Part shown: in pieces, positions 1 through 64,000 of the stretch
Layout of the letters: every line of letters starts with the position of its first letter
How positions within the stretch are numbered: the first letter of the stretch is position 1
Origin: an uncultured cyanobacterium
GTDB taxonomy: Bacteria; Cyanobacteriota; Cyanobacteriia; Cyanobacteriales; CAWUOF01
Assembly: GCA_963744145.1 (NCBI GenBank)
Contig: CAVUSO010000001.1
Span: 2,304,001-2,368,000, forward strand
Length of the DNA stretch: 64,000 nt
Reading direction: 5' to 3'
The notes under the pieces: generated by a model
Databases searched by the model: none
What the model was told of the DNA's origin: nothing
What the model saw: only the letters and a program-made list of their open reading frames with translations
Program-made: the position numbers and the translations under genes

Positions 1-3000
1 ATGTTTTACAGAAATATTTAAAGGATTTAAAAAATTGTCTCATCCTTTACTCTTTCTCAGAAATTTAAAAAAGATTGAATGGAAAACAGCCCAAATGTCA
101 GGAACTTATGAAAAGCAACTTTTATCAGAGTTTGAACAAGATAGCATTCTTGTTCAAGAGATTAGACTTATTCAACAGATAGAGCAAGAAACTAAAGAGT
201 CAAATTTAAGTAAACAAAAATTATATATTTTTTCAAGGGAAACAAAGTATCCAAAACATTTATATAGCATTGCATATCGTGTTACTGAAAATAATCAGGT
301 TTTATATGATCAAGAGCTACCTGCATATTGCTTTTTTGCTACCAAAGAAATAACCAAGTTAAAATTTTTTATACAAGCACCTTTCTTACTGACTGATAGT
401 AGAGAAGGGATTAAGCAAGGAGAAAAATGGAATAAGGATCTGATTGATTTGATAGCAACCTTATCTGCTGATAGTTTAAAAATCTGTAAAAATATAGGAT
501 TAATAAATGATAATTTTTTTAATGTCTTACCAATAAATCACATTGACTTTTTAAATAACTTCATAAAAAATCAATTCAAACCAATCTATGATAGAGTTTT
601 AGAAAAATTAAAAATAGATGAACTATTACCCGTTGATAATGGTAAAAGTTTTACTACAAGCCAAAATGCTTATTTGGGAAGTGGAAAGAAATTAATTGAA
701 TTACTAAATATGGAATCGGAAAATGAGATTAAAGTCCTAACCATTTTGACAAACAATAATAATGCAAAATGGGTATTTTCAACTATTACGGATAGTCAGA
801 GAAACTTATGGAATTATATTAAAACTAATTTAGTAAAGGATGTAATTGACTCTGAAAAATTTGCTAACAAGATTACCAAAGAGTTTATAGAAAAACAAAC
901 TGATCTTTGGTTAATAGAGTTCTATTCATTTATTTTAGATGTTCCTAGATTGTGGAAGAAAAGTCGCTTCACTTTTAATAATGATGAACCTATTTTAAGA
1001 AAAAAAGAGATCATTAGTCTAGAAGGAAAAAATAAAAATATTGTAGCCGCTTTTGATTTAGATGATAATCCTTTAGTTTTTTTACCTACATCTCTAAAAT
1101 CAACATATCCAACTGTAAAGAAATGCTTTATTAGTAATCCTAGATCTCTACAATTTCTCAAGGAGTTAGGAATTGATAAGCCAAATGAAAAAGATGAGAT
1201 TTACCAAAAAATAATCCCAAAATATGAAAAAAATAATCTCCTAACTATGGATGCTTTTGAAAAGCAAAATGATGTATTAATAGATTTTGAAAAAATGTTA
1301 ATATACTCGCGAAATTGCCCATCTAGTGAAAAAGAAAGTTTTATTGCAAGATTAAAAAAAATTTCTTTTTGTTTAGGTAATGATAGTTGTCTGCATCAGC
1401 CAAACAGTCTTTATTTATCAAATAATAAATTGGAGCATTATTTTGAAGGTTATAAAAATGTATTATGGTTCAATAAAACTTTTTATAAATCTATTTATGA
1501 AAAATATGGCAATGAAACAGTCAATAAATTTTTAAAAGAAGTAGGAGTTGAGGATAAACCTAGAATTATCAGAATCAACGATGTTTTAATAGATAAGCAA
1601 TTACTCCAAAATATAGGCTTTTCTGATTATAATACCTATAGCTTCTCTATTGTTGATTATAATTTAGAAGGCTTAGACAATTTATTGGATCATGTTAATA
1701 AAGATAAATCTTTATTTATTTGGAATTACTTGATAGAACTCTTAAATAATTTTCCTTATTACTATGTTTTAGATGGAAGTTTAAATTTTAATTATAAAAG
1801 AAAGCCTCAGAAATATAACTTTGCATCGATTTATTTTTTAAGAAAGCTCAGGAATACTGCTTGGATTTACGACAAAAATGGTATTATTTCTAAACCTTCA
1901 GAAATATGTTTAAAAAATTTAGCAGAAGAATATGATACTAGCAATAGTAAGAGTTTAATTAGTAAACTAGAATTTAAACTTCCAGATGCTTCTATAAAAG
2001 ATACATTAGAAGATAAGATTCGTCAAAAATTCCCTAATATTACTGATGAGAAAATAATTCAAGCTTTAGAAAAGTATATTAATTCTCAAAATTATTCTAG
2101 CAATACTAATTCAAAATCTGATCATGCAGAATCCAACAATAAAGAAACTTCTTTACAAAAGCTTAGTCGAGAGCTTGCTGAGGGTGCTAGTAAGAAATTT
2201 ACAGCAGATGTCTCAAATTTATCCAAATTAAATCAAACTGAAGCAGTACAGACTGAAGAAGATGATGATGACTTTTCACCAAAAACCAGAGTAATAGAAG
2301 AACAAGTACAAAAGCTTAGAGATAAGTTAGAATCTGAAATTGCTGAACTTAATAGGAAAGAAGAACTTAGAAATATTATTGCTAATTCTGAAAAATATTC
2401 TTTTGCTTGGTTTAAAGCATTGCTAGCTTTAGAGTATGAGAGTACCGTTGAAAATCCAATTAGGAAAAATCCAATTCAAGTAAAATTTAAGAAAGTTGAA
2501 TGGGATAGAGAATCAAAGGATATTCTTATTCTTTCTGAAACAGGCTACATTCCATACAGTATAGAGGATAATGGAGAGCTATCGCTGATTTTAAATTTTA
2601 AAAATGATCGTAAAACTATTTTGATTGAAGTAGTTAGCCCTCAAAAAAACATCCTAAAAGTAAAACTTAAATCTCGTGAGGATGTCCAAAATATAGAACT
2701 TTCTGAAGTTGAAAATGCAGTAATTGAAGTTAAAAATCCAGATTTTATTTTAGAAAAGCTTAAAAATGGTTTTAATCAATTTAATTTTTCTGATGATTAT
2801 AACTTTCAGAAAAACTTAACCAATCAGATAAAATTTATATTTGGCCCTCCGGGTACAGGAAAAACAACTTATTTAGCTACTCAAGAAATTATTCCAATGA
2901 TAAAAGAAAAAAAGACCAAAATATTGGTACTTACTCCTACCAATAAAGCTGGTGATGTTTTAGTAGAAAAAATCATCGAAGAGTGTGATAAAGATAATGA

Positions 3001-3795
3001 TCCTTCATACTATAATTGGTTATTCAGATATGGAATTACTCATAGTTCAGAATCTAGAAAACACGGTATTAGCTAAAAGTAAGTATTTACCAAAGAGTAT
3101 TTTTAGTGAGGTTGTACTTGTAACGACAATTGCTCGCTTTCCTTATGATAACTTCAAAGTAGAAACTTATAAAGATCAAGACTGGGAGTTTAAAATCAAA
3201 GATTTTGATTGGGACTATATTATATTTGATGAAGCTTCAATGATTAGTTTGGCAAGTATTGTCTACGTCCTTTGCTATGTCACAAATCGCAACCCCAATT
3301 GTCAATTTATTGTTGGAGGTGATCCATTTCAAATTAACCCTGTTATTCAAATTGACCAAGATGGTTGGAAAGATGGAAATATTTATACTCTGGTTGGTCT
3401 TGATCGAGAAGATAGCTTTACACAACCGCAAACAACACCTCATAATTTTGAAATCGTGAAGTTGCTAACGCAATACAGGAGTATTTTACAGCTAGGTACT
3501 TTATTTAGTGAGTTTAGCTATAATGGAGTTTTGCAGCACAATAGATCAAATGCTGACATTAAATCTATTGCAGTAAAGAATCTACCTCTCAAACCAATAA
3601 CAATTATCAATTTTAAAGTCAATCAGTTTGAGAGTATTTATAAACCGCGCCGAATCAAAGGTAGTCCTTATCAAATTTATTCAGCCATATTAACGATAGA
3701 ATTAGTTAAATATATTGTTGAAAACATTACTTTTAATAAAGATCTTCTGTATAAGATAGGTATTATTTGTCCCTATCGCATACAGCAAAGCATTG

Positions 3796-5250
3796 CAGGG
3801 TAAGAGCATCTCAATTAGGCTTGACACAAGGATTAAGAAGGATCTAATGTAGACTCAGAGAAACAAGAAAGGAGGATTTGGAGCATATAATTATTATCCA
3901 TAGCAGCGCGTTTACTTTTCTGGCGTAAACTGCGTTTGTAAGTTGACTCGCGATTAAGAGCGTTGAGAGCTAATCGTCTGAGCAGAGAAAAGTTACGAGG
4001 ACTGTGAAAAGAACGAATGCGACAGCTATCTTCAAAAAAAGTACAATCTAAAGTCCAGTGTGCAGAATTTTCGATTTCCCAATGTTGACGAATAGCTCGA
4101 CCTATGAATTCAGCATTGTTGTCTAAAGAAGTAAGATAGTATTGAGTCTCGCAAGTAGTTTTGTTCCAAAGATGACGGATACGATGAATGATGACAATAC
4201 TTTTTAAACCTGCCCATAATTTGGGTTGGTAAAGGTCAGGAATGGCCGTAATAGGGAGCACCGAAACTTCACGAATTTCCACCCGATGATGCCCTTTCTC
4301 AATCCGTTTGTCATGAGTGAAATCAATTCCTGAAAAATTATTTTTCTGTGCAGTTTGGAAGAATTGTTGTACCTGATTATGTAAAGTTGGATGATTGGCT
4401 TTAAGTGTCAGAATATAATCAGCTTTTTTATCAATAATCTTTTGAGCAATTTCGGTTTGGGTCCCCATCGCATCAATAGTAATAATTGAGCCAGCGATAT
4501 CAAGTAACTCTAGTAATGCTGGAATAGCTGTAATTTCATTGGATTTATCTTGGACTTTCATTTGTGCTAAAACTAATCGTTGTTCACTAGCCCACGCACT
4601 AATCAAATGTAATGCTGATTGTCCTTGATTTCGGTCATAGGAACCTCTGACAGTCTTCCCATCTATGGCAATTACTTCTCCTCCCATTTGAGTAACTAAG
4701 GTGTTTACCCAAGCTTGAAAACATTGCTCCAATTGGTTGGGGTTAATACTTTCAAATACTCGACGAAAGGTATCATCTGAGGGAATACCATTGGGTAATT
4801 CTAAAAACTCTTCTAGCCAAATTTGTTTACTAATCCCATAATTCTCAATGTCTTCCCAGCCTTGTGCTCCAGCTATTATGGCCAGAATTGCCATCACTAA
4901 AATGTCTATCAATAAGTGTTTTTTTGTTCGGTTTACTCTCGGGTCTTCAACATCTTCAAAATGCTTGACTAAACTCTGTTGTATTTCCATCAAGTCAGCT
5001 ACTACTTGGTTTTTCCTAGCAGAATGGGAGTTTTGTTTAGCATTAGCTATATTGATATCGAACCCTTGAGACATTTGAATATTCCTGGAGATTATGAGTT
5101 GGACGGTATAGTTTTTCACCTACCACTCTCTATGCTCTTTTGTCAACTATTTTCTCTACCAGATTTGTGATGTTCTATCTCGATGGCTATATTTCATATT
5201 TGATGAAAATATTCTGTATCCTCGGTGACAAAATTAGATGCGCTAACCCG
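3796..5250 (-). mobile_element. ISAs1-family insertion sequence with 10-bp target-site duplication CAAAGCATTG
   Basis: Left end CAGGGTAAGAGCATCTCAATT and imperfect inverted right end AATTAGATGCGCTAACCCG. The TSD lies at 3786-3795 and 5251-5260. Confidence 0.93.
3833..5119 (-). CDS. ISAs1-family transposase (true start probably MSQGF, about 5074)
   Basis: DPRV..KH, PSDDTFRRVF, IAIDGKT, KSNEITAIP, DAMGTQ, HWEIENSAHWTLD motifs. Confidence 0.95.
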   Translation of the reverse strand: MKNYTVQLIISRNIQMSQGFDINIANAKQNSHSARKNQVVADLMEIQQSLVKHFEDVEDPRVNRTKKHLLIDILVMAILAIIAGAQGWEDIENYGISKQIWLEEFLELPNGIPSDDTFRRVFESINPNQLEQCFQAWVNTLVTQMGGEVIAIDGKTVRGSYDRNQGQSALHLISAWASEQRLVLAQMKVQDKSNEITAIPALLELLDIAGSIITIDAMGTQTEIAQKIIDKKADYILTLKANHPTLHNQVQQFFQTAQKNNFSGIDFTHDKRIEKGHHRVEIREVSVLPITAIPDLYQPKLWAGLKSIVIIHRIRHLWNKTTCETQYYLTSLDNNAEFIGRAIRQHWEIENSAHWTLDCTFFEDSCRIRSFHSPRNFSLLRRLALNALNRESTYKRSLRQKSKRAAMDNNYMLQILLSCFSESTLDPS

Positions 5251-5752
5251 CAAAGCATTGTAGATAAGCTAATTTCAAAATTTTCAAAGGGAAATAATAT
5301 TGATATAATAACAGAAACAATTCATGGCTTACAAGGGGATGAGTGTGATATGATTATCAATTTGCTGAATCCTCCTCCTTATATTGGTGAAAATGAAAAT
5401 ATTTTTCTCAACAAAAAAAACATCCTTAATGTATCTATTAGTAGGGCTAAAGATTATCTAATTTTATTACTTCCTTACGATGATACTAGACATATAGCAA
5501 CTCAAAAGCTTTTTCACATTGAAAAAATTAAAGACCTGATTTTTAAACATAGCAGTATAGCTCATAACTGCCAACAATTTTCTAGTGATGAAATAGAAAC
5601 AATAATTTTTGAAAAAAAGGGAATGATTGAAGAATTTTCATTTCCTACAAGTCATCAGAGCGTCAATGTATATGCGAATCCTGATAAAAAATATGAAATT
5701 AGATATGATGAGAATGCTATTGATATACAACTTAGATTAGGTCCTTAGTCTA

Positions 5753-6903
5753 ATACCAATTCTCTAAATACCGACTACAGATAGTGCCTCTAATATATAG
5801 GCTCGTCCCGTAATTGAGGCAATTACTTTTGAATTCATCTTTTCTAGTTCTTTACTAATTAAAAGTCTTAATTCATCTAAGTTTCTTGGTAATTCCCATC
5901 TCAATCCCTTTTTGAGATACTGCCATACCTGTTCGATTGGATTTGATTCAGGACAATGGGATGGTTGAAACATTAAAATAACGTTTTTAGGAATTACCAA
6001 CTTTTTAGCTTTATGAAAACCACCATTGTCTAACTGAATGATCAAAATACTATCCGAAAAATGCGCGGCTACTAAGTCTAAAAATATCTGAAAGCATTGA
6101 CTATTGAGATGAGTAAACTCGTAAAAGAAATGTTCCCCTGTCTTTGGCTCTACTACGCCATAAATATAAGTCGCTTGAAATTTCCACTGCACTTTACCAA
6201 TTGGTTTTACCCCACGAATGGTAATTTTTCTCCCACTAATCGTTTTCATGCCGATCCGCGTTTCATCTTGACATAAAAATCTGACTTTATCTCCTAAACT
6301 CATTACTGTTATGGCAAACCAACTCAGCATAGCTAGGTCCTCTGCCAAGTGATTTCTAAAATTATCTAACTTTTTTTTTGACTGTTCTGTACTTTTCGGC
6401 CTGGCGATTTTTGGTGAGGCTTTTAGTTTATAATGCACTAATTGATGAACGGTTTTATATTTAGCTTCTATCCCAAGGGTGGATGATAGCCATTGACAAA
6501 TTTCCCCATAACTATTAAATCCTTCCTCTTCATTTAGTCGTTTTTCTAAACTTTTTACCGCCCAGTCAGGAATTTTTCTCGGTCGGTCCTGTACCCACTT
6601 TTTTCCCCAGATATTTGGCCAATCCTCCTTGACGGTATTTGGCTAACCAATCTTGAACGGTAACTCGATTTCTGCCCAAGATTTCAGCAACTTCTGTGAC
6701 TGTTTTAGCTTTGTTTATCTTGAGTAGATATAATGCTTGTAATCGTTCTTTTCCTGGACCAGTTTTTTCCACTGCGAGCAATTTCTTCAGCTCGGCTTCA
6801 CTTTCCTTAATGTCTAGGTGATAAACTCCTGCCATATTTTTCCTTCAACTCTACTCAAATTATACTCTACACTATCTGTAGTCAAAGTTGCAAGAATTGG
6901 TAT
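5753..6903 (-). mobile_element. IS630-family element; transposase (6835-5764) carries a +1 frameshift near 6585
   Basis: TIR core TACCAATTCT at both ends in a TA context. N-terminal HTH plus QDETRIG, QLDNGGFH and PESNPIEQVW. Removing one C gives a continuous ...GRPRKIPDWAVK... frame. Confidence 0.88.
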
Positions 6904-7031
6904 AAGTCAATATCATCGGGATATTTCGCTTCTATGCCCAGCAAATTTAATCGTTGTCAAGCTAAATTAGAAAAGAGGGAATAACTCGCGATCGCTATGG
7001 GTACAACTTTTTGACTTTTTGCCCTCTATTA

Positions 7032-7724
7032 TTAGTCATCAACTAGCATGGCCAACTTTTCCAGTCTTTGCCATAACAAGTTGGTGCGACCTGAATTTCT
7101 AGCAACGGGCGAAAGGAAAGCTGGTCCAATTTCCCACAGATTTTCAAGCTCGGCTTGAAACCATCTTGATAAAAATGCTTTGACTTCTCCATCAGCTTGC
7201 TGCACTTCCTCAAACAAACTAAAACGTCCGTCGAGTACTGCCACGATGTCTTCAATATCGGAACTAAAATAAAAGTTACCTCCACCTCTATTTGTGAAAG
7301 CTTCTATTTTGGAAGCAAGCAAATAAGGCGTTGAAAAAATTAAAATTTGCCGACCACTTGGAAGGTGGTAGCGAATAGAATTAGCAAAACCAGGTCTGTA
7401 CCAACGGTTGGAAAAACCCAGCACCGATTCATCGCATGGCATCACATCAATGGAAATTTTCTCGTAGCGCCAGCGACATAGTGGTGCGCCTGATTCTGTA
7501 CTTTCTTGAAGCCCAAAGGTTCGCAACAAGTCTGATAGTCGGTAGTATTCAGCCCTAGATGTAATTTCGACAACACAATCAACATCATCGGTAGGTCGAA
7601 TGTCGGGAGCTGCAATTTCATCCAGGTAAAGCGATATGGTTGCTCCTCCGGTAAAGACGATGGTAATGGGTACTTGAGAAAGTACCCTAGCAACTGTTTC
7701 CAGCATGAATATCTGCGGATTCAT
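7032..7724 (-). CDS. Nucleotidyltransferase-fold protein (AbiEii-like toxin candidate)
   Basis: VFTGGAT...RPTDDVD, K...RG...SDIEDI motifs; ATGA overlap with the upstream HTH gene. Confidence 0.7.
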   Translation of the reverse strand: MNPQIFMLETVARVLSQVPITIVFTGGATISLYLDEIAAPDIRPTDDVDCVVEITSRAEYYRLSDLLRTFGLQESTESGAPLCRWRYEKISIDVMPCDESVLGFSNRWYRPGFANSIRYHLPSGRQILIFSTPYLLASKIEAFTNRGGGNFYFSSDIEDIVAVLDGRFSLFEEVQQADGEVKAFLSRWFQAELENLWEIGPAFLSPVARNSGRTNLLWQRLEKLAMLVDD

Positions 7725-8230
7725 GGAGTGACAATCCTGTTTTCAAGCTCGCTCACCGCCAAACGTTGCTCCCGCACCCGACCTACCCTCAACGCATCAA
7801 TTAGACTTAACAAGGCGTAGAGTTCTGGATCATTCTTGGCAGCTTGAGGGACACAACGGTACAGAGGTGCGATCGCTTGCCCTCTCACAACACCTTGAGG
7901 GTCTGGCCAGACATAAACCTCAGAATTTGAGGTAACCAGCTGGCTTTTTAAAGGTTCAGCAGAATGCGCCGTTGGGAGTCCTCGACTTAATGGGCCGGGT
8001 GCGGTGTAGAATACATAGCGCAGCCCGTGAACCAAAAATTCTAGTAGTGCTTGCTTCAAAATCCTCCGATTCTCAGCATCATAAAGACCTGCTGCTTCAC
8101 ATCGAGCTAGAGCAGCATGAACTTCTGATGTACTCATGCCCAAGCTTTGAGCGAGGGTGCTGTAGGTCCATCTAGCTGAAGGCCAACTGTGGACTTTGAG
8201 GATGGCAACGATATCTTGGGGTTTTAGCAT
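7721..8230 (-). CDS. HTH-domain protein, partner of the nucleotidyltransferase (AbiEi-like antitoxin candidate)
   Basis: MLKPQDI...LAQSLGMSTSEVHAALAR helix-turn-helix; coupled to the downstream gene. Confidence 0.65.
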   Translation of the reverse strand: MLKPQDIVAILKVHSWPSARWTYSTLAQSLGMSTSEVHAALARCEAAGLYDAENRRILKQALLEFLVHGLRYVFYTAPGPLSRGLPTAHSAEPLKSQLVTSNSEVYVWPDPQGVVRGQAIAPLYRCVPQAAKNDPELYALLSLIDALRVGRVREQRLAVSELENRIVTP

Positions 8231-8506
8231 CGGTCGGCGGCGATCGCTTTTATTTTCCTTTATTCTACATTCGCGAATAGGGAATAATCAAAATATGGCT
8301 CTAATCCTTAAGAAAAACTAATTATTTCTCAGCTTATCTTGACTTATTGATAAAAAACAGGTATTCTCTCATTTAAGTAAGTGAGAGATTTACTTGGCTG
8401 ACCCGATCGCCTTTTCAGATGGGGCTTTTCTCAAACAAGTTTCTTAGTCCACTCCACTCCTGTAAGTAAGGATTCTTGTGCCTTGGAAACTTTTGCAAGA
8501 GGTTTA

Positions 8507-9005
8507 TTATGAATCTGAGAAAATACTATTAAATATAGAGATAGAAATTCTAAAATTAATATCTAATAGTTTCTGATAAAACTCATCCAAATCAGTTATC
8601 TCAATTTTACCAGATTGGGTTAAATTTTTAATAATTGCTAAAATTCCCTTAACATTTAATCCTAAATTGCTAGCTGCTTTCCGTGCTACTAAATCATCCA
8701 AAATTACATCCATCAGCTTGCAATTCTGTGGCTAGAGCTATTGTCTCTGATTCTCCTAAACCTAAGCTGAAAGTAAGGTGATTAAACAAAGAACCTAAAT
8801 TGGTAGTTGTGACAATAAGTTTTTTATTAGTAATTAGTGGCACCAGTGCCGAATTAATTTCATCGCTTTTAGCGCGAATTTCATGCAAAACTGATTGGGG
8901 TAAATAAACTTGATCATTTGTTTCTAAAAATAACTCTAAAAACTGTAGACGAATTAGAAAAATTAGTGGTGATGAATTAATAACTATTTTCACCATTCTT
9001 ACCAC
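8507..9005 (-). pseudogene. PIN-domain DUF3368-family toxin, +1 frameshift near 8712
   Basis: IVINSSPLI, LGLGESETIALA in one frame and VILDDLVARKAA in the next. Confidence 0.75.
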
Positions 9006-9235
9006 TCCTTTTCCTGTTCTACATCTTCTTGAGAAAGATCAGAAAAATCAATTCCCAATAAATCAAAAATTTGTAATAATTCTTCAGAGTCAATATTCAT
9101 CATCTCAGCAGCTTTTCTCAAACTAATCAGCCTGGCGGTCAATGCTCCTAAAATAAATAAGAACTGTTCTTTTAGTTCTCGCTTAGTAAAGATTGGCAAT
9201 GTAGACGCTATATTTTGGATTGTTGTAGTTGTCAT
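8999..9235 (-). CDS. UPF0175-like antitoxin
   Basis: ISLRKAAEMMNI..E motif, directly upstream of the DUF3368 gene. Confidence 0.7.
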   Translation of the reverse strand: MTTTTIQNIASTLPIFTKRELKEQFLFILGALTARLISLRKAAEMMNIDSEELLQIFDLLGIDFSDLSQEDVEQEKEW

Positions 9236-9326
9236 TGTTATTTGCCTTAAGAGTTTTAAACCATTCAAAAAATTCTCAATCTAGTCGGTTGTCTACTACA
9301 TATATAATATCCCTGTCTGTTAAAGT

Positions 9327-9656
9327 TCATAGAGTAACGATCCTGTTTTCAAACTCGCTCACCGCCAAACGTTGCTCCCGCACCCGACCTACCCTCAACG
9401 CATCAATTAGACTTAATGGGCCGGGTGTGGTGTAGAATACATAGCGCAACCCGTGAACCAAAAATTCTAGTAGTGCTTGCTTCAAAATCCTCCGATTCTC
9501 AGCATTATAAAGACCTGCTGCTTCACATCGAGCTAGAGCAGCATGAACTTCTGATGTACTCATGCCCAAGCTTTGAGCGAGGGTGCTGTAGGTCCATCTA
9601 GCTGAGGGCCAACTGTGGACTTTGAGGATGGCAACGATATCTTGGGGTTTTAGCAT
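9327..9656 (-). pseudogene. Internally deleted duplicate of the HTH gene at 7721-8230
   Basis: Near-identical DNA lacking 180 bp between the two GACTTAA copies (7804-7810 and 7984-7990 in the full gene). Confidence 0.9.
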
Positions 9657-9664
9657 CGGTCGGC

Positions 9665-9861
9665 GGCGAAGCATGAGGGCAAGTTAGCGATCGCTAGCAC
9701 GGAAAATTTATTACCCTCATGCTTCACCCTTTGCCCTGATTGTCTTAAACTAACTATATCAAAAAATGAGAAAGCATCAAACAATGAAAAAGAAGGGCGA
9801 AGCATTCCGGGAATAAATCACTCGTTGTAACCAATAACTGATCTGCCGGAATGCTTCGCCC
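9665..9861. repeat. Two related REP-like hairpin elements (GGCGAAGCAT...ATGCTTC[A/G]CC)
   Basis: 9665-9682 pairs with 9711-9728 (16/18). 9795-9810 pairs with 9846-9861 as a perfect 16-bp inverted repeat. Confidence 0.75.
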
Positions 9862-9917
9862 CTACTACAAAACCATTCACATTATGTTAATTTTGTCAAC
9901 GAGCAACACAGAAATTT

Positions 9918-12314
9918 TTATTGTGTTCCTTCACTTAAATCAAGCAGTGGTTTTAATAAGTTGCGTTCTTCGATCGGAAGTTCTAGTAAGATACGGCGAT
10001 CGCTTTTACTTTCCCGATACCTAACAGCTATATTGAGAAAACGGATAGGGATTTGGAATTCGGAGCGATCGCTTGTTAGTTTCTGCCATACTTCTAACCA
10101 CGTTCTTACTGCTTTATCGTTGACTACTTCTGACATTAACATGGGGATACTTGCTACAAGTCCCTGTCCTAATGTGGAGATAACTTTGTAACGCTCATAA
10201 AGCGATATCAGTGTTTTAATTAGAGTTTTCCATATCTCTCTATCTTGCTCAAAATTGAACAGATTGTTGAGAATTGCTTTGGTGTTGTCGATGTTGAGAA
10301 CATCTACATCTGCAAAATAACTGAGTGCCTTTTCTAAAGCTAGGATACCTTCATCCCAACGACTTAGTACTAGTAAACACCCAGCACGGTTAAGGAAAAC
10401 ATACCGATCTCGATAACCAAGATTTATTGCTTTTTCAAGAGATATTAATGCTTGTTCATAGCGTCCGAGCTGACATAACACCCAGGCTCGATTATTCCAA
10501 ATAGTTGCGTAATAAGGTGGAAATTCTTCGGAAAATTGATCTTCAAGTTCAATTACTTTGTTGAAGGACTCTAAAGATTCCTCATAACGCCCTAATTTGA
10601 CAAGTAAATAGCCTCGTTCCAACCAAACTTCTGTTTCATTCGGGTTTAACTCAACAACCTTTTGATAACATTCCCAAGCTTCCTCATTTCGTCCTAGGTT
10701 TACTAAGATTTTGCCCATTTGAAACCAGACTAAAGCTTCTTGGGGATCGAGTTCAATTACCTTAGTAATAAATTTTAATGCTTCTTCATAGCGCTCCAGA
10801 TCGACTGATATAAGAATTTGGCCATACCAAGCCCATATATTTTTTGCATCCATCTCAATTGCTTTGTCAAGAGACACTTGTGCTTCCTTGCAATGTCCAA
10901 GAATTTTTAAGCAGTATCCCTGTAATATCCATTCCAACGTTTGACCGCGAAATTTTACCAATTTTTGGGTTACTTCCAGAGCCTGAATAAAATCGTTTTT
11001 ATGCAAGTAATTTTCATACTCATATAAATAGGCCATTACCCGTGGATCTTCTCCATCTTCTTTTGCAATTTCTAATGCTTTCAGCAGATATTCTCGCTCT
11101 AGTACGTCATCTGGTAACACTTCTAATCGCTGTTGCAACTCTGTTTGCGAATACCAGCATCGCAAAAAGTCTACAAATAAGCGAATTGGCTCACGTCGCT
11201 GCTTCTTAACATCCATACAAAAGCGCATCAGTGGCTCTTTCAGCTCATAATAAGACTCGCCTCCAATTGATTCAGCATAAACATAACCCATCTCTCGTAA
11301 ATTCTTTAACTGACTAGATGCTGTTTGGTGAGTGATAAAACAACATTGGGCAATTTCTTTGACAGTAACAGCATAGCGACGATCACACAAAAAGTCCACA
11401 ATTCCTCGCTGCTGAGGTGAAAGATGCACCATCCTTGACTGATAATAAGGTGTCAAATTATCCAGTGTTCGCATAAATGGTTCTACCAGTTCATCTAGCA
11501 ACTCGCGGGTTAGGAATTGGGAGAAAATAACATAGACGCGGGGGTTGCCCCCAGCTAGGTGATGAACTGCTTTAATTCGAGCTTGTCCAGTTGGAGTTTG
11601 AATGAAAGATTCTAATTCGCGATCGCTTTCTAATTTAGCTACATTTATCAATAGTTGGGTGGCATCTTCTGGTGTCAAATCCTTAAGCTCACGGATGCGA
11701 AAAAAGCCATAAAAGGGATTTTTTCGCAGTTTTACCCCATTAAACAAACTTGGCGATGTTGCCACAATTGTAAAAAAATCATTCTGTTGCAAAAAAGCAC
11801 GGAATCGTTTCTGACCAGACTCTCCTAATCCAGCAAATACCTCATCTAAGTTTTCTATAAGTAGGAGTAAAGTACGATTTTCAATAAATTCTTTAAGTAA
11901 GTCTGCGGCTGTATATTCAGCAGTCTCTGGCGATTGATAAAGCGCCTCTACCTTTTGCTTCAGCTTGGTATTATATTCTTCTGGATATTCTTTCTCGATC
12001 GCCGCAAAAATCCTTAACAACAACTTTAAAAATGACGTGATACTCCATTCTTCCTCTCGTAACCAGGCAATAAGAAGGCGATCACGCAAATCCTCCATTT
12101 TCGATATGCGGTGATAAATTAGTGAAACTAGATGGGTTTTGCCAATTCCACGGGGACCAATGAGTAGGGTGTAATGCTTTGCTGGTGTAATCGCACTGTC
12201 CCGAATCAGTTCAACCAGATGCTGTGCTAGCTGTTGACGCTGGACAAAAATTCCTTCCAACACTTCTGGTGTCATTGAACTAGGAGTGAAGCGAGAAATA
12301 AAAGTTGCTTTCAT
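9918..12314 (-). CDS. P-loop ATPase (STAND/AAA-like) + wHTH + TPR-repeat protein
   Basis: GPRGIGKT, LLLIENLD, GGNPR, HTH (VKEIAQ...TASSQLKNL) and several TPRs. ATG 12314 overlaps the upstream stop (ATGA). Confidence 0.85.
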   Translation of the reverse strand: MKATFISRFTPSSMTPEVLEGIFVQRQQLAQHLVELIRDSAITPAKHYTLLIGPRGIGKTHLVSLIYHRISKMEDLRDRLLIAWLREEEWSITSFLKLLLRIFAAIEKEYPEEYNTKLKQKVEALYQSPETAEYTAADLLKEFIENRTLLLLIENLDEVFAGLGESGQKRFRAFLQQNDFFTIVATSPSLFNGVKLRKNPFYGFFRIRELKDLTPEDATQLLINVAKLESDRELESFIQTPTGQARIKAVHHLAGGNPRVYVIFSQFLTRELLDELVEPFMRTLDNLTPYYQSRMVHLSPQQRGIVDFLCDRRYAVTVKEIAQCCFITHQTASSQLKNLREMGYVYAESIGGESYYELKEPLMRFCMDVKKQRREPIRLFVDFLRCWYSQTELQQRLEVLPDDVLEREYLLKALEIAKEDGEDPRVMAYLYEYENYLHKNDFIQALEVTQKLVKFRGQTLEWILQGYCLKILGHCKEAQVSLDKAIEMDAKNIWAWYGQILISVDLERYEEALKFITKVIELDPQEALVWFQMGKILVNLGRNEEAWECYQKVVELNPNETEVWLERGYLLVKLGRYEESLESFNKVIELEDQFSEEFPPYYATIWNNRAWVLCQLGRYEQALISLEKAINLGYRDRYVFLNRAGCLLVLSRWDEGILALEKALSYFADVDVLNIDNTKAILNNLFNFEQDREIWKTLIKTLISLYERYKVISTLGQGLVASIPMLMSEVVNDKAVRTWLEVWQKLTSDRSEFQIPIRFLNIAVRYRESKSDRRILLELPIEERNLLKPLLDLSEGTQ

Positions 12315-13483
12315 CCTAAACCTCTGTGTTGTCGCCAGTAGCGTTGAATTAGCTGATATCGAAAGCAAAATGTGCCATCAGATTTCTGAATAATGTAGTG
12401 ATCCCGCTGGATTAGCGTCAAAACATCCCGTACTTTTTCAATATTGGCATTAGCTAGACAAGCTAAAAGCTGATTGTATAGATCATTAAAAGATAGTGGT
12501 ACTAATGCCAAAGCCAAAATGTCCAACAAGTTTAGTGCTAGCGGTATTTCATCACTCAGATAGTAATTGTCAATGCGATCGCGATAGTGGCGTAAATCCC
12601 AACGATCTTGGGGATCGCTGAGGTAATTATTAACGATCTGATCGGCAATAATTGAGTCAACTGGATTATCCTGCTGCACCATCTCGTCAACAATGTGGTG
12701 AATGAAGTAGGGTATACAGTCAGCCGCATTAGCGATCGCCTTCGCAGTTATGATTAGATCATCGGTCTGAATGTTTTCTCCTTCAAGTAATCGCCGTGCT
12801 AAATCTTGAGCATCAGCATCTGACAGAGGTGGCACATCCTCTTTCTGCATATCATTAGTTGGAGCGTTTTTATATCCTGCTCTTTTCAGGGAAGTGAGGA
12901 CGTTGTGCAAACCAATTGAACCTGTAAAAACCATCCTTAAGCTGTCGTAAGTTTGCCGGAGCGATCGCAAAGTATCTAGCACTTCCATTGCTACTGTTTC
13001 ACCCGAATCTTGCTTAATGTTATCAAGCATTAGTGGCATCTCATCCCAGAAAAAAACTACCGTGCGGTCTTTTTGATTCTCTACCAGGTCTGCGATAGTT
13101 TTGGTTAGCAGAATTTTCCATTGGTCAGCAACCTCATTTGGAAATTTGATGATGCCACCAATCTCTACACCTTTCATAATTTTCAGCCATTCTCGTGCTT
13201 TGCCCTTAGTTTGTCCTAAAACAGTTAAATGTCCTTCTAAATCATTAAAAACTGTCTGAGCAAATTCCAGTGGCGATCGTACTCCCTCCAGTTCTCGGTA
13301 AATTGGTAACTTATCGGATGGTGGTTCCGCAGTCATTTTCTTGATAATGCTTGTTTTACCCATCCGTCGCTCTGCACTCAGAACAAGACTTTGCCGCTCC
13401 AGAATTCGCCACAAGCGTTGAATCAGTTTCTCTCTTCCTACAACTTCAGACGGAGGAATTTTGCCTCCTGGATTGACTCTCAT
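12311..13483 (-). CDS. AAA/archaeal-ATPase-like P-loop NTPase
   Basis: VVGRE, variant Walker A AERRMGKT, Walker B FFWDE, FTGSIG, IPYFI. Confidence 0.85.
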   Translation of the reverse strand: MRVNPGGKIPPSEVVGREKLIQRLWRILERQSLVLSAERRMGKTSIIKKMTAEPPSDKLPIYRELEGVRSPLEFAQTVFNDLEGHLTVLGQTKGKAREWLKIMKGVEIGGIIKFPNEVADQWKILLTKTIADLVENQKDRTVVFFWDEMPLMLDNIKQDSGETVAMEVLDTLRSLRQTYDSLRMVFTGSIGLHNVLTSLKRAGYKNAPTNDMQKEDVPPLSDADAQDLARRLLEGENIQTDDLIITAKAIANAADCIPYFIHHIVDEMVQQDNPVDSIIADQIVNNYLSDPQDRWDLRHYRDRIDNYYLSDEIPLALNLLDILALALVPLSFNDLYNQLLACLANANIEKVRDVLTLIQRDHYIIQKSDGTFCFRYQLIQRYWRQHRGLG

Positions 13484-13748
13484 TTTTTATGCTACCTTTT
13501 AATCCATATTTTTTTATTATACGTCAAAAATAACGTAGATAGTAGGGGCGTTGCTGACAAATTATAACAACAAAAATGCGATCGAGTGAATAATTCAGTT
13601 AAGCGTAGTGTGCGAGTCAGAAACTGGGATTGTAGACTATATATTGAGGTAGATTTAAAGAGCAACATTGGAGATAAATGGGATAACATCGCTACTACTA
13701 GATTTGTTAGACGAGGTTGGCGGTTTTAGGATCATATTGAGGGTAGCA

Positions 13749-15887
13749 TTAGCGGATAAAAAGATTACATCTAGGGCAATTTTGTCCACTTTTACCTTGT
13801 CCTGTACAAGCTCCACAATAAGGACAAATTTCTCTGATTCGTCCCGATTCTGGCACTTCATTAGACTCACATAGTGCTGAAAGTTGATCTCGTCCCAACA
13901 ATTGTTCTCGTGCCATCGCATGAACAGCGTCGTATGAAGACACATCTGCTTTTGATGTTGGTGGTTTCATTTTTAATGGTTCAAGTTTGGGAATAGGATT
14001 CTTACACTTGTCACATTCTCGCCAACTCCATTTAGCTGCACACTTGGGACATTTGCCTTCATTATCCTTAAATTTCGATCGCACACTGCTAAGGTCAGCA
14101 TCACATACCGGACACAAAGACGGATGGATACCATAAAGTAAATCCACCCCTAAAGTATGAAAGCGGAAAAACCGTTGGAATCGCTCCAATGTACTTAAAT
14201 CCAACGGACTAGCAGGCATCATACCAACACGATAACCAGCATTATGATTAACAAATAACTTATAATCCTCTGAAGTCATAAATTTTTCACCAATATTTAG
14301 CATTCGTTGAATTGACTCTGGTGCTACCTTCCTCATTTTTCGATCGCGCGGATCGGTTGGGTGTACGAGCAACACGGAAATCCTCTTCTGGTTATGATTG
14401 CGGTTTTGTTGTTTGGCAACTTTATTAGTTGGAACGACTAGGGTTTTGCCATTATGATAAAGAGTATCTACAGTCTTTTTGACTTCATCATGATTACCAA
14501 AAAGCGATCGCGCTACTGGAATTATTACCAGTTGAATATGAGTTGGATGAGATGGCGATCGCTGATTACCATTAGATTGCCAGATTAAATCTATATTTAT
14601 ATTCAAAGTTCTTTGATCGGGAGGTTGCACTACAACAGTCCACCCTTCCCACTGTAATGCTTGATTAAACTCTAACTCTGGTGGGAAATTCTCAGGTTTA
14701 GTATTTGCACTATCAAACCCAATCCAACGCAGAGCTAACAGCACACAGCCATAGATATACTTGGCATAATCTAACTGGATGCTACACCGACTCGGACTTT
14801 GTTCTGCTAAGTTAGGATTTTGAACTCCTGCAATTATCTCCCATAACTGGCTGATGCGCCGATAATCCGAATCCATTTTCAAAATATTGGTCGGTTTTAA
14901 AGGTGATACCACATCCGGTTTACTAGATAGACTTTTATAAAGAACTGAGTCTAAACAACTGCTGACCTCAGTATATAAACGGCTAATTTTAGCTCTCAGT
15001 TCCTTGGATTTTTCGTATTCTTGTGAATGGTCTTGTTCAAGTATTGTATCTAGATTTTTCCAGAGTTTCTTGAGCCTCTGATCTCGGAGCCAATTGTATT
15101 GATATCCGGTAAATAAATTTTCATGTAGTGTCTCTATTTGATAATAGGCACGATTTACTTCACGAAGTCGCTCTTCTAACCATCCGAGTAACCGTCGAAT
15201 TAGGGTGGCGACCACCCGATTTTCATACAAGTCTAGTGTTTCTTCAGGTACTTCACTGATAATTCGAGCAGGAGTAATGCGTGTTGCAGTACGAGACTGC
15301 CATAATTCTGGTCGAGACGCTAAATGTTCGATGGCATTTGGTGGAATACGTCTAGCGCGGTCGATCGGCATTACTCGACGTTCTACTATCAATGTCCGCC
15401 TGGGTTTACTACATATTCTAATTAAAGAAGGTAAAGTTTCTGCGATCGCATCGTCGATGTTCAATGCTTTCTGATCCGTCAGAGAATCGCGAATAGTACC
15501 GGGAGAAAAAAACGGCAGACATAATAGTTCTTCTTTTGATAAGCTGGGCGAAAGTTTGTTAGCTTGATTTGCAAAAAGAACCAAAGCATCTACCATCACT
15601 TCATCAAGAAGTGTCTGCGATGGCACCTCAAACTTATACCGCCCAATAATTATTCCGACCGGTTGAGAAATCCGCACAGAGCAGCATCCCTCAGCATCAA
15701 CTAAAATTGGCAAATCGCCAGTATGTTCTTGCTTATTGTCGTTGAATGCAATTTCTATTTCGCCATCTTCAGTAGTGCAGTTAATCCGTATTCGGTAGTC
15801 GTCAATACTATCTAAATGACGACGTTCCCCAGGTTGAACAACTTCTAACTCACCAGTCCACCGATTAACTAAAGAAAGAGTTACCAT
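13749..15887 (-). CDS. DUF2357/McrC-like protein with C-terminal multi-CxxC Zn ribbons (CnuC-like)
   Basis: ETLDLYENRVV...L..L and KPTNILKMDSDYRRI are typical of DUF2357. CPVC, CPKC, CDKC, CPYC and CPRC. Follows the McrB-like gene. Confidence 0.75.
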   Translation of the reverse strand: MVTLSLVNRWTGELEVVQPGERRHLDSIDDYRIRINCTTEDGEIEIAFNDNKQEHTGDLPILVDAEGCCSVRISQPVGIIIGRYKFEVPSQTLLDEVMVDALVLFANQANKLSPSLSKEELLCLPFFSPGTIRDSLTDQKALNIDDAIAETLPSLIRICSKPRRTLIVERRVMPIDRARRIPPNAIEHLASRPELWQSRTATRITPARIISEVPEETLDLYENRVVATLIRRLLGWLEERLREVNRAYYQIETLHENLFTGYQYNWLRDQRLKKLWKNLDTILEQDHSQEYEKSKELRAKISRLYTEVSSCLDSVLYKSLSSKPDVVSPLKPTNILKMDSDYRRISQLWEIIAGVQNPNLAEQSPSRCSIQLDYAKYIYGCVLLALRWIGFDSANTKPENFPPELEFNQALQWEGWTVVVQPPDQRTLNINIDLIWQSNGNQRSPSHPTHIQLVIIPVARSLFGNHDEVKKTVDTLYHNGKTLVVPTNKVAKQQNRNHNQKRISVLLVHPTDPRDRKMRKVAPESIQRMLNIGEKFMTSEDYKLFVNHNAGYRVGMMPASPLDLSTLERFQRFFRFHTLGVDLLYGIHPSLCPVCDADLSSVRSKFKDNEGKCPKCAAKWSWRECDKCKNPIPKLEPLKMKPPTSKADVSSYDAVHAMAREQLLGRDQLSALCESNEVPESGRIREICPYCGACTGQGKSGQNCPRCNLFIR

Positions 15888-15890
15888 AGC

Positions 15891-18242
15891 CTACCGTTTA
15901 AATTTATTAATCTCGCGATCGAGCAAATCAAGAGATATAGCAGGATTGTCCAGGGAATTATCATTAAAATGCTGCTTAATTGTATCTCTTACTTCTTGCA
16001 GCCTAGAGCGCACATTAGGATCAGTTCGATTTTGGACTTGCCAAAGTAACTTCCTAGCTATAAAGTGATCTAACCCGTTGCTTAATGAACCCCCTGTTGC
16101 TTTATAAGCAGGAAGAAAGATCAACAATTGATCCAATAAACGTTGTCCGTAACCTACTTGGAAATATTCATCCAGTTTTGCACCAATCTTCTTAATACAA
16201 TCATTAGTAGTTGCTCGCTCTTTTGGGGAAAAACTTTCGATCGCATTCTTCACAGCTTTGCGAAAGTCTAAAATATTTAGGCTAGCTGCTTGTGTAGAAG
16301 ATAATTTTTCTTGTTGGGGTGCTTTATCTATTTGCAGAATTTGGGCACGATCATATACTTTGCGAGTAATTTCGTAAGTGGACTCATCTGTATTAGCGGT
16401 GCCAATAAACCAAACATTATCAGGAATCGGTAGGTTCACAGCCCCATTTTTCAATTTCAGTCCTTTAGGAAGATTACCGCTTGTAGGGTCGTGATTTAGA
16501 AGTTCAATCTCTCTATCTTCTAGACGACCTTCCATAATCGAGAGCAGATCAGCAAAATAGTATTCTACCCGCGATAAATTCATTTCATCTAATACAATAA
16601 AATAGGGATAATCACGATAGGATTTGGTTCCAGCTTCATAAAGCGCTCTCGAAAAGGGAGATTCATTAAAAACCCGGAAGAAAGAATTGTAAGACCCTAG
16701 TAAATCCAGTTTATCTCGCCAACTAGACTGCACCTCGATTCTGGCAAATTTTCCACCGACTGCGTAAGAAAAATATTCTGGTAAGCTAGTCTTACCTGTA
16801 CCACTCACCCCTTGGATAATAATTAATTTGGAAGATGCCATTGAAGCAATAAATGCCTGAATTATATGCACATCATAATAGTGGGCAAAAAGCGAACTTT
16901 CAGCTTGCCCTGTTTCTAATTCTTCGCGAGTTGGTAAACTTGCCATCCAAGTACGAGTTTGATGAGCCAACTTATTAAGGGTATTAACATTTTCCCTCTC
17001 AATATTGTCAGGGACATGATTAGTTTCACTATCAATTTCAGCAAAGTTTGCAAAGGCTTGAATTTTCTTATCTTTAAGAGTCCCCAGCATTCGCTCTAAG
17101 TCTTCTATTTGTTCTTTCCAATATTCATTAAGTAGTTTGAGTCTATCTCTTTCTTTGCGGAGATTTTCAGTTTCTTCTCTTCCTCTTTCTTGCTGGCGGC
17201 GGATGCGTTCTAAATCATCGACTTTAGCTTGTAAATCCCGATACATTGCCTCGAAATCGATTGCAGCTTCAGCACGACGACGCAATTCAGTAAGTTCCGC
17301 TTCTGACGGATATTGCTCAAGAATTTGCTCGTACTCTCGCAGCTTATTCTCCAGTATTGTATTCTCTTGCAACAGTCTTTCTGGTGAACCTGATGTAGAT
17401 TGAAGAATATTTTTACTTTGTTGTAATTCTTCTATAAGCCGATAATTTTGTTGTTCGATAACTTCAATCCGTTGCTGAATACCTTTTTTTTCAGCTGTTA
17501 ATCTATTGACCGCATCTTCTGAGCAATTACGCTCACGTTCAGCTATTTCTCGTTCCTTCTGTTGCAATTTTTTCTTTTGTTCAGTAAGCCGGTTATTTTC
17601 ATCTTTAATGTCTTGCTCTCGATCTTCAATGTCTTGTTCTCGGCGTTTAACTTGCCTTTGTAAATTGCGAATATTATCTTCTCTTGTTTGAATTGACTTT
17701 TCTTTCTCATCGGCTTCTTGGCGACGTAATTCTAGCTCCTGAAGCGTTTTTTCTCTGGTTCTTTGGCGGTGTTCACTTGCTAGAGATTGTGCGTCTTCAA
17801 TAATTTTATCAGCTTCATTCTGAGCATTACTCTTAATATTTTGAGCTTCACTGATTATTTCTTCTGCTTGTATCTTTGCAGCTTGAACAATCCGTTCTCG
17901 CTCTTTTTTAATTTCCTGTTCTTTTTGGATTTTCCACCCTTGACGAGCAGATGCTTCTAACTCTTTAAATCCATTGATAGCTTGTTGTTCCTTATTATCC
18001 AATTCCTCCCTTCTTTTAAGAAATTCATCTTCTTCTGCTTTATATTTTTCTAATTCGGATTCTAGTTCCTTGATTTTTTTTTGAAGCTGTTGTGGATCTT
18101 GAGACTGAGCATTAACATTGACTGGATTTTGAATAGATGCAACAGGACTAGTAGGTTTCACAGTAGATTCAACCTTTGCTGGTGGTTGCGAAGGTAGATT
18201 AGAGCGAGTTTGATTTACATTTCTTCTATTCTTATTAGCCAT
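15891..18242 (-). CDS. Coiled-coil McrB-family AAA+ NTPase (CnuB-like)
   Basis: About 350 aa of coiled coil, then GVSGTGKT, VQSSWRD, LDEMNLSRVEYYFAD and GTANTDES...KVYDRA. Confidence 0.88.
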   Translation of the reverse strand: MANKNRRNVNQTRSNLPSQPPAKVESTVKPTSPVASIQNPVNVNAQSQDPQQLQKKIKELESELEKYKAEEDEFLKRREELDNKEQQAINGFKELEASARQGWKIQKEQEIKKERERIVQAAKIQAEEIISEAQNIKSNAQNEADKIIEDAQSLASEHRQRTREKTLQELELRRQEADEKEKSIQTREDNIRNLQRQVKRREQDIEDREQDIKDENNRLTEQKKKLQQKEREIAERERNCSEDAVNRLTAEKKGIQQRIEVIEQQNYRLIEELQQSKNILQSTSGSPERLLQENTILENKLREYEQILEQYPSEAELTELRRRAEAAIDFEAMYRDLQAKVDDLERIRRQQERGREETENLRKERDRLKLLNEYWKEQIEDLERMLGTLKDKKIQAFANFAEIDSETNHVPDNIERENVNTLNKLAHQTRTWMASLPTREELETGQAESSLFAHYYDVHIIQAFIASMASSKLIIIQGVSGTGKTSLPEYFSYAVGGKFARIEVQSSWRDKLDLLGSYNSFFRVFNESPFSRALYEAGTKSYRDYPYFIVLDEMNLSRVEYYFADLLSIMEGRLEDREIELLNHDPTSGNLPKGLKLKNGAVNLPIPDNVWFIGTANTDESTYEITRKVYDRAQILQIDKAPQQEKLSSTQAASLNILDFRKAVKNAIESFSPKERATTNDCIKKIGAKLDEYFQVGYGQRLLDQLLIFLPAYKATGGSLSNGLDHFIARKLLWQVQNRTDPNVRSRLQEVRDTIKQHFNDNSLDNPAISLDLLDREINKFKR

Positions 18243-18260
18243 TTATACCTCTGACTATCA

Positions 18261-19910
18261 TTAGCTGATTAGTAAGCGCCATGCTTTGATAACAGAACGG
18301 ACAATTTGATAGGTTTTTGCAACTAAATCCTGAACCAAAATGATGGGATCATTGTGACTTTCACCTGCATGAGCGCCGAACTGGTTACGGTTTTGAGTAA
18401 TCTGGTCTAAATCTGATAAAAAAGCAGGATTTTCTTGTAGTAGGTGTTCAAGAATGCGTCGATGTAAGCTAGATTTTCGACTAGATGACAATAGAAATGT
18501 AGCAATGTATGGACGTAAGGAATTTGGATCACCATCAAGGACACTACGAATTGCTCCTAGTTTAGTACATAAAATTCGCTCAGGGATCTCGCTTGTGGAA
18601 CAAGCTTGAACTGTATCGCTCAAACATTGTTTTAACGCATTTTCCTTTTTGTAGGATTCCCAAATATTATCAGGTATTGTATCAACTTTTAGTAAAGATA
18701 TCATTAATTGCTCTAAAACCCTTTGAACTCGTGTGAGCGTTGTATCTATCTCATTAAATCCACTTTCTAAAAACGATCGCGATTGTTCCATCCGTTCAAT
18801 TTCTTCCCAAACTGGCTCCCATAATGGATCAGGAGGTTGTCCAATCTCCAAAACTACTTTATTGTAAACTTGACGTGCTACAGTAACAGGTTCAAGATTG
18901 GGAGGTTGTTTAGATTTCCAGATTTGACGGCTATGAGATTGTAAATCTTCTACAATTTTCTTACCCTCTTCACATTGGGATGTGGCAAAATTTAGTAAGC
19001 GGACCCAACGAAAACCATCGGGAAGCCCAAAGGGACAACGGATCGAAAATAAACCATCATAAGATCCTGTAATAATGCAAGATACTAACAAATAAAAACG
19101 TTGCGATCGCTTATTCAAAAAGCGTACTCTAAATTTTTCTCCTAGTTCGGCTTTTTTAGGTTTTTTAATTGGTAAGTTATCGATTTCACGAATTTTAATA
19201 AACTCACCGACATCAACTGAAGGATGATCATCGTTAGTTGGCTCTTGAACTCGTTTGAACAAACGGCGGTATGTTTCTATTGCCAATATAACATTAGAAG
19301 TATTAGGAGGAGTTAAATTTTGCTTAATCCAAGGTAGTTGAAAAGCTTGGGTAATATTCGAGCGATTGGGGTCAGCAAAATAGAGATTTTCTGTATAAAA
19401 AAAAGGAAGCAACTCTCCTGCTGTAGCATCTTGAAAAATCCAACCATAGCTGGTTCTTTCTTCCTCCCCTTCACCTTCCTGTTGGAGAATTTTTTCTCCT
19501 TTTTCAGTCAGACGACCATGATTATCAAGATAGTCTTGATTTTTCAAGTCCATCATAACATTAAAGAGGAAATCTTTGTGCTGTCCCATTAATTTTGCTT
19601 GCTCTTGATGGCTGATGATTCCAGCACGAGCTAAACGTAAAGAAGTCAGTTGTAGTAAATCTAATTGCCGATCTGTCACTTGAGGAGCAGCAATTCTCCA
19701 TCCATAAACGGGCCATAAAATAGTCTGCTGGTAATCATTCTGAGCTTCATCTGGTCGAATAAATCTGAGAATTCCCACATTTGGCTCTCTAGGTTCTCCA
19801 TCTGAACCGCGATCGCTAGACAAAGGTAGAGGAAATTCATCCTCAAAAAGTAGTTCCTCATCGTCAAATTCAAAGGACATATTGTTATCTTCGCGTTCAG
19901 ATGTCTGCAT
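18261..19910 (-). CDS. wHTH + C-terminal HEPN-like effector (CnuE-like)
   Basis: PVYGW followed by a wHTH-like segment; C-terminal RNQFGAH resembles the HEPN Rx4-6H motif. Start chosen at 19910 from the AGGAAGGA RBS; 19880 is an alternative. Confidence 0.65.
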   Translation of the reverse strand: MQTSEREDNNMSFEFDDEELLFEDEFPLPLSSDRGSDGEPREPNVGILRFIRPDEAQNDYQQTILWPVYGWRIAAPQVTDRQLDLLQLTSLRLARAGIISHQEQAKLMGQHKDFLFNVMMDLKNQDYLDNHGRLTEKGEKILQQEGEGEEERTSYGWIFQDATAGELLPFFYTENLYFADPNRSNITQAFQLPWIKQNLTPPNTSNVILAIETYRRLFKRVQEPTNDDHPSVDVGEFIKIREIDNLPIKKPKKAELGEKFRVRFLNKRSQRFYLLVSCIITGSYDGLFSIRCPFGLPDGFRWVRLLNFATSQCEEGKKIVEDLQSHSRQIWKSKQPPNLEPVTVARQVYNKVVLEIGQPPDPLWEPVWEEIERMEQSRSFLESGFNEIDTTLTRVQRVLEQLMISLLKVDTIPDNIWESYKKENALKQCLSDTVQACSTSEIPERILCTKLGAIRSVLDGDPNSLRPYIATFLLSSSRKSSLHRRILEHLLQENPAFLSDLDQITQNRNQFGAHAGESHNDPIILVQDLVAKTYQIVRSVIKAWRLLIS

Positions 19911-22900
19911 ATCCTTCCTCACTGCGACAGAGATCAATAAAAGCTTTTAGTATCTTAGACCAGGGTGTACCATCGGAGCGCATTCCCGCAACACAGGTAG
20001 CATCTCCTACTCCAATTAAAACACATCGAGCGCGGCTAAATGCAACACAAAGCCGATTGGGTAATGCGGTAAACCCAAGACGCTGTTCAATTGATGAGTT
20101 CTGATTACTACGAACTGTGGAGAGATATACTATATCATACTCGCGTCCCTGAAAAGCATCAACAGTACCAACACGCACCCGCTCTTGGAGATGCTCAGGT
20201 AAACCGTTACGCTGATCTGCGATCGCATCTTTAAGTGCTTCTTCTTGAGCAGAGTAAAATGCAATCACTCCCACCATTCCAGTAGGTTGATTTGGATCAA
20301 AATTAGGATATTTTTCCTCAATTCGTGGTAAAATACGGCGCAGTTCAGCCATAATCCGAATAACTTCAGCAGGTCTTTCCCAGCTCGATTTACCAGACCG
20401 CTTTTCACCTCCTTGATGATCTGGGATATTCAACCAAACTACAGGTTTTTGATTGTACTCTCCTGTGTAATTCGGTCGTGCTTCTGGTTTGACAAAATTG
20501 GAATTAAGGGGGCTTTCCGGATAAAAATAATCACTAATAAATTTACCAATTGTTGGGTGCATCCGAAACTGATCTGTCAATTGAGCAGTCCGTTCAATCC
20601 CATCTATTGCTGTTTGTTGAGGCAGAGATGCCCAGAGTCTTTCAAATAAACTCTTTCCATAAACTTCTCTTAGCTTTTCATCACCTTCTTTGGCTAAACT
20701 CTGCGCTATTTCTCGCTCCAAAACATGGGGAAGTTGTTTGTGATCACCAACTAAGATAATTCTTCGTCCTTTCACCATTGGTATTAGTAAATCTAGTGGG
20801 TTTGCTCTTGCTGCTTCATCTACTATCACTAGGGTAAATGTTCGATCATTCATTCCTAGGTGCTTCGAGTCTGCTTGTCCACAACTAGCAGCTTGAACTG
20901 GTGAATATTTCCGAATAACTTCTCTAACGTGATTGGGGGATTCCTCTAAATCTCGCACAAATAGTTCAAGGGTATCTTGTACCCCTTCCTCACTTTTAAC
21001 GCGAACTGCTTCGACTTCCTCAATAGCAGCTAGGAGACATCGTTCTATTTTCTCATCAGAAACATCCTGTTCAGCAATGGCTTGGGTAATAGGAATCTCT
21101 AGCAATTGTTGGCGAATACCAATACAGGCATTTTTCAAAGAAAGCCAAGGTTCTAGATTAACTGTATTTTCTTCACTCCACAATATCGCGACTTCCACAG
21201 CTTCAATAATATCATGAGAAAGATGATCTAAATAAGGATCTAAAAAACGTCGCAGCCTTCGAGCTTGCCGATTTCCATCCTCTTTGAAACTTTCTGCTGT
21301 AATACATTGCTGATTGAGTCGTCGCTCCAGTTCATCTCGATCATCAGCATCTTCAATTATTGGCTGATTTTGCGCTTGAATGACTGGAACAGTACCTGCA
21401 AGATGATCGATTTCAGCAACTCGTTGAGCAGATAAAAAGGTTTCTGCTACATTACGAAAATCTAAAAGGATTTCACGAGTTCCTTCACGTCCACCTGCTG
21501 AGGTGCGCCAATGGGAAAGATAACCTTTGAGTTTGTCAATTAACACCAGAGTTGGAGATGGTTCGGTAGAGAGGTGAGAACGAACTACTTGAATAACTTG
21601 GTTTCTCCAAGTTTGAATGGTTTCAGCACCTCGATCTTCCCCTTTTTTGCCTCCTAATCTATCTACCGGAAGTCCACCAATACTCATACTAGCGATCGCA
21701 TTATCTACTGCTTCATGCTGAAGACTTGTTACCAAAACAGTTTCCAACACTTCACCTGGATCTCGTCCATCATTAAGCATCATCAGCAGTGCTTGAATTA
21801 CTCTGGTCTTTCCCGTTCCCGGAGGTCCCTGAATCAGCGCAATATCCGGTGTACTCAGTGCAATTCTCAGCGCTTTTTCCTGAGCAGGTGTTGGTCCATT
21901 TTCACCAAAAATCTTGCGTGCAGTTTTAGTTAGTAGTTGCTTTTTCCGGGGAGGAATTACTCTATCAAAGGATTTACCTTCTAGAATTAAACCCAAATAA
22001 GGAAGACCAGAACGTGCCGATTCTAAAGTAGTTAGTGCTTTTTCACGTCTTTGAATTCGAGATTTTTCCAGACCCATTGAGGGATAGATTTCCCCATCTT
22101 TGTTAGGATATTCCTGCTGACCTTCCCAAACCAAAGTTAGGCAATGGGTATTAAGATTGTATCCTGATACTGATCCTTCAGGCATACCGATGTTATCTTG
22201 AATGGTTACAGGGATACCATCTCCTGAAATATGTTTAAGCCAAGGTGTTATGTTGGCAGATGGTTTTAAATAAAAATTTAGTAAATTTCTATTACCATCG
22301 TTAGAAATAAGACTTTGTATTCCGTTGTATGGTAAAGGAGATAGCAGCCCAAAACGCTCTTCTAAAATTCGATTTTCTTCAGCATTATACTCTTTCCAAC
22401 TCGCAATCCAACTATTATTTTCCTGAACAGCTTTGCTCAATGCTGAAATAGCCGCCGATCGCATTGTGCTAGCAACGGTTTGATCACAAAACTCTAATGA
22501 TTCCCGCATCAAATAAATAGAGCGATCGCTCAAGTTACGCCCTAGTCGCTTCATAGCTTCTGCTACAATCTGCCCGTCTTTTTGGGGAACTAAATTGAGT
22601 GACCAAGACTTTCCTAACACAGAAAATCCCTTCTGAAAATCTGGATCTTTGACCCCTGATGTTACAAACCAATAACCTAAGTGATTAAGTATAAATTCTT
22701 CTTTTAATTGGCGTTTAGCATCTTGAAAGTTTTTGACTTTACGCCAATTCTTACTAACAACTGTTTCAATAAACTCGTCAGTGATAGCAACTTCTAATTG
22801 AACTGGGATTTCGGAATTAGGTACATTAAAAGAACGCCCATCAATTTCAATTGTATTGTCTGTCGCTTTCATAATGCAACCTACAATTAAAGTGTGCCCT

Positions 22901-23124
22901 GATTGCAGTTCTGCCAACAGTATTTTAGCATCAGGTGAATCTGGTTTAATTTCAATGATTGTCTCATCATCCCTACCGTTAGGAATTTGAAAGCATAGAG
23001 TGTTTTCATCAATTCGCTTTAATTCAACAATCTTATCCTCCCAATTATCATTATTTCTTAGGTTGAAGCTATGTAAAAAATGCCCACCTACTTGTTTGCC
23101 AAATTTGAGGTCAAATAATTTCAT
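19897..23124 (-). CDS. SF1B Upf1/DNA2-like helicase (CnuH-like)
   Basis: QGPPGTGKT, VDEAARA, GDHKQLP, QFRMHP, TVDAFQGRE, VAFSRAR. Confidence 0.92.
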   Translation of the reverse strand: MKLFDLKFGKQVGGHFLHSFNLRNNDNWEDKIVELKRIDENTLCFQIPNGRDDETIIEIKPDSPDAKILLAELQSGHTLIVGCIMKATDNTIEIDGRSFNVPNSEIPVQLEVAITDEFIETVVSKNWRKVKNFQDAKRQLKEEFILNHLGYWFVTSGVKDPDFQKGFSVLGKSWSLNLVPQKDGQIVAEAMKRLGRNLSDRSIYLMRESLEFCDQTVASTMRSAAISALSKAVQENNSWIASWKEYNAEENRILEERFGLLSPLPYNGIQSLISNDGNRNLLNFYLKPSANITPWLKHISGDGIPVTIQDNIGMPEGSVSGYNLNTHCLTLVWEGQQEYPNKDGEIYPSMGLEKSRIQRREKALTTLESARSGLPYLGLILEGKSFDRVIPPRKKQLLTKTARKIFGENGPTPAQEKALRIALSTPDIALIQGPPGTGKTRVIQALLMMLNDGRDPGEVLETVLVTSLQHEAVDNAIASMSIGGLPVDRLGGKKGEDRGAETIQTWRNQVIQVVRSHLSTEPSPTLVLIDKLKGYLSHWRTSAGGREGTREILLDFRNVAETFLSAQRVAEIDHLAGTVPVIQAQNQPIIEDADDRDELERRLNQQCITAESFKEDGNRQARRLRRFLDPYLDHLSHDIIEAVEVAILWSEENTVNLEPWLSLKNACIGIRQQLLEIPITQAIAEQDVSDEKIERCLLAAIEEVEAVRVKSEEGVQDTLELFVRDLEESPNHVREVIRKYSPVQAASCGQADSKHLGMNDRTFTLVIVDEAARANPLDLLIPMVKGRRIILVGDHKQLPHVLEREIAQSLAKEGDEKLREVYGKSLFERLWASLPQQTAIDGIERTAQLTDQFRMHPTIGKFISDYFYPESPLNSNFVKPEARPNYTGEYNQKPVVWLNIPDHQGGEKRSGKSSWERPAEVIRIMAELRRILPRIEEKYPNFDPNQPTGMVGVIAFYSAQEEALKDAIADQRNGLPEHLQERVRVGTVDAFQGREYDIVYLSTVRSNQNSSIEQRLGFTALPNRLCVAFSRARCVLIGVGDATCVAGMRSDGTPWSKILKAFIDLCRSEEGYADI

Positions 23125-24512
23125 AATTGATCTACCATAGATTGATTACGCACCTTTGCTCTAATTCCTGAAGGGAAGACAATCAATATTTTATCAAATA
23201 GCCAGACAAATTCACCTGGAGCGCAAGTTCGTTGATGATTTCTAACATCTTTAGTATCCCAAGTATCTTGGCTTAAGTTCTTAAGGCAATAAATTTTATC
23301 ATTGCTACTATTGCGTTGAAACCCAAACTGTGCTAATGTGCCGATTACTTCTGAATTTTCACTGATCAGACGCAAGGGAATAATTCGCTGTTCTTTGTCC
23401 AATACAAACCGATAGGATTTTTTAACTCTTTTAAGTTCCTTTATTTCGTTTTCATCCAAGTTATCAATAGGTGGATCGGAATCAAAGAAACCAAGTTCAA
23501 TCGGGCGATCGCTTGTTTGACCACACCAATCACAAACCAGTGAGGCTCCTCGGATATCTGGTAAATAGGAAGTAGCACCACATGGGCACAATGCTGTTTG
23601 ATCGGCAGCTTCTTCTAATGCACATAACCATTCTTCTGAAGAAGGTCGTACCCAAGGATCTAATATACCCGGTTCAAATGCTTGTCTACAAAGTTCTTGT
23701 AGTCTCCTAGTTAATACTTTTCCCCTTGGTAAACCATAGCTAGAGTAATTTTGCTTGTTCTCTTTTGAATCAATAAATGGTAACTCTCCTTGTAGAGCAA
23801 TCTCCTCCATTTCTGGCTCACCATCGATTACTTGATCACCAAAAAAGGGATGATTTAGCACTAATAAGTAAAAAATTGCTACTGCTAAAGACCAGCGATC
23901 GGATGCGTGATTAGGAAAACGAGACTCTTTCAGGATCTCTGGAGCAATAAATTGTTCTGTTCCAATCACTTCTGCTAAAGATGTTCCTGGAATAATTAAG
24001 TTATCAGGATCGATGAGTTTAATAGATGTTTGTTTGCGATCTGATGGGACAAGGACGTTTTCCCAGGATAAATCCACATAACATAATCCATTACGGTGAA
24101 TTTGCTCAAAGGTTCTAGCTAACTCGGCACAAATTCTTAAACGACGACGTAACCCACCTGTGGAAATGTGCCAGTTGGGATCGCGATCGCGTGGACAAAC
24201 TAACTCAGATAAGGGTATAGAATCTTTAACTCGATCCATTACATAGCCTAAATGTGGCTGATCTAAAACAGCGATCGGCAATACTAATGAGTCGATCTTC
24301 AAGTTTCGTCTTGTCAGCAAGCGAAGTTGCTTGCGAGCATCATCAGTATGTCTAGAGTTGGGTGGTAGACAAACTTTTACTAAAATATTAGCATCCTCAG
24401 TAGTAAATACAATTCCTTGTCTACCCTGATTTAGCTGTTCAACTAGCCTGTAGCGTCTTCCCTCTAAATCTCGAACAATTTCACCTGGTATTGGCAAAGA
24501 GAATTTAGTCAT
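23121..24512 (-). CDS. TerY-associated Ser/Thr protein kinase with Zn ribbon and an FHA-like C-terminus
   Basis: GRQGIVF, YVDLSWENVL, IDPDNL, GTEQFIAPE, DRWSLAV, HPFFG; CPCG and CDWCG. Confidence 0.88.
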   Translation of the reverse strand: MTKFSLPIPGEIVRDLEGRRYRLVEQLNQGRQGIVFTTEDANILVKVCLPPNSRHTDDARKQLRLLTRRNLKIDSLVLPIAVLDQPHLGYVMDRVKDSIPLSELVCPRDRDPNWHISTGGLRRRLRICAELARTFEQIHRNGLCYVDLSWENVLVPSDRKQTSIKLIDPDNLIIPGTSLAEVIGTEQFIAPEILKESRFPNHASDRWSLAVAIFYLLVLNHPFFGDQVIDGEPEMEEIALQGELPFIDSKENKQNYSSYGLPRGKVLTRRLQELCRQAFEPGILDPWVRPSSEEWLCALEEAADQTALCPCGATSYLPDIRGASLVCDWCGQTSDRPIELGFFDSDPPIDNLDENEIKELKRVKKSYRFVLDKEQRIIPLRLISENSEVIGTLAQFGFQRNSSNDKIYCLKNLSQDTWDTKDVRNHQRTCAPGEFVWLFDKILIVFPSGIRAKVRNQSMVDQL

Positions 24513-24526
24513 GTTTAATCTTTTAC

Positions 24527-25186
24527 TTAAAACTCCAGATCATCATCATTAAGCAAGTGAAATGGTAAATTACTGGATGAGTTAGGATTTTTAGCAGTTG
24601 AACGGGCCATAACTGACATAGTAACAAATCGAAAGAAGTCCATTAGTTTGACAACTTCTGTCGCACGCACAACTGGAATTTCTGAATGATTAACGAAACG
24701 TTTAAGGACATCAAAATCGCAATCATTTCCAATCCCAACAGCTAAACGAACTGCTCGTCCTCCTCGGTCGGAATCTAACAATTCTTGAAGCGGTTCTTCC
24801 CAATCATCATTGGGCTGACCGTCACTAACCAAAACGATACTAGGTAGATAAGAGCGTTTCGGGATCTGTTGTTCATCTTTCAACAACTGGAGAGCTATTT
24901 TAAATGCTGCTCCCATCGCTGTAGTACCCCTAGCAACCAAAGTAGGTAAATGAACGTTTTCGATCGGAGTCAAAGGAAGAAGTAGCTGAGCATTACTGTC
25001 AAATGTGATAATGCTAGTATGCAGATGACTGCGAGGATCATGTACATCTTTGAATTTTTGGTGCATTTCCGTCAGTGCAGCGTTAAGAGTATCAATTTTC
25101 TCGCCCTCCATACTGGTACTGACATCTGCTAGTACAATAACTGGTAGTGGTCGTCTCTGGGGCAGAAAGTCATTAAGGTCTTGCAT
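24527..25186 (-). CDS. TerY-like vWA domain protein
   Basis: RRPLPVIVLADVSTSM (MIDAS), GTTAMGAA, LVSDGQPND. Confidence 0.9.
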   Translation of the reverse strand: MQDLNDFLPQRRPLPVIVLADVSTSMEGEKIDTLNAALTEMHQKFKDVHDPRSHLHTSIITFDSNAQLLLPLTPIENVHLPTLVARGTTAMGAAFKIALQLLKDEQQIPKRSYLPSIVLVSDGQPNDDWEEPLQELLDSDRGGRAVRLAVGIGNDCDFDVLKRFVNHSEIPVVRATEVVKLMDFFRFVTMSVMARSTAKNPNSSSNLPFHLLNDDDLEF

Positions 25187-25296
25187 ACATTTGTTAATCA
25201 GACTTTGTGAGCAGCTATGGCATTGCAGTTCATATAGACTACAAAAATGGGATCATATTTTCTATTTTATAGTTCCCATTAGTTCTTGCAAAATCA

Positions 25297-25917
25297 CTAT
25301 GTTTTAGGTTCAATAATTTTGACTAAAATTCGCAAAAGGTCTTCTAGATCAGCAGGAACACGATAGAGATCGAGGTTTTGAGTTACTTGACGAGATTGTC
25401 GATCAAACTGACCAAATTGCCAAATATTCCCAGTTGAAATTGCACCTGGTAAGATCGGTTGTTCAGAATCTATCCATTGATCGAGGGCAATTAATTCAAT
25501 AGCTAGCTGCACAAAACCACGTTCTAGGTCTTCATTTTTGGCTTCAATTACGAGAAAAGTTTGGTGATTTTGGAGGAGATAGTCTAGGGAACCTTTGAGT
25601 TGATTACTAACAGCAATAGGATATTCGACGTTAAGAGTAGCTTGGGTATAGTGCAACAGATCAGTTAACACTGGAGCAATCAGAAATTCTCGTCTTGCTA
25701 TTTCACTGGTGAGACTAAGACGAGGTAGACTTTCTTCAATTCTAGCTTTAAGATCAGTAAGGCGATCGAGGGTGCCCATATATTTAGGCAGATTTAAGGA
25801 GCAACGTTGGAGAGAAACGTTAAAATATGCTAGAATATCTTGCGGTGCAAAGTTGAGTTTAAAGTAGTCAGCAAAAGTGTAAGACTGATCAGGTTGAATA
25901 ATCTTCGTTCTAAGCAT
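25297..25917 (-). CDS. Conserved cyanobacterial restriction-endonuclease-fold protein
   Basis: SEIARRE, GSLDY, IEAK, STGNIWQF. Confidence 0.65.
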   Translation of the reverse strand: MLRTKIIQPDQSYTFADYFKLNFAPQDILAYFNVSLQRCSLNLPKYMGTLDRLTDLKARIEESLPRLSLTSEIARREFLIAPVLTDLLHYTQATLNVEYPIAVSNQLKGSLDYLLQNHQTFLVIEAKNEDLERGFVQLAIELIALDQWIDSEQPILPGAISTGNIWQFGQFDRQSRQVTQNLDLYRVPADLEDLLRILVKIIEPKT

Positions 25918-26258
25918 AATTATGTGATGGCTCCCAAGTTTTGATCAAAATGAAAATCAGACTTTTGCTAACCAAATTTTCAAGGGGAGCAGCTATTGGC
26001 AAAAAGAACCGGATCAAATCGGCAAAGTCAAGCTCTTATATGTCTTTCCCAGGACTAGAGAATTCTGGTTGAGGCTGGTTCATCTATGATCATAAATGCT
26101 CCGATCTCATCTTAGCAAATTTGCTGAAATTATGCTAGGATTTTTTAGTCCTAGTTCCGATCGCGCGATCACCAAAAAGACTGAGTTAATCCTAAATACC
26201 GTCAAGGGATTTTGATGATCGTGAAAGCATTGTATAGCAGGGCAATCAACCTACTCAA

Positions 26259-26543
26259 TTATTCTGCTATTACTTCTTGATTTCTTTTCTTTAATAAAGT
26301 CAGCAGTTTTCTCGTTTCTAAGTCCATCAATACTGCGGCATAATTTTTACCTTCTTTTAACTGAGTTATTTCATCTATCCCTAATTTTTTTTTATTGATT
26401 ATTGTCTCTCCAGCAGGTTCACGCACATCCACTAACATAGGTCGATCGCTTGTCAACAGGCTTTTTAAGTCTGTCACATTCGCGATCGCGTAATACCCTG
26501 GTGGAATCGACTTGAGAAAGCGATCAGAGATGGGAACTGACAC
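26259..26543 (-). pseudogene. Chimera of a rhodanese 5' fragment and an ISL3 transposase fragment
   Basis: PMLVDVREP (rhodanese) joined to KKLGIDEI...GKNYAAVLMDL (ISL3). Confidence 0.65.
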
Positions 26544-26566
26544 TAGGTATTTCTGGCACCTTCAAC

Positions 26567-27568
26567 TCAAGGTGTAACTGATCGAATGACACCCAGAGAA
26601 GCTATGCTGATCAAGATCCACAGCACTACTCCCTGTAACATTGGCTTCCAACCCACAGCCTTCAATAGTCGTTGGGATAGTCCCGCACCAATCAAAAATA
26701 ATGTTAGGGTCAATCCTGTGGTGGAAAGAGCAGTCAGGACAGGCGACCAAGAAGCAATAGTAGGGACAAACGTTCTGACCACCGAAGCAAGCATAAAGAA
26801 TCCAATAAACCAGGGAACTTGAGGTTTACTGGGCACCACTTGATCAGGTTGAGGATGTTGAAATAGATAACTTGCTGCAACTGAAACCGGAATAATCCAC
26901 AATGCACGAGAGAGTTTTACCGCAGTCGCAGTTAATAGAGCTGCTTGACCATAGTGAGCAGCAGCACCGACTACACTAGAAATATCATGGATCGCAACAC
27001 CTGACCAAATCCCAAATTGGGTTTGGGACAAATGTAGCAGATGACCAAGGGGCGGAAATACCAACAGGGCGATCGCATTTAGCACAAATACCGTCCCCAT
27101 TGCTATGGAGATTTCACTTTCTGCTGCGTTAATGACAGCACTAACCGCAGCGATCGCCGATCCTCCACAGATTGCTGTACCAGAGGAAATCAAGATCGAC
27201 GCTTTGATCGGAATCTTGAGCCATTTTCCGAAAAAGTAACCAATCACAAAGGTCGCGGTAATGCTACCCATTGCCAACAAAGCACCACTTGTCCCTGCCT
27301 GAAGCATAACAGTCAAATCCATCCCAAAGCCGAGCAAAATCACCGAGACTTGCAGCAAGTGCCGAGCTGTCAGACGAAAAATTCGCTGAAAAGGGTTTTC
27401 GTGAGTTAGAGCTAGAAATATACCGAGCAAGAGTGCAACAGGTGGTGAAGCCCAGGGGGTCAAACAGAATCCAGCCCCTCCGAGAAATAAAGCTTGGGCG
27501 TAGTTAGATGGTGGGTTTTGCTGATCAGGATTAGGAGTCCTAATTGAGAGAGCATTGGTTGGTTTCAT
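26567..27568 (-). CDS. yeiH: YeiH-family putative sulfate/sulfite exporter
   Basis: GTAICGGSAIAA, HDISSVVGAA, VKLSRALWIIP; divergent from a LysR gene. Confidence 0.85.
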   Translation of the reverse strand: MKPTNALSIRTPNPDQQNPPSNYAQALFLGGAGFCLTPWASPPVALLLGIFLALTHENPFQRIFRLTARHLLQVSVILLGFGMDLTVMLQAGTSGALLAMGSITATFVIGYFFGKWLKIPIKASILISSGTAICGGSAIAAVSAVINAAESEISIAMGTVFVLNAIALLVFPPLGHLLHLSQTQFGIWSGVAIHDISSVVGAAAHYGQAALLTATAVKLSRALWIIPVSVAASYLFQHPQPDQVVPSKPQVPWFIGFFMLASVVRTFVPTIASWSPVLTALSTTGLTLTLFLIGAGLSQRLLKAVGWKPMLQGVVLWILISIASLGVIRSVTP

Positions 27569-27695
27569 AAAACTATGAGTGAGTGAGTTAATTCCACTCT
27601 AGGAAACCTAATTGATAGAAGCAAATGTTCTTTTTTGTCAAAACAATAGACTCACTCTATTAAACTAAAGTAGTTCCAAGCAATCCAAAACTCCA

Positions 27696-28622
27696 ATGAC
27701 CTTTGAACAACTCCGCGTCTTTCTAGCTGTCGCGCAACATCTGCACTTTACCCGCGCTGCTGAAGCACTTTACTTGACACAACCCTCAGTTAGTGCTGCA
27801 ATTCAAAGTTTGGAAGAGGAAATTGGAATGCTCCTGTTCCATCGCATTGGTCGCCGGATTGAGATCACACAAGCAGGCGAACTGTTGCAAGGAGAAGCAC
27901 AGAAGATTCTGGATCAGGTCGCTTTGACCAAACGGGGATTGCAGGAATTGAGAGAACTGCAACGAGGGGAACTGAATTTAGGAGCTAGTCAAACAATTGG
28001 TAACTACTGGCTACCTCGTTTTATCAGTCAATTCAAGAGCCAGTATTCGGGGATTAAAGTTAACTGTATCTTGGGCAATACTCAGGAGATCAGCACAGGA
28101 ACCGTCGCAGGAAAGTTTGATTTGGGTCTGGTTGAAGGGATTGTGCCCGAATCTGCTTCAGCTTGTTTAGATCAACAGGTGATTGGGGGCGATCGCTTAC
28201 AAGTGGTAGTTGGGCAATCTCATCTCTGGTTTGAACGTAAGACAATTTCTTTATTAGAGCTTTCAACCACCGACTGGGTAATGCGCGAAGCCGGATCGGG
28301 AACTCGTGATATCTTTGAGCAAACATTACAGAAGTGGGGTATTGACCCAAGAACACTAAACGTCATCCTAGAGATGACTACGGGTGAAATGATTAAAGCA
28401 GTCGTTGAAAATGGGATTGGGGCAACAGCAATTTCAGAATGGATGGTAAATAAAGAAGTTCATTGGGGCATCTTGCGAACTGTCGCCATCACTGATGCAA
28501 CCCAACTCATCACTTTACCTGCCATGATGCGCTCATTCAAGTTACTCAAGCATCGGGAGCGGTTTCAAACTCGCATTGCTCAGAGTTTTGAGCAGTTGTT
28601 GCTTTCTCAAATGCAAATTTAG
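27696..28622 (+). CDS. LysR-family regulator (YeiE/CysL-like)
   Basis: HFTRAAEALYLTQPSVS HTH, GASQTIGNYWLP, REAGSGTR. Confidence 0.92.
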   Translation: MTFEQLRVFLAVAQHLHFTRAAEALYLTQPSVSAAIQSLEEEIGMLLFHRIGRRIEITQAGELLQGEAQKILDQVALTKRGLQELRELQRGELNLGASQTIGNYWLPRFISQFKSQYSGIKVNCILGNTQEISTGTVAGKFDLGLVEGIVPESASACLDQQVIGGDRLQVVVGQSHLWFERKTISLLELSTTDWVMREAGSGTRDIFEQTLQKWGIDPRTLNVILEMTTGEMIKAVVENGIGATAISEWMVNKEVHWGILRTVAITDATQLITLPAMMRSFKLLKHRERFQTRIAQSFEQLLLSQMQI

Positions 28623-28639
28623 CCTGACCCATATCTTGA

Positions 28640-29227
28640 CTAAACTGCTTCAAACTGAATATTTTCATATAAATCTGCAAGGGTAAACTCTAAAGGAATA
28701 GTTGATAACTTGATGCGATCGCCTAGATTTTTGGATTCTCTAAAAATCCATTCCTGCTCATTTGTCTTTACATAATGCTCAATACAAACCGTATATTGAT
28801 CGATCAATAAATACTCCTGAAAACTGGGAACAGTACGATAAGCTGCAAATTTACCATCCTTGTCATAACTCCTTGTTCCCTGAGAAAGCACCTCCGCAAT
28901 CAGCAACGGATTTGTCACCGTATCAGTCCGTCCCGTCTGTAACTGCAAAGGTTGCGATACTACCATTATATCAGGATAGGTAAACTTATTTAACTGTGGA
29001 ATCCATAGCCTTTGATCCATAATGAAACAACGATAGGGTTTTCCCCTCAGAGCAAGTTTAAGGATTACCATAAAATTACTCGCAATATCGTTATGATTTG
29101 GTGTTCCCCCACTCATCGGTCTAATTTCCCCATCAATATATTCATGGCGTTCCTCAGCATTAACCTCAAACTCCAGATATTCTTCGATAGTAGAAAATTT
29201 TGACTGGGTTAGAGCAATCATGATCAA
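28640..29227 (-). CDS. Uma2-family endonuclease
   Basis: HEYIDG, YPDIMV, EVLS, EYLLIDQ. Confidence 0.9.
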   Translation of the reverse strand: MIMIALTQSKFSTIEEYLEFEVNAEERHEYIDGEIRPMSGGTPNHNDIASNFMVILKLALRGKPYRCFIMDQRLWIPQLNKFTYPDIMVVSQPLQLQTGRTDTVTNPLLIAEVLSQGTRSYDKDGKFAAYRTVPSFQEYLLIDQYTVCIEHYVKTNEQEWIFRESKNLGDRIKLSTIPLEFTLADLYENIQFEAV

Positions 29228-29255
29228 CTCCTATACCTAATTGATAAATCCTAGC

Positions 29256-32000
29256 TTAAATAATAAGAAGAAAGAATATAATAGTTAAACTAACAAATAG
29301 CAATAAGTGAGGAAGATTGCTAATTAAGGAGCGTTTGGTAATTCGCAACAAGGGATAGATGCTGAAAATCAGAGCAGAGAGGATTGTTACACCCTGAAGG
29401 AAAGCTGCAACATCTGTACTCCAGGTGAGAGTCGGTAAGCTAGTCCGACTCAAGCCCAAGGTTCGCGCTAAAATAGGTAGAATTTGACCCGCTTCAGTGA
29501 CTGCCGCAGGGATGTAGTGTGTCAGGTTTCCTGCTAGGGTAAAAGGCAGATAGGCATAGATAACGGTGAGATAGTTAGGTTGTTTGGGATCAAAAAGACG
29601 GGCGATCGCATGAGTCAGATAGGTCAATAGAAAGGGAATGCTCAGAAAAGCGAGGGCGATCGGTGTACTGGTCAGTAAATGGTCAGCATCAATCGGAATA
29701 TCCTGGTAACCTAACCATCCTAAAATCCGTTGGGCATGATGCAGAAATACCCCACCAAACAGTAGCAATAGGAGCGCAACTTCTGCCCAAAATCCTTGGT
29801 GATTGTCTAGTAGATCTGATGTAGGAAACCGCAGATTGAGCTGAACTGAGCGATGGGGACAAGCTTTGATGCAGGTCATACATAGCACACAGTCCCGGTT
29901 ATCCTGCAATTGAGCTGGGTGGGAGTAGAGGGGACATCCACCCGTTGTCTGTGCTTCATTGGGTAGTGCATCAATAAAGGTAACTGGGGTAGTATCACTG
30001 CCTTTATAACAGCCAAAGGTACTGCATTGGCTACCGCATACCTGTTGGGTCGATCGCAATTCCACCATTGCTAGTTTGGCAAACATCCCATTCATCCCGC
30101 CGATCGGACAGAGATAGCGACACCAGAGCCGTCGTTCATAAATCAGACTAAAAATTACTGCTCCCACCGTAATCGTTAACAGCAACCAGGCAGAGAGAAC
30201 CGCATGGTGTGGCAAATCCCAGAGCTGTTCCCAGAGATAAATTGCCACAAAGCCACCAAACAAAATCCAGGCTCCCCAATGGTTTAGCCATTTAGTATTC
30301 CAGGTAAGTTGTTGACGAGGAAACAACCAGAGGGAGAAACGGCGTATCCATTCGGCTGTAATCATAAAGGGGCAGACTGCACACCAGATCCGACCCACAA
30401 AGACAAAGAAAAATAGATAACCAGGCCACCACCACGCCCAAAAGAGATTGAGGGTTACACTGCTGTCTCTGGTTTGAGGACCGATGAACCCAGCGATCGT
30501 GATCGGTACAAAAATCGCCATCATCACGATCCAGATGCCCTCTGGATACCAGCGACTTAGCAACAATTGTCGCAGCCAAGGTACATGAGTGAGTAAATCC
30601 ACTCGAAAGGCATTTTTGGCAGACTGCACTGACCATAGGACTTGTTCTGAAATCACAGTCTGTCCTGGTGGGGTCATGATCACCGCTCGATGCAGAATTT
30701 CGGCTAGTTCTGTCAGGTTACCAGGATATTCATAACTAATCAAACGGCGTAAATCCGACTGATCTAGGTCGAGCAGGGGGCGATTTTGTTCTTGACAAAA
30801 CTGGGTTAAGAAATAACGGGCAAAAGCTGGAATATCTGCCTTGCGCTGGGGCAAGCTAAACAGTTTGATCGTAATTGGATCTACATCTGGTAGCTCTAAT
30901 TTGTGAGGAGAAGCTAGGATTAAGCGGACCCAAGACTGGACAGGTTGGGGCGGTTCGGTGGTCAGGATGTTGAGTCCGCTCAGTCCATGATTAGGTAGGA
31001 TATTATTGGTTTGGTAGTAATGGATGAGGCGATCGCGATCGCCCCCACTCAATACCTGGACATTACTCAGCAGAAGCGTTCCCCTCTCCAACAGTTCAAT
31101 GATGCCCGGTTGTCCACCGATTCGACCAAATAAAAAGTCGGTATTGAGCCTACCATCTTCTGAGCGAGGCAACTTGGCACAATCTAACTCAGCAAAGGGG
31201 TGGTCAGCGAGCCCAGAATGGGCGTGGATTAGCCCAGCGAGAAAGGTTTTTCCAGTTCCCGGTTGTGCTTGAAATAAGACAGGTTTCAGAGTGGCTGCGG
31301 CTTGATCAATTTGTTCTACCAGTTTTTGACTGGCTTTGCTATTACCAATAATCGTTTTTTCGGTGGGAATGGCTTTAATGTAGGGCTGTAAACCTTGAAT
31401 ACGACGTTGTTCGTGAGCAACGCGATGAATGAAAGCGTTTAAGTCTTGTGCTAACAAAGTGTTGAACAGATGTTCGATTTCAACATACTGCTCGATCAAC
31501 TGACGAAACTGAGCCTGGGGCAAAAACCAGATTTCGCTAGCAGTTAGGGCGATCGCCTGAGTCTGGTGCCGACCGTTTTCCAGGTTTACCATCAGGGAGA
31601 CATGACCAAATAGCTCTCCAGCACTACAATAGCGAATCAGAGATTTGCCAATCGGAGAAAGCCGCTGAATCTCGACTGTGCCCGACTTTAATAGATATAG
31701 CCCAATATTTTTTTGTCCTTCTTGGTAGATCAGTGTTTGGGGTTCTAGGTGAAAGTAATTAAATGACTGGGCGATCGCTGTTAAGATTTGCCCTGGAAGT
31801 TGTCCCCAAAGCCGATGAGAACTGAGCCAATTGTTACATTCAAGAACTGAATGCTCGTTCAAAGCCACTATAGTGGTTAGAGCGTTTCCTAGAGGCAATG
31901 ATTGCTCTGGATTTACTAAAACTGACTCAGACTGAAGACTCTTAGTCAAGATCACTCCCAAATTAATATTGTCGTTTATGGCTAATAGACAAGAAAGCAA
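29256..32000 (-). CDS. cNMP-binding (Crp-like) + sigma54-activator-type AAA + membrane 4Fe-4S domain protein (start uncertain)
   Basis: Crp-like N-terminus, QPGTGKT, YEYPGNLTEL, GRIWCAVCP, WCRYLCPIGG, CVLCMTCIKACP, several TM helices. Confidence 0.85.
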   Translation of the reverse strand: MLSCLLAINDNINLGVILTKSLQSESVLVNPEQSLPLGNALTTIVALNEHSVLECNNWLSSHRLWGQLPGQILTAIAQSFNYFHLEPQTLIYQEGQKNIGLYLLKSGTVEIQRLSPIGKSLIRYCSAGELFGHVSLMVNLENGRHQTQAIALTASEIWFLPQAQFRQLIEQYVEIEHLFNTLLAQDLNAFIHRVAHEQRRIQGLQPYIKAIPTEKTIIGNSKASQKLVEQIDQAAATLKPVLFQAQPGTGKTFLAGLIHAHSGLADHPFAELDCAKLPRSEDGRLNTDFLFGRIGGQPGIIELLERGTLLLSNVQVLSGGDRDRLIHYYQTNNILPNHGLSGLNILTTEPPQPVQSWVRLILASPHKLELPDVDPITIKLFSLPQRKADIPAFARYFLTQFCQEQNRPLLDLDQSDLRRLISYEYPGNLTELAEILHRAVIMTPPGQTVISEQVLWSVQSAKNAFRVDLLTHVPWLRQLLLSRWYPEGIWIVMMAIFVPITIAGFIGPQTRDSSVTLNLFWAWWWPGYLFFFVFVGRIWCAVCPFMITAEWIRRFSLWLFPRQQLTWNTKWLNHWGAWILFGGFVAIYLWEQLWDLPHHAVLSAWLLLTITVGAVIFSLIYERRLWCRYLCPIGGMNGMFAKLAMVELRSTQQVCGSQCSTFGCYKGSDTTPVTFIDALPNEAQTTGGCPLYSHPAQLQDNRDCVLCMTCIKACPHRSVQLNLRFPTSDLLDNHQGFWAEVALLLLLFGGVFLHHAQRILGWLGYQDIPIDADHLLTSTPIALAFLSIPFLLTYLTHAIARLFDPKQPNYLTVIYAYLPFTLAGNLTHYIPAAVTEAGQILPILARTLGLSRTSLPTLTWSTDVAAFLQGVTILSALIFSIYPLLRITKRSLISNLPHLLLFVSLTIIFFLLII

Positions 32001-32014
32001 AAGTCTTATGATCT

Positions 32015-32110
32015 GACAGACGAGATGTGGACAGACGAGATGTGGACAGACAAGATGTCCGTCCCACTAGAAACAATCACTCTTGTGGGACAGTCATCTT
32101 GACTGTCCTA
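32015..32110. repeat. 15-nt tandem repeat (GACAGACGAGATGTG, about 3 copies) merged with REP-like hairpins
   Basis: Visible directly; GGACAGACAAGATGTCCGTCC and GGACAGTCATCTTGACTGTCC are near-palindromes. Confidence 0.6.
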
Positions 32111-32166
32111 GTTATTTTTGCTTTCTTGTTTAATTTAGATACATTTTAAATATTTATCCCTTTTAT

Positions 32167-32469
32167 TTATAGTAGTTTCATAGCCAGCACTTGCACAACA
32201 GCACTGTGTCCCTGATGAAACAGCCCTTCATGGATTTCTCGCTCAAGTTCTACACTGTGCTTAAATTCTAGTCCTTCTAGTTCCTGCTGAATGGTTGTCA
32301 GATCCATCAGCAAATTGGCATTGGGTGGACCTCCAGTTTTGAATTCCAGTTGACGGGGAGTATATGCTTCTAGCACAAACACACCACCCGATCGCAATCC
32401 AGAAACCACTTGCCGATGGATACTAGCACGGATAGTTGGTGGTAAATGACAAAAAATCGAGACGATCGC
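32167..32469 (-). pseudogene. 3' half of a split class I SAM-dependent methyltransferase
   Basis: AIVSIFCHLPP...GLRSGGVFVLEAYTPRQL; joins in frame with 45539-45828. Confidence 0.9.
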
Positions 32470-32557
32470 TAATAATTTTTAGTTCTACCGCTAATTAAAT
32501 AAGAAGAATTTATCGAAATAGATTAAATTGATTGCCCACTGCATATTAATCAGAATG

Positions 32558-35500
32558 GTTTCAGTCCCGTTGCCAGGATTCATTATTGAGAAAGCAACTT
32601 GACAACCAAGTTGACAAAAACTTTCGCGATAACGTGTTTCAGTCCCGTCGCCGGGATTAAGTATTGAGAAAGTTTTCCTTGAATCAGCAGGGTTTTCTTT
32701 ATTGGAGCCATGTTTCAGTCCCGTCGCCGGGATTAAGTATTGAGAAAGCGTAAGTCCCATCGGGTAACATTAGTCCCTCAAGTTTCAGTCCCGTCGCCGG
32801 GATTAAGTATTGAGAAAGTAAATATTATCTAAATCTTCCTAAATATTCTTTAGTGTTTCAGTCCCGTCGCCGGGATTAAGTATTGAGAAAGCTGCATCTT
32901 TTAATCATGTTTCTAGTCTTTTAGAGTTTCAGTCCCGTCGCCGGGATTAAGTATTGAGAAAGTATCTATATAAACGTAGATGTTATAGTAGGAGATTGTT
33001 TCAGTCCCGTCGCCGGGATTAAGTATTGAGAAAGAAAAAACTAATACATCCAATAGAGCGCCGGCGCAAAGTTTCAGTCCCGTCGCCGGGATTAAGTATT
33101 GAGAAAGCAATGGGAATAAGACAGTCCACACGGTCATGCTAGCTGTTTCAGTCCCGTCGCCGGGATTAAGTATTGAGAAAGCCCCAATAATGGCAATCTC
33201 GCCAATTTGGTTAGTTTCAGTCCCGTTGCCGGGATTAAGTATTGAGAAAGTTGCGGTAGTGAGTGACATACATATCGTTCCAGGTTCTTGTTTCAGTCCC
33301 GTTGCCGGGATTAAGTATTGAGAAAGATCATCATTTTGCAAGTTGCGGTAGTGAGTGACAGTTTCAGTCCCGTTGCCGGGATTAAGTATTGAGAAAGCAA
33401 CCTTCAGCGAAACTTTTAAAACCCCAACCTTTCGGGTTTCAGTCCCGTTGCCGGGATTAAGTATTGAGAAAGGTGTAGCCGGGACTGGGATGGGCTCTGG
33501 CGTTGTGTTTCAGTCCCGTTGCCGGGATTAAGTATTGAGAAAGAGATAATTCCATTTGATTCTCCTTTCTTGGTGAGTTTGTTTCAGTCCCGTTGCCGGG
33601 ATTAAGTATTGAGAAAGAATTGATTTTGCTAAATATTCCAAAGAAACATCAAAGTTTCAGTCCCGTTGCCGGGATTAAGTATTGAGAAAGAGCAGGTAGC
33701 CGATATTCTTATCCCTGCTCTAGAAAAGTTTCAGTCCCGTTGCCGGGATTAAGTATTGAGAAAGCAGCTTTTTTGGGAGAAACTTTAGGGATAGGGATTT
33801 GTTTCAGTCCCGTTGCCGGGATTAAGTATTGAGAAAGTTTCTCTCCCAGAGAAATCGAGATTAAATTGTGTTCAGAGTTTCAGTCCCGTTGCCGGGATTA
33901 AGTATTGAGAAAGTTTGGGACAAATACGTTTCGAGTCTAAATTTGTCTCAGTTTCAGTCCCGTTGCCGGGATTAAGTATTGAGAAAGATTTGCGTATCCC
34001 GCAATAGTTGAAATTGTGCCTGAAGTTGGTTTCAGTCCCGTTGCCGGGATTAAGTATTGAGAAAGTCGATTCGAGATTTCTTAATCTGATAAATAAAATG
34101 TTTCAGTCCCGTTGCCGGGATTAAGTATTGAGAAAGAAGTTGATTTTGAATAGTTCAGTTTAGGAGGTTCAAGTTTCAGTCCCGTTGCCGGGATTAAGTA
34201 TTGAGAAAGCTATGAGAGTCGCATCAAAATCCCAAAAGTCCTATCAACCGTTTCAGTCCCGTTGCCGGGATTAAGTATTGAGAAAGCCCACAGTTTTATA
34301 TAGGTGAACTATCGGAGAAAAGTTTCAGTCCCGTTGCCGGGATTAAGTATTGAGAAAGATATCAGGTTGTCAATCATCCCGGATGATGTAGAAATGAGTT
34401 TCAGTCCCGTTGCCGGGATTAAGTATTGAGAAAGTAGATGAAATATTTGATGAGTCGGATTTCTCCCCCATGTTTCAGTCCCGTTGCCGGGATTAAGTAT
34501 TGAGAAAGAAGTCGGAGCAGCATTAAATTTCAGAGTAGTTTTGGTTTCAGTCCCGTTGCCGGGATTAAGTATTGAGAAAGGAGGATTAAATTATGAATCT
34601 TCCTTCAATGGAAGTCTTGTTTCAGTCCCGTTGCCGGGATTAAGTATTGAGAAAGCCGGGAGTACGCCTTCAGACCAGAGAACCGTCTTTACCCTGTTTC
34701 AGTCCCGTTGCCGGGATTAAGTATTGAGAAAGACCCAAAATAACATTACACAACAGGACAAAACAATGACGTTTCAGTCCCGTTGCCGGGATTAAGTATT
34801 GAGAAAGCTGCCCAATCAGCAATATTGACTATCACTGGTCTGGCGATGTTTCAGTCCCGTTGCCGGGATTAAGTATTGAGAAAGACCTACCTATGAAATT
34901 AGCACCCTTGCGTCGGGTGCGAGTTTCAGTCCCGTTGCCGGGATTAAGTATTGAGAAAGGGGGAAGTTATGTCCGACATCCCAGGGGGTGGCTTAGTTTC
35001 AGTCCCGTTGCCGGGATTAAGTATTGAGAAAGTCCCCTAAAGAAATATTTTCCCCAAAATCGGATAGTTTCAGTCCCGTTGCCGGGATTAAGTATTGAGA
35101 AAGCAGTAAAGCTGTCCAGACTGGACAGTTTTTTCTCGTTTCAGTCCCGTTGCCGGGATTAAGTATTGAGAAAGAAGTCTTGACCGGACAACAACCATGC
35201 TCCTTGATAGTTTCAGTCCCGTTGCCGGGATTAAGTATTGAGAAAGTTGGAGCTGAACTTTAAAGATTGACTTGGCAGTGATTGTTTCAGTCCCGTTGCC
35301 GGGATTAAGTATTGAGAAAGCGGGGGAAACCATCGGGTCAATTTGTGAATGAATGTTTCAGTCCCGTTGCCGGGATTAAGTATTGAGAAAGCGATGAGAT
35401 TTTCGATGAGTCTGACTTCAGTCCGAGTTTCAGTCCCGTTGCCGGGATTAAGTATTGAGAAAGTCTGCTAATGCCTTGGCTTTTAAAGATTTAATTTCTT

Positions 35501-38500
35501 CTGAAGTTTCAGTCCCGTTGCCGGGATTAAGTATTGAGAAAGCAATATTAGCAGACAAAATTTGCCCCGGACAAATGTTTCAGTCCCGTTGCCGGGATTA
35601 AGTATTGAGAAAGGTTTGGTCGTTTTGCTGTTTCTACATACCAACAGGAGTTTCAGTCCCGTTGCCGGGATTAAGTATTGAGAAAGTCCTTGGTTTGCAG
35701 TCCCCATTCCGGTGTCGGTGTTGTTTCAGTCCCGTTGCCGGGATTAAGTATTGAGAAAGCAATCTTGCTCCTCAGAATTTCTTCTGGGATTTTGATGTTT
35801 CAGTCCCGTTGCCGGGATTAAGTATTGAGAAAGCCGTTAGTTGTTGACGCGAATGAATGTTTGGATTATTGTTTCAGTCCCGTTGCCGGGATTAAGTATT
35901 GAGAAAGCTTAGAGTCAAATCCGGCGTGGGAAAATGTGTAGTTTCAGTCCCGTTGCCGGGATTAAGTATTGAGAAAGTGCCATAATGGACAAGGACTTAT
36001 ATAGATAAGTCCCGTTTCAGTCCCGTTGCCGGGATTAAGTATTGAGAAAGCCTCATTAAATAAAAAGGATTTAAAGAACGAGGGTCGTTTCAGTCCCGTT
36101 GCCGGGATTAAGTATTGAGAAAGCAAGGTAATTCCGGAAATTCCTTTACCCCAAGGATGTTTCAGTCCCGTTGCCGGGATTAAGTATTGAGAAAGCAGCA
36201 GGAGCAACAGCTAAGGCAATTTCATCATAATCAATAGTTTCAGTCCCGTTGCCGGGATTAAGTATTGAGAAAGTGGGTATAATTACTGGAATGGCAGTTC
36301 GTGGAATTTTCAGTTTCAGTCCCGTTGCCGGGATTAAGTATTGAGAAAGTATTCTACATATTAAAGTAGAAGAACCTATACCTATACCCATGTTTCAGTC
36401 CCGTTGCCGGGATTAAGTATTGAGAAAGCGGTCAATATTAATCACACGGGAATTACCATCAATAGTTTCAGTCCCGTTGCCGGGATTAAGTATTGAGAAA
36501 GTGTTGCTGATTCAGAATCAGCAAAACGAGGTTCTTTAAGTTTCAGTCCCGTTGCCGGGATTAAGTATTGAGAAAGAATTTTAATCAGCACAATAACCCC
36601 CAAGTAAAAATGTTTCAGTCCCGTTGCCGGGATTAAGTATTGAGAAAGAGGTCAGCAAGGAACTCGATGAGTTCCTGGTGAAGTTGAATGCTTCTTGTTT
36701 CAGTCCCGTTGCCGGGATTAAGTATTGAGAAAGCTCTCTGGCTAGGGATTAGCTATCGAGCATACTTAGGTTTCAGTCCCGTTGCCGGGATTAAGTATTG
36801 AGAAAGTTGTTTTCAAGTCGTCTTTGTTCTTAGAGCCAAAAACTACAGTTTCAGTCCCGTTGCCGGGATTAAGTATTGAGAAAGAACCAGAAAATTTAAC
36901 CCATCAAGAGCGTAATTAATGTTTCAGTCCCGTTGCCGGGATTAAGTATTGAGAAAGGCGACAAATGTTGGGTTAAATATAGCAGCAGGATAAGTTTCAG
37001 TCCCGTTGCCGGGATTAAGTATTGAGAAAGCTGATCTATGGGTGTATATATTAGATTGTTATGGGTTGTTTCAGTCCCGTTGCCGGGATTAAGTATTGAG
37101 AAAGTTGGTTGAGAATGAATTTTTAAAGGAACAAGTACAGAAATGTTTCAGTCCCGTTGCCGGGATTAAGTATTGAGAAAGCGGTGGACATAACAAGCGG
37201 ATGTATTGGCTAAGTCATTGTTTCAGTCCCGTTGCCGGGATTAAGTATTGAGAAAGTCTGTCGAAAAAGACAAGCACTTCGAGAAATCGAAGTTTCAGTC
37301 CCGTTGCCGGGATTAAGTATTGAGAAAGCCTAAAGTTAATATTATAGAAAGAATCTATAAAACATGTTTCAGTCCCGTTGCCGGGATTAAGTATTGAGAA
37401 AGACGATAAGTAATTGTACAGAATTATTTACAATAATAACATAATGTGTTAAGGTTGAAGAGTTGAAATTTAAATTTAACTAAAAAAATGATATTTCTAC
37501 GAGAAATTAATCCCCTTTCCGTTAAATTACTAAAGCGAATTTATCATCAAAGCCGACATCACCAGGTGCGTCAAAGAGCTCATTGCCTAATCTTAGCAAA
37601 CGACGGTGTAAAAGTCCCAGAGTTGATGAAAATTTTCAACGTCAGCTCTAAAACAATTTATAATTGGTTTGGGCGATGGGAATCATCTAGTATGGTTGGA
37701 TTATATAATCAATCAGGTAGAGGCTCTAAACCAAAATTTAATTCTGAACAAGAAAACCAAATTAAAGAGTGGACAAAATCCGAACCAAGACAATTAAAAC
37801 AAGTGGTAGAAAAAGCCAAAGAAAAATGGGGAATTGAGGCCAGTACAAAAACAATTAAAAGAATTTTGCAAAAATTTAATATGAGCTGGCATCGGATGCG
37901 TAAAGTGGTAGGAGGAGAACCTGTAGCTACCGTATATCAAGAAAAAAAGCGACAACTAGCAGAATATGAACGATTGGATAAGTTAGGTGAAATTGACCTA
38001 TATTACTTAGATGAATCCGGATTCTCTTTAATTCCTTCTGTGCCATACGCTTGGCAAGATATTGGCGAATATTTTGGGATTCCTAGTCAGCAAAGTAAGC
38101 GTTTAAATGTGTTAGGAATCATGAATAAACGGAATAAATTTGAAGCTTATGTTTCTGAAAAAAGTATCACTGGTGATGTAGTTGCGGCTTGTATTGATAC
38201 TTTCTTTCCTACCGTTGATAAACCCGTGGTAATTGTTACAGATCAAGCATCTATTCATACAGGCAATGCGATTTTTGAAAAACTTGAAGAATGGCAAGAG
38301 CGAAAAATTACTATTTTTGAGTTGCCTACTTATTCTCCCCATCTGAACCTAATTGAAATTTTGTGGAGGTTTATTAAGTATGAATGGATTCCGATAGAAG
38401 CTTATAAAGATTGGCCAACTTTCGTTGCAGCCGTTGAAAAGATTTTGAGAGAATTTGGAGAAAAGTATGTAATTAATTTTGTCTGACTACTTAATAAGGT

Positions 38501-41500
38501 CTCATTATCCTATCTCGTAGGATAGTTTCAGTCCCGTTGCCGGGATTAAGTATTGAGAAAGTACTAATCTAATCTCCAATTCTAATCAATATACACTTAG
38601 TTTCAGTCCCGTTGCCGGGATTAAGTATTGAGAAAGTGGATCATCCAGAGACTGATACTTTTGAGAAAACTCTGAAATGTTTCAGTCCCGTTGCCGGGAT
38701 TAAGTATTGAGAAAGTCGGAGTAAATCCGGAGTATACGCCAATGCTGCTCTAGCAAGGTTTCAGTCCCGTTGCCGGGATTAAGTATTGAGAAAGCGGATT
38801 CCCAATGGCAATTATTGAATAGGTAGCGATCGCATGTTTCAGTCCCGTTGCCGGGATTAAGTATTGAGAAAGTCTGCCATATCAATATCATTTAATTGTT
38901 GATTTAATGCGTTTCAGTCCCGTTGCCGGGATTAAGTATTGAGAAAGCTGACTAAAACAACATAAATTTAATCTGCTGTGAGTTTCAGTCCCGTTGCCGG
39001 GATTAAGTATTGAGAAAGCTTGAATTGTCCGATTATGGCAATTCTTATTATTTGCATGTTTCAGTCCCGTTGCCGGGATTAAGTATTGAGAAAGAGGAAT
39101 TAGATAAGGAATTACGCCAATTACGATCAGGTTTCAGTCCCGTTGCCGGGATTAAGTATTGAGAAAGGTCCTTAATAATTTGGTGAGTGCCCATCAACGA
39201 CCCGGTTTCAGTCCCGTTGCCGGGATTAAGTATTGAGAAAGATACTTAATAAGTTTTTCTTATTAAGTAAAAATGCTTAGGTTTCAGTCCCGTTGCCGGG
39301 ATTAAGTATTGAGAAAGGACCAGACCGAATATTACAAAGTTCGGCAAAACTAGCCCAGGTTTCAGTCCCGTTGCCGGGATTAAGTATTGAGAAAGAAATA
39401 TATTGGCTCAAATTATGGAACTACAGAGAGCATGTTTCAGTCCCGTTGCCGGGATTAAGTATTGAGAAAGCCCAATGGGGGTCATCGACGACAGTTGGGG
39501 CAATCGTTTCAGTCCCGTTGCCGGGATTAAGTATTGAGAAAGAACCTAAGAATTTTAATATCTCTCCTTTTACTTCTTTATAATGTTTCAGTCCCGTTGC
39601 CGGGATTAAGTATTGAGAAAGTGGGGAATCTGACCCCCAACTTTTCCAATAATTTCGTTTCAGTCCCGTTGCCGGGATTAAGTATTGAGAAAGAAGTGAA
39701 CTTTAATACTGCTAACGACCCTAGCGCATTGATTGTTTCAGTCCCGTTGCCGGGATTAAGTATTGAGAAAGCTGGGGTGAATAGGTTTAGGAGCGATTGC
39801 AATCATTTGTTTCAGTCCCGTTGCCGGGATTAAGTATTGAGAAAGTTTATCGCTCTAACTTGGGGCAAAGACAGGAGCAGGTTTCAGTCCCGTTGCCGGG
39901 ATTAAGTATTGAGAAAGCTACCTGTAGATCCAACAAAATTAAATTCTTACCTGTTTCAGTCCCGTTGCCGGGATTAAGTATTGAGAAAGAAATTATGGTC
40001 GAATTATTAACGTTTCAGAATTGGTTTCAGTCCCGTTGCCGGGATTAAGTATTGAGAAAGCTAGCGAGGGGTCAGTAACTTTAGCTAGGGTGATTGGGTT
40101 GTTTCAGTCCCGTTGCCGGGATTAAGTATTGAGAAAAGGACTGCATCATTGGACGCTCTGGGGTCTTTTTGCGTCGTTTCAGTCCCGTTGCCGGGATTAA
40201 GTATTGAGAAAGTAGGTTTTCCTCTTTTACTAGGAGTAGAATTTTTCTTGTTTCAGTCCCGTTGCCGGGATTAAGTATTGAGAAAGTGTAATAAAGTTGG
40301 CCAGATTGATTCCAACCTCTAGTCGCGTTTCAGTCCCGTTGCCGGGATTAAGTATTGAGAAAGTTTAAAGGTAATGCTCGCCCCATCCCCCTCGATTGTT
40401 TCAGTCCCGTTGCCGGGATTAAGTATTGAGAAAGCCACTTGAAATAAAAAAATACCCTCCCATATCAAGTTTCAGTCCCGTTGCCGGGATTAAGTATTGA
40501 GAAAGCTAACGTTAATTCATCATTAGTTTGAGTCGGAATAAGTTTCAGTCCCGTTGCCGGGATTAAGTATTGAGAAAGCAACATTTGATTTATCCACTTA
40601 GGGTATCCCTCCTGGAAGTTTCAGTCCCGTTGCCGGGATTAAGTATTGAGAAAGTTTCTTTTATTTCTCCCTTTGGTTGTAATTTCTGAACCAGGTTTCA
40701 GTCCCGTTGCCGGGATTAAGTATTGAGAAAGGTTTCACTTACGAATTCCTAGAAGGAAATGAAAAAGTTTCAGTCCCGTTGCCGGGATTAAGTATTGAGA
40801 AAGAGCTGAGTTTTTCTTATCCAGCACTTTAGCTTTTAGGTTTCAGTCCCGTTGCCGGGATTAAGTATTGAGAAAGTTGCCAAAATTCTAGATGATCTAA
40901 TCTCATAAAATCAGTTTCAGTCCCGTTGCCGGGATTAAGTATTGAGAAAGTATTTCAAAAATCTCGTTCTGATCAGGGTCTACGTGTTTCAGTCCCGTTG
41001 CCGGGATTAAGTATTGAGAAAGTTTATAGTCCACGGGTTAATTAGACCTATTGGGACTATTGTTTTAAGTTTCAGTCCCGTTGCCGGGATTAAGTATTGA
41101 GAAAGACTTGAGGGGCATTCCCATCACTGTATAAATTTTGCCAGTTTCAGTCCCGTTGCCGGGATTAAGTATTGAGAAAGTTAGCTTGAGCTAAATCAGC
41201 TTGACTGCCTCCACCAGGTTTCAGTCCCGTTGCCGGGATTAAGTATTGAGAAAGTGATGTCGTACTAAATAGTCGTTACATCCCGAAGAAGTTTCAGTCC
41301 CGTTGCCGGGATTAAGTATTGAGAAAGTAGTCCCATCTCCTTGTAAAGAGATTTGAGAGATATTTTGTAAGTTTCAGTCCCGTTGCCGGGATTAAGTATT
41401 GAGAAAGTTTGGGAAGTGGTCTTTGATGACAAATCTGTCGTCGTTTCAGTCCCGTTGCCGGGATTAAGTATTGAGAAAGTAGAATCATCAATACAACCAC

Positions 41501-43312
41501 TAACCGTATAGGGAAGTTTCAGTCCCGTTGCCGGGATTAAGTATTGAGAAAGCCTAGCCAAATAAAACAACAGAGGAAAAACATGAAGATAGTTTCAGTC
41601 CCGTTGCCGGGATTAAGTATTGAGAAAGAAGTACTGTTTATAAATTAGACAACACAAAATTAGTGTAGTTTCAGTCCCGTTGCCGGGATTAAGTATTGAG
41701 AAAGCAGCAGGTGTATCCTGTCCCGAGGATGCTTACGAAGTTTCAGTCCCGTTGCCGGGATTAAGTATTGAGAAAGCTGAGAGCGAGTTCTTTTTGGGCA
41801 TAGTCATCCCAGTAGATTTGTTTCAGTCCCGTTGCCGGGATTAAGTATTGAGAAAGCAATAGGGCTGGGGATAATTTGCTTGAGTGTCCATCCCCTAAGT
41901 TTCAGTCCCGTTGCCGGGATTAAGTATTGAGAAAGCTTTTGCGATCGCAGTAGCTAATCCAGCAGCACGTTTCAGTCCCGTTGCCGGGATTAAGTATTGA
42001 GAAAGTTGCTCCATCAGGAACATTACCCCCTGATTGGTATTATTTCCGGTTTCAGTCCCGTTGCCGGGATTAAGTATTGAGAAAGATAGAAGTTTGACTC
42101 GCAAATTTAGGGGTAAAATAAATGTTTCAGTCCCGTTGCCGGGATTAAGTATTGAGAAAGTTGGAAATAATGTCAATCAATTAATATTATTCAATAAGTT
42201 TCAGTCCCGTTGCCGGGATTAAGTATTGAGAAAGATATTACCAGTACAATCACTGGGGTCCAGGCTACCGCAGGTTTCAGTCCCGTTGCCGGGATTAAGT
42301 ATTGAGAAAGCTGAACTAAGGGCTAGATGGGCGGCAGTGATCGCGGAAAAGTTTCAGTCCCGTTGCCGGGATTAAGTATTGAGAAAGTTCTCAACCAAAG
42401 ATCCTGATACAGGCGCCACCCTGAAGTTTCAGTCCCGTTGCCGGGATTAAGTATTGAGAAAGTTACCAGACTCAGACTTCCGTTGATACTCCTAATACGT
42501 TTCAGTCCCGTTGCCGGGATTAAGTATTGAGAAAGTTGTAAAACTCAACCCATTGGGTATATTGGGCATGTTGATTGCCAAAAGTTTCAGTCCCGTTGCC
42601 GGGATTAAGTATTGAGAAAGAATAAATGAGCTATTCTCGCTAGCCCAATTGCATAGACGTTTCAGTCCCGTTGCCGGGATTAAGTATTGAGAAAGAAGTA
42701 TTTTTATAGTTGACGGTGTAGCCATTTACCGTTTCAGTCCCGTTGCCGGGATTAAGTATTGAGAAAGGAGCTGTAACCCTTACGGCTCTAGCTGACAAAG
42801 ATGGCAAGTTTCAGTCCCGTTGCCGGGATTAAGTATTGAGAAAGTCGCTGATGCTAACTACAGCGGAATCAGTGGACTTAACGTTTCAGTCCCGTTGCCG
42901 GGATTAAGTATTGAGAAAGCTAATGCTTCCCTACCTACCTAATGAGACACTAATACTTCCCGTTTCAGTCCCGTTGCCGGGATTAAGTATTGAGAAAGCG
43001 GCAGCGTCTTTCCGGCGAGATTGCGTTCATTCAATCAATGTTTCAGTCCCGTTGCCGGGATTAAGTATTGAGAAAGCAGTAGTATAATCAAATTAAAATT
43101 ATGTCAATCAACAATGGTTTCAGTCCCGTTGCCGGGATTAAGTATTGAGAAAGTTGCTCTGACGTAGAACCCTTAGTCAATGGATTACAAAAATTTAAGT
43201 TTCAGTCCCGTTGCCGGGATTAAGTATTGAGAAAGCGGGTTATCACTGGACGGCTACGCACCTGATTAATTACAGGTTTCAGTCCCGTTGCCGGGATTAA
43301 GTATTGAGAAAG
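32558..43312 (-). CRISPR. Type I-D-like CRISPR array of about 130 repeats (counted by eye), 37-bp repeat CTTTCTCAATACTTAATCCCGGCAACGGGACTGAAAC; no cas genes in the window
   Basis: Identical 37-mers with unique spacers of roughly 33-48 bp. The degenerate terminal repeat at 32558 marks the trailer end. CTTTC...GGGACTGAAAC is the cyanobacterial I-D repeat type. Confidence 0.97.
37409..38491 (+). mobile_element. IS630-family element inserted in a CRISPR spacer, TA duplication; intact 332-aa transposase at 37488-38486
   Basis: Imperfect TIRs AGTAATTGTACAGAATTATTTACA and (reverse complement) AGTAGTCAGACAAAATTAATTACA. TA at 37407-8 and 38492-3. DESGF, DQASIH and YSPHLNLIEILW motifs. Confidence 0.93.
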
Positions 43313-43620
43313 AGCGTGGTCTAGAAGCGTTACTGGGACTAGCTTGAAATAGCAATTTTGGCAGGTCTCCAAAAAAACTTCATTTCAGCGATTGCCCCAA
43401 CTGAAAATTTGCTAGATTTAGACCGGGGTTAGAGCGTAGAACTATTGAATTATCAAGGTTCTAGAGATTTTGGCGGCACCCCCTGGTTTTTCAACCTCGC
43501 TTCGCCTTGCCAAAAAATCTATACAGACACTATATAACACCTTTGCAACTTTGTCACATATTTTAGCACTCAAATTTTGCAGAAAAATAATTCAGGTAAT
43601 TTCTTATGGACAATGGCGAT
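43313..43620 (-). promoter_or_regulatory. CRISPR leader
   Basis: Non-coding region adjoining the non-degenerate end of the array; resembles cyanobacterial I-D leaders (GACCTGCCAAAATTGC...). Confidence 0.7.
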
Positions 43621-43644
43621 CGGATCACCTCTAATCGCTAAATA

Positions 43645-43718
43645 ATACCAGCTTCATAAATTAGCACTACAGATAATATATATAGATCATCTGTAGTCAG
43701 AGTTGGAAGAATTGGTAT
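43645..43718. mobile_element. About 75-bp MITE derived from an IS630 like the one at 5753-6903
   Basis: Left TAATACCAGCTTCATAAATTAGCACTACAGATA resembles the IS630 left end. Right CTGTAGTCAGAGTTGGAAGAATTGGTATAA resembles 6876-6905. Confidence 0.75.
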
Positions 43719-43731
43719 AACTGGAGAAATA

Positions 43732-43760
43732 TTGACAATAAGTACATATTCGGTCATAAT
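43732..43760 (+). promoter_or_regulatory. Sigma70-type promoter of IS607 tnpA
   Basis: TTGACA-17 bp-CATAAT, ending 6 bp before ATG 43767. Confidence 0.6.
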
Positions 43761-43766
43761 ATATCT

Positions 43767-44385
43767 ATGACTAAATATGTAACGCCAAATGAAGCAGCTA
43801 ACACTCTCTTGAGTTTGTCTCAGAACCCTTAGAAGATGGGAAGTCGAGGGAAAAATCAATACCGTCAAAACACCCTGTGGTCACAGAAGGTACGACATCG
43901 AAGGGTTCATCAAAAAAGAATCAGCACCAGAAAGTGGACGCGCCACTGTTATCTATGCTCGCGTCTCTACCAGACCTCAACAAGCAGACCTTATGCGACA
44001 AATTGAGCGATTATCAACGCTCTATCCAGGCGCTGAAGTCGTTCAGGAAGTGGGAGGAGGACTTAATCTTAGGCGGAAAGGACTCATCACCCTTTTGGGA
44101 CGAGTTTTGCGTGGCGATATCGCAGTTATTGTGGTTGCCCACAAAGATCGACTCGCCCGATTCGGATTTGATCTTATCGAGTGGTTGTGTGAACAATTTG
44201 ACTGCCAAATCGTGGTTCTCAACCAAGTCAGTCTCTCTCCTCACGCCGAACTCGTTCAAGATATCATCGCAATCCTCCACAGCTTTTCAAGCCGACTTTA
44301 TTCCCTCCGCCGACTTGAAAACCAAATCAAAGAAGAGTTACAAACTGAAACCAAGGCACCAGAAAAACCCGTTAAAACAGCCTAA
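43767..44385 (+). pseudogene. tnpA: IS607-family serine recombinase TnpA (+1 frameshift near 43808)
   Basis: MTKYVTPNEAA, then in the +1 frame RTLRRWE...GHRRY...IYARVST...EVGGGLN...HKDRLARFGFD...FSSRLYS. Confidence 0.9.
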
Positions 44386-45530
44386 TAAAACTCTGAAAAT
44401 TCGGGTATATCCTGAACCTGCACTGCATCAAAAATGGAAGTCTTGGTTAGCGGCATCTCGTCACTGTTATAACCAAGCGATCGCTGCATTGAAATCAGGT
44501 AAAGAAATAACCAGTGCTTATTCACTGCGGAATTATGTGTTCAGTTTGGACTTACCTGATTGGGTAAAATCTGCCCCAGCACATCCAAAAGAGAATGCAA
44601 TTTTTGATGCTTGGGATGCAAGTAAACAAGCTCAGTCGCAAGGAGGTGAAGCAAGTTTCAGAAATTGTAGACAACCAGTCCAGGCGATTAAGTTTCATCA
44701 AGTTAACTTTAACGGGAAAACTTGGTTTCCTTCTCTGGTTAAAGGACTTAGTTTTCAGGCTAGCGAACCATTACAAAAAACTGAATTTGCGACTCAATTA
44801 GTCAGAGATAGAAAGCGGTGGTTTGCTTGTATTCCCATCCAGGCTGAAATTAATGAACCAAAACAATTAGACCAAGTAATTGCTTTAGATCCGGGGGTAA
44901 GAACTTTTCTAACTGGATATGATGGTGATTCATACTTAGAGTTTGGTAAGGCAGACATTGGACGCATTCAAAGATTGTGTTCTCACCTTGACCAACTCAT
45001 AGGACGCGCCTCGAAATCTGGTCGAAAACAAAAACGTCGGATGTACCAAGCCGCGAATCGTTTACGCATTAGAATTCGCAATTTGGTAGATGAATGTCAT
45101 AAACAAGTTGCTAATTACCTGACAACTCAGTACAAGGTGATTTTTCTGCCTAAGTTTGAAACTTCACAAATGGTAATTAAGTCCGGACGTCCGACTTCAT
45201 ACTAAAACAGCGAGACAGATGCTTACTTGGGCGCATTACCGATTTAAGTGTCATCTCAAACAAGTCGCTCAACAGCGTGGTGTTGTCGTCATTGATGTGA
45301 ATGAATCTTACACCTCAAAAACTTGTACTAGCTGCGGATACCAGCACCACCAATTAGGCGGGTCGAAAACGTTTAAATGCCCCCATTGTGGTCATATTCA
45401 TGATCGCGACTGGGGGGGCGCTCGGAACATTATGATCCGGGCTTTGAGGGACGGCTCCTTTGCTTTGGCGATCACGAGCGAAAGCATTGCTGTCGCGTAT
45501 GCTCTATTTGTCCAGAGTTGTACAGCGTAA
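44315..45530 (+). pseudogene. tnpB: IS607 TnpB of pro-Fanzor type (+1 frameshift near 45190; start uncertain)
   Basis: KIRVYP, ALDPGVRTF, IFLPKFET (shifted Glu), MLTWAHYRFK, ESYTSKTCTSCG, CPHCG, DRDWGGARNI. Confidence 0.88.
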
Positions 45531-45538
45531 TACCGTCA

Positions 45539-45828
45539 GCATCCCAAGAATTGGGTTGAATGACAAATTCAGCCAGATCTGCCACAATCGTTTCTATCTC
45601 CACAGAACGCTCTGCTGCTAGTTTGCGAGCTTTCTCCAAGCCTATAGAAGAACCATCGACAGCCGTAACCTGACATCCTTGCTGTGCTAGATATACAGCA
45701 TTCCTACCTTCTCCTTCGGCTAGAGAAAGAACATGACCTTTGGGAATCTGTTGGATGACTTGGACTAAAAAGTCGTTGGGATGCTTACCATAGGCATACT
45801 CAGTCTGGCTATATCGTTCATTCCACAT
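45539..45828 (-). pseudogene. 5' half of the split SAM-dependent methyltransferase
   Basis: MWNERY...PNDFL...LAEGEGRNAVYLA...WDA; homology ends at the IS607 right end. Confidence 0.9.
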
Positions 45829-45892
45829 AATTTACTAAAACGCTGTATTGTTATAACAAATGATTAGGAATACGGTAAAATTTTTACCCGAC

Positions 45893-46897
45893 CTAAATAT
45901 CTTCAACGACTTTGCCTCGGAACACTACATAGTTGTAGATGTTGTAGAACAACATAATGGGAATCAGAAAGCCAATAAAGATGAGCATAAATACTAACGC
46001 ACTAGGAGAGGCTGCGGCTTGATAGATGGTGATTTGGGTGGGGATGATGTAAGGAAAGACGATCAGTCCTAATCCAATAAAGGTAAGCAAGAAGATCAGA
46101 ATCGTCCAGATCAATGGTGTGTTTTCCTCCTCCCGGTTGAGACTTGTCCACAGCAGCCACACCAGTACCACACCCAACACCGGAATCATGGCAAAGATAT
46201 AAATTAAAGGCTGGCTAAATAACCGAGTTCGCGCTGCTTCATAGACGATCGGAGTAGCGATCGTGATTAAAGTCGCACCAATAAAGGTGGTGATAGTGGC
46301 AATTTTAGCGGTGCGAAAGTGGGTTTTTTGCAATTCTCCGTCAGTTTTCAAAATTAGGTAGGTAGAACCAATTAAGACATAGCCCTGGATTAAAGTCAGT
46401 GCTACTAATAGCGATCGCCAGTCCAACCAATCCCAGGTGGAGCCAATAAAGTGACCTGTCTGATCCACCGCGATCCCTTCAATTACACTACCAAGAGCAA
46501 AACCCTGTCCTAGGGCAGCAATAAAACTACCAATTCCAAAAGCAAAATTCCACAGCAACTTGCGATCGGAATGTTCTCGAAATTCAAAGGCGACTGCTCG
46601 AAAAATCAGCCCAAAAATCATGAGGAAAATCGGAATATACAAGGCACTGAGGATGGTGCTATAAGCCAAGGGAAATGCTCCAAATAAGGCTCCTCCCATT
46701 AGCACTAACCAAGTTTCGTTAGCATCCCAAATATTACCCAAACTGGTCATCAAAATAGTGCGGCGTTTTTCGTCTGAACTGGTCAGAGACAGGATGCCAA
46801 CTCCCAGGTCAAAACCATCGAGCATGACATACAGAAATAGGAATAACGCCAAAATTACAAACCAAACTTGAGGCAAAAAATGTAGTAGTGCGTCCAT
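45893..46897 (-). CDS. cydB: Cytochrome bd ubiquinol oxidase subunit II
   Basis: LDGFDLGVG, WDANETWLV, FRAVAFEFR. Confidence 0.95.
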   Translation of the reverse strand: MDALLHFLPQVWFVILALFLFLYVMLDGFDLGVGILSLTSSDEKRRTILMTSLGNIWDANETWLVLMGGALFGAFPLAYSTILSALYIPIFLMIFGLIFRAVAFEFREHSDRKLLWNFAFGIGSFIAALGQGFALGSVIEGIAVDQTGHFIGSTWDWLDWRSLLVALTLIQGYVLIGSTYLILKTDGELQKTHFRTAKIATITTFIGATLITIATPIVYEAARTRLFSQPLIYIFAMIPVLGVVLVWLLWTSLNREEENTPLIWTILIFLLTFIGLGLIVFPYIIPTQITIYQAAASPSALVFMLIFIGFLIPIMLFYNIYNYVVFRGKVVEDI

Positions 46898-46906
46898 ATC
46901 AGATCC

Positions 46907-48343
46907 TTACTGTTGCGCTTTGGCTGGACGTTGATCGGGAATGTGGCTAGTGCGGTCTTGATTCTGAGTGCGATCTAATTCTGGTACAGGTAGCTCTAGA
47001 TTAGGACCGTGTTGGATAATTCGGCTACCAAAGTATAGTGTGAAAACAAACAAAACCGAATAGATCACCGCAAACAGAATCAGCGAAGTTAGGACATTTC
47101 CTGCTGGGATCTGGGATGCTGCATCGGCTGTGCGAATTTGCCCGTATAGAGTCCAGGGTTGTCGTCCCACACAGCGCACAATCCAGCCTGACTCAACCGC
47201 AATATAGCCCAAGGGAGCAGCAAAAATCCAGGTGCCCAGTAGCCATTTTTGCTGAACAATTTTTTCAGGTGAGAGGTTGCCCAGTAGCCATTGCAGAACG
47301 CTCCACAGCATTAATCCTGCTAAAAAGAAGCCTATCCCGCTCATAATTCGGAAAGAATAGTAAATCAATCCCACCATGTGGGGGCGATCGCTCGGCTCCC
47401 ATTCCTTTAAACCTTGGATCGGTTCAGACAAGTTCTTTTTAAATTCCAAAATGTAGCCTAAACCATTCGGAATAGTGATTTCCCAGTTATTCTTCTCTCC
47501 AATTTCATCGGGTATAGCCAGTAAACTCCAATCCGCTGGTTGTCCTGCTGGACTAGTTTCCCATTTGGCTTCCATTGCTGCTAGTTTAGTGGGTTGATGT
47601 TGTGCTACCTGTTCAGCACTAAGGTGTCCGATGTAGATTTGCAACGGGGTAATCGCGATCGCAATGGCTAAGACAATCTTCAGCGATCGGGCAAAGAAAG
47701 CTTGATGACGGTGGTTAAGAATATACCAGGCACTAATACCACCAATCACGAATAAAGATGTTTCCAGGGTGGCCAAAAACATATGGGACACGCTGTTAAT
47801 CATGAAGGGATTCCAGATTGCCTGAAAATAATCACTGACAATAAACTTACCATTGACCATTTCTCCACCTGTTGGGGTTTGTAGCCAGGAATTAGCCACC
47901 AAAATCCAGAAGGTAGATAAATTGGCACCAAATGCCACCATAATAGTAGCCAGGTAATGAATTATGGGAGGCACCCGTTCCCAACCAAACAGCATAATAC
48001 CCAGAAATCCTGCTTCCAGCATGAATGCCATCGCACCTTCAAAACCGAGAATGCTGCCCAAAAAATCACCTACTGCTTCCGAGAGTGGTGCCCAGTTGGT
48101 GCCAAATTGAAACTCCATCGGTAGACCTGATGCGACTCCAATGCCAAAGTTGAGAACATAAAGCTTTGACCAGAAGCGAGCATGGTGGTAATAATCGGGG
48201 TTGCGTGTTTTCAGCCATAGCCCTTCCACGATGACTAGGTAGATAGCCATACCAGTCGTGAGGACGGGCCAGAGCATGTGAAAGATCGCAGTCAGAGCAA
48301 ACTGCATTCGCGAGAGTGCAACGGTGTTCGATAAAAGATCCAT
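46907..48343 (-). CDS. cydA: Cytochrome bd ubiquinol oxidase subunit I
   Basis: FHMLWP, FQFGTNW, QPTKLAAMEA, GRQPW. Confidence 0.96.
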   Translation of the reverse strand: MDLLSNTVALSRMQFALTAIFHMLWPVLTTGMAIYLVIVEGLWLKTRNPDYYHHARFWSKLYVLNFGIGVASGLPMEFQFGTNWAPLSEAVGDFLGSILGFEGAMAFMLEAGFLGIMLFGWERVPPIIHYLATIMVAFGANLSTFWILVANSWLQTPTGGEMVNGKFIVSDYFQAIWNPFMINSVSHMFLATLETSLFVIGGISAWYILNHRHQAFFARSLKIVLAIAIAITPLQIYIGHLSAEQVAQHQPTKLAAMEAKWETSPAGQPADWSLLAIPDEIGEKNNWEITIPNGLGYILEFKKNLSEPIQGLKEWEPSDRPHMVGLIYYSFRIMSGIGFFLAGLMLWSVLQWLLGNLSPEKIVQQKWLLGTWIFAAPLGYIAVESGWIVRCVGRQPWTLYGQIRTADAASQIPAGNVLTSLILFAVIYSVLFVFTLYFGSRIIQHGPNLELPVPELDRTQNQDRTSHIPDQRPAKAQQ

Positions 48344-48403
48344 GCGTCCTCTATTAAGTGGATTGTAGATTTTTAACTATTAACAAGAGAATATAGTTTT
48401 TCT

Positions 48404-49081
48404 CTAGCACCAGGATTGTTCACCAGGAGGATTGTGCAGTAACTCCCGAATATTAGCTTCAATGACTCGATAGCCAACATTACCATTGAGTCTTTGCCGT
48501 CCTTCATTAAAAATTAAAGTGGGGCTGACTGTAACAGTATACTCTTTACTTGAATCAAAATCCTTCGATAGCAAAGCATAAGCTTCACCACTATTAATAT
48601 GTTCTTCAATCTTAGTGATCGGCAATCCTAGCTGTTCCGCAATGCCAAACTGTACTTGGCGATCAGCGATATTTGCCAGTTGGGTAAAAAATGCCTCCCG
48701 AAATGCCCATGTTGCTTTTTTAAAGACTTGCTCAGATTTAGGAACGATACCTTTGATTTCTAATAATTTAATGGCGTGAAGAAACAAATGACAGGAGGTA
48801 GATGAGGCTGGTAGAACTTTCACCCAAATATCTGGATGAATAGTAATATGATTGAATTTTCTGGCAACTTCATGAACATGGTTGCTATATGCTTTTAAAC
48901 CACCCCGATCGCGCCAACGATTTTCTAACTTTTCCTGGGCATTACCAAAAATAGACACAAAATGATCATCGATCGATATCTGGTCTGAAAAATTTGTCAT
49001 CAGTTCATCAAGGCGAATTTGAGCAATATATGCCCAAACACAGAGAACATCGGAATAGTAAGATATAGCAATAGGTTCCAT
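48404..49081 (-). CDS. DsbA/FrnE-like thioredoxin-fold protein
   Basis: SDVLCVWAYI, VSPTLIFNEGRQRLNGNVGY. Confidence 0.8.
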   Translation of the reverse strand: MEPIAISYYSDVLCVWAYIAQIRLDELMTNFSDQISIDDHFVSIFGNAQEKLENRWRDRGGLKAYSNHVHEVARKFNHITIHPDIWVKVLPASSTSCHLFLHAIKLLEIKGIVPKSEQVFKKATWAFREAFFTQLANIADRQVQFGIAEQLGLPITKIEEHINSGEAYALLSKDFDSSKEYTVTVSPTLIFNEGRQRLNGNVGYRVIEANIRELLHNPPGEQSWC

Positions 49082-49108
49082 AGTTTTTTTGAGGGTAAAT
49101 AGGAAAAG

Positions 49109-49475
49109 TTAAATCATCCAGTCACTATTAATCGCGACTATTGAGTGATCTAATTTGGGTTTGGCATCTTTCTGATTGGTTTTCTGACTACGCCAAAGTT
49201 TATAATACAAAATTGGTACTGCCGATCGCGATAATAACAAGGAAGCAACTTCACCTGCCATTAGTGAGATCGCTAAACCCTGAAAGATTGGATCAGCGAG
49301 AATAATTGCTGATCCTACCACTACCGCAGCCGCAGTGAGGAGCATCGGACGAAACCTGACTGCTCCTGCATCAATTACAGCTTGTTCCAGAGGTATTCCT
49401 TCTTTTAAACGTAACTCAATAAAGTCTACCAGAATGATCGAGTTACGCACCACAATTCCCGCACCAGCAATGAAC
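49109..49475 (-). pseudogene. 3' remnant of an RND (AcrB/CzcA) efflux permease
   Basis: [13 protein letters not shown]...[10 protein letters not shown]. Confidence 0.8.
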
Positions 49476-50674
49476 CAATACATCCGTGAAGAACGCCGTG
49501 ATGAGATATATGATAACTTCAAGTTAGCGCAGGTAGAACAGCAAAAAGGTGAACTGAAGTTTTCCTCTAATATTAACGAACTCAGACAATTAATAGAGGA
49601 ATAATCGTGGAAGTTAGTTTTAGTTCAGCTTTTCAACCTGCCTTTAAAAAGCGGATTAAAGGCAATACAGATTTAGAGGAGGCTTAACCATGCTCACATT
49701 TAACCTTGATGACGAAGCTGAAAAATATCTGATTGAGATATTATCTCAGGAAAAAACCACTAGCCAAGAATTAGTGAAAAAAACTCTTGCGTAACCATTT
49801 GACTAATTTAAAGCCATCTCAAACTATTTTGGCAAGAATGGGAGGTTATCCCGAATATTTATTAGCAGGCACAAAGGATTTATCAGATAGAGAGACTCGC
49901 AAACAAATTTTGGGAAAAAGGAGTTTTTCTAGCTGAACATTTAATTTGTGAAGATTATCAACACATGGCAGAACTAAACTTAAATTATCAAAATTTACCA
50001 GGAGATTTTAGCGATTTATCATTGGGCGCAATTTCTGAGCGTTTAAATATTCCCGCGATCGCCACATTAGATCAAGATTTTGATATTTACCGTCGTTATC
50101 GCAATCAACCTTTTATTCGTGTTTTTTATCCTCAATAACTCATTCACGTTTCTAAAATAGTCTGTTGTAGCCAATTAATAATAGTTTGAATCAGATGGGG
50201 ATCTGGCGGTGAAAAAGTGGGAATGGTGGGATGGGGTGTTTATCCCAGTCTAGGAGTGAAGAGTAGATTTTGAGTTCGGTGAGGGTGCGGGGTGTACCTC
50301 CGGTGGATTTGGGGCAATGGTGTTTTTTGACGAGTTGCAGGTAGATGTCGGCAGCGGGGGGGTGATCGAATTTGCTGCGATCATCGATGCAGAAGAGTTG
50401 GTGGAATCCTTGGGGTAGTGGTAAGATGGAAAAATAAATTCAAGGTTGTTTTATGTCAAATCCTGAATTATTGGCAAAAATTCAGCAGTTATCCCGTGAT
50501 GAGAAGGTTGAAATGATGCAGTTTTTAACGGCTGAATTGGCGAAATAAGAAGGTTTAAAATCATTAGATAATGGTGTTGTTTATCGTCTTTGGTCGCCTT
50601 ATGATTATGGTGACGCGGCTCAGAAATTAATGAGCTTATTAGAACAAGCAGAAGCGAAAGAAAATGCGAAATGC
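49476..50674. pseudogene. Mosaic of TA fragments (antitoxin tail, RelE-like start, frameshifted antitoxins, PIN C-terminus) and a NACHT C-terminal fragment
   Basis: Short broken frames such as ..[26 protein letters not shown].., MLTFNLDDEAEKYL.. and GDFSDLSL..IATLDQDFDIYR. Confidence 0.55.
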
Positions 50675-51044
50675 TAAACGATTTTCTTTTATTGAACGAA
50701 GGAATCAAGCAGGAGAGGCTAATGTTTTTCCTTGTGTACCCATAATTTTAAGCTACCGAGATTGTGTTTTAGAAGTTGTTGGTTTGTTAGATACGGGAGC
50801 AAGTCTTAATATTTTACCGGATCATATTGGTTTAGCGTTAGGAGCAGTTTGGGAGGAGCAAACGCTTTCAATTCCGTTAGCAGGTAATCTTGCGCCAGTG
50901 GAAGCAAGGGGTTTAGCTGTTATGGGACAAATTAGCAATTTTCCACCTGTTCGTTTAGCTTTTGCTTGGGCGAAGTCTAACGATCCGCCTATTATTTTAT
51001 TAGGGGAGGTTTGGGTTTCGCTTAAACTGTGCCATGTGCGGTAG
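50664..51044 (+). CDS. Retropepsin-like aspartyl protease family protein (3' end likely truncated)
   Basis: LLDTGAS...IILLG; the 3' end overlaps the opposite-strand NACHT-derived sequence. Confidence 0.6.
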   Translation: MRNAKRFSFIERRNQAGEANVFPCVPIILSYRDCVLEVVGLLDTGASLNILPDHIGLALGAVWEEQTLSIPLAGNLAPVEARGLAVMGQISNFPPVRLAFAWAKSNDPPIILLGEVWVSLKLCHVR

Positions 51045-52474
51045 AAGTCGGGGTAGGGGAGGTTTTGGGCGCAGTGACGAATAACTATGTACGCAGCATT
51101 ATCAAAATCAAAAGATTCTATATGGTTTGTTTCTTTATTTATCGTCCAAAAACTATTTAAGATAAACAATATCCAGAATAATATATGATTTTTGTATATT
51201 GACTGTAGGCGTATCGTCGATTCGGCTACGTTTACTAAACAATCTTTAGGGCTTTTTGGGGACAAGCAAGATAGACAGTATTGCATAAAGCTTGTAATTT
51301 TATTGTTTATTGATGTCCTGAAAAGGTAGAAAAATCGGGCTGAAAAAATCCCTTTGCTAAGTATATAGCTTAAATCATCAAGCCAAAGCCAAGTCTGATT
51401 CGGCTTGGATGATTGATAAAATTGATAAAAAGATATAAAATCGACATCATTGACAATTTCGTAAAGGTCATCGCCCATCTCTGCATGGACTAAATGATAT
51501 GGCAAATTTACCACATAATGTTCATCTTCATTGAGTGATTCCCAGACACCTGAAAATTCTTTAACCTTTTTATCGTTGAGTTTCTGAGCTAATAGTGAAC
51601 TAGCAAGCGAAGAGGAAATTTGTTTGTAAAAATCACTACACCCATCATCAAAATTCACCAACTTCTCAATAAACTCCTCCTTCTCCTCATCTTCAACATC
51701 CCCACGCCCCAACCACAACAAAATCACCTGCTTCCACTGCGGTTCAAAAATCCGATATTCCTTCCCCGCCACCGGAAAATTAACATGATTTCGAGGTAAA
51801 AAATAATCCCAATCATCCACCGCCAAGGCAGCAAAATACTCCTGAAACGAGGCATGATAAAACACGCAAATCGCTTCTGGAAACCGTTCCACCCGATTCA
51901 ACCACCCCAACCTCATCACCGCCTGAAAAATCGGGCGATTTCCCAAAACCTTCACCACCCAACTTTCGGCTACAATAATTAGGCGATCGCCTCCGAGTTT
52001 CCATTTTTTGACATAATCTGAGGTCAGATTCAGCAAATCACCACTATGACAACAATCGAGAAACACAACTTGTTGGGAAATCGGACTATTTAGCATCAGT
52101 TCCCGCAACTGCTCTAGAGGAAAACCCCATTGTGATTTGCTCGGATTAGCATCACTAGCTGCAAGGTAAATTCGACCATCAGTCCCTGGGATTCCATGTC
52201 CTGCAAAGAAGAATAACGCTACATCGGGCAGGGTTTGGGTCTTTGGTTGAAATAGGTGATGAATAGCTTGGGACAGTTCTTCAGTGCTGACAACCTTTTG
52301 ATTTTCCTGAGAAGAAAGCAATCTATCATCAACAGACCAAGCAAAATCAGGATTTCCTTGGGAACGATTAAGCAAGGTGGCGATGTTCGTGGCATCGTAA
52401 TAGGGAGCATAGAGATGGTTATTTGTGAGGAAAGGATAACGATTGATCCCAACTACTAAGGCTTGTCGTTTCAT
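50822..52474 (-). pseudogene. Caspase (peptidase C14) domain fused to internal fragments of a NACHT/HEAT protein
   Basis: ALVVGINRY, FAGHG, LDCCHSG, then FYHASFQEYFAA...EPQWKQVILLWLG; no Walker A/B. Confidence 0.7.
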
Positions 52475-52525
52475 CTGCCTTACACCAACTATGATTAATC
52501 TTGGTTGAAATTTTACCCTAATTAC

Positions 52526-53116
52526 TTATGATCTCTCACGCCCCAAAATTTCATCAACACTAACCACCAACTCACTAAAAGCAAGGGGTGAAATAGTGTC
52601 ACCGCGTCGAAAACGTTGGACATTTGTATAACCATTAGCAGTGGGGTCGCGATCAACCTCTAGTACGGGCGTATTGCAATACGCCCCTTCTAAATTGACA
52701 ATCCAAAGTTCAATGATTCCCGCTCTACTATAGATAATTGCTTTTTTACGGTCCCTCCTAATTGTGGGATCTGCTACCTCAATAAGTAAAAAAATATCTT
52801 CAGGTTCAGGATGTTTATCTTCATACCCATATTGGTCTGGTTTTGCCACCACTAAATCAGGCTGTACATCCGAATAACTATCTATATGAACAGGATTCTG
52901 TACTGGTAAAGAAATCATCTTTCTGGTAACAAGTTCAGAAAAAATGGTTACTAAACGATTTACACAACCTGCATGACGAATCCCAATCGGTGCCATGTAA
53001 ACAATATCCCCATCAATTAACTCAACCCGATCATCTGGTATAAGTATCCCAACCTCACCCAGCTTGTAATATTCCTCTACAGTAAATTTCTTTTGTTCTG
53101 TTGCTACTACAGACAT
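52526..53116 (-). CDS. Uma2-family endonuclease carrying an in-frame palindromic repeat (GAYCNTPV)
   Basis: RVELIDG, QPDL, LLIEVAD, YSRAGI.ELWIVNL. Confidence 0.85.
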   Translation of the reverse strand: MSVVATEQKKFTVEEYYKLGEVGILIPDDRVELIDGDIVYMAPIGIRHAGCVNRLVTIFSELVTRKMISLPVQNPVHIDSYSDVQPDLVVAKPDQYGYEDKHPEPEDIFLLIEVADPTIRRDRKKAIIYSRAGIIELWIVNLEGAYCNTPVLEVDRDPTANGYTNVQRFRRGDTISPLAFSELVVSVDEILGRERS

Positions 53117-53489
53117 AATTTTTACCATCCTAAAAGATGCAATTTGCGATCGCATCCCGATCTAGTTGAAGAAACCAACATCAGTAGATAGTGGGACGGC
53201 GCGATCTCTCTACATCAGCCGTCAGTGTGGTAGTAAAAGCGATCGCGAGTGGAACAACAAAGCTATGCTAACTTGATCCTGTACCGCTGCCAAAATACAG
53301 CTTGACCCATTGAATGTATTCTGATCGATAAAATGCTAAAATTGTGATAATTACGTTTTTAGTTTTAGCTTTATAAAACCATGTTACTAGAAGATTACTT
53401 TAATTTTTTGGCTCCTGATGACATTCGGCTCAAAGGGACAAGAATCGGGATTGAAACAATTTTGTTTGACCCTAAACAGGACAAACTTC

Positions 53490-53918
53490 ATGCCCGCTAA
53501 AGACCTCTATCATGATACCGTCTGCACCGCCCTGATCAAAGACGGTTGGAAAATTACTGATGACCCGCTCATCCTCAAGATCGGGAGACGCTCTGCTTTT
53601 GTCGATCTGGGGGCTGAAAAACTGATTGCTGCTGAGAGGGATTCTGAAAAAATCGCTGTCGAAATCAAAAGCTTTCTTAGTCCTTCTCCCATCAATGATC
53701 TCGAAAATGCCTGGGAACAATTCTTTTTGTATGCTAGAACACTCCAAAAAATAGACCCAAATCGTTGTCTTTATCTAGCGATTAGTCGCAATACCTTTGA
53801 GACTTTATTCCAAGAGGAAGCGGGACAACTTTTGTTAGAAGAACCTGACTTCCGCATGATAGTTTTTGACTTCATCAGTGAGGAAATCATCCAATGGAAA
53901 CCGCAAATAAACCCCTAG
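53490..53918 (+). CDS. xisH: XisH-family protein
   Basis: MPAKDLYH..DGWKITDDPL..DLGAEKLIAAE..AVEIKSF. Confidence 0.92.
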   Translation: MPAKDLYHDTVCTALIKDGWKITDDPLILKIGRRSAFVDLGAEKLIAAERDSEKIAVEIKSFLSPSPINDLENAWEQFFLYARTLQKIDPNRCLYLAISRNTFETLFQEEAGQLLLEEPDFRMIVFDFISEEIIQWKPQINP

Positions 53919-54241
53919 ACCAATGGCGTGAGATTCTGGAGAAAATTCTTCAATATTATGCCGATCTTCCCTACCGTTATGGTGATGTGATTACTTATGT
54001 TATTGTCAGTCGCGATCGCCACCACTTTATGCTGGTACATGAGGGCTGGGAAAATGACCGACGAGTGCATGGCTGTATCGTCCATGCCGAAATTCGCAAC
54101 GACAAAATTTGGATTCACTATGATGGAATTGAAGATGGCATTACAGATGAACTTGTCGCTGCTGGAGTACCTAAAGATTGTATTGTTCTAGCCTTTCATC
54201 CTCCTCAAGTTCGAGAGCATACTGGATATGCGTTGGCGTAG
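53894..54241 (+). CDS. xisI: XisI-family protein
   Basis: GWENDRRVHGC..KIWIHYDGIE..GVPKDCIVLAFHPP. Confidence 0.92.
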   Translation: METANKPLDQWREILEKILQYYADLPYRYGDVITYVIVSRDRHHFMLVHEGWENDRRVHGCIVHAEIRNDKIWIHYDGIEDGITDELVAAGVPKDCIVLAFHPPQVREHTGYALA

Positions 54242-54347
54242 GTTAATTGCTTTAATTTTGTGAGTAAGGATTGTTCTAATGTCATAATCCTATCTCCTTA
54301 GTTGTTAGCATTTAGTTAGCGAGAAAATCAGATAGTCTTCTTTTTCT

Positions 54348-54632
54348 ATGATAACTCCAGAGGCAGTCCCATTTCCTCATCGTTTGTTAGGATGGCGATC
54401 GCACCCCGAATCAGACAATCAACCCGCAGATTGGATCATCGAACAACCAGACTTTTTGAGCGAAGGTAAAAATGCTCAGGGTAATCCTACTGCTTCTAGC
54501 TTAAGTGTTTCCACTGGAATTTGTATCTGTGGTGCAGGTTTAGCTGTTGCTGATCCAGGAAACAATCGAGTTTTGTTGTGGAATTTGAGTAGCTTAGTTT
54601 ACCAAATCGCTTTTATGTTAGATAATGCTTGA
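54348..54632 (+). pseudogene. NHL-repeat protein remnant, copy 1
   Basis: ADPGNNRVLLW, QPDFLS. Confidence 0.6.
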
Positions 54633-55003
54633 ATTCTTAAATCGCGAGTCACTAAAGGTAACTGCAAATATAAAGCAGTAGTAGCAATGATTCGATCAGG
54701 CATTTCAGGCACAACTATTCTATCAATTTGCTGAATAGATACGGCCAGATGTCGGTCTATTGGAACTAGAAAAATATTAATACTAGGATTATCAATAGAA
54801 CTCAGAACCCTAGTTAATACCTCGGTGGCAATCCGCCCTTTCTCTATCAAGTAAGCTATCTCAATAATTGAAATAGCGGAAATATAGATAGGACTATTTG
54901 TATTGACAGCTTGCTCAAGGGTTTTCAAAGCCGCTTCAGATAGTCGATTGAGATCAAAGATATACCAAATTAAAACATGAGTGTCGATGACTACTGCGGT
55001 CAT
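54599..55003 (-). CDS. VapC-type PIN toxin
   Basis: IDTHVLIW, SIIEI, DRIIATTA, LVTRD. Confidence 0.88.
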   Translation of the reverse strand: MTAVVIDTHVLIWYIFDLNRLSEAALKTLEQAVNTNSPIYISAISIIEIAYLIEKGRIATEVLTRVLSSIDNPSINIFLVPIDRHLAVSIQQIDRIVVPEMPDRIIATTALYLQLPLVTRDLRIQALSNIKAIW

Positions 55004-55230
55004 GATAATAATTCTTCTCTGGGAAAATTAGCCCACATTTCCTGTCTAGCTTGCTGAATCTCTTCTGCGGTAATATCTACTTTTAAATCAGCACAAAGTC
55101 CCCGAATCGTTGTTAAAGGAGGCCCAGAGAGAGCCTGGTGAGCTAAAAATTCAGCAAAATCAAGCAATTCTTGTTGTTTATCTGCGGGTAATTGCTTTAA
55201 TTTTGTGAGTAAGGATTGTTCTAAGGTCAT
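55000..55230 (-). CDS. DUF2281-like antitoxin
   Basis: LPADKQQELLDFAEFL; ATGA-coupled to the PIN gene. Confidence 0.8.
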   Translation of the reverse strand: MTLEQSLLTKLKQLPADKQQELLDFAEFLAHQALSGPPLTTIRGLCADLKVDITAEEIQQARQEMWANFPREELLS

Positions 55231-55293
55231 ACTTCTATCTCCTTAGTTGTTAGCATTTAGATTAGCGAGAAAATCAGATAGTCTTCTTTTTCT

Positions 55294-55606
55294 ATGATAA
55301 CTCTGGCAGTCCAATTTCCCTTGCTTTCACCCCAAGGAGCAAAAGTTATTATTGGTGGTTTGGGGGATTCGATCATCTAGTCCTAATAGTTTATTTGGGC
55401 CAAGAGGTGTTTGTTTGGTTGCTGATGCTTGGAATCATCGGGTTTTGATTTGGAACCAAATCCCAGCAGATTCTCTTCTGCGGATATTGTGTTGGGACAA
55501 GCTGATTTTTCCCAAGGGGAACCAAATCGGGGATTTATGGATACAGCGTGCGATCGCTGATTCCGGAAACAATCGAGTTTTGCTCTGGAATTTGAGTAAT
55601 TCTTGA
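55294..55606 (+). pseudogene. NHL-repeat protein remnant, copy 2
   Basis: LFGPRGVCL, ADAWNHRVLIWN, ADSGNNRVLLW. Confidence 0.6.
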
Positions 55607-55827
55607 TTAATTCCCCAAAATTAATTATTGTATGCAAGCCTGTTAATTAAATCTAAACTAAAATTAGTACATTTGACTTAATACAGGGACAAAAAATTAA
55701 ACTTTATGACGGCACAACTAGAACTCGAACAGATAAAACCAGAGCTAGTGTGGAAGTCCGATGATGGATTGTCCATCAAGTGGAATTACCACTGGCACTA
55801 AAATAAAGTCATCAAGAGTGTTTCTAT

Positions 55828-58215
55828 ATGATCACCAATATTAATCACCCAAATTTGTTAAATATAGCTGAAGAAATCCGGGTGCGTGGTACAGTCCAGG
55901 GAGTAGGATTTCGTCCTACTGTTTATCGTCTTGCTAAACTTTGCAGTTTGTGTGGTGAAGTTTGTAATGATGGGGAAGGTGTACTAATGCGAGTTGTGGG
56001 AACTGCTGAAGCTATAGAAACTTTTGTCGATCGACTTCAAAAAGAATGTCCACCTTTAGCAAAAATCGAAGCGATCGCCCGTTCTCCTCTATCTCCACCA
56101 CCAACTTACACAGATTTTACCATTACTAAAAGTATCACTAATCGAGTTAAAACCAGCATTACTTCCGATGCTGCAACCTGTCCCCAGTGTCAAGCGGAAA
56201 TCTTCGATCCTTTTAGTCGTTGGTATTGTTATCCTTTCACTAATTGTACTCACTGCGGTCCTCGCTTAAGCATTATTCGTGCTATTCCCTACGATCGCTG
56301 CAATACTAGCATGGCAAATTTTACCATGTGTTCGGATTGCGCGAAAGAATATGGAGATGTAACAAATCGCCGTTTTCACGCTCAACCTGTCGCTTGTCAA
56401 GTTTGTGGTCCAAAAGCTTGGTTAGAACGAGCAGATGACAAACCGATTGGATCAGATATGTTCTCAATGTTGGATGATGTAGATGCGGTTTGCACTCTGT
56501 TACAACGAGGGGAAATTGTTGCTATTAAGGGTATTGGTGGGATTCATCTTGCTTGTGATGCTACGAATGAAACGGCTGTAAAAAAACTTAGAGAACGTAA
56601 GCATCGCTATCATAAACCCTTTGCTTTGATGGCAAGGAATTTAGAAATTATCGATAAGTATTGTATTATTAATGATTTAGAGCGAGAACTGTTACAAAGT
56701 GCGGCTGCTCCCATTGTACTATTACAATTAAAAGGGAACAGGGAAGAAATTCCAAAACCTATTGCTGCTTCCGTCGCTCCTAATATTAATTTTCTCGGTT
56801 TCATGTTGCCTTATACACCGTTGCATCACCTGATATTGCGGCGGATGGAACGTCCGATCGTGTTAACAAGTGGCAACCTCTCCGATGAACCCCAATGTAT
56901 TAGTAATGAAGTCGCAAATGAGAAGTTAAATAAAATCGCTGATTATTTTTTACTACATAACCGAGAGATTGTCAATCGGGTTGATGATTCGGTGGTCAAA
57001 GTAGTAGGAAATCGGCTGCAAATTTTACGTCGTGCCCGTGGTTATGCTCCAGCACCAATTCATCTACCATCGGGATTTGAAGAAGCTCCTCCTATTTTAG
57101 CAATGGGGAGTGAATTAAAAAATACTTTCTGTTTGTTGCGGGAGGGAGAAGCAATTTTATCGCAACATTTGGGGGATTTAGAAAATGTGGCAGCGTTAAC
57201 AGCTTATCGGGAAACATTGGAACTTTATTTACATTTATTTGACCATCAACCAGCAGCGATCGCTGTTGATTTACATCCCGAATATCTCTCGACAAAATTG
57301 GGGAAAGAGTTGGGAATTAATCAGGTATATTCTCTTCAACATCATCACGCCCATATAGCGTCTTGTCTAGTAGAAAATGGGATAAGTTTAAATCATCAAC
57401 CGATTTTGGGAATTGCTTTAGATGGTTTAGGTTATGGTGAAGATGGTACACTTTGGGGTGGGGAATTTCTCTTAGCAGACTATCGCAGTTATCAAAGATT
57501 GGCAACATTTAAACCTGTTGCTATGTTAGGAGGAGAAAAAGCAATTTATCAACCTTGGCGGAATACTTATGCTCATCTGATGACAGGATTGAAATGGGAT
57601 GATTTGGTGGTAAACTATAGGGAGCTAGAAATTGTGCAATTTTTAGATCAACAGCCGCGATCGCTCTTAAATCAAATGTTAGCAAAAAGCATTAATTCTC
57701 CTTTAGCTTCTTCGACTGGACGTTTGTTTGATGCGGTGGCTGCTGCTTTAGGAATTTGCCGAGATTTAGTCAGTTATGAAGGACAAGGAGCAATCGAGTT
57801 AGAAGCTTTAGTTGATCATATTGATGAGCAAACAGGATATACTTTTGAAATTATACCTGATGTGATTTCCTGTTTGGAACCTCGTCTAATGTGGCAAGAA
57901 TTGTTAACAGATATACAACAAGGAGTTTCTCACAGTGTTATAGCGGCGCGATTTCATTTGGGACTTGCCAAAGCGATCGCATCTATGGTAAATCATTTAC
58001 AGGAATCTCACTCTTTTACTCAGGTGGCTTTGACAGGAGGTGTATTTCAAAATCAGGTACTATTAGAACAGGTTAGTAAACTACTGAAACTGATGGGATT
58101 GACAGTTTTAACTCATAGTTTAGTTCCCGCAAATGATGGTGGGTTGTCTTTAGGACAAGTAGCGATCGCAGCAGCGCGATCAATTCATCAGCCTATTGCT
58201 TTTAGTAGACAATAG
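55828..58215 (+). CDS. hypF: Carbamoyltransferase HypF
   Basis: GTVQGVGFRP, CxxC Zn fingers, HHHAH, DGLGYG, PANDGGLSLGQ. Confidence 0.97.
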   Translation: MITNINHPNLLNIAEEIRVRGTVQGVGFRPTVYRLAKLCSLCGEVCNDGEGVLMRVVGTAEAIETFVDRLQKECPPLAKIEAIARSPLSPPPTYTDFTITKSITNRVKTSITSDAATCPQCQAEIFDPFSRWYCYPFTNCTHCGPRLSIIRAIPYDRCNTSMANFTMCSDCAKEYGDVTNRRFHAQPVACQVCGPKAWLERADDKPIGSDMFSMLDDVDAVCTLLQRGEIVAIKGIGGIHLACDATNETAVKKLRERKHRYHKPFALMARNLEIIDKYCIINDLERELLQSAAAPIVLLQLKGNREEIPKPIAASVAPNINFLGFMLPYTPLHHLILRRMERPIVLTSGNLSDEPQCISNEVANEKLNKIADYFLLHNREIVNRVDDSVVKVVGNRLQILRRARGYAPAPIHLPSGFEEAPPILAMGSELKNTFCLLREGEAILSQHLGDLENVAALTAYRETLELYLHLFDHQPAAIAVDLHPEYLSTKLGKELGINQVYSLQHHHAHIASCLVENGISLNHQPILGIALDGLGYGEDGTLWGGEFLLADYRSYQRLATFKPVAMLGGEKAIYQPWRNTYAHLMTGLKWDDLVVNYRELEIVQFLDQQPRSLLNQMLAKSINSPLASSTGRLFDAVAAALGICRDLVSYEGQGAIELEALVDHIDEQTGYTFEIIPDVISCLEPRLMWQELLTDIQQGVSHSVIAARFHLGLAKAIASMVNHLQESHSFTQVALTGGVFQNQVLLEQVSKLLKLMGLTVLTHSLVPANDGGLSLGQVAIAAARSIHQPIAFSRQ

Positions 58216-58241
58216 TCTTTTAGATTAAGTGCGTATAATAC

Positions 58242-58425
58242 CAGGGCTGTTTCATGCTCGATTCTCTATTGATCGACCTAACCCCCCAACCCCCTTCCCT
58301 AGGAGGGAATGGGGAGTAGTTAAGATGATTAAATTAATTGGAGATTTAATAATTAATTCTTGCTCCCCTTGACCCTTAGGAGAGGGGTTGGGGGAGAGGT
58401 TTTCTTAAGCCATGAAACAGCCCTG
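58242..58425. mobile_element. 184-bp MITE with 9-bp TSD GTATAATAC and internal REP-like hairpins
   Basis: TIRs CAGGGCTGTTTCATG and CATGAAACAGCCCTG; TSD at 58233-58241 and 58426-58434. Confidence 0.85.
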
Positions 58426-58465
58426 GTATAATACTTTATTTTCAACTTACCAAAGGTAAAGCAAA

Positions 58466-58732
58466 ATGTGTTTAGCAATCCCCAGTCAAATTGTCCAAAT
58501 CACAGACGTAAACAATAAACTCGCGATCGTTGATATTAGTGGTGTGAAACGTCAAGTTAATATCGCTTGCATCGTCGATGATACCCATACTGTAGAATCT
58601 TGTTTAGGAGATTGGGTATTAGTCCATGTTGGTTTTGCCATGCAGCGGATTGACCCCCATGAAGCAGCAGAAACGCTAAAATTATTGGAGGAACTAGCAG
58701 AAATTCAAGAGTCATTAGCTATAAGTAACTAG
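58466..58732 (+). CDS. hypC: Hydrogenase maturation chaperone HypC
   Basis: MCLAIP, GDWVLVHVGFA. Confidence 0.96.
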   Translation: MCLAIPSQIVQITDVNNKLAIVDISGVKRQVNIACIVDDTHTVESCLGDWVLVHVGFAMQRIDPHEAAETLKLLEELAEIQESLAISN

Positions 58733-58779
58733 CTTTTCTTGGCAAATCAGTTCTGTATTCATCTACGGTAAAAAATCCC

Positions 58780-59919
58780 ATGAAATACATCAATGAATTT
58801 CGCGACCCACAAAAAGCCAAAATATTAATAGAACAAATTCGGCAAATCGGCCAACAAATTTACGCCGGAAAACCTATTAAAATTATGGAAGTTTGCGGTG
58901 GACATACCCATGCAATTTTTAAATATGGGTTAGAAGATTTGTTACCGGAAACGATCGAACTTGTTCATGGTCCGGGCTGTCCAGTGTGTATCATGCCTAG
59001 AGGTAAGCTAGATGATGCGATCGCCCTAGCCCAACAACCCCAGGTTATTTTTACAACATTTGGCGATGCAATGCGAGTTCCCGGTTCTCAATATAGCTTG
59101 ATGCAAACTAAGGCGAATGGTGCAGATATTCGGATGGTTTATTCGCCTTTAGATGCGCTACAAATTGCTAAAGAAAATCCCGATCGAGAGGTGGTATTTT
59201 TTGCGATCGGTTTTGAAACAACTGCACCTAGCACTGCTTTAACAGCAATCCAAGCAGAGAGCGATCGGGTAGAAAATTTTAGTTTATTTTGCAATCACGT
59301 TTTAGTTGTGCCCGCATTAGAAGCATTATTGGCTAACCCTGATTTGCAATTAGATGGGTTTGTCGGTCCTGGTCATGTTAGCACAGTAATTGGTACAGAA
59401 CCTTATCGAATTATTGCAGAACGATATCACAAACCTGTGGTAGTTTCTGGATTTGAACCTTTAGATATTTTACAATCAATCTGGATGGTAGTTAAACAAT
59501 TAACGGAAAAACGTTGTGAGGTGGAAAATCAATATAGTCGCTTGGTGCATTCCCAGGGTAATGCTGTTGCTTTGGATGCAATGCAACAGGTGTTTGAGGT
59601 GAGAGAGGAGTTTGAGTGGCGCGGATTGGGTGATATTCCTCTGTCTGGGTTGAAAATGCGTCCAGAATATGCGCGTTTTGATGCGGAAGCGAAATTTACT
59701 TTCCCCGGTAAGCAAGTTGCAGATCATAAAGCTTGTCAGTGTGGGGAGATTCTTAAAGGTGTGCTGAAACCTTGGCAGTGTAAGGTTTTTGGCACTGCTT
59801 GCACTCCTGAATATCCTCTTGGTGCCTGTATGGTTTCTTCCGAAGGTGCTTGTGCAGCATACTATAAGTATGGTCGTTTGTCAATAAGTAAGCGGGAAGA
59901 GGTGAATGCGACAAGGTAA
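58780..59919 (+). CDS. hypD: Hydrogenase maturation protein HypD
   Basis: MEVCGGHTH, GPGCPVC, GFETTAP, CMVSSEGACAAYY. Confidence 0.97.
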   Translation: MKYINEFRDPQKAKILIEQIRQIGQQIYAGKPIKIMEVCGGHTHAIFKYGLEDLLPETIELVHGPGCPVCIMPRGKLDDAIALAQQPQVIFTTFGDAMRVPGSQYSLMQTKANGADIRMVYSPLDALQIAKENPDREVVFFAIGFETTAPSTALTAIQAESDRVENFSLFCNHVLVVPALEALLANPDLQLDGFVGPGHVSTVIGTEPYRIIAERYHKPVVVSGFEPLDILQSIWMVVKQLTEKRCEVENQYSRLVHSQGNAVALDAMQQVFEVREEFEWRGLGDIPLSGLKMRPEYARFDAEAKFTFPGKQVADHKACQCGEILKGVLKPWQCKVFGTACTPEYPLGACMVSSEGACAAYYKYGRLSISKREEVNATR

Positions 59920-60952
59920 GAAGCAATTTCGAGAACGCACTGTTACTTTAGCTCATGGTAGCGGTGGTAGTGCGATGCGTGATCTGATTGATGACATTTT
60001 TGTGGGTAGTTTTGATAATCCCACTTTATCTTTGTTGGAAGATCAAGCCAGGATCGATTTAGCAAGTTTAATGCTGTTAGGCGATCGTCTGGCGTTTACC
60101 ACAGATTCTTATGTGGTTACTCCTTTGTTTTTTCCTGGTGGTGATATCGGAACTTTGGCAGTTAATGGTACTGTTAATGACTTATGTGTTAGTGGAGCAA
60201 AACCACTTTTTCTCAGTTGTAGTGTGATTCTAGAAGAAGGTTTAGAAATTGACATTCTCCGTCGAGTTGTTAACAGTATGAAAACTGCTGCTTTGGCAAC
60301 AGGTGTACAAATTGTGACGGGAGATACTAAGGTAGTTCCTCGCGGTTCTGCTGATCAGTTATTTATCAATACTACTGGTATTGGTGTAATTAAAATTGGC
60401 GTTTCTCCCGCGGCTGGAAAGATTCAACCAGGGGATATTATTTTAGTTAATGGTGATCTGGGGGATCACGGTGCTGCTATTGTGGTAGCAAGGGGAGAAT
60501 TAGCTTTGACAACTGCGATCGAAAGTGATTGTCAACCTTTAAATGGGTTAGTTGATGCGATCGTTTCAGTTTGTCCAAAGGTTCGAGCAATGCGCGATGC
60601 TACTCGTGGGGGATTAGCAACAGTATTGAATGAGTTTGCCCAAAGTGCTAATGTGGGAATTCGTTTATATGAAGCAGCTATTCCTGTTAAAAAAGAGGTG
60701 GCTGGAATCTGTGAATTGTTGGGATTCGATCCCCTTTATTTGGCAAATGAAGGTAAGTTGGTAGTTGTGGTTTCGCCAGATTCAGCAGATGAAGTTTTAG
60801 CCCTGATGCGATCGCATTCAGCTGGGAAAGATTCTCGGATTATTGGTGAAGTGATTGCGACTCCTGCTGGTGTGGTGTTGCTGAAAACTGAGTTTGGTAC
60901 AGAACGCATCGTTGATATGTTAGTAGGTGAACAACTACCCAGGATTTGTTAA
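59906..60952 (+). CDS. hypE: Carbamoyl dehydratase HypE
   Basis: HGSGG, DATRGG, C-terminal PRIC. Confidence 0.97.
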   Translation: MRQGKKQFRERTVTLAHGSGGSAMRDLIDDIFVGSFDNPTLSLLEDQARIDLASLMLLGDRLAFTTDSYVVTPLFFPGGDIGTLAVNGTVNDLCVSGAKPLFLSCSVILEEGLEIDILRRVVNSMKTAALATGVQIVTGDTKVVPRGSADQLFINTTGIGVIKIGVSPAAGKIQPGDIILVNGDLGDHGAAIVVARGELALTTAIESDCQPLNGLVDAIVSVCPKVRAMRDATRGGLATVLNEFAQSANVGIRLYEAAIPVKKEVAGICELLGFDPLYLANEGKLVVVVSPDSADEVLALMRSHSAGKDSRIIGEVIATPAGVVLLKTEFGTERIVDMLVGEQLPRIC

Positions 60953-60977
60953 ATGTAAAATCAGCTAGAATAGATTT

Positions 60978-61851
60978 ACCGTGAAAGGTTCTTATGACCG
61001 TAATCAAGACAAATCAGCACTACATCTTATTAGTGCTTGGGCCAGTGTACGGGCGTATTGCAATACGCCCCTAGTTTTAGCACAAATGAAGGTCGATGAT
61101 AAATCTAACGAAATTACTGCCATTCCAGCTTGATTAGAATTAATTGATATTGCTGGCTCAATTATTACTATTGATGCGATGGGTACCCAAACCGAAATTG
61201 CTAAAAAGATTATTGATAAGAAAGCTGATTACGTTTTGGCACTTAAAGCCAATCATCCTACTCTCTACTCTCAAGTTAAAGAGTTTTTTGAAACCGCACA
61301 GAAAAATAATTTTGCTGACCTTGACGTGAGTTATGATCAACGGATTGAAAAAGGGCATCATCGGACAGAAATTCGGTCAGTTTGGACTGTTCCAGTTACA
61401 GCGATTCCTTCACTTTATCAACCCAAATTATGGGCAGGGTTAAAAACTCTGGTGATGGTTATTCGTGTGCGTCATCTCCGCCACAAAACCACCAGAGAAG
61501 TTCAATTTTATCTAACTTCTTTAGAGAGTAATGCTCAATTGATCGGGTTAGCTCTCCGCAAACATTGGGAGATTGAAAATACTGTACATTGGACTTTAGA
61601 TTGTACTTTTTTTGAAGATAATTGTCGGATTCGTTCGTTTCATAGTCCTCGCAACTTGGCTCTGCTTCGACGCCTAGCTATTAATGCTCTTCAGCGTGAA
61701 TCAACCTATCAACGCAGTTTACGTCAAAAAAGTAAACGGGCTGCTATGGATCACAACTATATGGCCTAAATTCTTCGTTCTGGTTTTTCTGAGACTACAT
61801 TAGATTTTTCTGACTCCTTTTGTCAAGCCTAATTGAGATGCTCTTACCCTG
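60978..61851 (+). mobile_element. 5'-truncated ISAs1 remnant related to the 3796-5250 element
   Basis: Homologous transposase with an internal TGA near 61131 and an early stop. The end AATTGAGATGCTCTTACCCTG is the exact reverse complement of the 3796 end. Confidence 0.88.
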
Positions 61852-62296
61852 CCCTTTGACAGAGGCAGATTTTGAAGATTTCTTCCGCCTGCTACCTACA
61901 AGAGGAGATGGCCCAAAAAACTGGACTGTAGACATTGCCGCACGCAAAGCCGAAGCCGCAGGAAAAGCGGCACCGTTAGAAGAACAAGCGCAAACCCTGA
62001 ACCAGCAAGCAACCGAGTTGCGCGATCGCCTCGCTGCCTTGAAAAAAGCCAAAAAACAAGATACTGAAGAATATAGGGAAATTGAACAAGCTGTCAAAGA
62101 GATAGAAAAAGAGGCGAGAGAATGTAAAAATCAAGCTCAAGCCATTAAAGATGCTGTCTACGATCTCAAAGCAGTAAACCCAAATGTTAAAGCAGATAAG
62201 GACGATCGCACCCCAGAGGAATTGTTAGACTTCATTGAAGCCAAAGGGCGCGAAGTAACAGCTATTTTAGCTACTTTGAGGACTAAGAATAAATAA
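61852..62296 (+). pseudogene. 3' fragment of a type I R-M methyltransferase (HsdM-like), cut by ISAs1
   Basis: PLTEADFEDF...YDLKAVNPN...RTPEELL C-terminal pattern; begins at the IS end. Confidence 0.6.
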
Positions 62297-62320
62297 CAAA
62301 TGATAACAGGGTGAACACTT

Positions 62321-64000
62321 ATGGATTTAGAAACATTACTTGAGCGAATAAATATTGGAGAAGACCAAGACATAGAATTTAAGTCTGCCGACGGCGGTTT
62401 TCCCAAGGAAGTTTGGAAAACTGTATCAGCTTTTGCCAATACAGATGGCGGCTATATTGTTCTAGGTGTCACAGAAAATCGAAATAGATTCGAGATTACA
62501 GGTGTCCGCAATCCTAATGTTTTACTTAAAGAGTTTTGGAACAATCATAATAATCAGGAAAAACTAAGCTTTTCAATTTGCGATAATTCTGACGTGCAAA
62601 CTTTGAAGATAGAAAATCATAATTTAGTTATTATTAAAGTTCCCAGAGCAACCAGAACCCAACGCCCGGTTTATATTAATAAAAATCCCATGACGGGAAC
62701 CTATAAACGCAACCATGACGGCGATTATCCTTGCACGGATGATGAAGTTCGCCAAATGTTACGCGATGCGAGTAATGACCCTCAAGATATCCAAATTTTA
62801 GATAAATTTGGTCTGGGCGACCTCGATCCAGAAACTTTAAAATCTTTTCGTCAACGGTTTAGCTCTAGGGAACCGGATCATCCTTGGTTAGCATTAGACG
62901 ATCGCAATTTATTGATTCAGTTAGGTGGATGGCGGCGCGATAGAAACACTGATAAAGAAGGATTAACTATAGCTGGTTTACTGATGTTTGGGAGAGGAAA
63001 TAGTATTTTAGATGCACTGCCCCGCTATCAACTCGACTATCAAGAACGGCTGTCTAACAATCCAGAAGTTCGCTGGACATATAGATTGACACTTGATGGT
63101 AAATGGGAGCCTAATCTTTTCAATTTTTATTATCGCGTCTATAGTCGTTTAGTTAATGATTTAGATGTTCCCTTTAAACTAGATAAAGATGCTGTGAGGC
63201 GGGGAGAAACTCATGTCCATGAAGCGGTTAGGGAGGCTCTAGTAAATACTTTAATTCATGCCGATCATCTATCTTCTCGTCCTATTATAGTAACTAAATT
63301 TCCTAATGGTTTTTTATTCAATAATCCAGGTCGATTAAGGATTTCTATTCTGCAACTTTATGATGGGGGTATCAGCGATCCGCGCAATCCTAAACTGCAA
63401 ACGATGTTTCAAATGCTTGGTTTAGGTGAAAAAGCCGGATCGGGTTTTAAAAAGATTCTACGAGCCTGGAAAGAACAACAATGGTTTAGGCCATTAGTGT
63501 CAGAAAAATTCGATTTAGAGATGACATCAGTTGCGCTGCCGATGCTTAGTTTAATTCCTGAAAATGTCGAGCAAGAACTAAAAGAAATAGTGGGAGATAA
63601 TTACTGCCAACTAACAGAATTAGATCGAATTATTTTGGTACTAGCGCATCAGTTTGGAGAAATTAGTAATAGTGACATTCAGTGTTACAGACAGGAACAC
63701 CCTAGAGATATAGGAGAGTGCCTAAAGCACTTGGTCAATAACGGCTGGTTGGCGCAATCAGGACGTGGATGTGGAACCCAGTATTCTCTACCAAATAAAG
63801 GTCAACCGGATTTGCTTTCACTGCTACCAAGCTCCGAATATTATGAACCAAGCTCCGAATATTATGAACCAAGCTCCGAACATAACGAGTCTAGCTCCGA
63901 ACATAATCAGCCTAGCTCCGAACATAATCAGTCTAGCTCCGTGCATAATCAGTCTAGCTCCGTGCATAATCAGTCTAGCTCCGTGCATAATGATGAAAAT
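62321..64000 (+). CDS. AlbA_2/Schlafen + HATPase_c_4 + wHTH ATP-binding protein (runs off the window; not in the ORF track)
   Basis: MDLETLLERINIGEDQDIEFK...TVSAFANTDGGYIVLGV...REALVNTLIHAD...NPG...RNPKL...GEKAGSG. Confidence 0.85.
   Translation, partial: MDLETLLERINIGEDQDIEFKSADGGFPKEVWKTVSAFANTDGGYIVLGVTENRNRFEITGVRNPNVLLKEFWNNHNNQEKLSFSICDNSDVQTLKIENHNLVIIKVPRATRTQRPVYINKNPMTGTYKRNHDGDYPCTDDEVRQMLRDASNDPQDIQILDKFGLGDLDPETLKSFRQRFSSREPDHPWLALDDRNLLIQLGGWRRDRNTDKEGLTIAGLLMFGRGNSILDALPRYQLDYQERLSNNPEVRWTYRLTLDGKWEPNLFNFYYRVYSRLVNDLDVPFKLDKDAVRRGETHVHEAVREALVNTLIHADHLSSRPIIVTKFPNGFLFNNPGRLRISILQLYDGGISDPRNPKLQTMFQMLGLGEKAGSGFKKILRAWKEQQWFRPLVSEKFDLEMTSVALPMLSLIPENVEQELKEIVGDNYCQLTELDRIILVLAHQFGEISNSDIQCYRQEHPRDIGECLKHLVNNGWLAQSGRGCGTQYSLPNKGQPDLLSLLPSSEYYEPSSEYYEPSSEHNESSSEHNQPSSEHNQSSSVHNQSSSVHNQSSSVHNDEN
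63827..63994 (+). repeat. 8 x 21-nt coding tandem repeat (PSSEYYE / SSSEHNQ / SSSVHNQ)
   Basis: Units of CCAAGCTCCGAATATTATGAA drifting to TCTAGCTCCGTGCATAATCAG, in frame with the 62321 ORF. Confidence 0.9.

Follow-up and report, generated by a model that had tools for sequence, protein, structure and literature searches.

An orphan type I-D CRISPR array and an IS607-family element in one methyltransferase-splitting insert of a cyanobacterial genome

In the analyzed window, a stretch of 64,000 nucleotides from an uncultured cyanobacterium, a methyltransferase gene is split by an insert of 13,071 bp, in which a 130-repeat orphan CRISPR array of type I-D and its leader are followed by a single IS607-family element (tnpA and tnpB). 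The insert terminates on the right exactly at the right end (RE) of IS607, while the left end (LE) of the element is internal; three junctions carry GC, a syntenic relative has the empty site, and sister arrays and a cas operon are present in the same genome. These observations suggest the past relocation, by a simple transposon, of an entire block of immune memory within the genome. We view the insert as a single, old event, i.e., as a natural example and not as proof of a new class of mobile elements. Orphan CRISPR arrays are common, and the route to their positions is rarely visible; in this case base-level resolution is available for the two junctions of the insert, for the empty site, and for the ends of the transposon, and a minimal serine-recombinase insertion sequence is implicated.

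The split gene and the junctions of the insert

Joining minus-strand positions 45828–45539 and 32467–32167 by script gives 591 nt, an uninterrupted frame of 196 codons closed by a stop codon, which encodes a 196-aa SAM-dependent methyltransferase. The 5' half (45541–45828, minus strand; residues 1–96) matches the Pfam families Methyltransf_25 and TehB and is 84% identical to an intact 195-aa orthologue in the related locus L055. The 3' half (32167–32467, minus strand; residues 98–196 and the stop) is identical in 79 of 97 positions to residues 98–194 of the same protein (BLASTP), and the rejoined product shares 161 of 195 residues with it. The halves match one gene, as the earlier note on this DNA had assumed: they are collinear in L055, covering residues 1–96 and 98–194 with neither overlap nor gap.

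The gene order in L055 matches that of the window (cydA, cydB, the methyltransferase, and then a protein of about 900 aa with cNMP, AAA+, and Fer4 assignments). The empty site predicted for relatives is found in this syntenic locus, where it reads GGGAT-GC-GATCGCC in the gene orientation, with a single GC; an alignment with three intact orthologues shows that the genes of L014 and L015 are likewise uninterrupted across the split point. The insertion is precise, the halves abutting at residues 96/98 with one GC in common, and the insert described earlier is hereby confirmed.

The same GC is read directly at the outer left junction (32468–32469) and at the right junction between the IS607 RE and the methyltransferase (45539–45540), with no longer duplication; it recurs inside the insert, at the point where the leader flank meets the canonical LE (43616–43617) and homology to IS607 relatives begins. 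Two distances given previously hold as well: the tnpB frame ends at 45530, 8 bp before the right junction, and the trailer repeat begins 88 bp (formerly about 90 bp) after the left GC.

Support from reads differs between the junctions. The right one is spanned with zero differences by a 1083-nt short-read contig of run X1. The internal one is covered without differences by a 151-nt record of run X2 (43602–43752) that reaches only 15 nt to the left of the junction. None of the listed contigs bridges the left junction, which therefore rests on the assembly, and none of them reaches the tnpA frameshift described below. No joint skipping 32468–45540, as expected of an empty-site allele, was seen in X1 or X2 reads. 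In one X1 contig, positions 34811 and 40539 are linked through 29 other letters, probably because sequence from the sister arrays cross-maps there or because the array has a variant form. At 45190, within tnpB, the assembly holds a 1-nt frameshift that is absent from the X1 contig, which omits one base; a 1-nt assembly error is probable here.

The IS607 element and its ends

The element (43618–45538, plus strand; 1,921 bp) is a canonical IS607-family member, whose LE begins with GATCGGATCACCTCTAATC and whose RE ends with GCGTAATACCGTCA. It is 77–84% identical at the nucleotide level to copies in eight other genomes and in metagenomes. The tnpA gene (43767–44385, plus strand) encodes a MerR-like HTH followed by a Resolvase domain (Pfam, E = 8e-11), and tnpB (44360–45530, plus strand, the start being approximate) matches OrfB_IS605, HTH_OrfB_IS605, and Cas12f1-like_TNB. 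It shows the following features of the family: a serine recombinase TnpA whose HTH is N-terminal and whose catalytic domain is C-terminal, tnpB downstream of it, no target-site duplication, the same 2-bp core at both junctions, and short repeated subterminal motifs at both ends.

The ends were defined from 31 related loci, 8 in genomes and 23 in metagenomes. By this comparison, the element's own LE lies inside the insert at 43616–43618, adjoining the leader, and its RE coincides with the right junction at 45538–45540 (RE profile match at 45429–45540, E = 6e-28); this placement of both ends appears to be what is new here. All relatives that have an RE end in ...GCGTAA(C/T)ACCGTCA and then diverge. 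The crossover dinucleotide of this IS607 group is GC: with the window included, it stands before the LE in 14 of 19 non-duplicate elements and after the RE in 13 of 16. Since the LE starts with GATCG, every insertion leaves GCGATCG at the junction, a sequence that resembles the cyanobacterial HIP1 palindrome.

TGGACAA-like motifs occur in pairs 10 nt apart near both ends (43722/43732 on the plus strand and 45508/45518 on the minus strand) and may serve for TnpA binding. A palindromic MITE of 78 bp (43643–43720) is situated in the LE, between the terminus and the motif pair; it is absent from L030 and the other relatives, and more than 20 copies, 14 of which were aligned, exist in the genome. 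The heptamer TAATACC, common to 43643 and 45528, was considered as an end signal and rejected, as it is the inverted-repeat tip of this unrelated MITE.

The element now looks disabled, as judged from a frameshift in tnpA and the MITE in the LE, and the block would therefore be fixed in place. The frameshift lies at 43808–43811, where the window has CTT and seven of seven relatives have GG. A tblastn comparison with the intact TnpA of L026 recovers two frames with 88% identity over 184 aa, including the stretch VCLRTLRRWE; tnpB also aligns with a relative in two frames (79–82% identity). The 7.7-Mb genome contains one full copy of IS607 and one 40-nt RE relic, and not the several near-identical copies that would mark a currently mobile element.

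Of the outer junctions, only the right one has a recognizable transposon end. The AT-rich flank of 88 bp between the left GC and the trailer repeat (32470–32557) is not an IS607 end: nhmmer detects no LE- or RE-like sequence in it with profiles built from 8 LEs (E ≤ 100) and 15 REs (E ≤ 50). No TGGACAA pair is present at this junction, where one site with a single mismatch occurs, at background density. An octamer, ATCGCTAA, shared by 32465 and 43634, reaches only 4 nt past the GC and was for that reason dismissed as a chance match in AT-rich DNA. A segment overlapping the flank (32499–32561) has an 81% paralogue of 63 nt at C1:441788–441850. Given the internal LE and an outer left junction devoid of LE- or RE-like sequence, the 13-kb block is not a transposon properly bounded on both sides.

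The CRISPR array and its sister arrays

The array (32558–43312; crRNA on the minus strand, trailer at the left, leader at the right) has 37-nt repeats separated by 129 spacer slots. All 130 repeats occur at three or fewer mismatches, whereas zero are expected in shuffled sequences. The repeats are degenerate at the trailer end: the trailer repeat has three mismatches, the next eight share one variant, 120 are identical, and one carries a terminal change. Spacer slot 66 is occupied by an IS630-family insertion (37403–38524, plus strand), whose ORF (37488–38486) has DDE_3 and HTH domains. None of the 34 window ORFs scanned matches a cas family (E ≤ 1e-8), and no cas genes adjoin the array; it is therefore an orphan, in accord with the earlier description of a cas-less array of about 130 repeats. 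The region is a defence island that contains several IS elements. No Rfam family exceeds its threshold in the window, and none is found at E ≤ 1 within 44800–45700.

The leader and its distal flank (43313–43615, minus strand) are 88% identical to the leader of sister array A over 273 nt and 85% identical to that of sister array C over 187 nt, and a promoter-like site (43557–43529) is directed into the array. An exact TGGACAA native to the leader flank (43607–43613) is also present in array A and hence is ancestral. The alignment with leader A extends to ATGGACAATG[G/A]C, which corresponds to the GC at 43616–43617, and then stops. Since the leader homology stops where the IS607 homology starts, the boundary between IS607 and the native CRISPR flank represents a normal insertion junction.

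Array C adjoins a complete type I-D cas operon (cas3', cas10d/csc3, csc2, csc1, cas6, cas4, cas1d, cas2), so that the I-D cas genes expected elsewhere in the genome have been located, beside near-identical repeats and a homologous leader. The repeats of the window array (array B) differ from those of array C in 2 of 37 positions, and the repeat hairpin is retained as in arrays A and C. The window array is assigned to type I-D by this match of repeat and leader to a cas-adjoining array. Given the complete operon next to array C, the Cas proteins encoded there could plausibly use the window array in trans. Indirect signs of such use are the retained hairpin, the promoter-like site, and five pairs of spacers from arrays B and C that overlap the same protospacers; collinear shared spacers, which would attest common ancestry by spacer order, were not found among the arrays. 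Spacers of the three arrays have no match elsewhere in the genome at E ≤ 1e-6, and exact patterns of the 2 spacers tried, of 129, gave no targets in viral contigs.

Possible history of the insert

With the other half of the gene 11.1 kb beyond the LE, the structure cannot have come about by a simple insertion of IS607. The most economical history is that array, leader, and IS607 arrived by IS607 recombination. We consider it probable that one TnpA event moved IS607 along with the 11.1 kb of adjoining CRISPR DNA, with either a remote GC or a since-excised second copy as the left partner. As we infer the order of events and the left partner's identity, IS607 would first have entered a GC situated some 300 bp upstream of the array leader. 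TnpA, a serine recombinase exchanging strands over a 2-bp core, may then have joined the GC of the RE to a GC beyond the array trailer, bypassing the GC of its own LE; alternatively, the left partner may have been the LE of a second IS607 copy that was later excised scarlessly. The resulting circle would have integrated at the GC within the methyltransferase gene.

Among the observations that favor such an event, the right edge of the insert is the RE to the base, and GC, the core of the group, occupies all three junctions, with a single GC in L055. The earlier note had treated array, leader, and IS607 as one unit, a candidate CRISPR-carrying IS607 transposon; the precise insert, the exact RE, the GC core, the empty site, and the I-D cas operon elsewhere in the genome agree with its proposal, but the internal LE and the outer left junction without an IS607 end do not. 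Against the single event stands this same left junction, where the GC would be shared by chance in 1 of 16 cases and which no listed independent contig bridges. Further copies of the unit, sought at other loci and in other genomes, were not found: both the unit and its IS607 are single-copy in the genome, and the available flanks of the related IS607 loci contain no array (0 of 8 in genomes, 0 of 23 in metagenomes). Repeats next to one of these elements, in L137, proved to be a heptamer tandem repeat. Neither a donor site nor an empty donor joint was found in the genome by BLAST of the 88-bp flank and the flanks of array A, which returned only the 63-nt paralogue on C1 and MITE copies. Among 401 genomes of the order, the 88-bp flank matches 28 others, in each case only over short AT-rich stretches (≤48 nt, E ≥ 3e-4). 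Metagenome contigs lack an exact 34-nt gene-flank pattern, and genome contigs lack an exact 21-nt leader block, in collections that may omit the window's genome or its near kin.

Literature titles and abstract openings yielded no description of a CRISPR array moved by IS607. Circles of IS607-family elements with cargo have been reported for ISChh1 where two copies bracket the cargo (PMC10770853). The use of a remote GC by an IS607 TnpA has no precedent in the available parts of that paper and of the study of Helicobacter pylori IS607 (PMC6188088), nor is transduction of flanking DNA by a serine transposase mentioned in them.

An identical final structure with three GCs, by the same chemistry, would result from two steps, i.e., a simple IS607 insertion into the methyltransferase GC and subsequent entry of the 11.1-kb CRISPR segment at the GC of the LE junction via TnpA. 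The segment could have integrated as a circle, or two inversions in succession could have linked the LE junction with the two GCs flanking the array. We regard this as unlikely, for in a genome of 7.7 Mb two exchanges would be needed at GCs separated by only 11 kb, and neither GC adjoined the IS at that time; moreover, the genome has no donor joint, and the scheme is less economical than co-mobilization in cis. Entry of the whole 13 kb by a process unrelated to IS607 (illegitimate or microhomology recombination, or another integrase), with IS607 as a passenger at the edge, is a poorer candidate still. It would account for a left junction that lacks an IS607 end, 2-bp microhomology is typical of end joining too, and the setting, a defence island with several IS elements, speaks for it as well; however, only by chance would such a fragment end at the last base of the RE, and the GC core of the family would also be required at both outer junctions.

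Two further histories seem very improbable. The CRISPR segment might have split the gene first, by an unspecified route, and IS607 might later have inserted at the GC between the leader flank and the gene; it may have been attracted by the exact ancestral TGGACAA situated 2 nt away, a motif that recurs in the LE and RE. Such an insertion must have struck the one GC that was the earlier junction, exact TGGACAA occurs 17 times in the 64-kb window alone, and this history offers no mechanism for its first step. Just as hard to sustain is a self-contained 13-kb IS607 derivative with a true left end at 32468, still able to transpose with its CRISPR cargo: the insertion is precise and has GC at both outer junctions, but the missing left-end features contradict it, as the canonical LE is internal (43616–43618), positions 32470–32557 hold no end-like sequence, the unit is single-copy, and tnpA is frameshifted. 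Least probable of all is an assembly artefact at the left or internal junction, which at least one probable 1-nt assembly error (at 45190) and the unbridged left junction might suggest, since a misjoin would not leave gene halves fitting to the base and the X1 contig and the X2 record (the latter with only 15 nt on the left) span the right and internal junctions, respectively.

The single TnpA event has partial parallels in known systems. Transposons that skip one end and mobilize flanking DNA are exemplified by ISEcp1-type and IS91-type one-ended events and by LINE-1 3' transduction; these likewise pair a genuine end with a farther surrogate site and carry adjacent DNA of arbitrary length, but by DDE, HUH, or reverse-transcription chemistry instead of a serine transposase. 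CRISPR-associated transposons of the Tn7-like types I-B, I-D, I-F, and V-K also have a transposon and an array travelling together, and they carry short arrays and Cas effectors for target choice; in contrast, the insert has no Tn7 genes, and its 130-repeat array is of the immune type, with no sign of guiding transposition. Such transposons are abundant in cyanobacteria (PMC9881144, PMC11837452). H. pylori IS607 resembles the element studied here in the order of a Resolvase-domain tnpA and tnpB, the lack of terminal inverted repeats and of target duplication, an identical junction dinucleotide, and short repeated near-end motifs; exchange there occurs over a fixed GG (PMC6188088, as far as available), as opposed to GC, and the outer left junction of our insert is not the LE of the element. 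ISChh1 units bracketing cfr(C) cassettes in Campylobacter similarly have a circular form with neighboring genes, yet two same-orientation copies are still present there, whereas here there is one copy, the cargo is CRISPR DNA, and the second copy is only hypothesized (PMC10770853, in its available part).

As in other orphan arrays used in trans, cas genes are missing and repeats and leader match a cas-linked array of the same genome; what differs from orphan or horizontally acquired arrays, e.g., the isolated array reportedly gained by Pseudomonas aeruginosa (PMC13142298, available in part), is that base-level junctions implicate a particular transposase. The earlier note also likened TnpB beside an array to the configuration from which Cas12 may have arisen, an analogy that is weak. 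In conserved Cas12–array associations, the array is downstream of the nuclease gene, and a transitional locus would moreover have repeats related to the omega RNA scaffold (PMC10691335, available in part); the window array is found at the LE side of IS607, upstream of tnpA, its transcription on the opposite strand leads away from the element, and it has the ordinary I-D repeats of the host.

If a real capacity of IS607 TnpA underlies the event, small IS elements could relocate kilobases of immune memory, the 2-bp-core mechanism would tolerate a partner that is not an end, and there would be a concrete route by which TnpB-bearing elements are brought beside arrays. A broader proposition, which we offer tentatively and consider rather doubtful, is that IS607-type serine transposases can pair their RE with a remote GC and thereby transduce more than 10 kb of flanking DNA, in cyanobacteria moving complete, still usable CRISPR arrays, with leader and spacers, to new loci or replicons. 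If true, remote-GC transduction would be a general source of orphan arrays, immune memory would spread without cas genes, and TnpB elements would repeatedly be placed beside arrays.

The interrupted methyltransferase gene

When the minus-strand segments 45828–45539 and 32467–32167 are joined by coordinates with a script, they give 591 nt, i.e., 196 codons and a stop. The earlier note had described a gene split by a 13-kb insert (32468–45540) with the same GC at both junctions, and this description is confirmed in every particular: GC is found at 32468–9 and at 45539–40, and nothing longer is duplicated. The N-terminal half matches Methyltransf_25 and TehB. A scan of genome contigs revealed an intact 195-aa methyltransferase in L055, a Leptolyngbyaceae MAG record, with 84% identity to this half. 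The C-terminal half corresponds to residues 98–194 of the same L055 gene; both halves thus match one gene, as had been proposed, and the rejoined gene is identical to it at 161 of 195 positions. The neighbors are also alike in the window and in L055, namely, cydA, cydB, the methyltransferase gene, and a gene for a ~900-aa cNMP-binding/AAA+/4Fe-4S protein. In this syntenic locus the anticipated empty site reads GGGAT-GC-GATCGCC, with one GC. Two further intact orthologs (loci L014 and L015; 68 and 64% identity to the N-terminal half, respectively) are uninterrupted at the break point. The gene is absent from the sole same-family genome searched, and the genomes covered included none of the same genus.

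The window (G000:C1:2304001–2368000) belongs to a genome of 7.7 Mb in 4 contigs, with 39% G+C. The insert lies in a defense-rich region (PADLOC; 35–25917 and 50825–53155). Hits on the left are TmtA-like (35–3073), PDC-M21A/B (7035–8230), PDC-M26A (15894–18242), an MkoA-like helicase (19900–23124; E 5e-102) next to which lies a kinase-like ORF, and PD-(D/E)xK (25300–25917); on the right is a caspase-like ORF with PDC-S03 (50825–53155). Two ISAs1-family transposase genes, one of them truncated, are present in the window (3836–5119 and 61179–61766), and the family occurs again upstream of the type I-D cas genes that adjoin array C (L046, 348–1631). Tandem repeats were observed past the methyltransferase stop, ahead of the following gene (15 nt × 2.9, 32015–32058), and at the right end of the window (21 nt × 8, 63826–63993).

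The IS607 element, its ends and its condition

To the right of the CRISPR array, a 300-bp leader region is followed by tnpA (Pfam Resolvase) and tnpB (OrfB_IS605, Cas12f1-like TNB). This IS607 portion of the insert is present in a single copy in the genome. We searched 401 genomes of the same order for its relatives, 107 of which had some match, and a metagenome scan added 23 loci. Four near-full-length copies (77–78% nucleotide identity) and four partial ones (73–84%) were found among the 401 genomes. The right end (RE) of every copy is ...GCGTAA(C/T)ACCGTCA, with divergence beyond it; in the window it falls at position 45538, and GC follows. Homology at the left end (LE) begins at GATCG(G/C)NNNNCCTCTAATC, i.e., at 43618, preceded by GC at 43616–17, and hence stops short of 32468. 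Intact relatives measure ~1,838 bp, and the extra length of the window copy (1,921 bp) is due to a palindromic MITE of 78 bp, with tips TAATACCAATT...AATTGGTATTA, inside its LE at 43643–43720. Over 20 genomic sites carry the same MITE (14 copies aligned).

Among non-duplicate elements, window included, the dinucleotide 5' of LE is GC in 14 of 19 (CC in three, AT in two) and that 3' of RE is GC in 13 of 16 (GG in three), some metagenome and genome rows possibly representing one and the same insertion. Every insertion of H. pylori IS607 is reported to be at GG, with GG termini and no duplication, which fits exchange over 2 bp (PMC6188088); the cyanobacterial group behaves equivalently, with GC as the core instead of GG. 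Both ends carry pairs of TGGACAA-like motifs at a spacing of 10 nt (43722/43732 on the plus strand, 45508/45518 on the minus strand). Current mobility apart, the 1.9-kb element is a member of the IS607 family.

Elsewhere in the genome, a solo 40-nt RE relic (G000:C1:4118904–4118943; 87.5% identical, ending ...ACCGTCA-GC, without tnpB alongside) indicates at least one other insertion of this lineage. The LE profile matches approximately 15 other sites on the same contig at E 1e-7 to 1e-3 (e.g., 1873791–1873857, 3812946–3813001, 6261418–6261471), which may mark the termini of IS607-family elements that have diverged or are non-autonomous. Distant TnpA homologs number only four (40–48% identity).

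TnpA aligns with an intact relative (L026) in two frames, residues 1–14 and 16–199, at 88% identity. At 43808–11 the window has CTT, compared with GG in 7/7 relatives. A read error is an unlikely source of such a compound change, and the frameshift takes the start of the HTH out of frame. TnpB also aligns with an intact relative in two frames, split at 45190. A contig from short-read run X1 (depth 4.7) lacks one window base there and restores the frame, so an assembly error or else a polymorphism probably accounts for this break. Given the broken tnpA, the MITE within LE, and the single genomic copy, the element is probably immobile at present. The right junction is crossed by a 1083-nt X1 contig with zero differences. 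A 151-nt record from run X2 covers 43602–43752, also with zero differences, reaching only 15 nt to the left of the internal junction, and none of the listed X1 and X2 contigs crosses 32468.

Array B, its sister arrays and its flanks

The array of the insert (array B) contains 130 copies of a 37-nt repeat at ≤3 mismatches (32558–43312), with zero expected by chance. Of these repeats, 120 are identical; the left-most has three mismatches, the eight after it carry a common variant, and one is changed at its terminus. This degeneracy places the trailer on the left, the leader on the right, and the crRNA on the minus strand. Two other arrays of the genome, A and C, have near-identical repeats (212 and 163, respectively). 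In line with the expectation that type I-D cas genes would be found elsewhere, array C (G000:C1:4811439–4823631) is directly downstream of a complete operon (cas3', cas10d/csc3, csc2, csc1, cas6, cas4, cas1d, cas2); no cas neighbors were found at array A or among the 34 ORFs of the window. Except for cas adjacency, array B is a type I-D array. Array A (G000:C1:860258–877175) is an orphan located between the end of a histidine-kinase-like gene and LarC/TsaC/HetZ-related genes, and its trailer repeat is cut mid-way, beside ...CTGATCGG.

Slot 66 of array B holds an IS630-family insertion (37403–38524; 1,122 bp) with a 332-aa DDE_3 ORF; partial copies of the element lie at C1:7174965–7175431 (99.8%) and C1:6277574–6277872 (93%). 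One X1 contig links array positions 34811 and 40539 with 29 other letters between them; the alternatives are a shorter version of the array present in the sample and cross-mapping from array A or C, whose likeness is 90%.

The suggestion that TnpB beside an array represents the arrangement from which Cas12 arose finds no support. In conserved Cas12-array associations, the array is downstream of the nuclease gene and mimics omega RNA (PMC10691335), whereas here it is upstream of tnpA, is read in the opposite direction, and is plain type I-D.

The B leader shows identities of 88% with leader A (273 nt) and 85% with leader C (187 nt). The A–B homology runs to ATGGACAATG[G/A]C, i.e., exactly to the GC at 43616–17, past which the flank of array A continues as unrelated sequence, while that of array B continues as the IS607 LE. 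Hence the boundary between IS607 and this genuine CRISPR flank is that of an ordinary insertion. An exact TGGACAA at 43607–43613, 2 nt from the GC of IS607, is found again at the equivalent site upstream of array A, near 859960 on G000:C1; it is native to the leader-distal flank and may have attracted the insertion.

On the other side, 88 bp separate the left GC from the trailer repeat. This flank is unlike either IS607 end: with filters off and a cutoff of E≤100, the LE profile still had no match in it, nor did the RE profile at E≤50; it contains only one TGGACAA-like site with one mismatch, at background density. No counterpart was found beside arrays A or C, and searches of 400 other genomes yielded short AT-rich matches only. 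Positions 32499–32561 (63 nt) have an 81% intergenic paralog 1.9 Mb away (G000:C1:441788–441850), with homology ending at the first repeat.

Probable relocation of the array

The layout of the insert is gene-GC-[11,146-bp CRISPR segment]-GC-[IS607]-GC-gene. Simple IS607 insertion is excluded, since the other half of the gene is 11 kb beyond LE. As the right edge is RE to the base and the family core occurs at all junctions, the most economical history involves GC exchanges only. IS607 would have inserted at a GC upstream of leader B; its RE would then have been joined to a GC past the trailer rather than to its own LE, yielding a 13-kb circle, which would have integrated at a GC within the methyltransferase gene. 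In a variant using canonical reactions only, two IS607 copies would have flanked the array and moved as a composite, the left copy later excising, an event that is scarless in this family; for ISChh1, two-copy IS607-family units have been described that circularize together with cargo (PMC10770853). We consider it probable that one of these two histories, taken jointly, is correct.

The same final sequence would result if IS607 had entered the gene first and the array had been captured later at the LE junction, but this is unlikely, as two exchanges would have had to occur at unrelated GCs separated by just 11 kb. Movement of the fragment by a process other than IS607 is quite improbable, since its edge would have to coincide fortuitously with the final base of RE. 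That the array arrived first and IS607 second is very improbable, requiring IS607 to strike the exact GC of the older junction.

The proposal in the earlier note of a CRISPR-carrying IS607 transposon stands in spirit, i.e., in IS607 recombination probably having moved the array, and fails in the details needed for a new kind of transposon, as the 13-kb block has neither a proper left end nor a second copy. Judged by titles and abstract openings, none of the papers found in the literature describes an IS607-mediated move of a CRISPR array. The finding itself is genuine and clearly resolved, and the relocation is one old event.

No collinear spacers are common to arrays A, B, and C. Pairs of spacers overlap the same protospacer over 16–32 nt (five B–C, two A–C, and one A–B), often in opposite orientation; this applies to four of the five B–C pairs, e.g., B_15/C_12 over 32 nt. 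The B–C overlaps fit acquisition from common invaders, whether independently or by priming. The repeats of all three arrays share a hairpin and a 3' tail, and a promoter-like site in leader B is directed into the array. Together with the protospacer overlaps, these sequence features suggest that array B kept gaining spacers in the same setting as array C, and make it plausible that it is served in trans by the type I-D machinery.

Follow-up and report, generated by a model that had tools for sequence, protein, structure and literature searches.

An IS607-family element with a HIP1-like target and a probably captured type I-D CRISPR array in a cyanobacterial genome

Elements of the IS607 family, among them IS607, IS1535 and CboIStron, carry a serine transposase with an N-terminal helix-turn-helix and a tnpB gene behind it, lack terminal inverted repeats and target duplications, and have a 2-bp core and subterminal direct repeats, the donor giving the left core and the target the right core, as described in the available parts of the sources (PMC6188088; 10.1101/2023.11.20.567912). 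The locus reported here shares all of these features and differs from the family in that 11 kb of CRISPR array lie between the left half of the target and the left end of the element. Its target is HIP1 (GCGATCGC), the commonest palindrome in cyanobacterial DNA. The characterised members, according to the same partial sources, insert at GG and need little else ((G)GG, TGGG), whereas the present clade uses CGATC|GC, within a host palindrome of 6–8 bp; GG is not the usual target dinucleotide here, and we treat it as a variable trait. The pro-Fanzor TnpBs of cyanobacterial IS607 elements (PMC10711439) have in common with ours a DPG motif in RuvC-I, a glutamate before the zinc finger, an IS607 TnpA partner and a cyanobacterial host, and in the available text they are given no HIP1 target or TAM, unlike the TnpB of this locus, for which a TAM is predicted below. 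The TAMs of Fanzor2 proteins are 3 nt long and G-rich, and for the majority of IS607 TnpBs the TAM is AGGAG or GAGGG (review, PMC13565253).

Three other kinds of system bear on the locus. The orphan type I-D arrays described in filamentous cyanobacteria (10.1101/2020.04.14.041012) are likewise free of cas genes and share repeat and leader with a cas-linked I-D locus at another place in the genome; that report leaves the mechanism of array fragmentation open, whereas at the present locus the junctions left by one move are resolved to single bases. The HIP1-linked smtB deletion and SDR5 insertion (PMC13756078, PMC5861425, PMC4390886) are also precise rearrangements at HIP1, but SDR5 is a 21-nt repeat between HIP1 bases 3 and 4, with no known enzyme in the accessible accounts, while in the present case the cut falls at the final two HIP1 bases and a transposase is available. 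Tn7-like transposons directed at the CRISPR arrays of cyanobacteria are also physically linked to an array; as far as the available part of that work describes (10.1101/2024.10.13.618069), they enter spacers via TnsD, whereas the IS607 studied here lies outside the leader and targets HIP1, the array being its passenger and not its target. The literature within reach, which leaves aside most subscription journals and ISfinder, contains no report of an IS607, TnpB or IscB that targets HIP1 or of an IS607 with an array, and the supplements of the pro-Fanzor work may list such ends.

The window, a stretch of 64,000 nt from an uncultured cyanobacterium, holds a single 13.07-kb insert of array, leader and IS607 in a split methyltransferase gene. 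The contents are an orphan type I-D array, its leader and an IS607 with a pro-Fanzor-type TnpB, and they are bracketed by the 6-mer CGATCG (32463–32468 and 43617–43622). The locus comprises an IS607-family element, with a serine transposase that takes the HIP1 core (CGATC|GC) as its insertion site, and an array that the element probably captured.

The methyltransferase gene (class I SAM, TehB-like, minus strand) is cut at 32468–32469, exactly at ACGATC|GC, into a 3' half at 32167–32469 (100 amino acids, open, with its own stop) and a 5' half at 45541–45828 (96 amino acids, matching PF13649 and PF03848). In the intact homologues L067 (1207–1497, then 1498–1791) and L068 the two halves follow one another without a gap. 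Joining the outer and right flanks by script restored the frame, with 79 of 80 amino acids open and a match to L067 across the joint, and joining the inner and right flanks did not; that the gene rejoins only at the outer junction supports array, leader and IS as one insert. This outer junction (32463–32469, plus strand) is the HIP1-like target ACGATC|GC, with the crossover core GC at 32468–32469.

Beyond the outer junction lies the array trailer (32470–32557), of which 32499–32555 is 82% similar to C1:441794–441850, the likeness stopping at the terminal repeat. The array itself (32558–43312, minus strand) has 130 repeats of 37 nt, the nine oldest of them variant, and its direction was inferred from the leader, at its right, and from the degenerate end; one spacer contains an IS630-type element (37407–38493, plus strand; transposase 37488–38486) with TA at both ends. 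The leader and promoter region (43313–43614, minus strand) is 88% similar to the leader at C1:860 kb and 85% similar, over 202 nt, to the cas-linked leader. The cas-linked array at C1:4.81 Mb (csc2, cas6, cas4, cas1, cas2) has a matching leader and a matching repeat, the latter differing at 2 of 37 positions, and three spacers of the window overlap spacers of that array in opposite orientation, pointing to acquisition within the same lineage. No cas family was found among the 38 window ORFs scanned against Pfam, which are most of the 55 ORFs of at least 90 amino acids.

None of 45 related loci, many with short flanks, has an array nearby, and we therefore regard the association as one event and not as a system; array capture is a single event so far. 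The stable, repeated linkage of nuclease and array expected of a CRISPR-associated TnpB or type V effector is thus absent from all 45 loci, the array is of type I-D, and the TnpB has retained a right end of its own. At the locus L102 a flank resembles a CRISPR repeat, and no array is present there.

The left boundary of the IS607 is the inner junction (43616–43623, plus strand), which comprises the flank GCGATC (43616–43621), within it and the core the second CGATCG, and the core GG (43622–43623). The left end and tnpA promoter region follow (43624–43766, plus strand), with TGGACA-type repeats at 43722 and 43732. An earlier note on this DNA, made from the letters alone, had placed a MITE near the tnpA promoter; it is real, a MITE-like dispersed palindromic repeat at about 43643–43720, of net 75 nt and with many copies across the genome, inserted 21 nt into the left end. 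A contig of run X2 spans the inner junction and one of run X1 the IS607 right end, both with zero differences, and because either run may be the source of the assembly these contigs are not independent support.

Close relatives of the IS607 begin at the position that corresponds to 43622–43623. From 45 loci found by TnpB homology, 12 that had no recognisable left end or were truncated or distant, and five repeats of a site, were set aside, and the 28 independent sites that remained were checked by hand. CGATCG precedes the left end at 25 of the 28, compared with one CGATCG per 518 bp in this genome, and the left core is GG at 20 of them; the right-junction core is GC at 22 of 26 readable sites and GG at four. 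In this genome, ten non-autonomous elements have the same left end, beginning with the GG core, and CGATCG precedes it in seven of them; seven copies in Heteroscytonema crispum have identical ends, their surroundings diverging right after the core. Flanks rejoin in frame when the core is counted once, without terminal inverted repeats or target duplication, and the frame matches other genes across the joint in five of 26 homologous loci tested, the rest having no informative non-self match. Subterminal direct repeats are of TGGACA type in the left end and of TGTCCA type in the right end. A search with a pattern free of CGATCG returned seven matches, two or three of them known already, all flanked by CGATCG; another pattern search was not counted as evidence of targeting because CGATCG was part of its pattern. 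More distant relatives, L002 and L013 (about 58% TnpA identity), have no HIP1 flank. Taken together, these comparisons support HIP1-like targeting by this IS607 clade, in agreement with the HIP1-related target suggested in the earlier note; the alignment of IS607 copies recommended there bore out the CGATCG preference and put the left end 12 bases outside the 8-mer on which that suggestion rested.

That 8-mer, ATCGCTAA, does occur twice on the plus strand where it had been reported, at 32465–32472 and 43634–43641, and it had been taken to bracket the block. The outer copy, five target bases and the core followed by TAA, overlaps the true junction, but the block is bracketed by CGATCG instead, and the inner copy sits 12–19 bases inside the left end, in an internal, variable stretch, and marks no boundary. 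Two models had been built on it: that the IS607 begins with GC|TAA near 43639 and a look-alike of the 8-mer served as a cryptic left end at the outer junction, or that the array entered by 8-bp homology. In favour of these literal forms, the 8-mer is present at both places, its likeness extends slightly with one gap, and short left-end stubs that stop at this internal GC (C1:2535863, L078, L085) hint at a secondary break point, although the search pattern selected that ending. Yet all 28 homologous left ends, and the ten non-autonomous elements, begin 12 bases further out, with the 8-mer at the equivalent place in only three of the 28. Scored as a left end, the outer junction does no better than 4–5% of ordinary HIP1 sites, which is not significant and speaks against a decayed standard left end there, and it lacks the TGGACA-type subterminal repeat. 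A crossover in the 8-mer would, moreover, have left the initial 12 left-end bases at the outer junction, and they are found at the inner one, so the crossover lay in CGATCG. We reject both literal models; their broad routes, carriage of the array by the IS or entry of the array at the left junction, are still live and are weighed below.

The match itself is near chance, a caveat that the earlier note had raised: the 8-mer has 1246 genomic copies (one per 12.4 kb per strand), six of them in the window, and TAA directly follows 3.8% of CGATCGC sites. The looser match, one edit from the 7 bases after the inner GC, occurs at 1.0% of CGATCGC sites and two exact match forms at 0.14%, all forms having been chosen post hoc, and at that rarity the likeness may have a small mechanistic role. 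On balance we read the 8-mer as a by-product, its ATCGC belonging to the target in the outer copy and to a variable internal part of the left end in the inner one.

The tnpA serine transposase gene (43767–44385, plus strand; Resolvase, PF00239) is broken in frame near 43807, and its intact homologue in L032 encodes a MerR-type HTH (MerR/HTH_17) together with the resolvase domain. The pro-Fanzor-type tnpB (43789–45530, plus strand; start codon placed from L032) overlaps tnpA, as does the 577-amino-acid tnpB ORF of L032, and is broken near 43807 and 45190 in the assembly, the extra base at 45190 being absent from one run X1 contig (depth 4.7). It matches PF07282 and OrfB_IS605, and the DPG motif of RuvC-I is present in the window ORF 43877–45205 and in L032. 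The best solved-structure match, ahead by seven orders of magnitude, is the TnpB-like protein L79 (9b0l, E 3.7e-21), which we take to be a Mimivirus Fanzor2; in alignment with it the RuvC-II glutamate is shifted to just before the zinc finger, the canonical position having none. No relatives of the TnpB were found in the viral contigs searched. The right end (45450–45540, plus strand; core GC at 45539–45540) forms a predicted omegaRNA scaffold closed by GACGG:CCGUC, a helix that is invariant and so carries no covariation support, and no Rfam family matched it. The guide is predicted to be the right flank, starting at 45540 or 45541, and, as judged from the flanks, some part of GCGATCG(C) would be the 5' TAM of the TnpB.

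How the array came to lie inside the element is a matter of probabilities. We think the likelier course is that the IS landed at the HIP1 site on the leader side and that its transposase then moved array and IS together, with the next HIP1 core standing in for an end. The IS would have inserted at the first HIP1 site past the leader, giving the inner junction GCGATC|GG; the transposase would then have chosen the next CGATCG core across the array, and not its own left end, as the recombination partner of the right end, releasing array, leader and IS as a circle. A second family element that had once stood at that core and later excised cleanly would lead to an identical outcome. The circle would have integrated at ACGATC|GC in the methyltransferase gene, after which the array may have kept growing through Cas1-Cas2 supplied in trans from the cas locus and gained the IS630, while the IS side acquired the MITE and its frame breaks. 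The block had possibly not yet reached 11 kb at the time of the move: after the copy at 32463 the next CGATCG comes at 38827, past repeat 70, so the two junctions would be neighbouring cores if the array was then shorter.

In the available part of the CboIStron work, IS607 transposes via a circle whose core goes to the left junction, the right junction taking that of the target (10.1101/2023.11.20.567912), and the prevalence of GG on the left and GC on the right fits this rule and the proposed route. The same cores fit equally well an alternative that we hold unlikely but worth weighing, which amounts to the array-entry model moved to CGATCG: the IS607 alone entered the methyltransferase gene, and an array circle, excised between two HIP1 sites, later recombined into the CGATCG of the left junction, through the transposase (left end x HIP1) or a host HIP1-dependent route. 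It yields exactly the junctions and cores seen, HIP1–HIP1 deletion and HIP1-linked site-specific recombination are reported (PMC13756078, PMC4390886, as far as available), and the left end of IS1535 is described, in the part of that study available, as the strong transposase-binding end, whose terminal 19 bp matter little (PMC6188088). Against it, a non-replicating circle would have to form and be captured before loss, and to find one of about 12 family left ends among 14,860 CGATCG sites, with no reason on the host route to choose an IS junction; by inspection, moreover, the genome's other two I-D arrays have neither a split gene nor a clean HIP1 bracket. For a circle that carries tnpA and an end, by comparison, integration would be the normal next step, which favours carriage by the IS.

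On the donor side, the outer CGATCG is no proof of a HIP1 core at the trailer end, because the target gene supplies it; the only support for such a core is the trailer paralogue, whose gappy extension reaches CGATCG (p 0.04–0.07). A trailer search of 251 genomes returned only this paralogue, at C1:441.8 kb, and neither in five sequence records nor in the same-family genome was an orthologous intergenic region or a leader found. No intermediate state was seen in relatives, in a genome set without a same-genus member and with a lone same-family genome that lacks the leader. The perfect HIP1 formed on rejoining the block was discarded as proof of a circle, the argument being circular, as IS targeting already demands both CGATCG copies. 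One-ended reactions are not described in the portions of the IS607 literature examined, in which CboIStron excision is abolished by end removal or core mismatch (10.1101/2023.11.20.567912) and IS1535 synapsis requires left-end repeats 21–54 bp inside (PMC6188088).

The outer boundary would need no stand-in if its 22 bases were a genuine variant left end or a footprint, the block then being a two-ended composite moved more than once and the solo right end at C1:4118904–4118943 an internally deleted second copy. Window positions 32472–32491 do match 16 of 20 bases at C1:4118878, just upstream of the genome's only other TnpB-type right end, a score equalled at 25 of 21,024 CGATCGC sites. But this likeness was found post hoc, and a better match, 18 of 20 at C1:4569633, is coding sequence. 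The gene there is presumably Uma2-like, from the likeness of its translation. No motif family emerged in 301 genomes, the five outside matches all being one variant of that coding stretch, and the DNA upstream of the solo right ends seen in two other genomes is unrelated. By profile score the window's left end, with the MITE removed by script, reaches 33 bits and the outer junction –8 bits, and the latter lacks direct repeats of the TGGACA type, so an IS end is not found at both outer boundaries as in a composite transposon. We consider this reading improbable. A loose outer-junction pattern also has 44 viral matches.

HIP1 still lacks a settled function three decades on, and the origin of orphan arrays in filamentous cyanobacteria is stated as open. 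The preferred reading, carriage of the array by the IS, makes this locus a letter-exact example of how stray CRISPR arrays may scatter around cyanobacterial genomes, and links HIP1 and orphan arrays to a testable clade of serine transposases with a 6–8 bp HIP1 target. Since intact multi-copy members exist, as in Heteroscytonema crispum, target choice, methylation dependence, cargo capture and the pro-Fanzor TAM are directly assayable, and a scarless integrase for a site found every ~0.5–1 kb of these genomes could serve as a tool. More speculatively, and with considerable doubt, the transposase of this clade might be a HIP1-specific recombinase able to use whichever HIP1 core lies nearby in place of an end and thereby to move HIP1-bounded host segments. 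Rearrangements at HIP1 sites could then be ascribed to a named enzyme, which would also offer orphan arrays one general way of spreading in filamentous cyanobacteria, with TnpB (5' TAM) and partner IscB elements (3' TAM) both perhaps reading the same palindrome, possibly methylated, as a mark of cyanobacterial DNA.

The window locus belongs to a HIP1-targeting IS607/pro-Fanzor clade and has an orphan CRISPR array alongside it, inside a split gene and between two HIP1 cores. HIP1, GCGATCGC, is the most frequent 8-mer in the 7.7-Mb cyanobacterial source genome. The array comprises 130 repeats (window 32558-43312) with its leader at the right end, and shares the window with an IS607-type tnpA-tnpB pair. 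In repeat and leader it matches both an array next to csc2, cas6, cas4, cas1 and cas2 at 4.81 Mb on contig C1 of the source genome (G000:C1) and a third one at C1:0.86 Mb; as a Pfam scan of the references for 38 window ORFs found no cas family among them, the window array is an orphan of type I-D. Three of its spacers overlap, in opposite orientation, spacers of the cas-linked array, showing that the window array grew in this lineage. The nine oldest repeats (window 32558-33181) are variants, one terminal and eight of a second type, followed by 120 of the main type, and may mark the size of the array at the time of its move. An IS630-type element whose transposase frame is intact lies inside one spacer (window 37407-38493), and a 467-base piece of it recurs at 99.8% identity at C1:7.17 Mb. 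The array at C1:0.86 Mb is a second orphan I-D array (C1:860293-877174, 211-212 repeats). At its degenerate end it runs into the final codons of a gene for a histidine kinase, and two repeat elements have inserted into its oldest spacers. Elsewhere in the window, co-directional genes on the minus strand for VWA, kinase, SF1 helicase, McrB-like AAA_5 ATPase, DUF2357, AAA and AAA-TPR proteins (9918-25917) look like a defence island, and a helicase gene in pieces, with an ISAs1-type transposase within it and then an IS630 fragment, occupies 35-6438.

TnpB homology led to 45 loci, of which 12 were dropped (left end unrecognisable, truncated, or distant) and five were duplicate sites, leaving 28 independent ones. 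Their left ends start 69-71 bases 5' of the tnpA start, and the equivalent position in the window, after allowing for a 75-base MITE, is the GG at 43622-43623. CGATCG lies 5' of the left end at 25 of the 28 sites (GCGATCG at 18), against a background of one CGATCG per 518 bases; of the other three, one is out of register by a single base and two have a different sequence. An earlier note on this DNA had proposed aligning related copies and had hinted at a HIP1-related target, and the alignment both fixes the end and bears out the hint. Seven copies in Heteroscytonema crispum have identical ends and unrelated flanks past the core, and at 5 of 26 loci tested the flanks, once rejoined, gave a match to another gene that spans the joint, the others giving self hits only or none. 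From the core onward, the left end is common to ten non-autonomous elements in the source genome, seven of them with CGATCG and all ten with a right core of GC. The HIP1-targeting loci come from records of Nostoc, Microcoleus, Coleofasciculus, Heteroscytonema, Brasilonema, Rhizonema, Tychonema and Leptolyngbyaceae. Since two more distant cyanobacterial IS607 elements (L002 and L013) lack the HIP1 flank, the preference belongs to the clade of the window IS607, and HIP1 targeting, to judge from these flanks, is a property of that clade. In the window copy, a MITE-like palindrome (43643-43720), present dozens of times in the genome, lies between the IS core and its direct repeats and may have disabled the left end.

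The left core is GG at 20 sites and GC at seven, and the right core GC in 22 of 26 readable cases and GG in four. These cores fit the pattern described for CboIStron, in which the core of the circle goes to the left junction and the G of the target stays at the right (10.1101/2023.11.20.567912). As the same text has the TnpA target of CboIStron coincide with its TnpB TAM, the TAM here is predicted to be part of GCGATCG(C). The TnpB carries a DPG motif and a shifted glutamate, which PMC10711439 gives as defining marks of pro-Fanzors, and the right end has a conserved predicted fold that closes just 5' of the core. In the assembly, the tnpA and tnpB frames are broken near 43807 and 45190; the extra base at 45190, which breaks tnpB, is missing from one low-depth contig of a public sequencing run (X1), so the break there could be recent, or an error. 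With its genes and ends the element works like others of the IS607 family, whereas characterised members insert at GG, according to PMC6188088 and PMC13565253, and this one does not share that target; we file it as a variant of the family. A two-IS composite transposon and a CRISPR-associated TnpB were ruled out by the feature tests applied. Searches of the openly accessible literature found no report of a HIP1-targeting IS607/TnpB or of an IS607-carried array.

The outer junction, proposed earlier, is real: a minus-strand methyltransferase gene breaks off at the right end of the IS, 96 codons in, and continues from 32469, 13 kb away, and its halves are contiguous in two relatives (in L067, 1207-1497 then 1498-1791). 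Rejoining the outer and right flanks by script restored the frame, with the L067 match spanning the joint, and rejoining the inner flank did not. Restored to its empty state, the site is ACGATC|GC, which has seven of the eight HIP1 bases. Contigs from public runs, which may be the assembly's own source, span the inner (X2) and right (X1) junctions with no differences. Just left of the 3' half of the gene, window 32015-32140 holds tandem copies of a 15-base unit and a dispersed repeat that has >100 hits in the genome.

The 8-mer ATCGCTAA, which the earlier note placed at both ends of the array and leader block, is present at both places, but the bracket of the block is CGATCG at 32463-68 and 43617-22. 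Of its 1246 occurrences in the genome (one every 12.4 kb on each strand), six fall in the window. TAA directly follows CGATCGC at 3.8% of such sites, a looser match with one edit, in a form chosen after the match was known, occurs at 1.0%, and two exact longer forms, likewise chosen post hoc, at 0.14%; we regard the 8-mer bracket as a by-product, near chance. The IS does not begin at GC|TAA, as one earlier model had it: the 8-mer lies 12-19 bases inside the GG end and recurs at 3 of the 28 sites. The position of the left end's first twelve bases, at the inner junction, rules out entry of the array by crossover within the 8-mer. Some left-end stubs (C1:2535863, L078 and L085) end at the internal TAATC|GC as if crossover could also take place there, though stubs of this kind were favoured by the pattern used to search for them.

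As to how the array arrived, the CGATCG at both junctions is demanded by IS targeting anyway, and sequence alone decides between no routes. We suggest that the IS probably carried the array: it would have inserted at the first HIP1 past the leader; recombination between its right end and the next core, across the array, would have released a circle with tnpA and one end, and this circle would have integrated in the methyltransferase gene. The same product would arise by standard steps if a second family element had sat on the trailer side and later been excised. There is no CGATCG from the outer junction to a spacer after repeat 70, so the block spans neighbouring cores if the array was once shorter. 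Further supporting such a capture, the spacer overlap with the cas-linked array shows array growth in this lineage, and a trailer paralogue at C1:441.8 kb aligns weakly as far as a CGATCG (p 0.04-0.07). Against it, the outer end lacks direct repeats and its score is that of an ordinary HIP1 site, and loss of one end abolished excision in CboIStron, the single system tested (10.1101/2023.11.20.567912). That outer end bears on another reading, in which its 20 bases are themselves a variant end: 16 of the 20 match beside the only other TnpB-type right end in the genome, with 25 of 21,024 sites scoring equally high, but a better match elsewhere is coding sequence, showing how readily such matches arise, and we consider this reading improbable. 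Alternatively, a circle of the array, closed between two HIP1 sites, could have inserted into an IS already in place, at its left junction. Deletion between HIP1 sites and HIP1-linked recombination of the site-specific kind are described in PMC13756078 and PMC4390886, but a host route would reach the roughly 12 family ends among 14,860 sites only by chance, and a transposase route would presumably need two rare events within the lifetime of one circle, which leaves this order of events rather unlikely. The capture is a single event; arrays were found near none of the 45 related loci, many of which have short flanks. 10.1101/2020.04.14.041012 leaves open the mechanism by which CRISPR arrays are fragmented.

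The same left end also bounds other elements. The source genome has protein-free elements of 400-470 bp with these ends (C1:2284094, 3192628, 3491394, 5858527 and 6261466), and another genome has a minimal one (L099) in which the two ends alone make up about 67 bp. A solo 65-bp left end at C1:1873797-1873858, whose site is not HIP1 but looks like the right end, ends a gene fragment that we take from its translation to be NlpC/P60-like; a solo right end lies between two convergent genes (C1:4118904-4118943). In the source genome and three or four others, the left end bounds non-autonomous elements with iscB (RRXRR and HNH) and a HEARO RNA reading inward from the right end. Those of the source genome lie at C1:98326, 3812952 and 7021837 on the plus strand and 4139942 and 5666124 on the minus strand; further iscB-bearing elements with the IS607 left end are L069-L071, L077, L079, L098 and L102. 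The first helix of the HEARO RNA appears to start at the core, which would make the flank the guide and HIP1 itself the 3' TAM.
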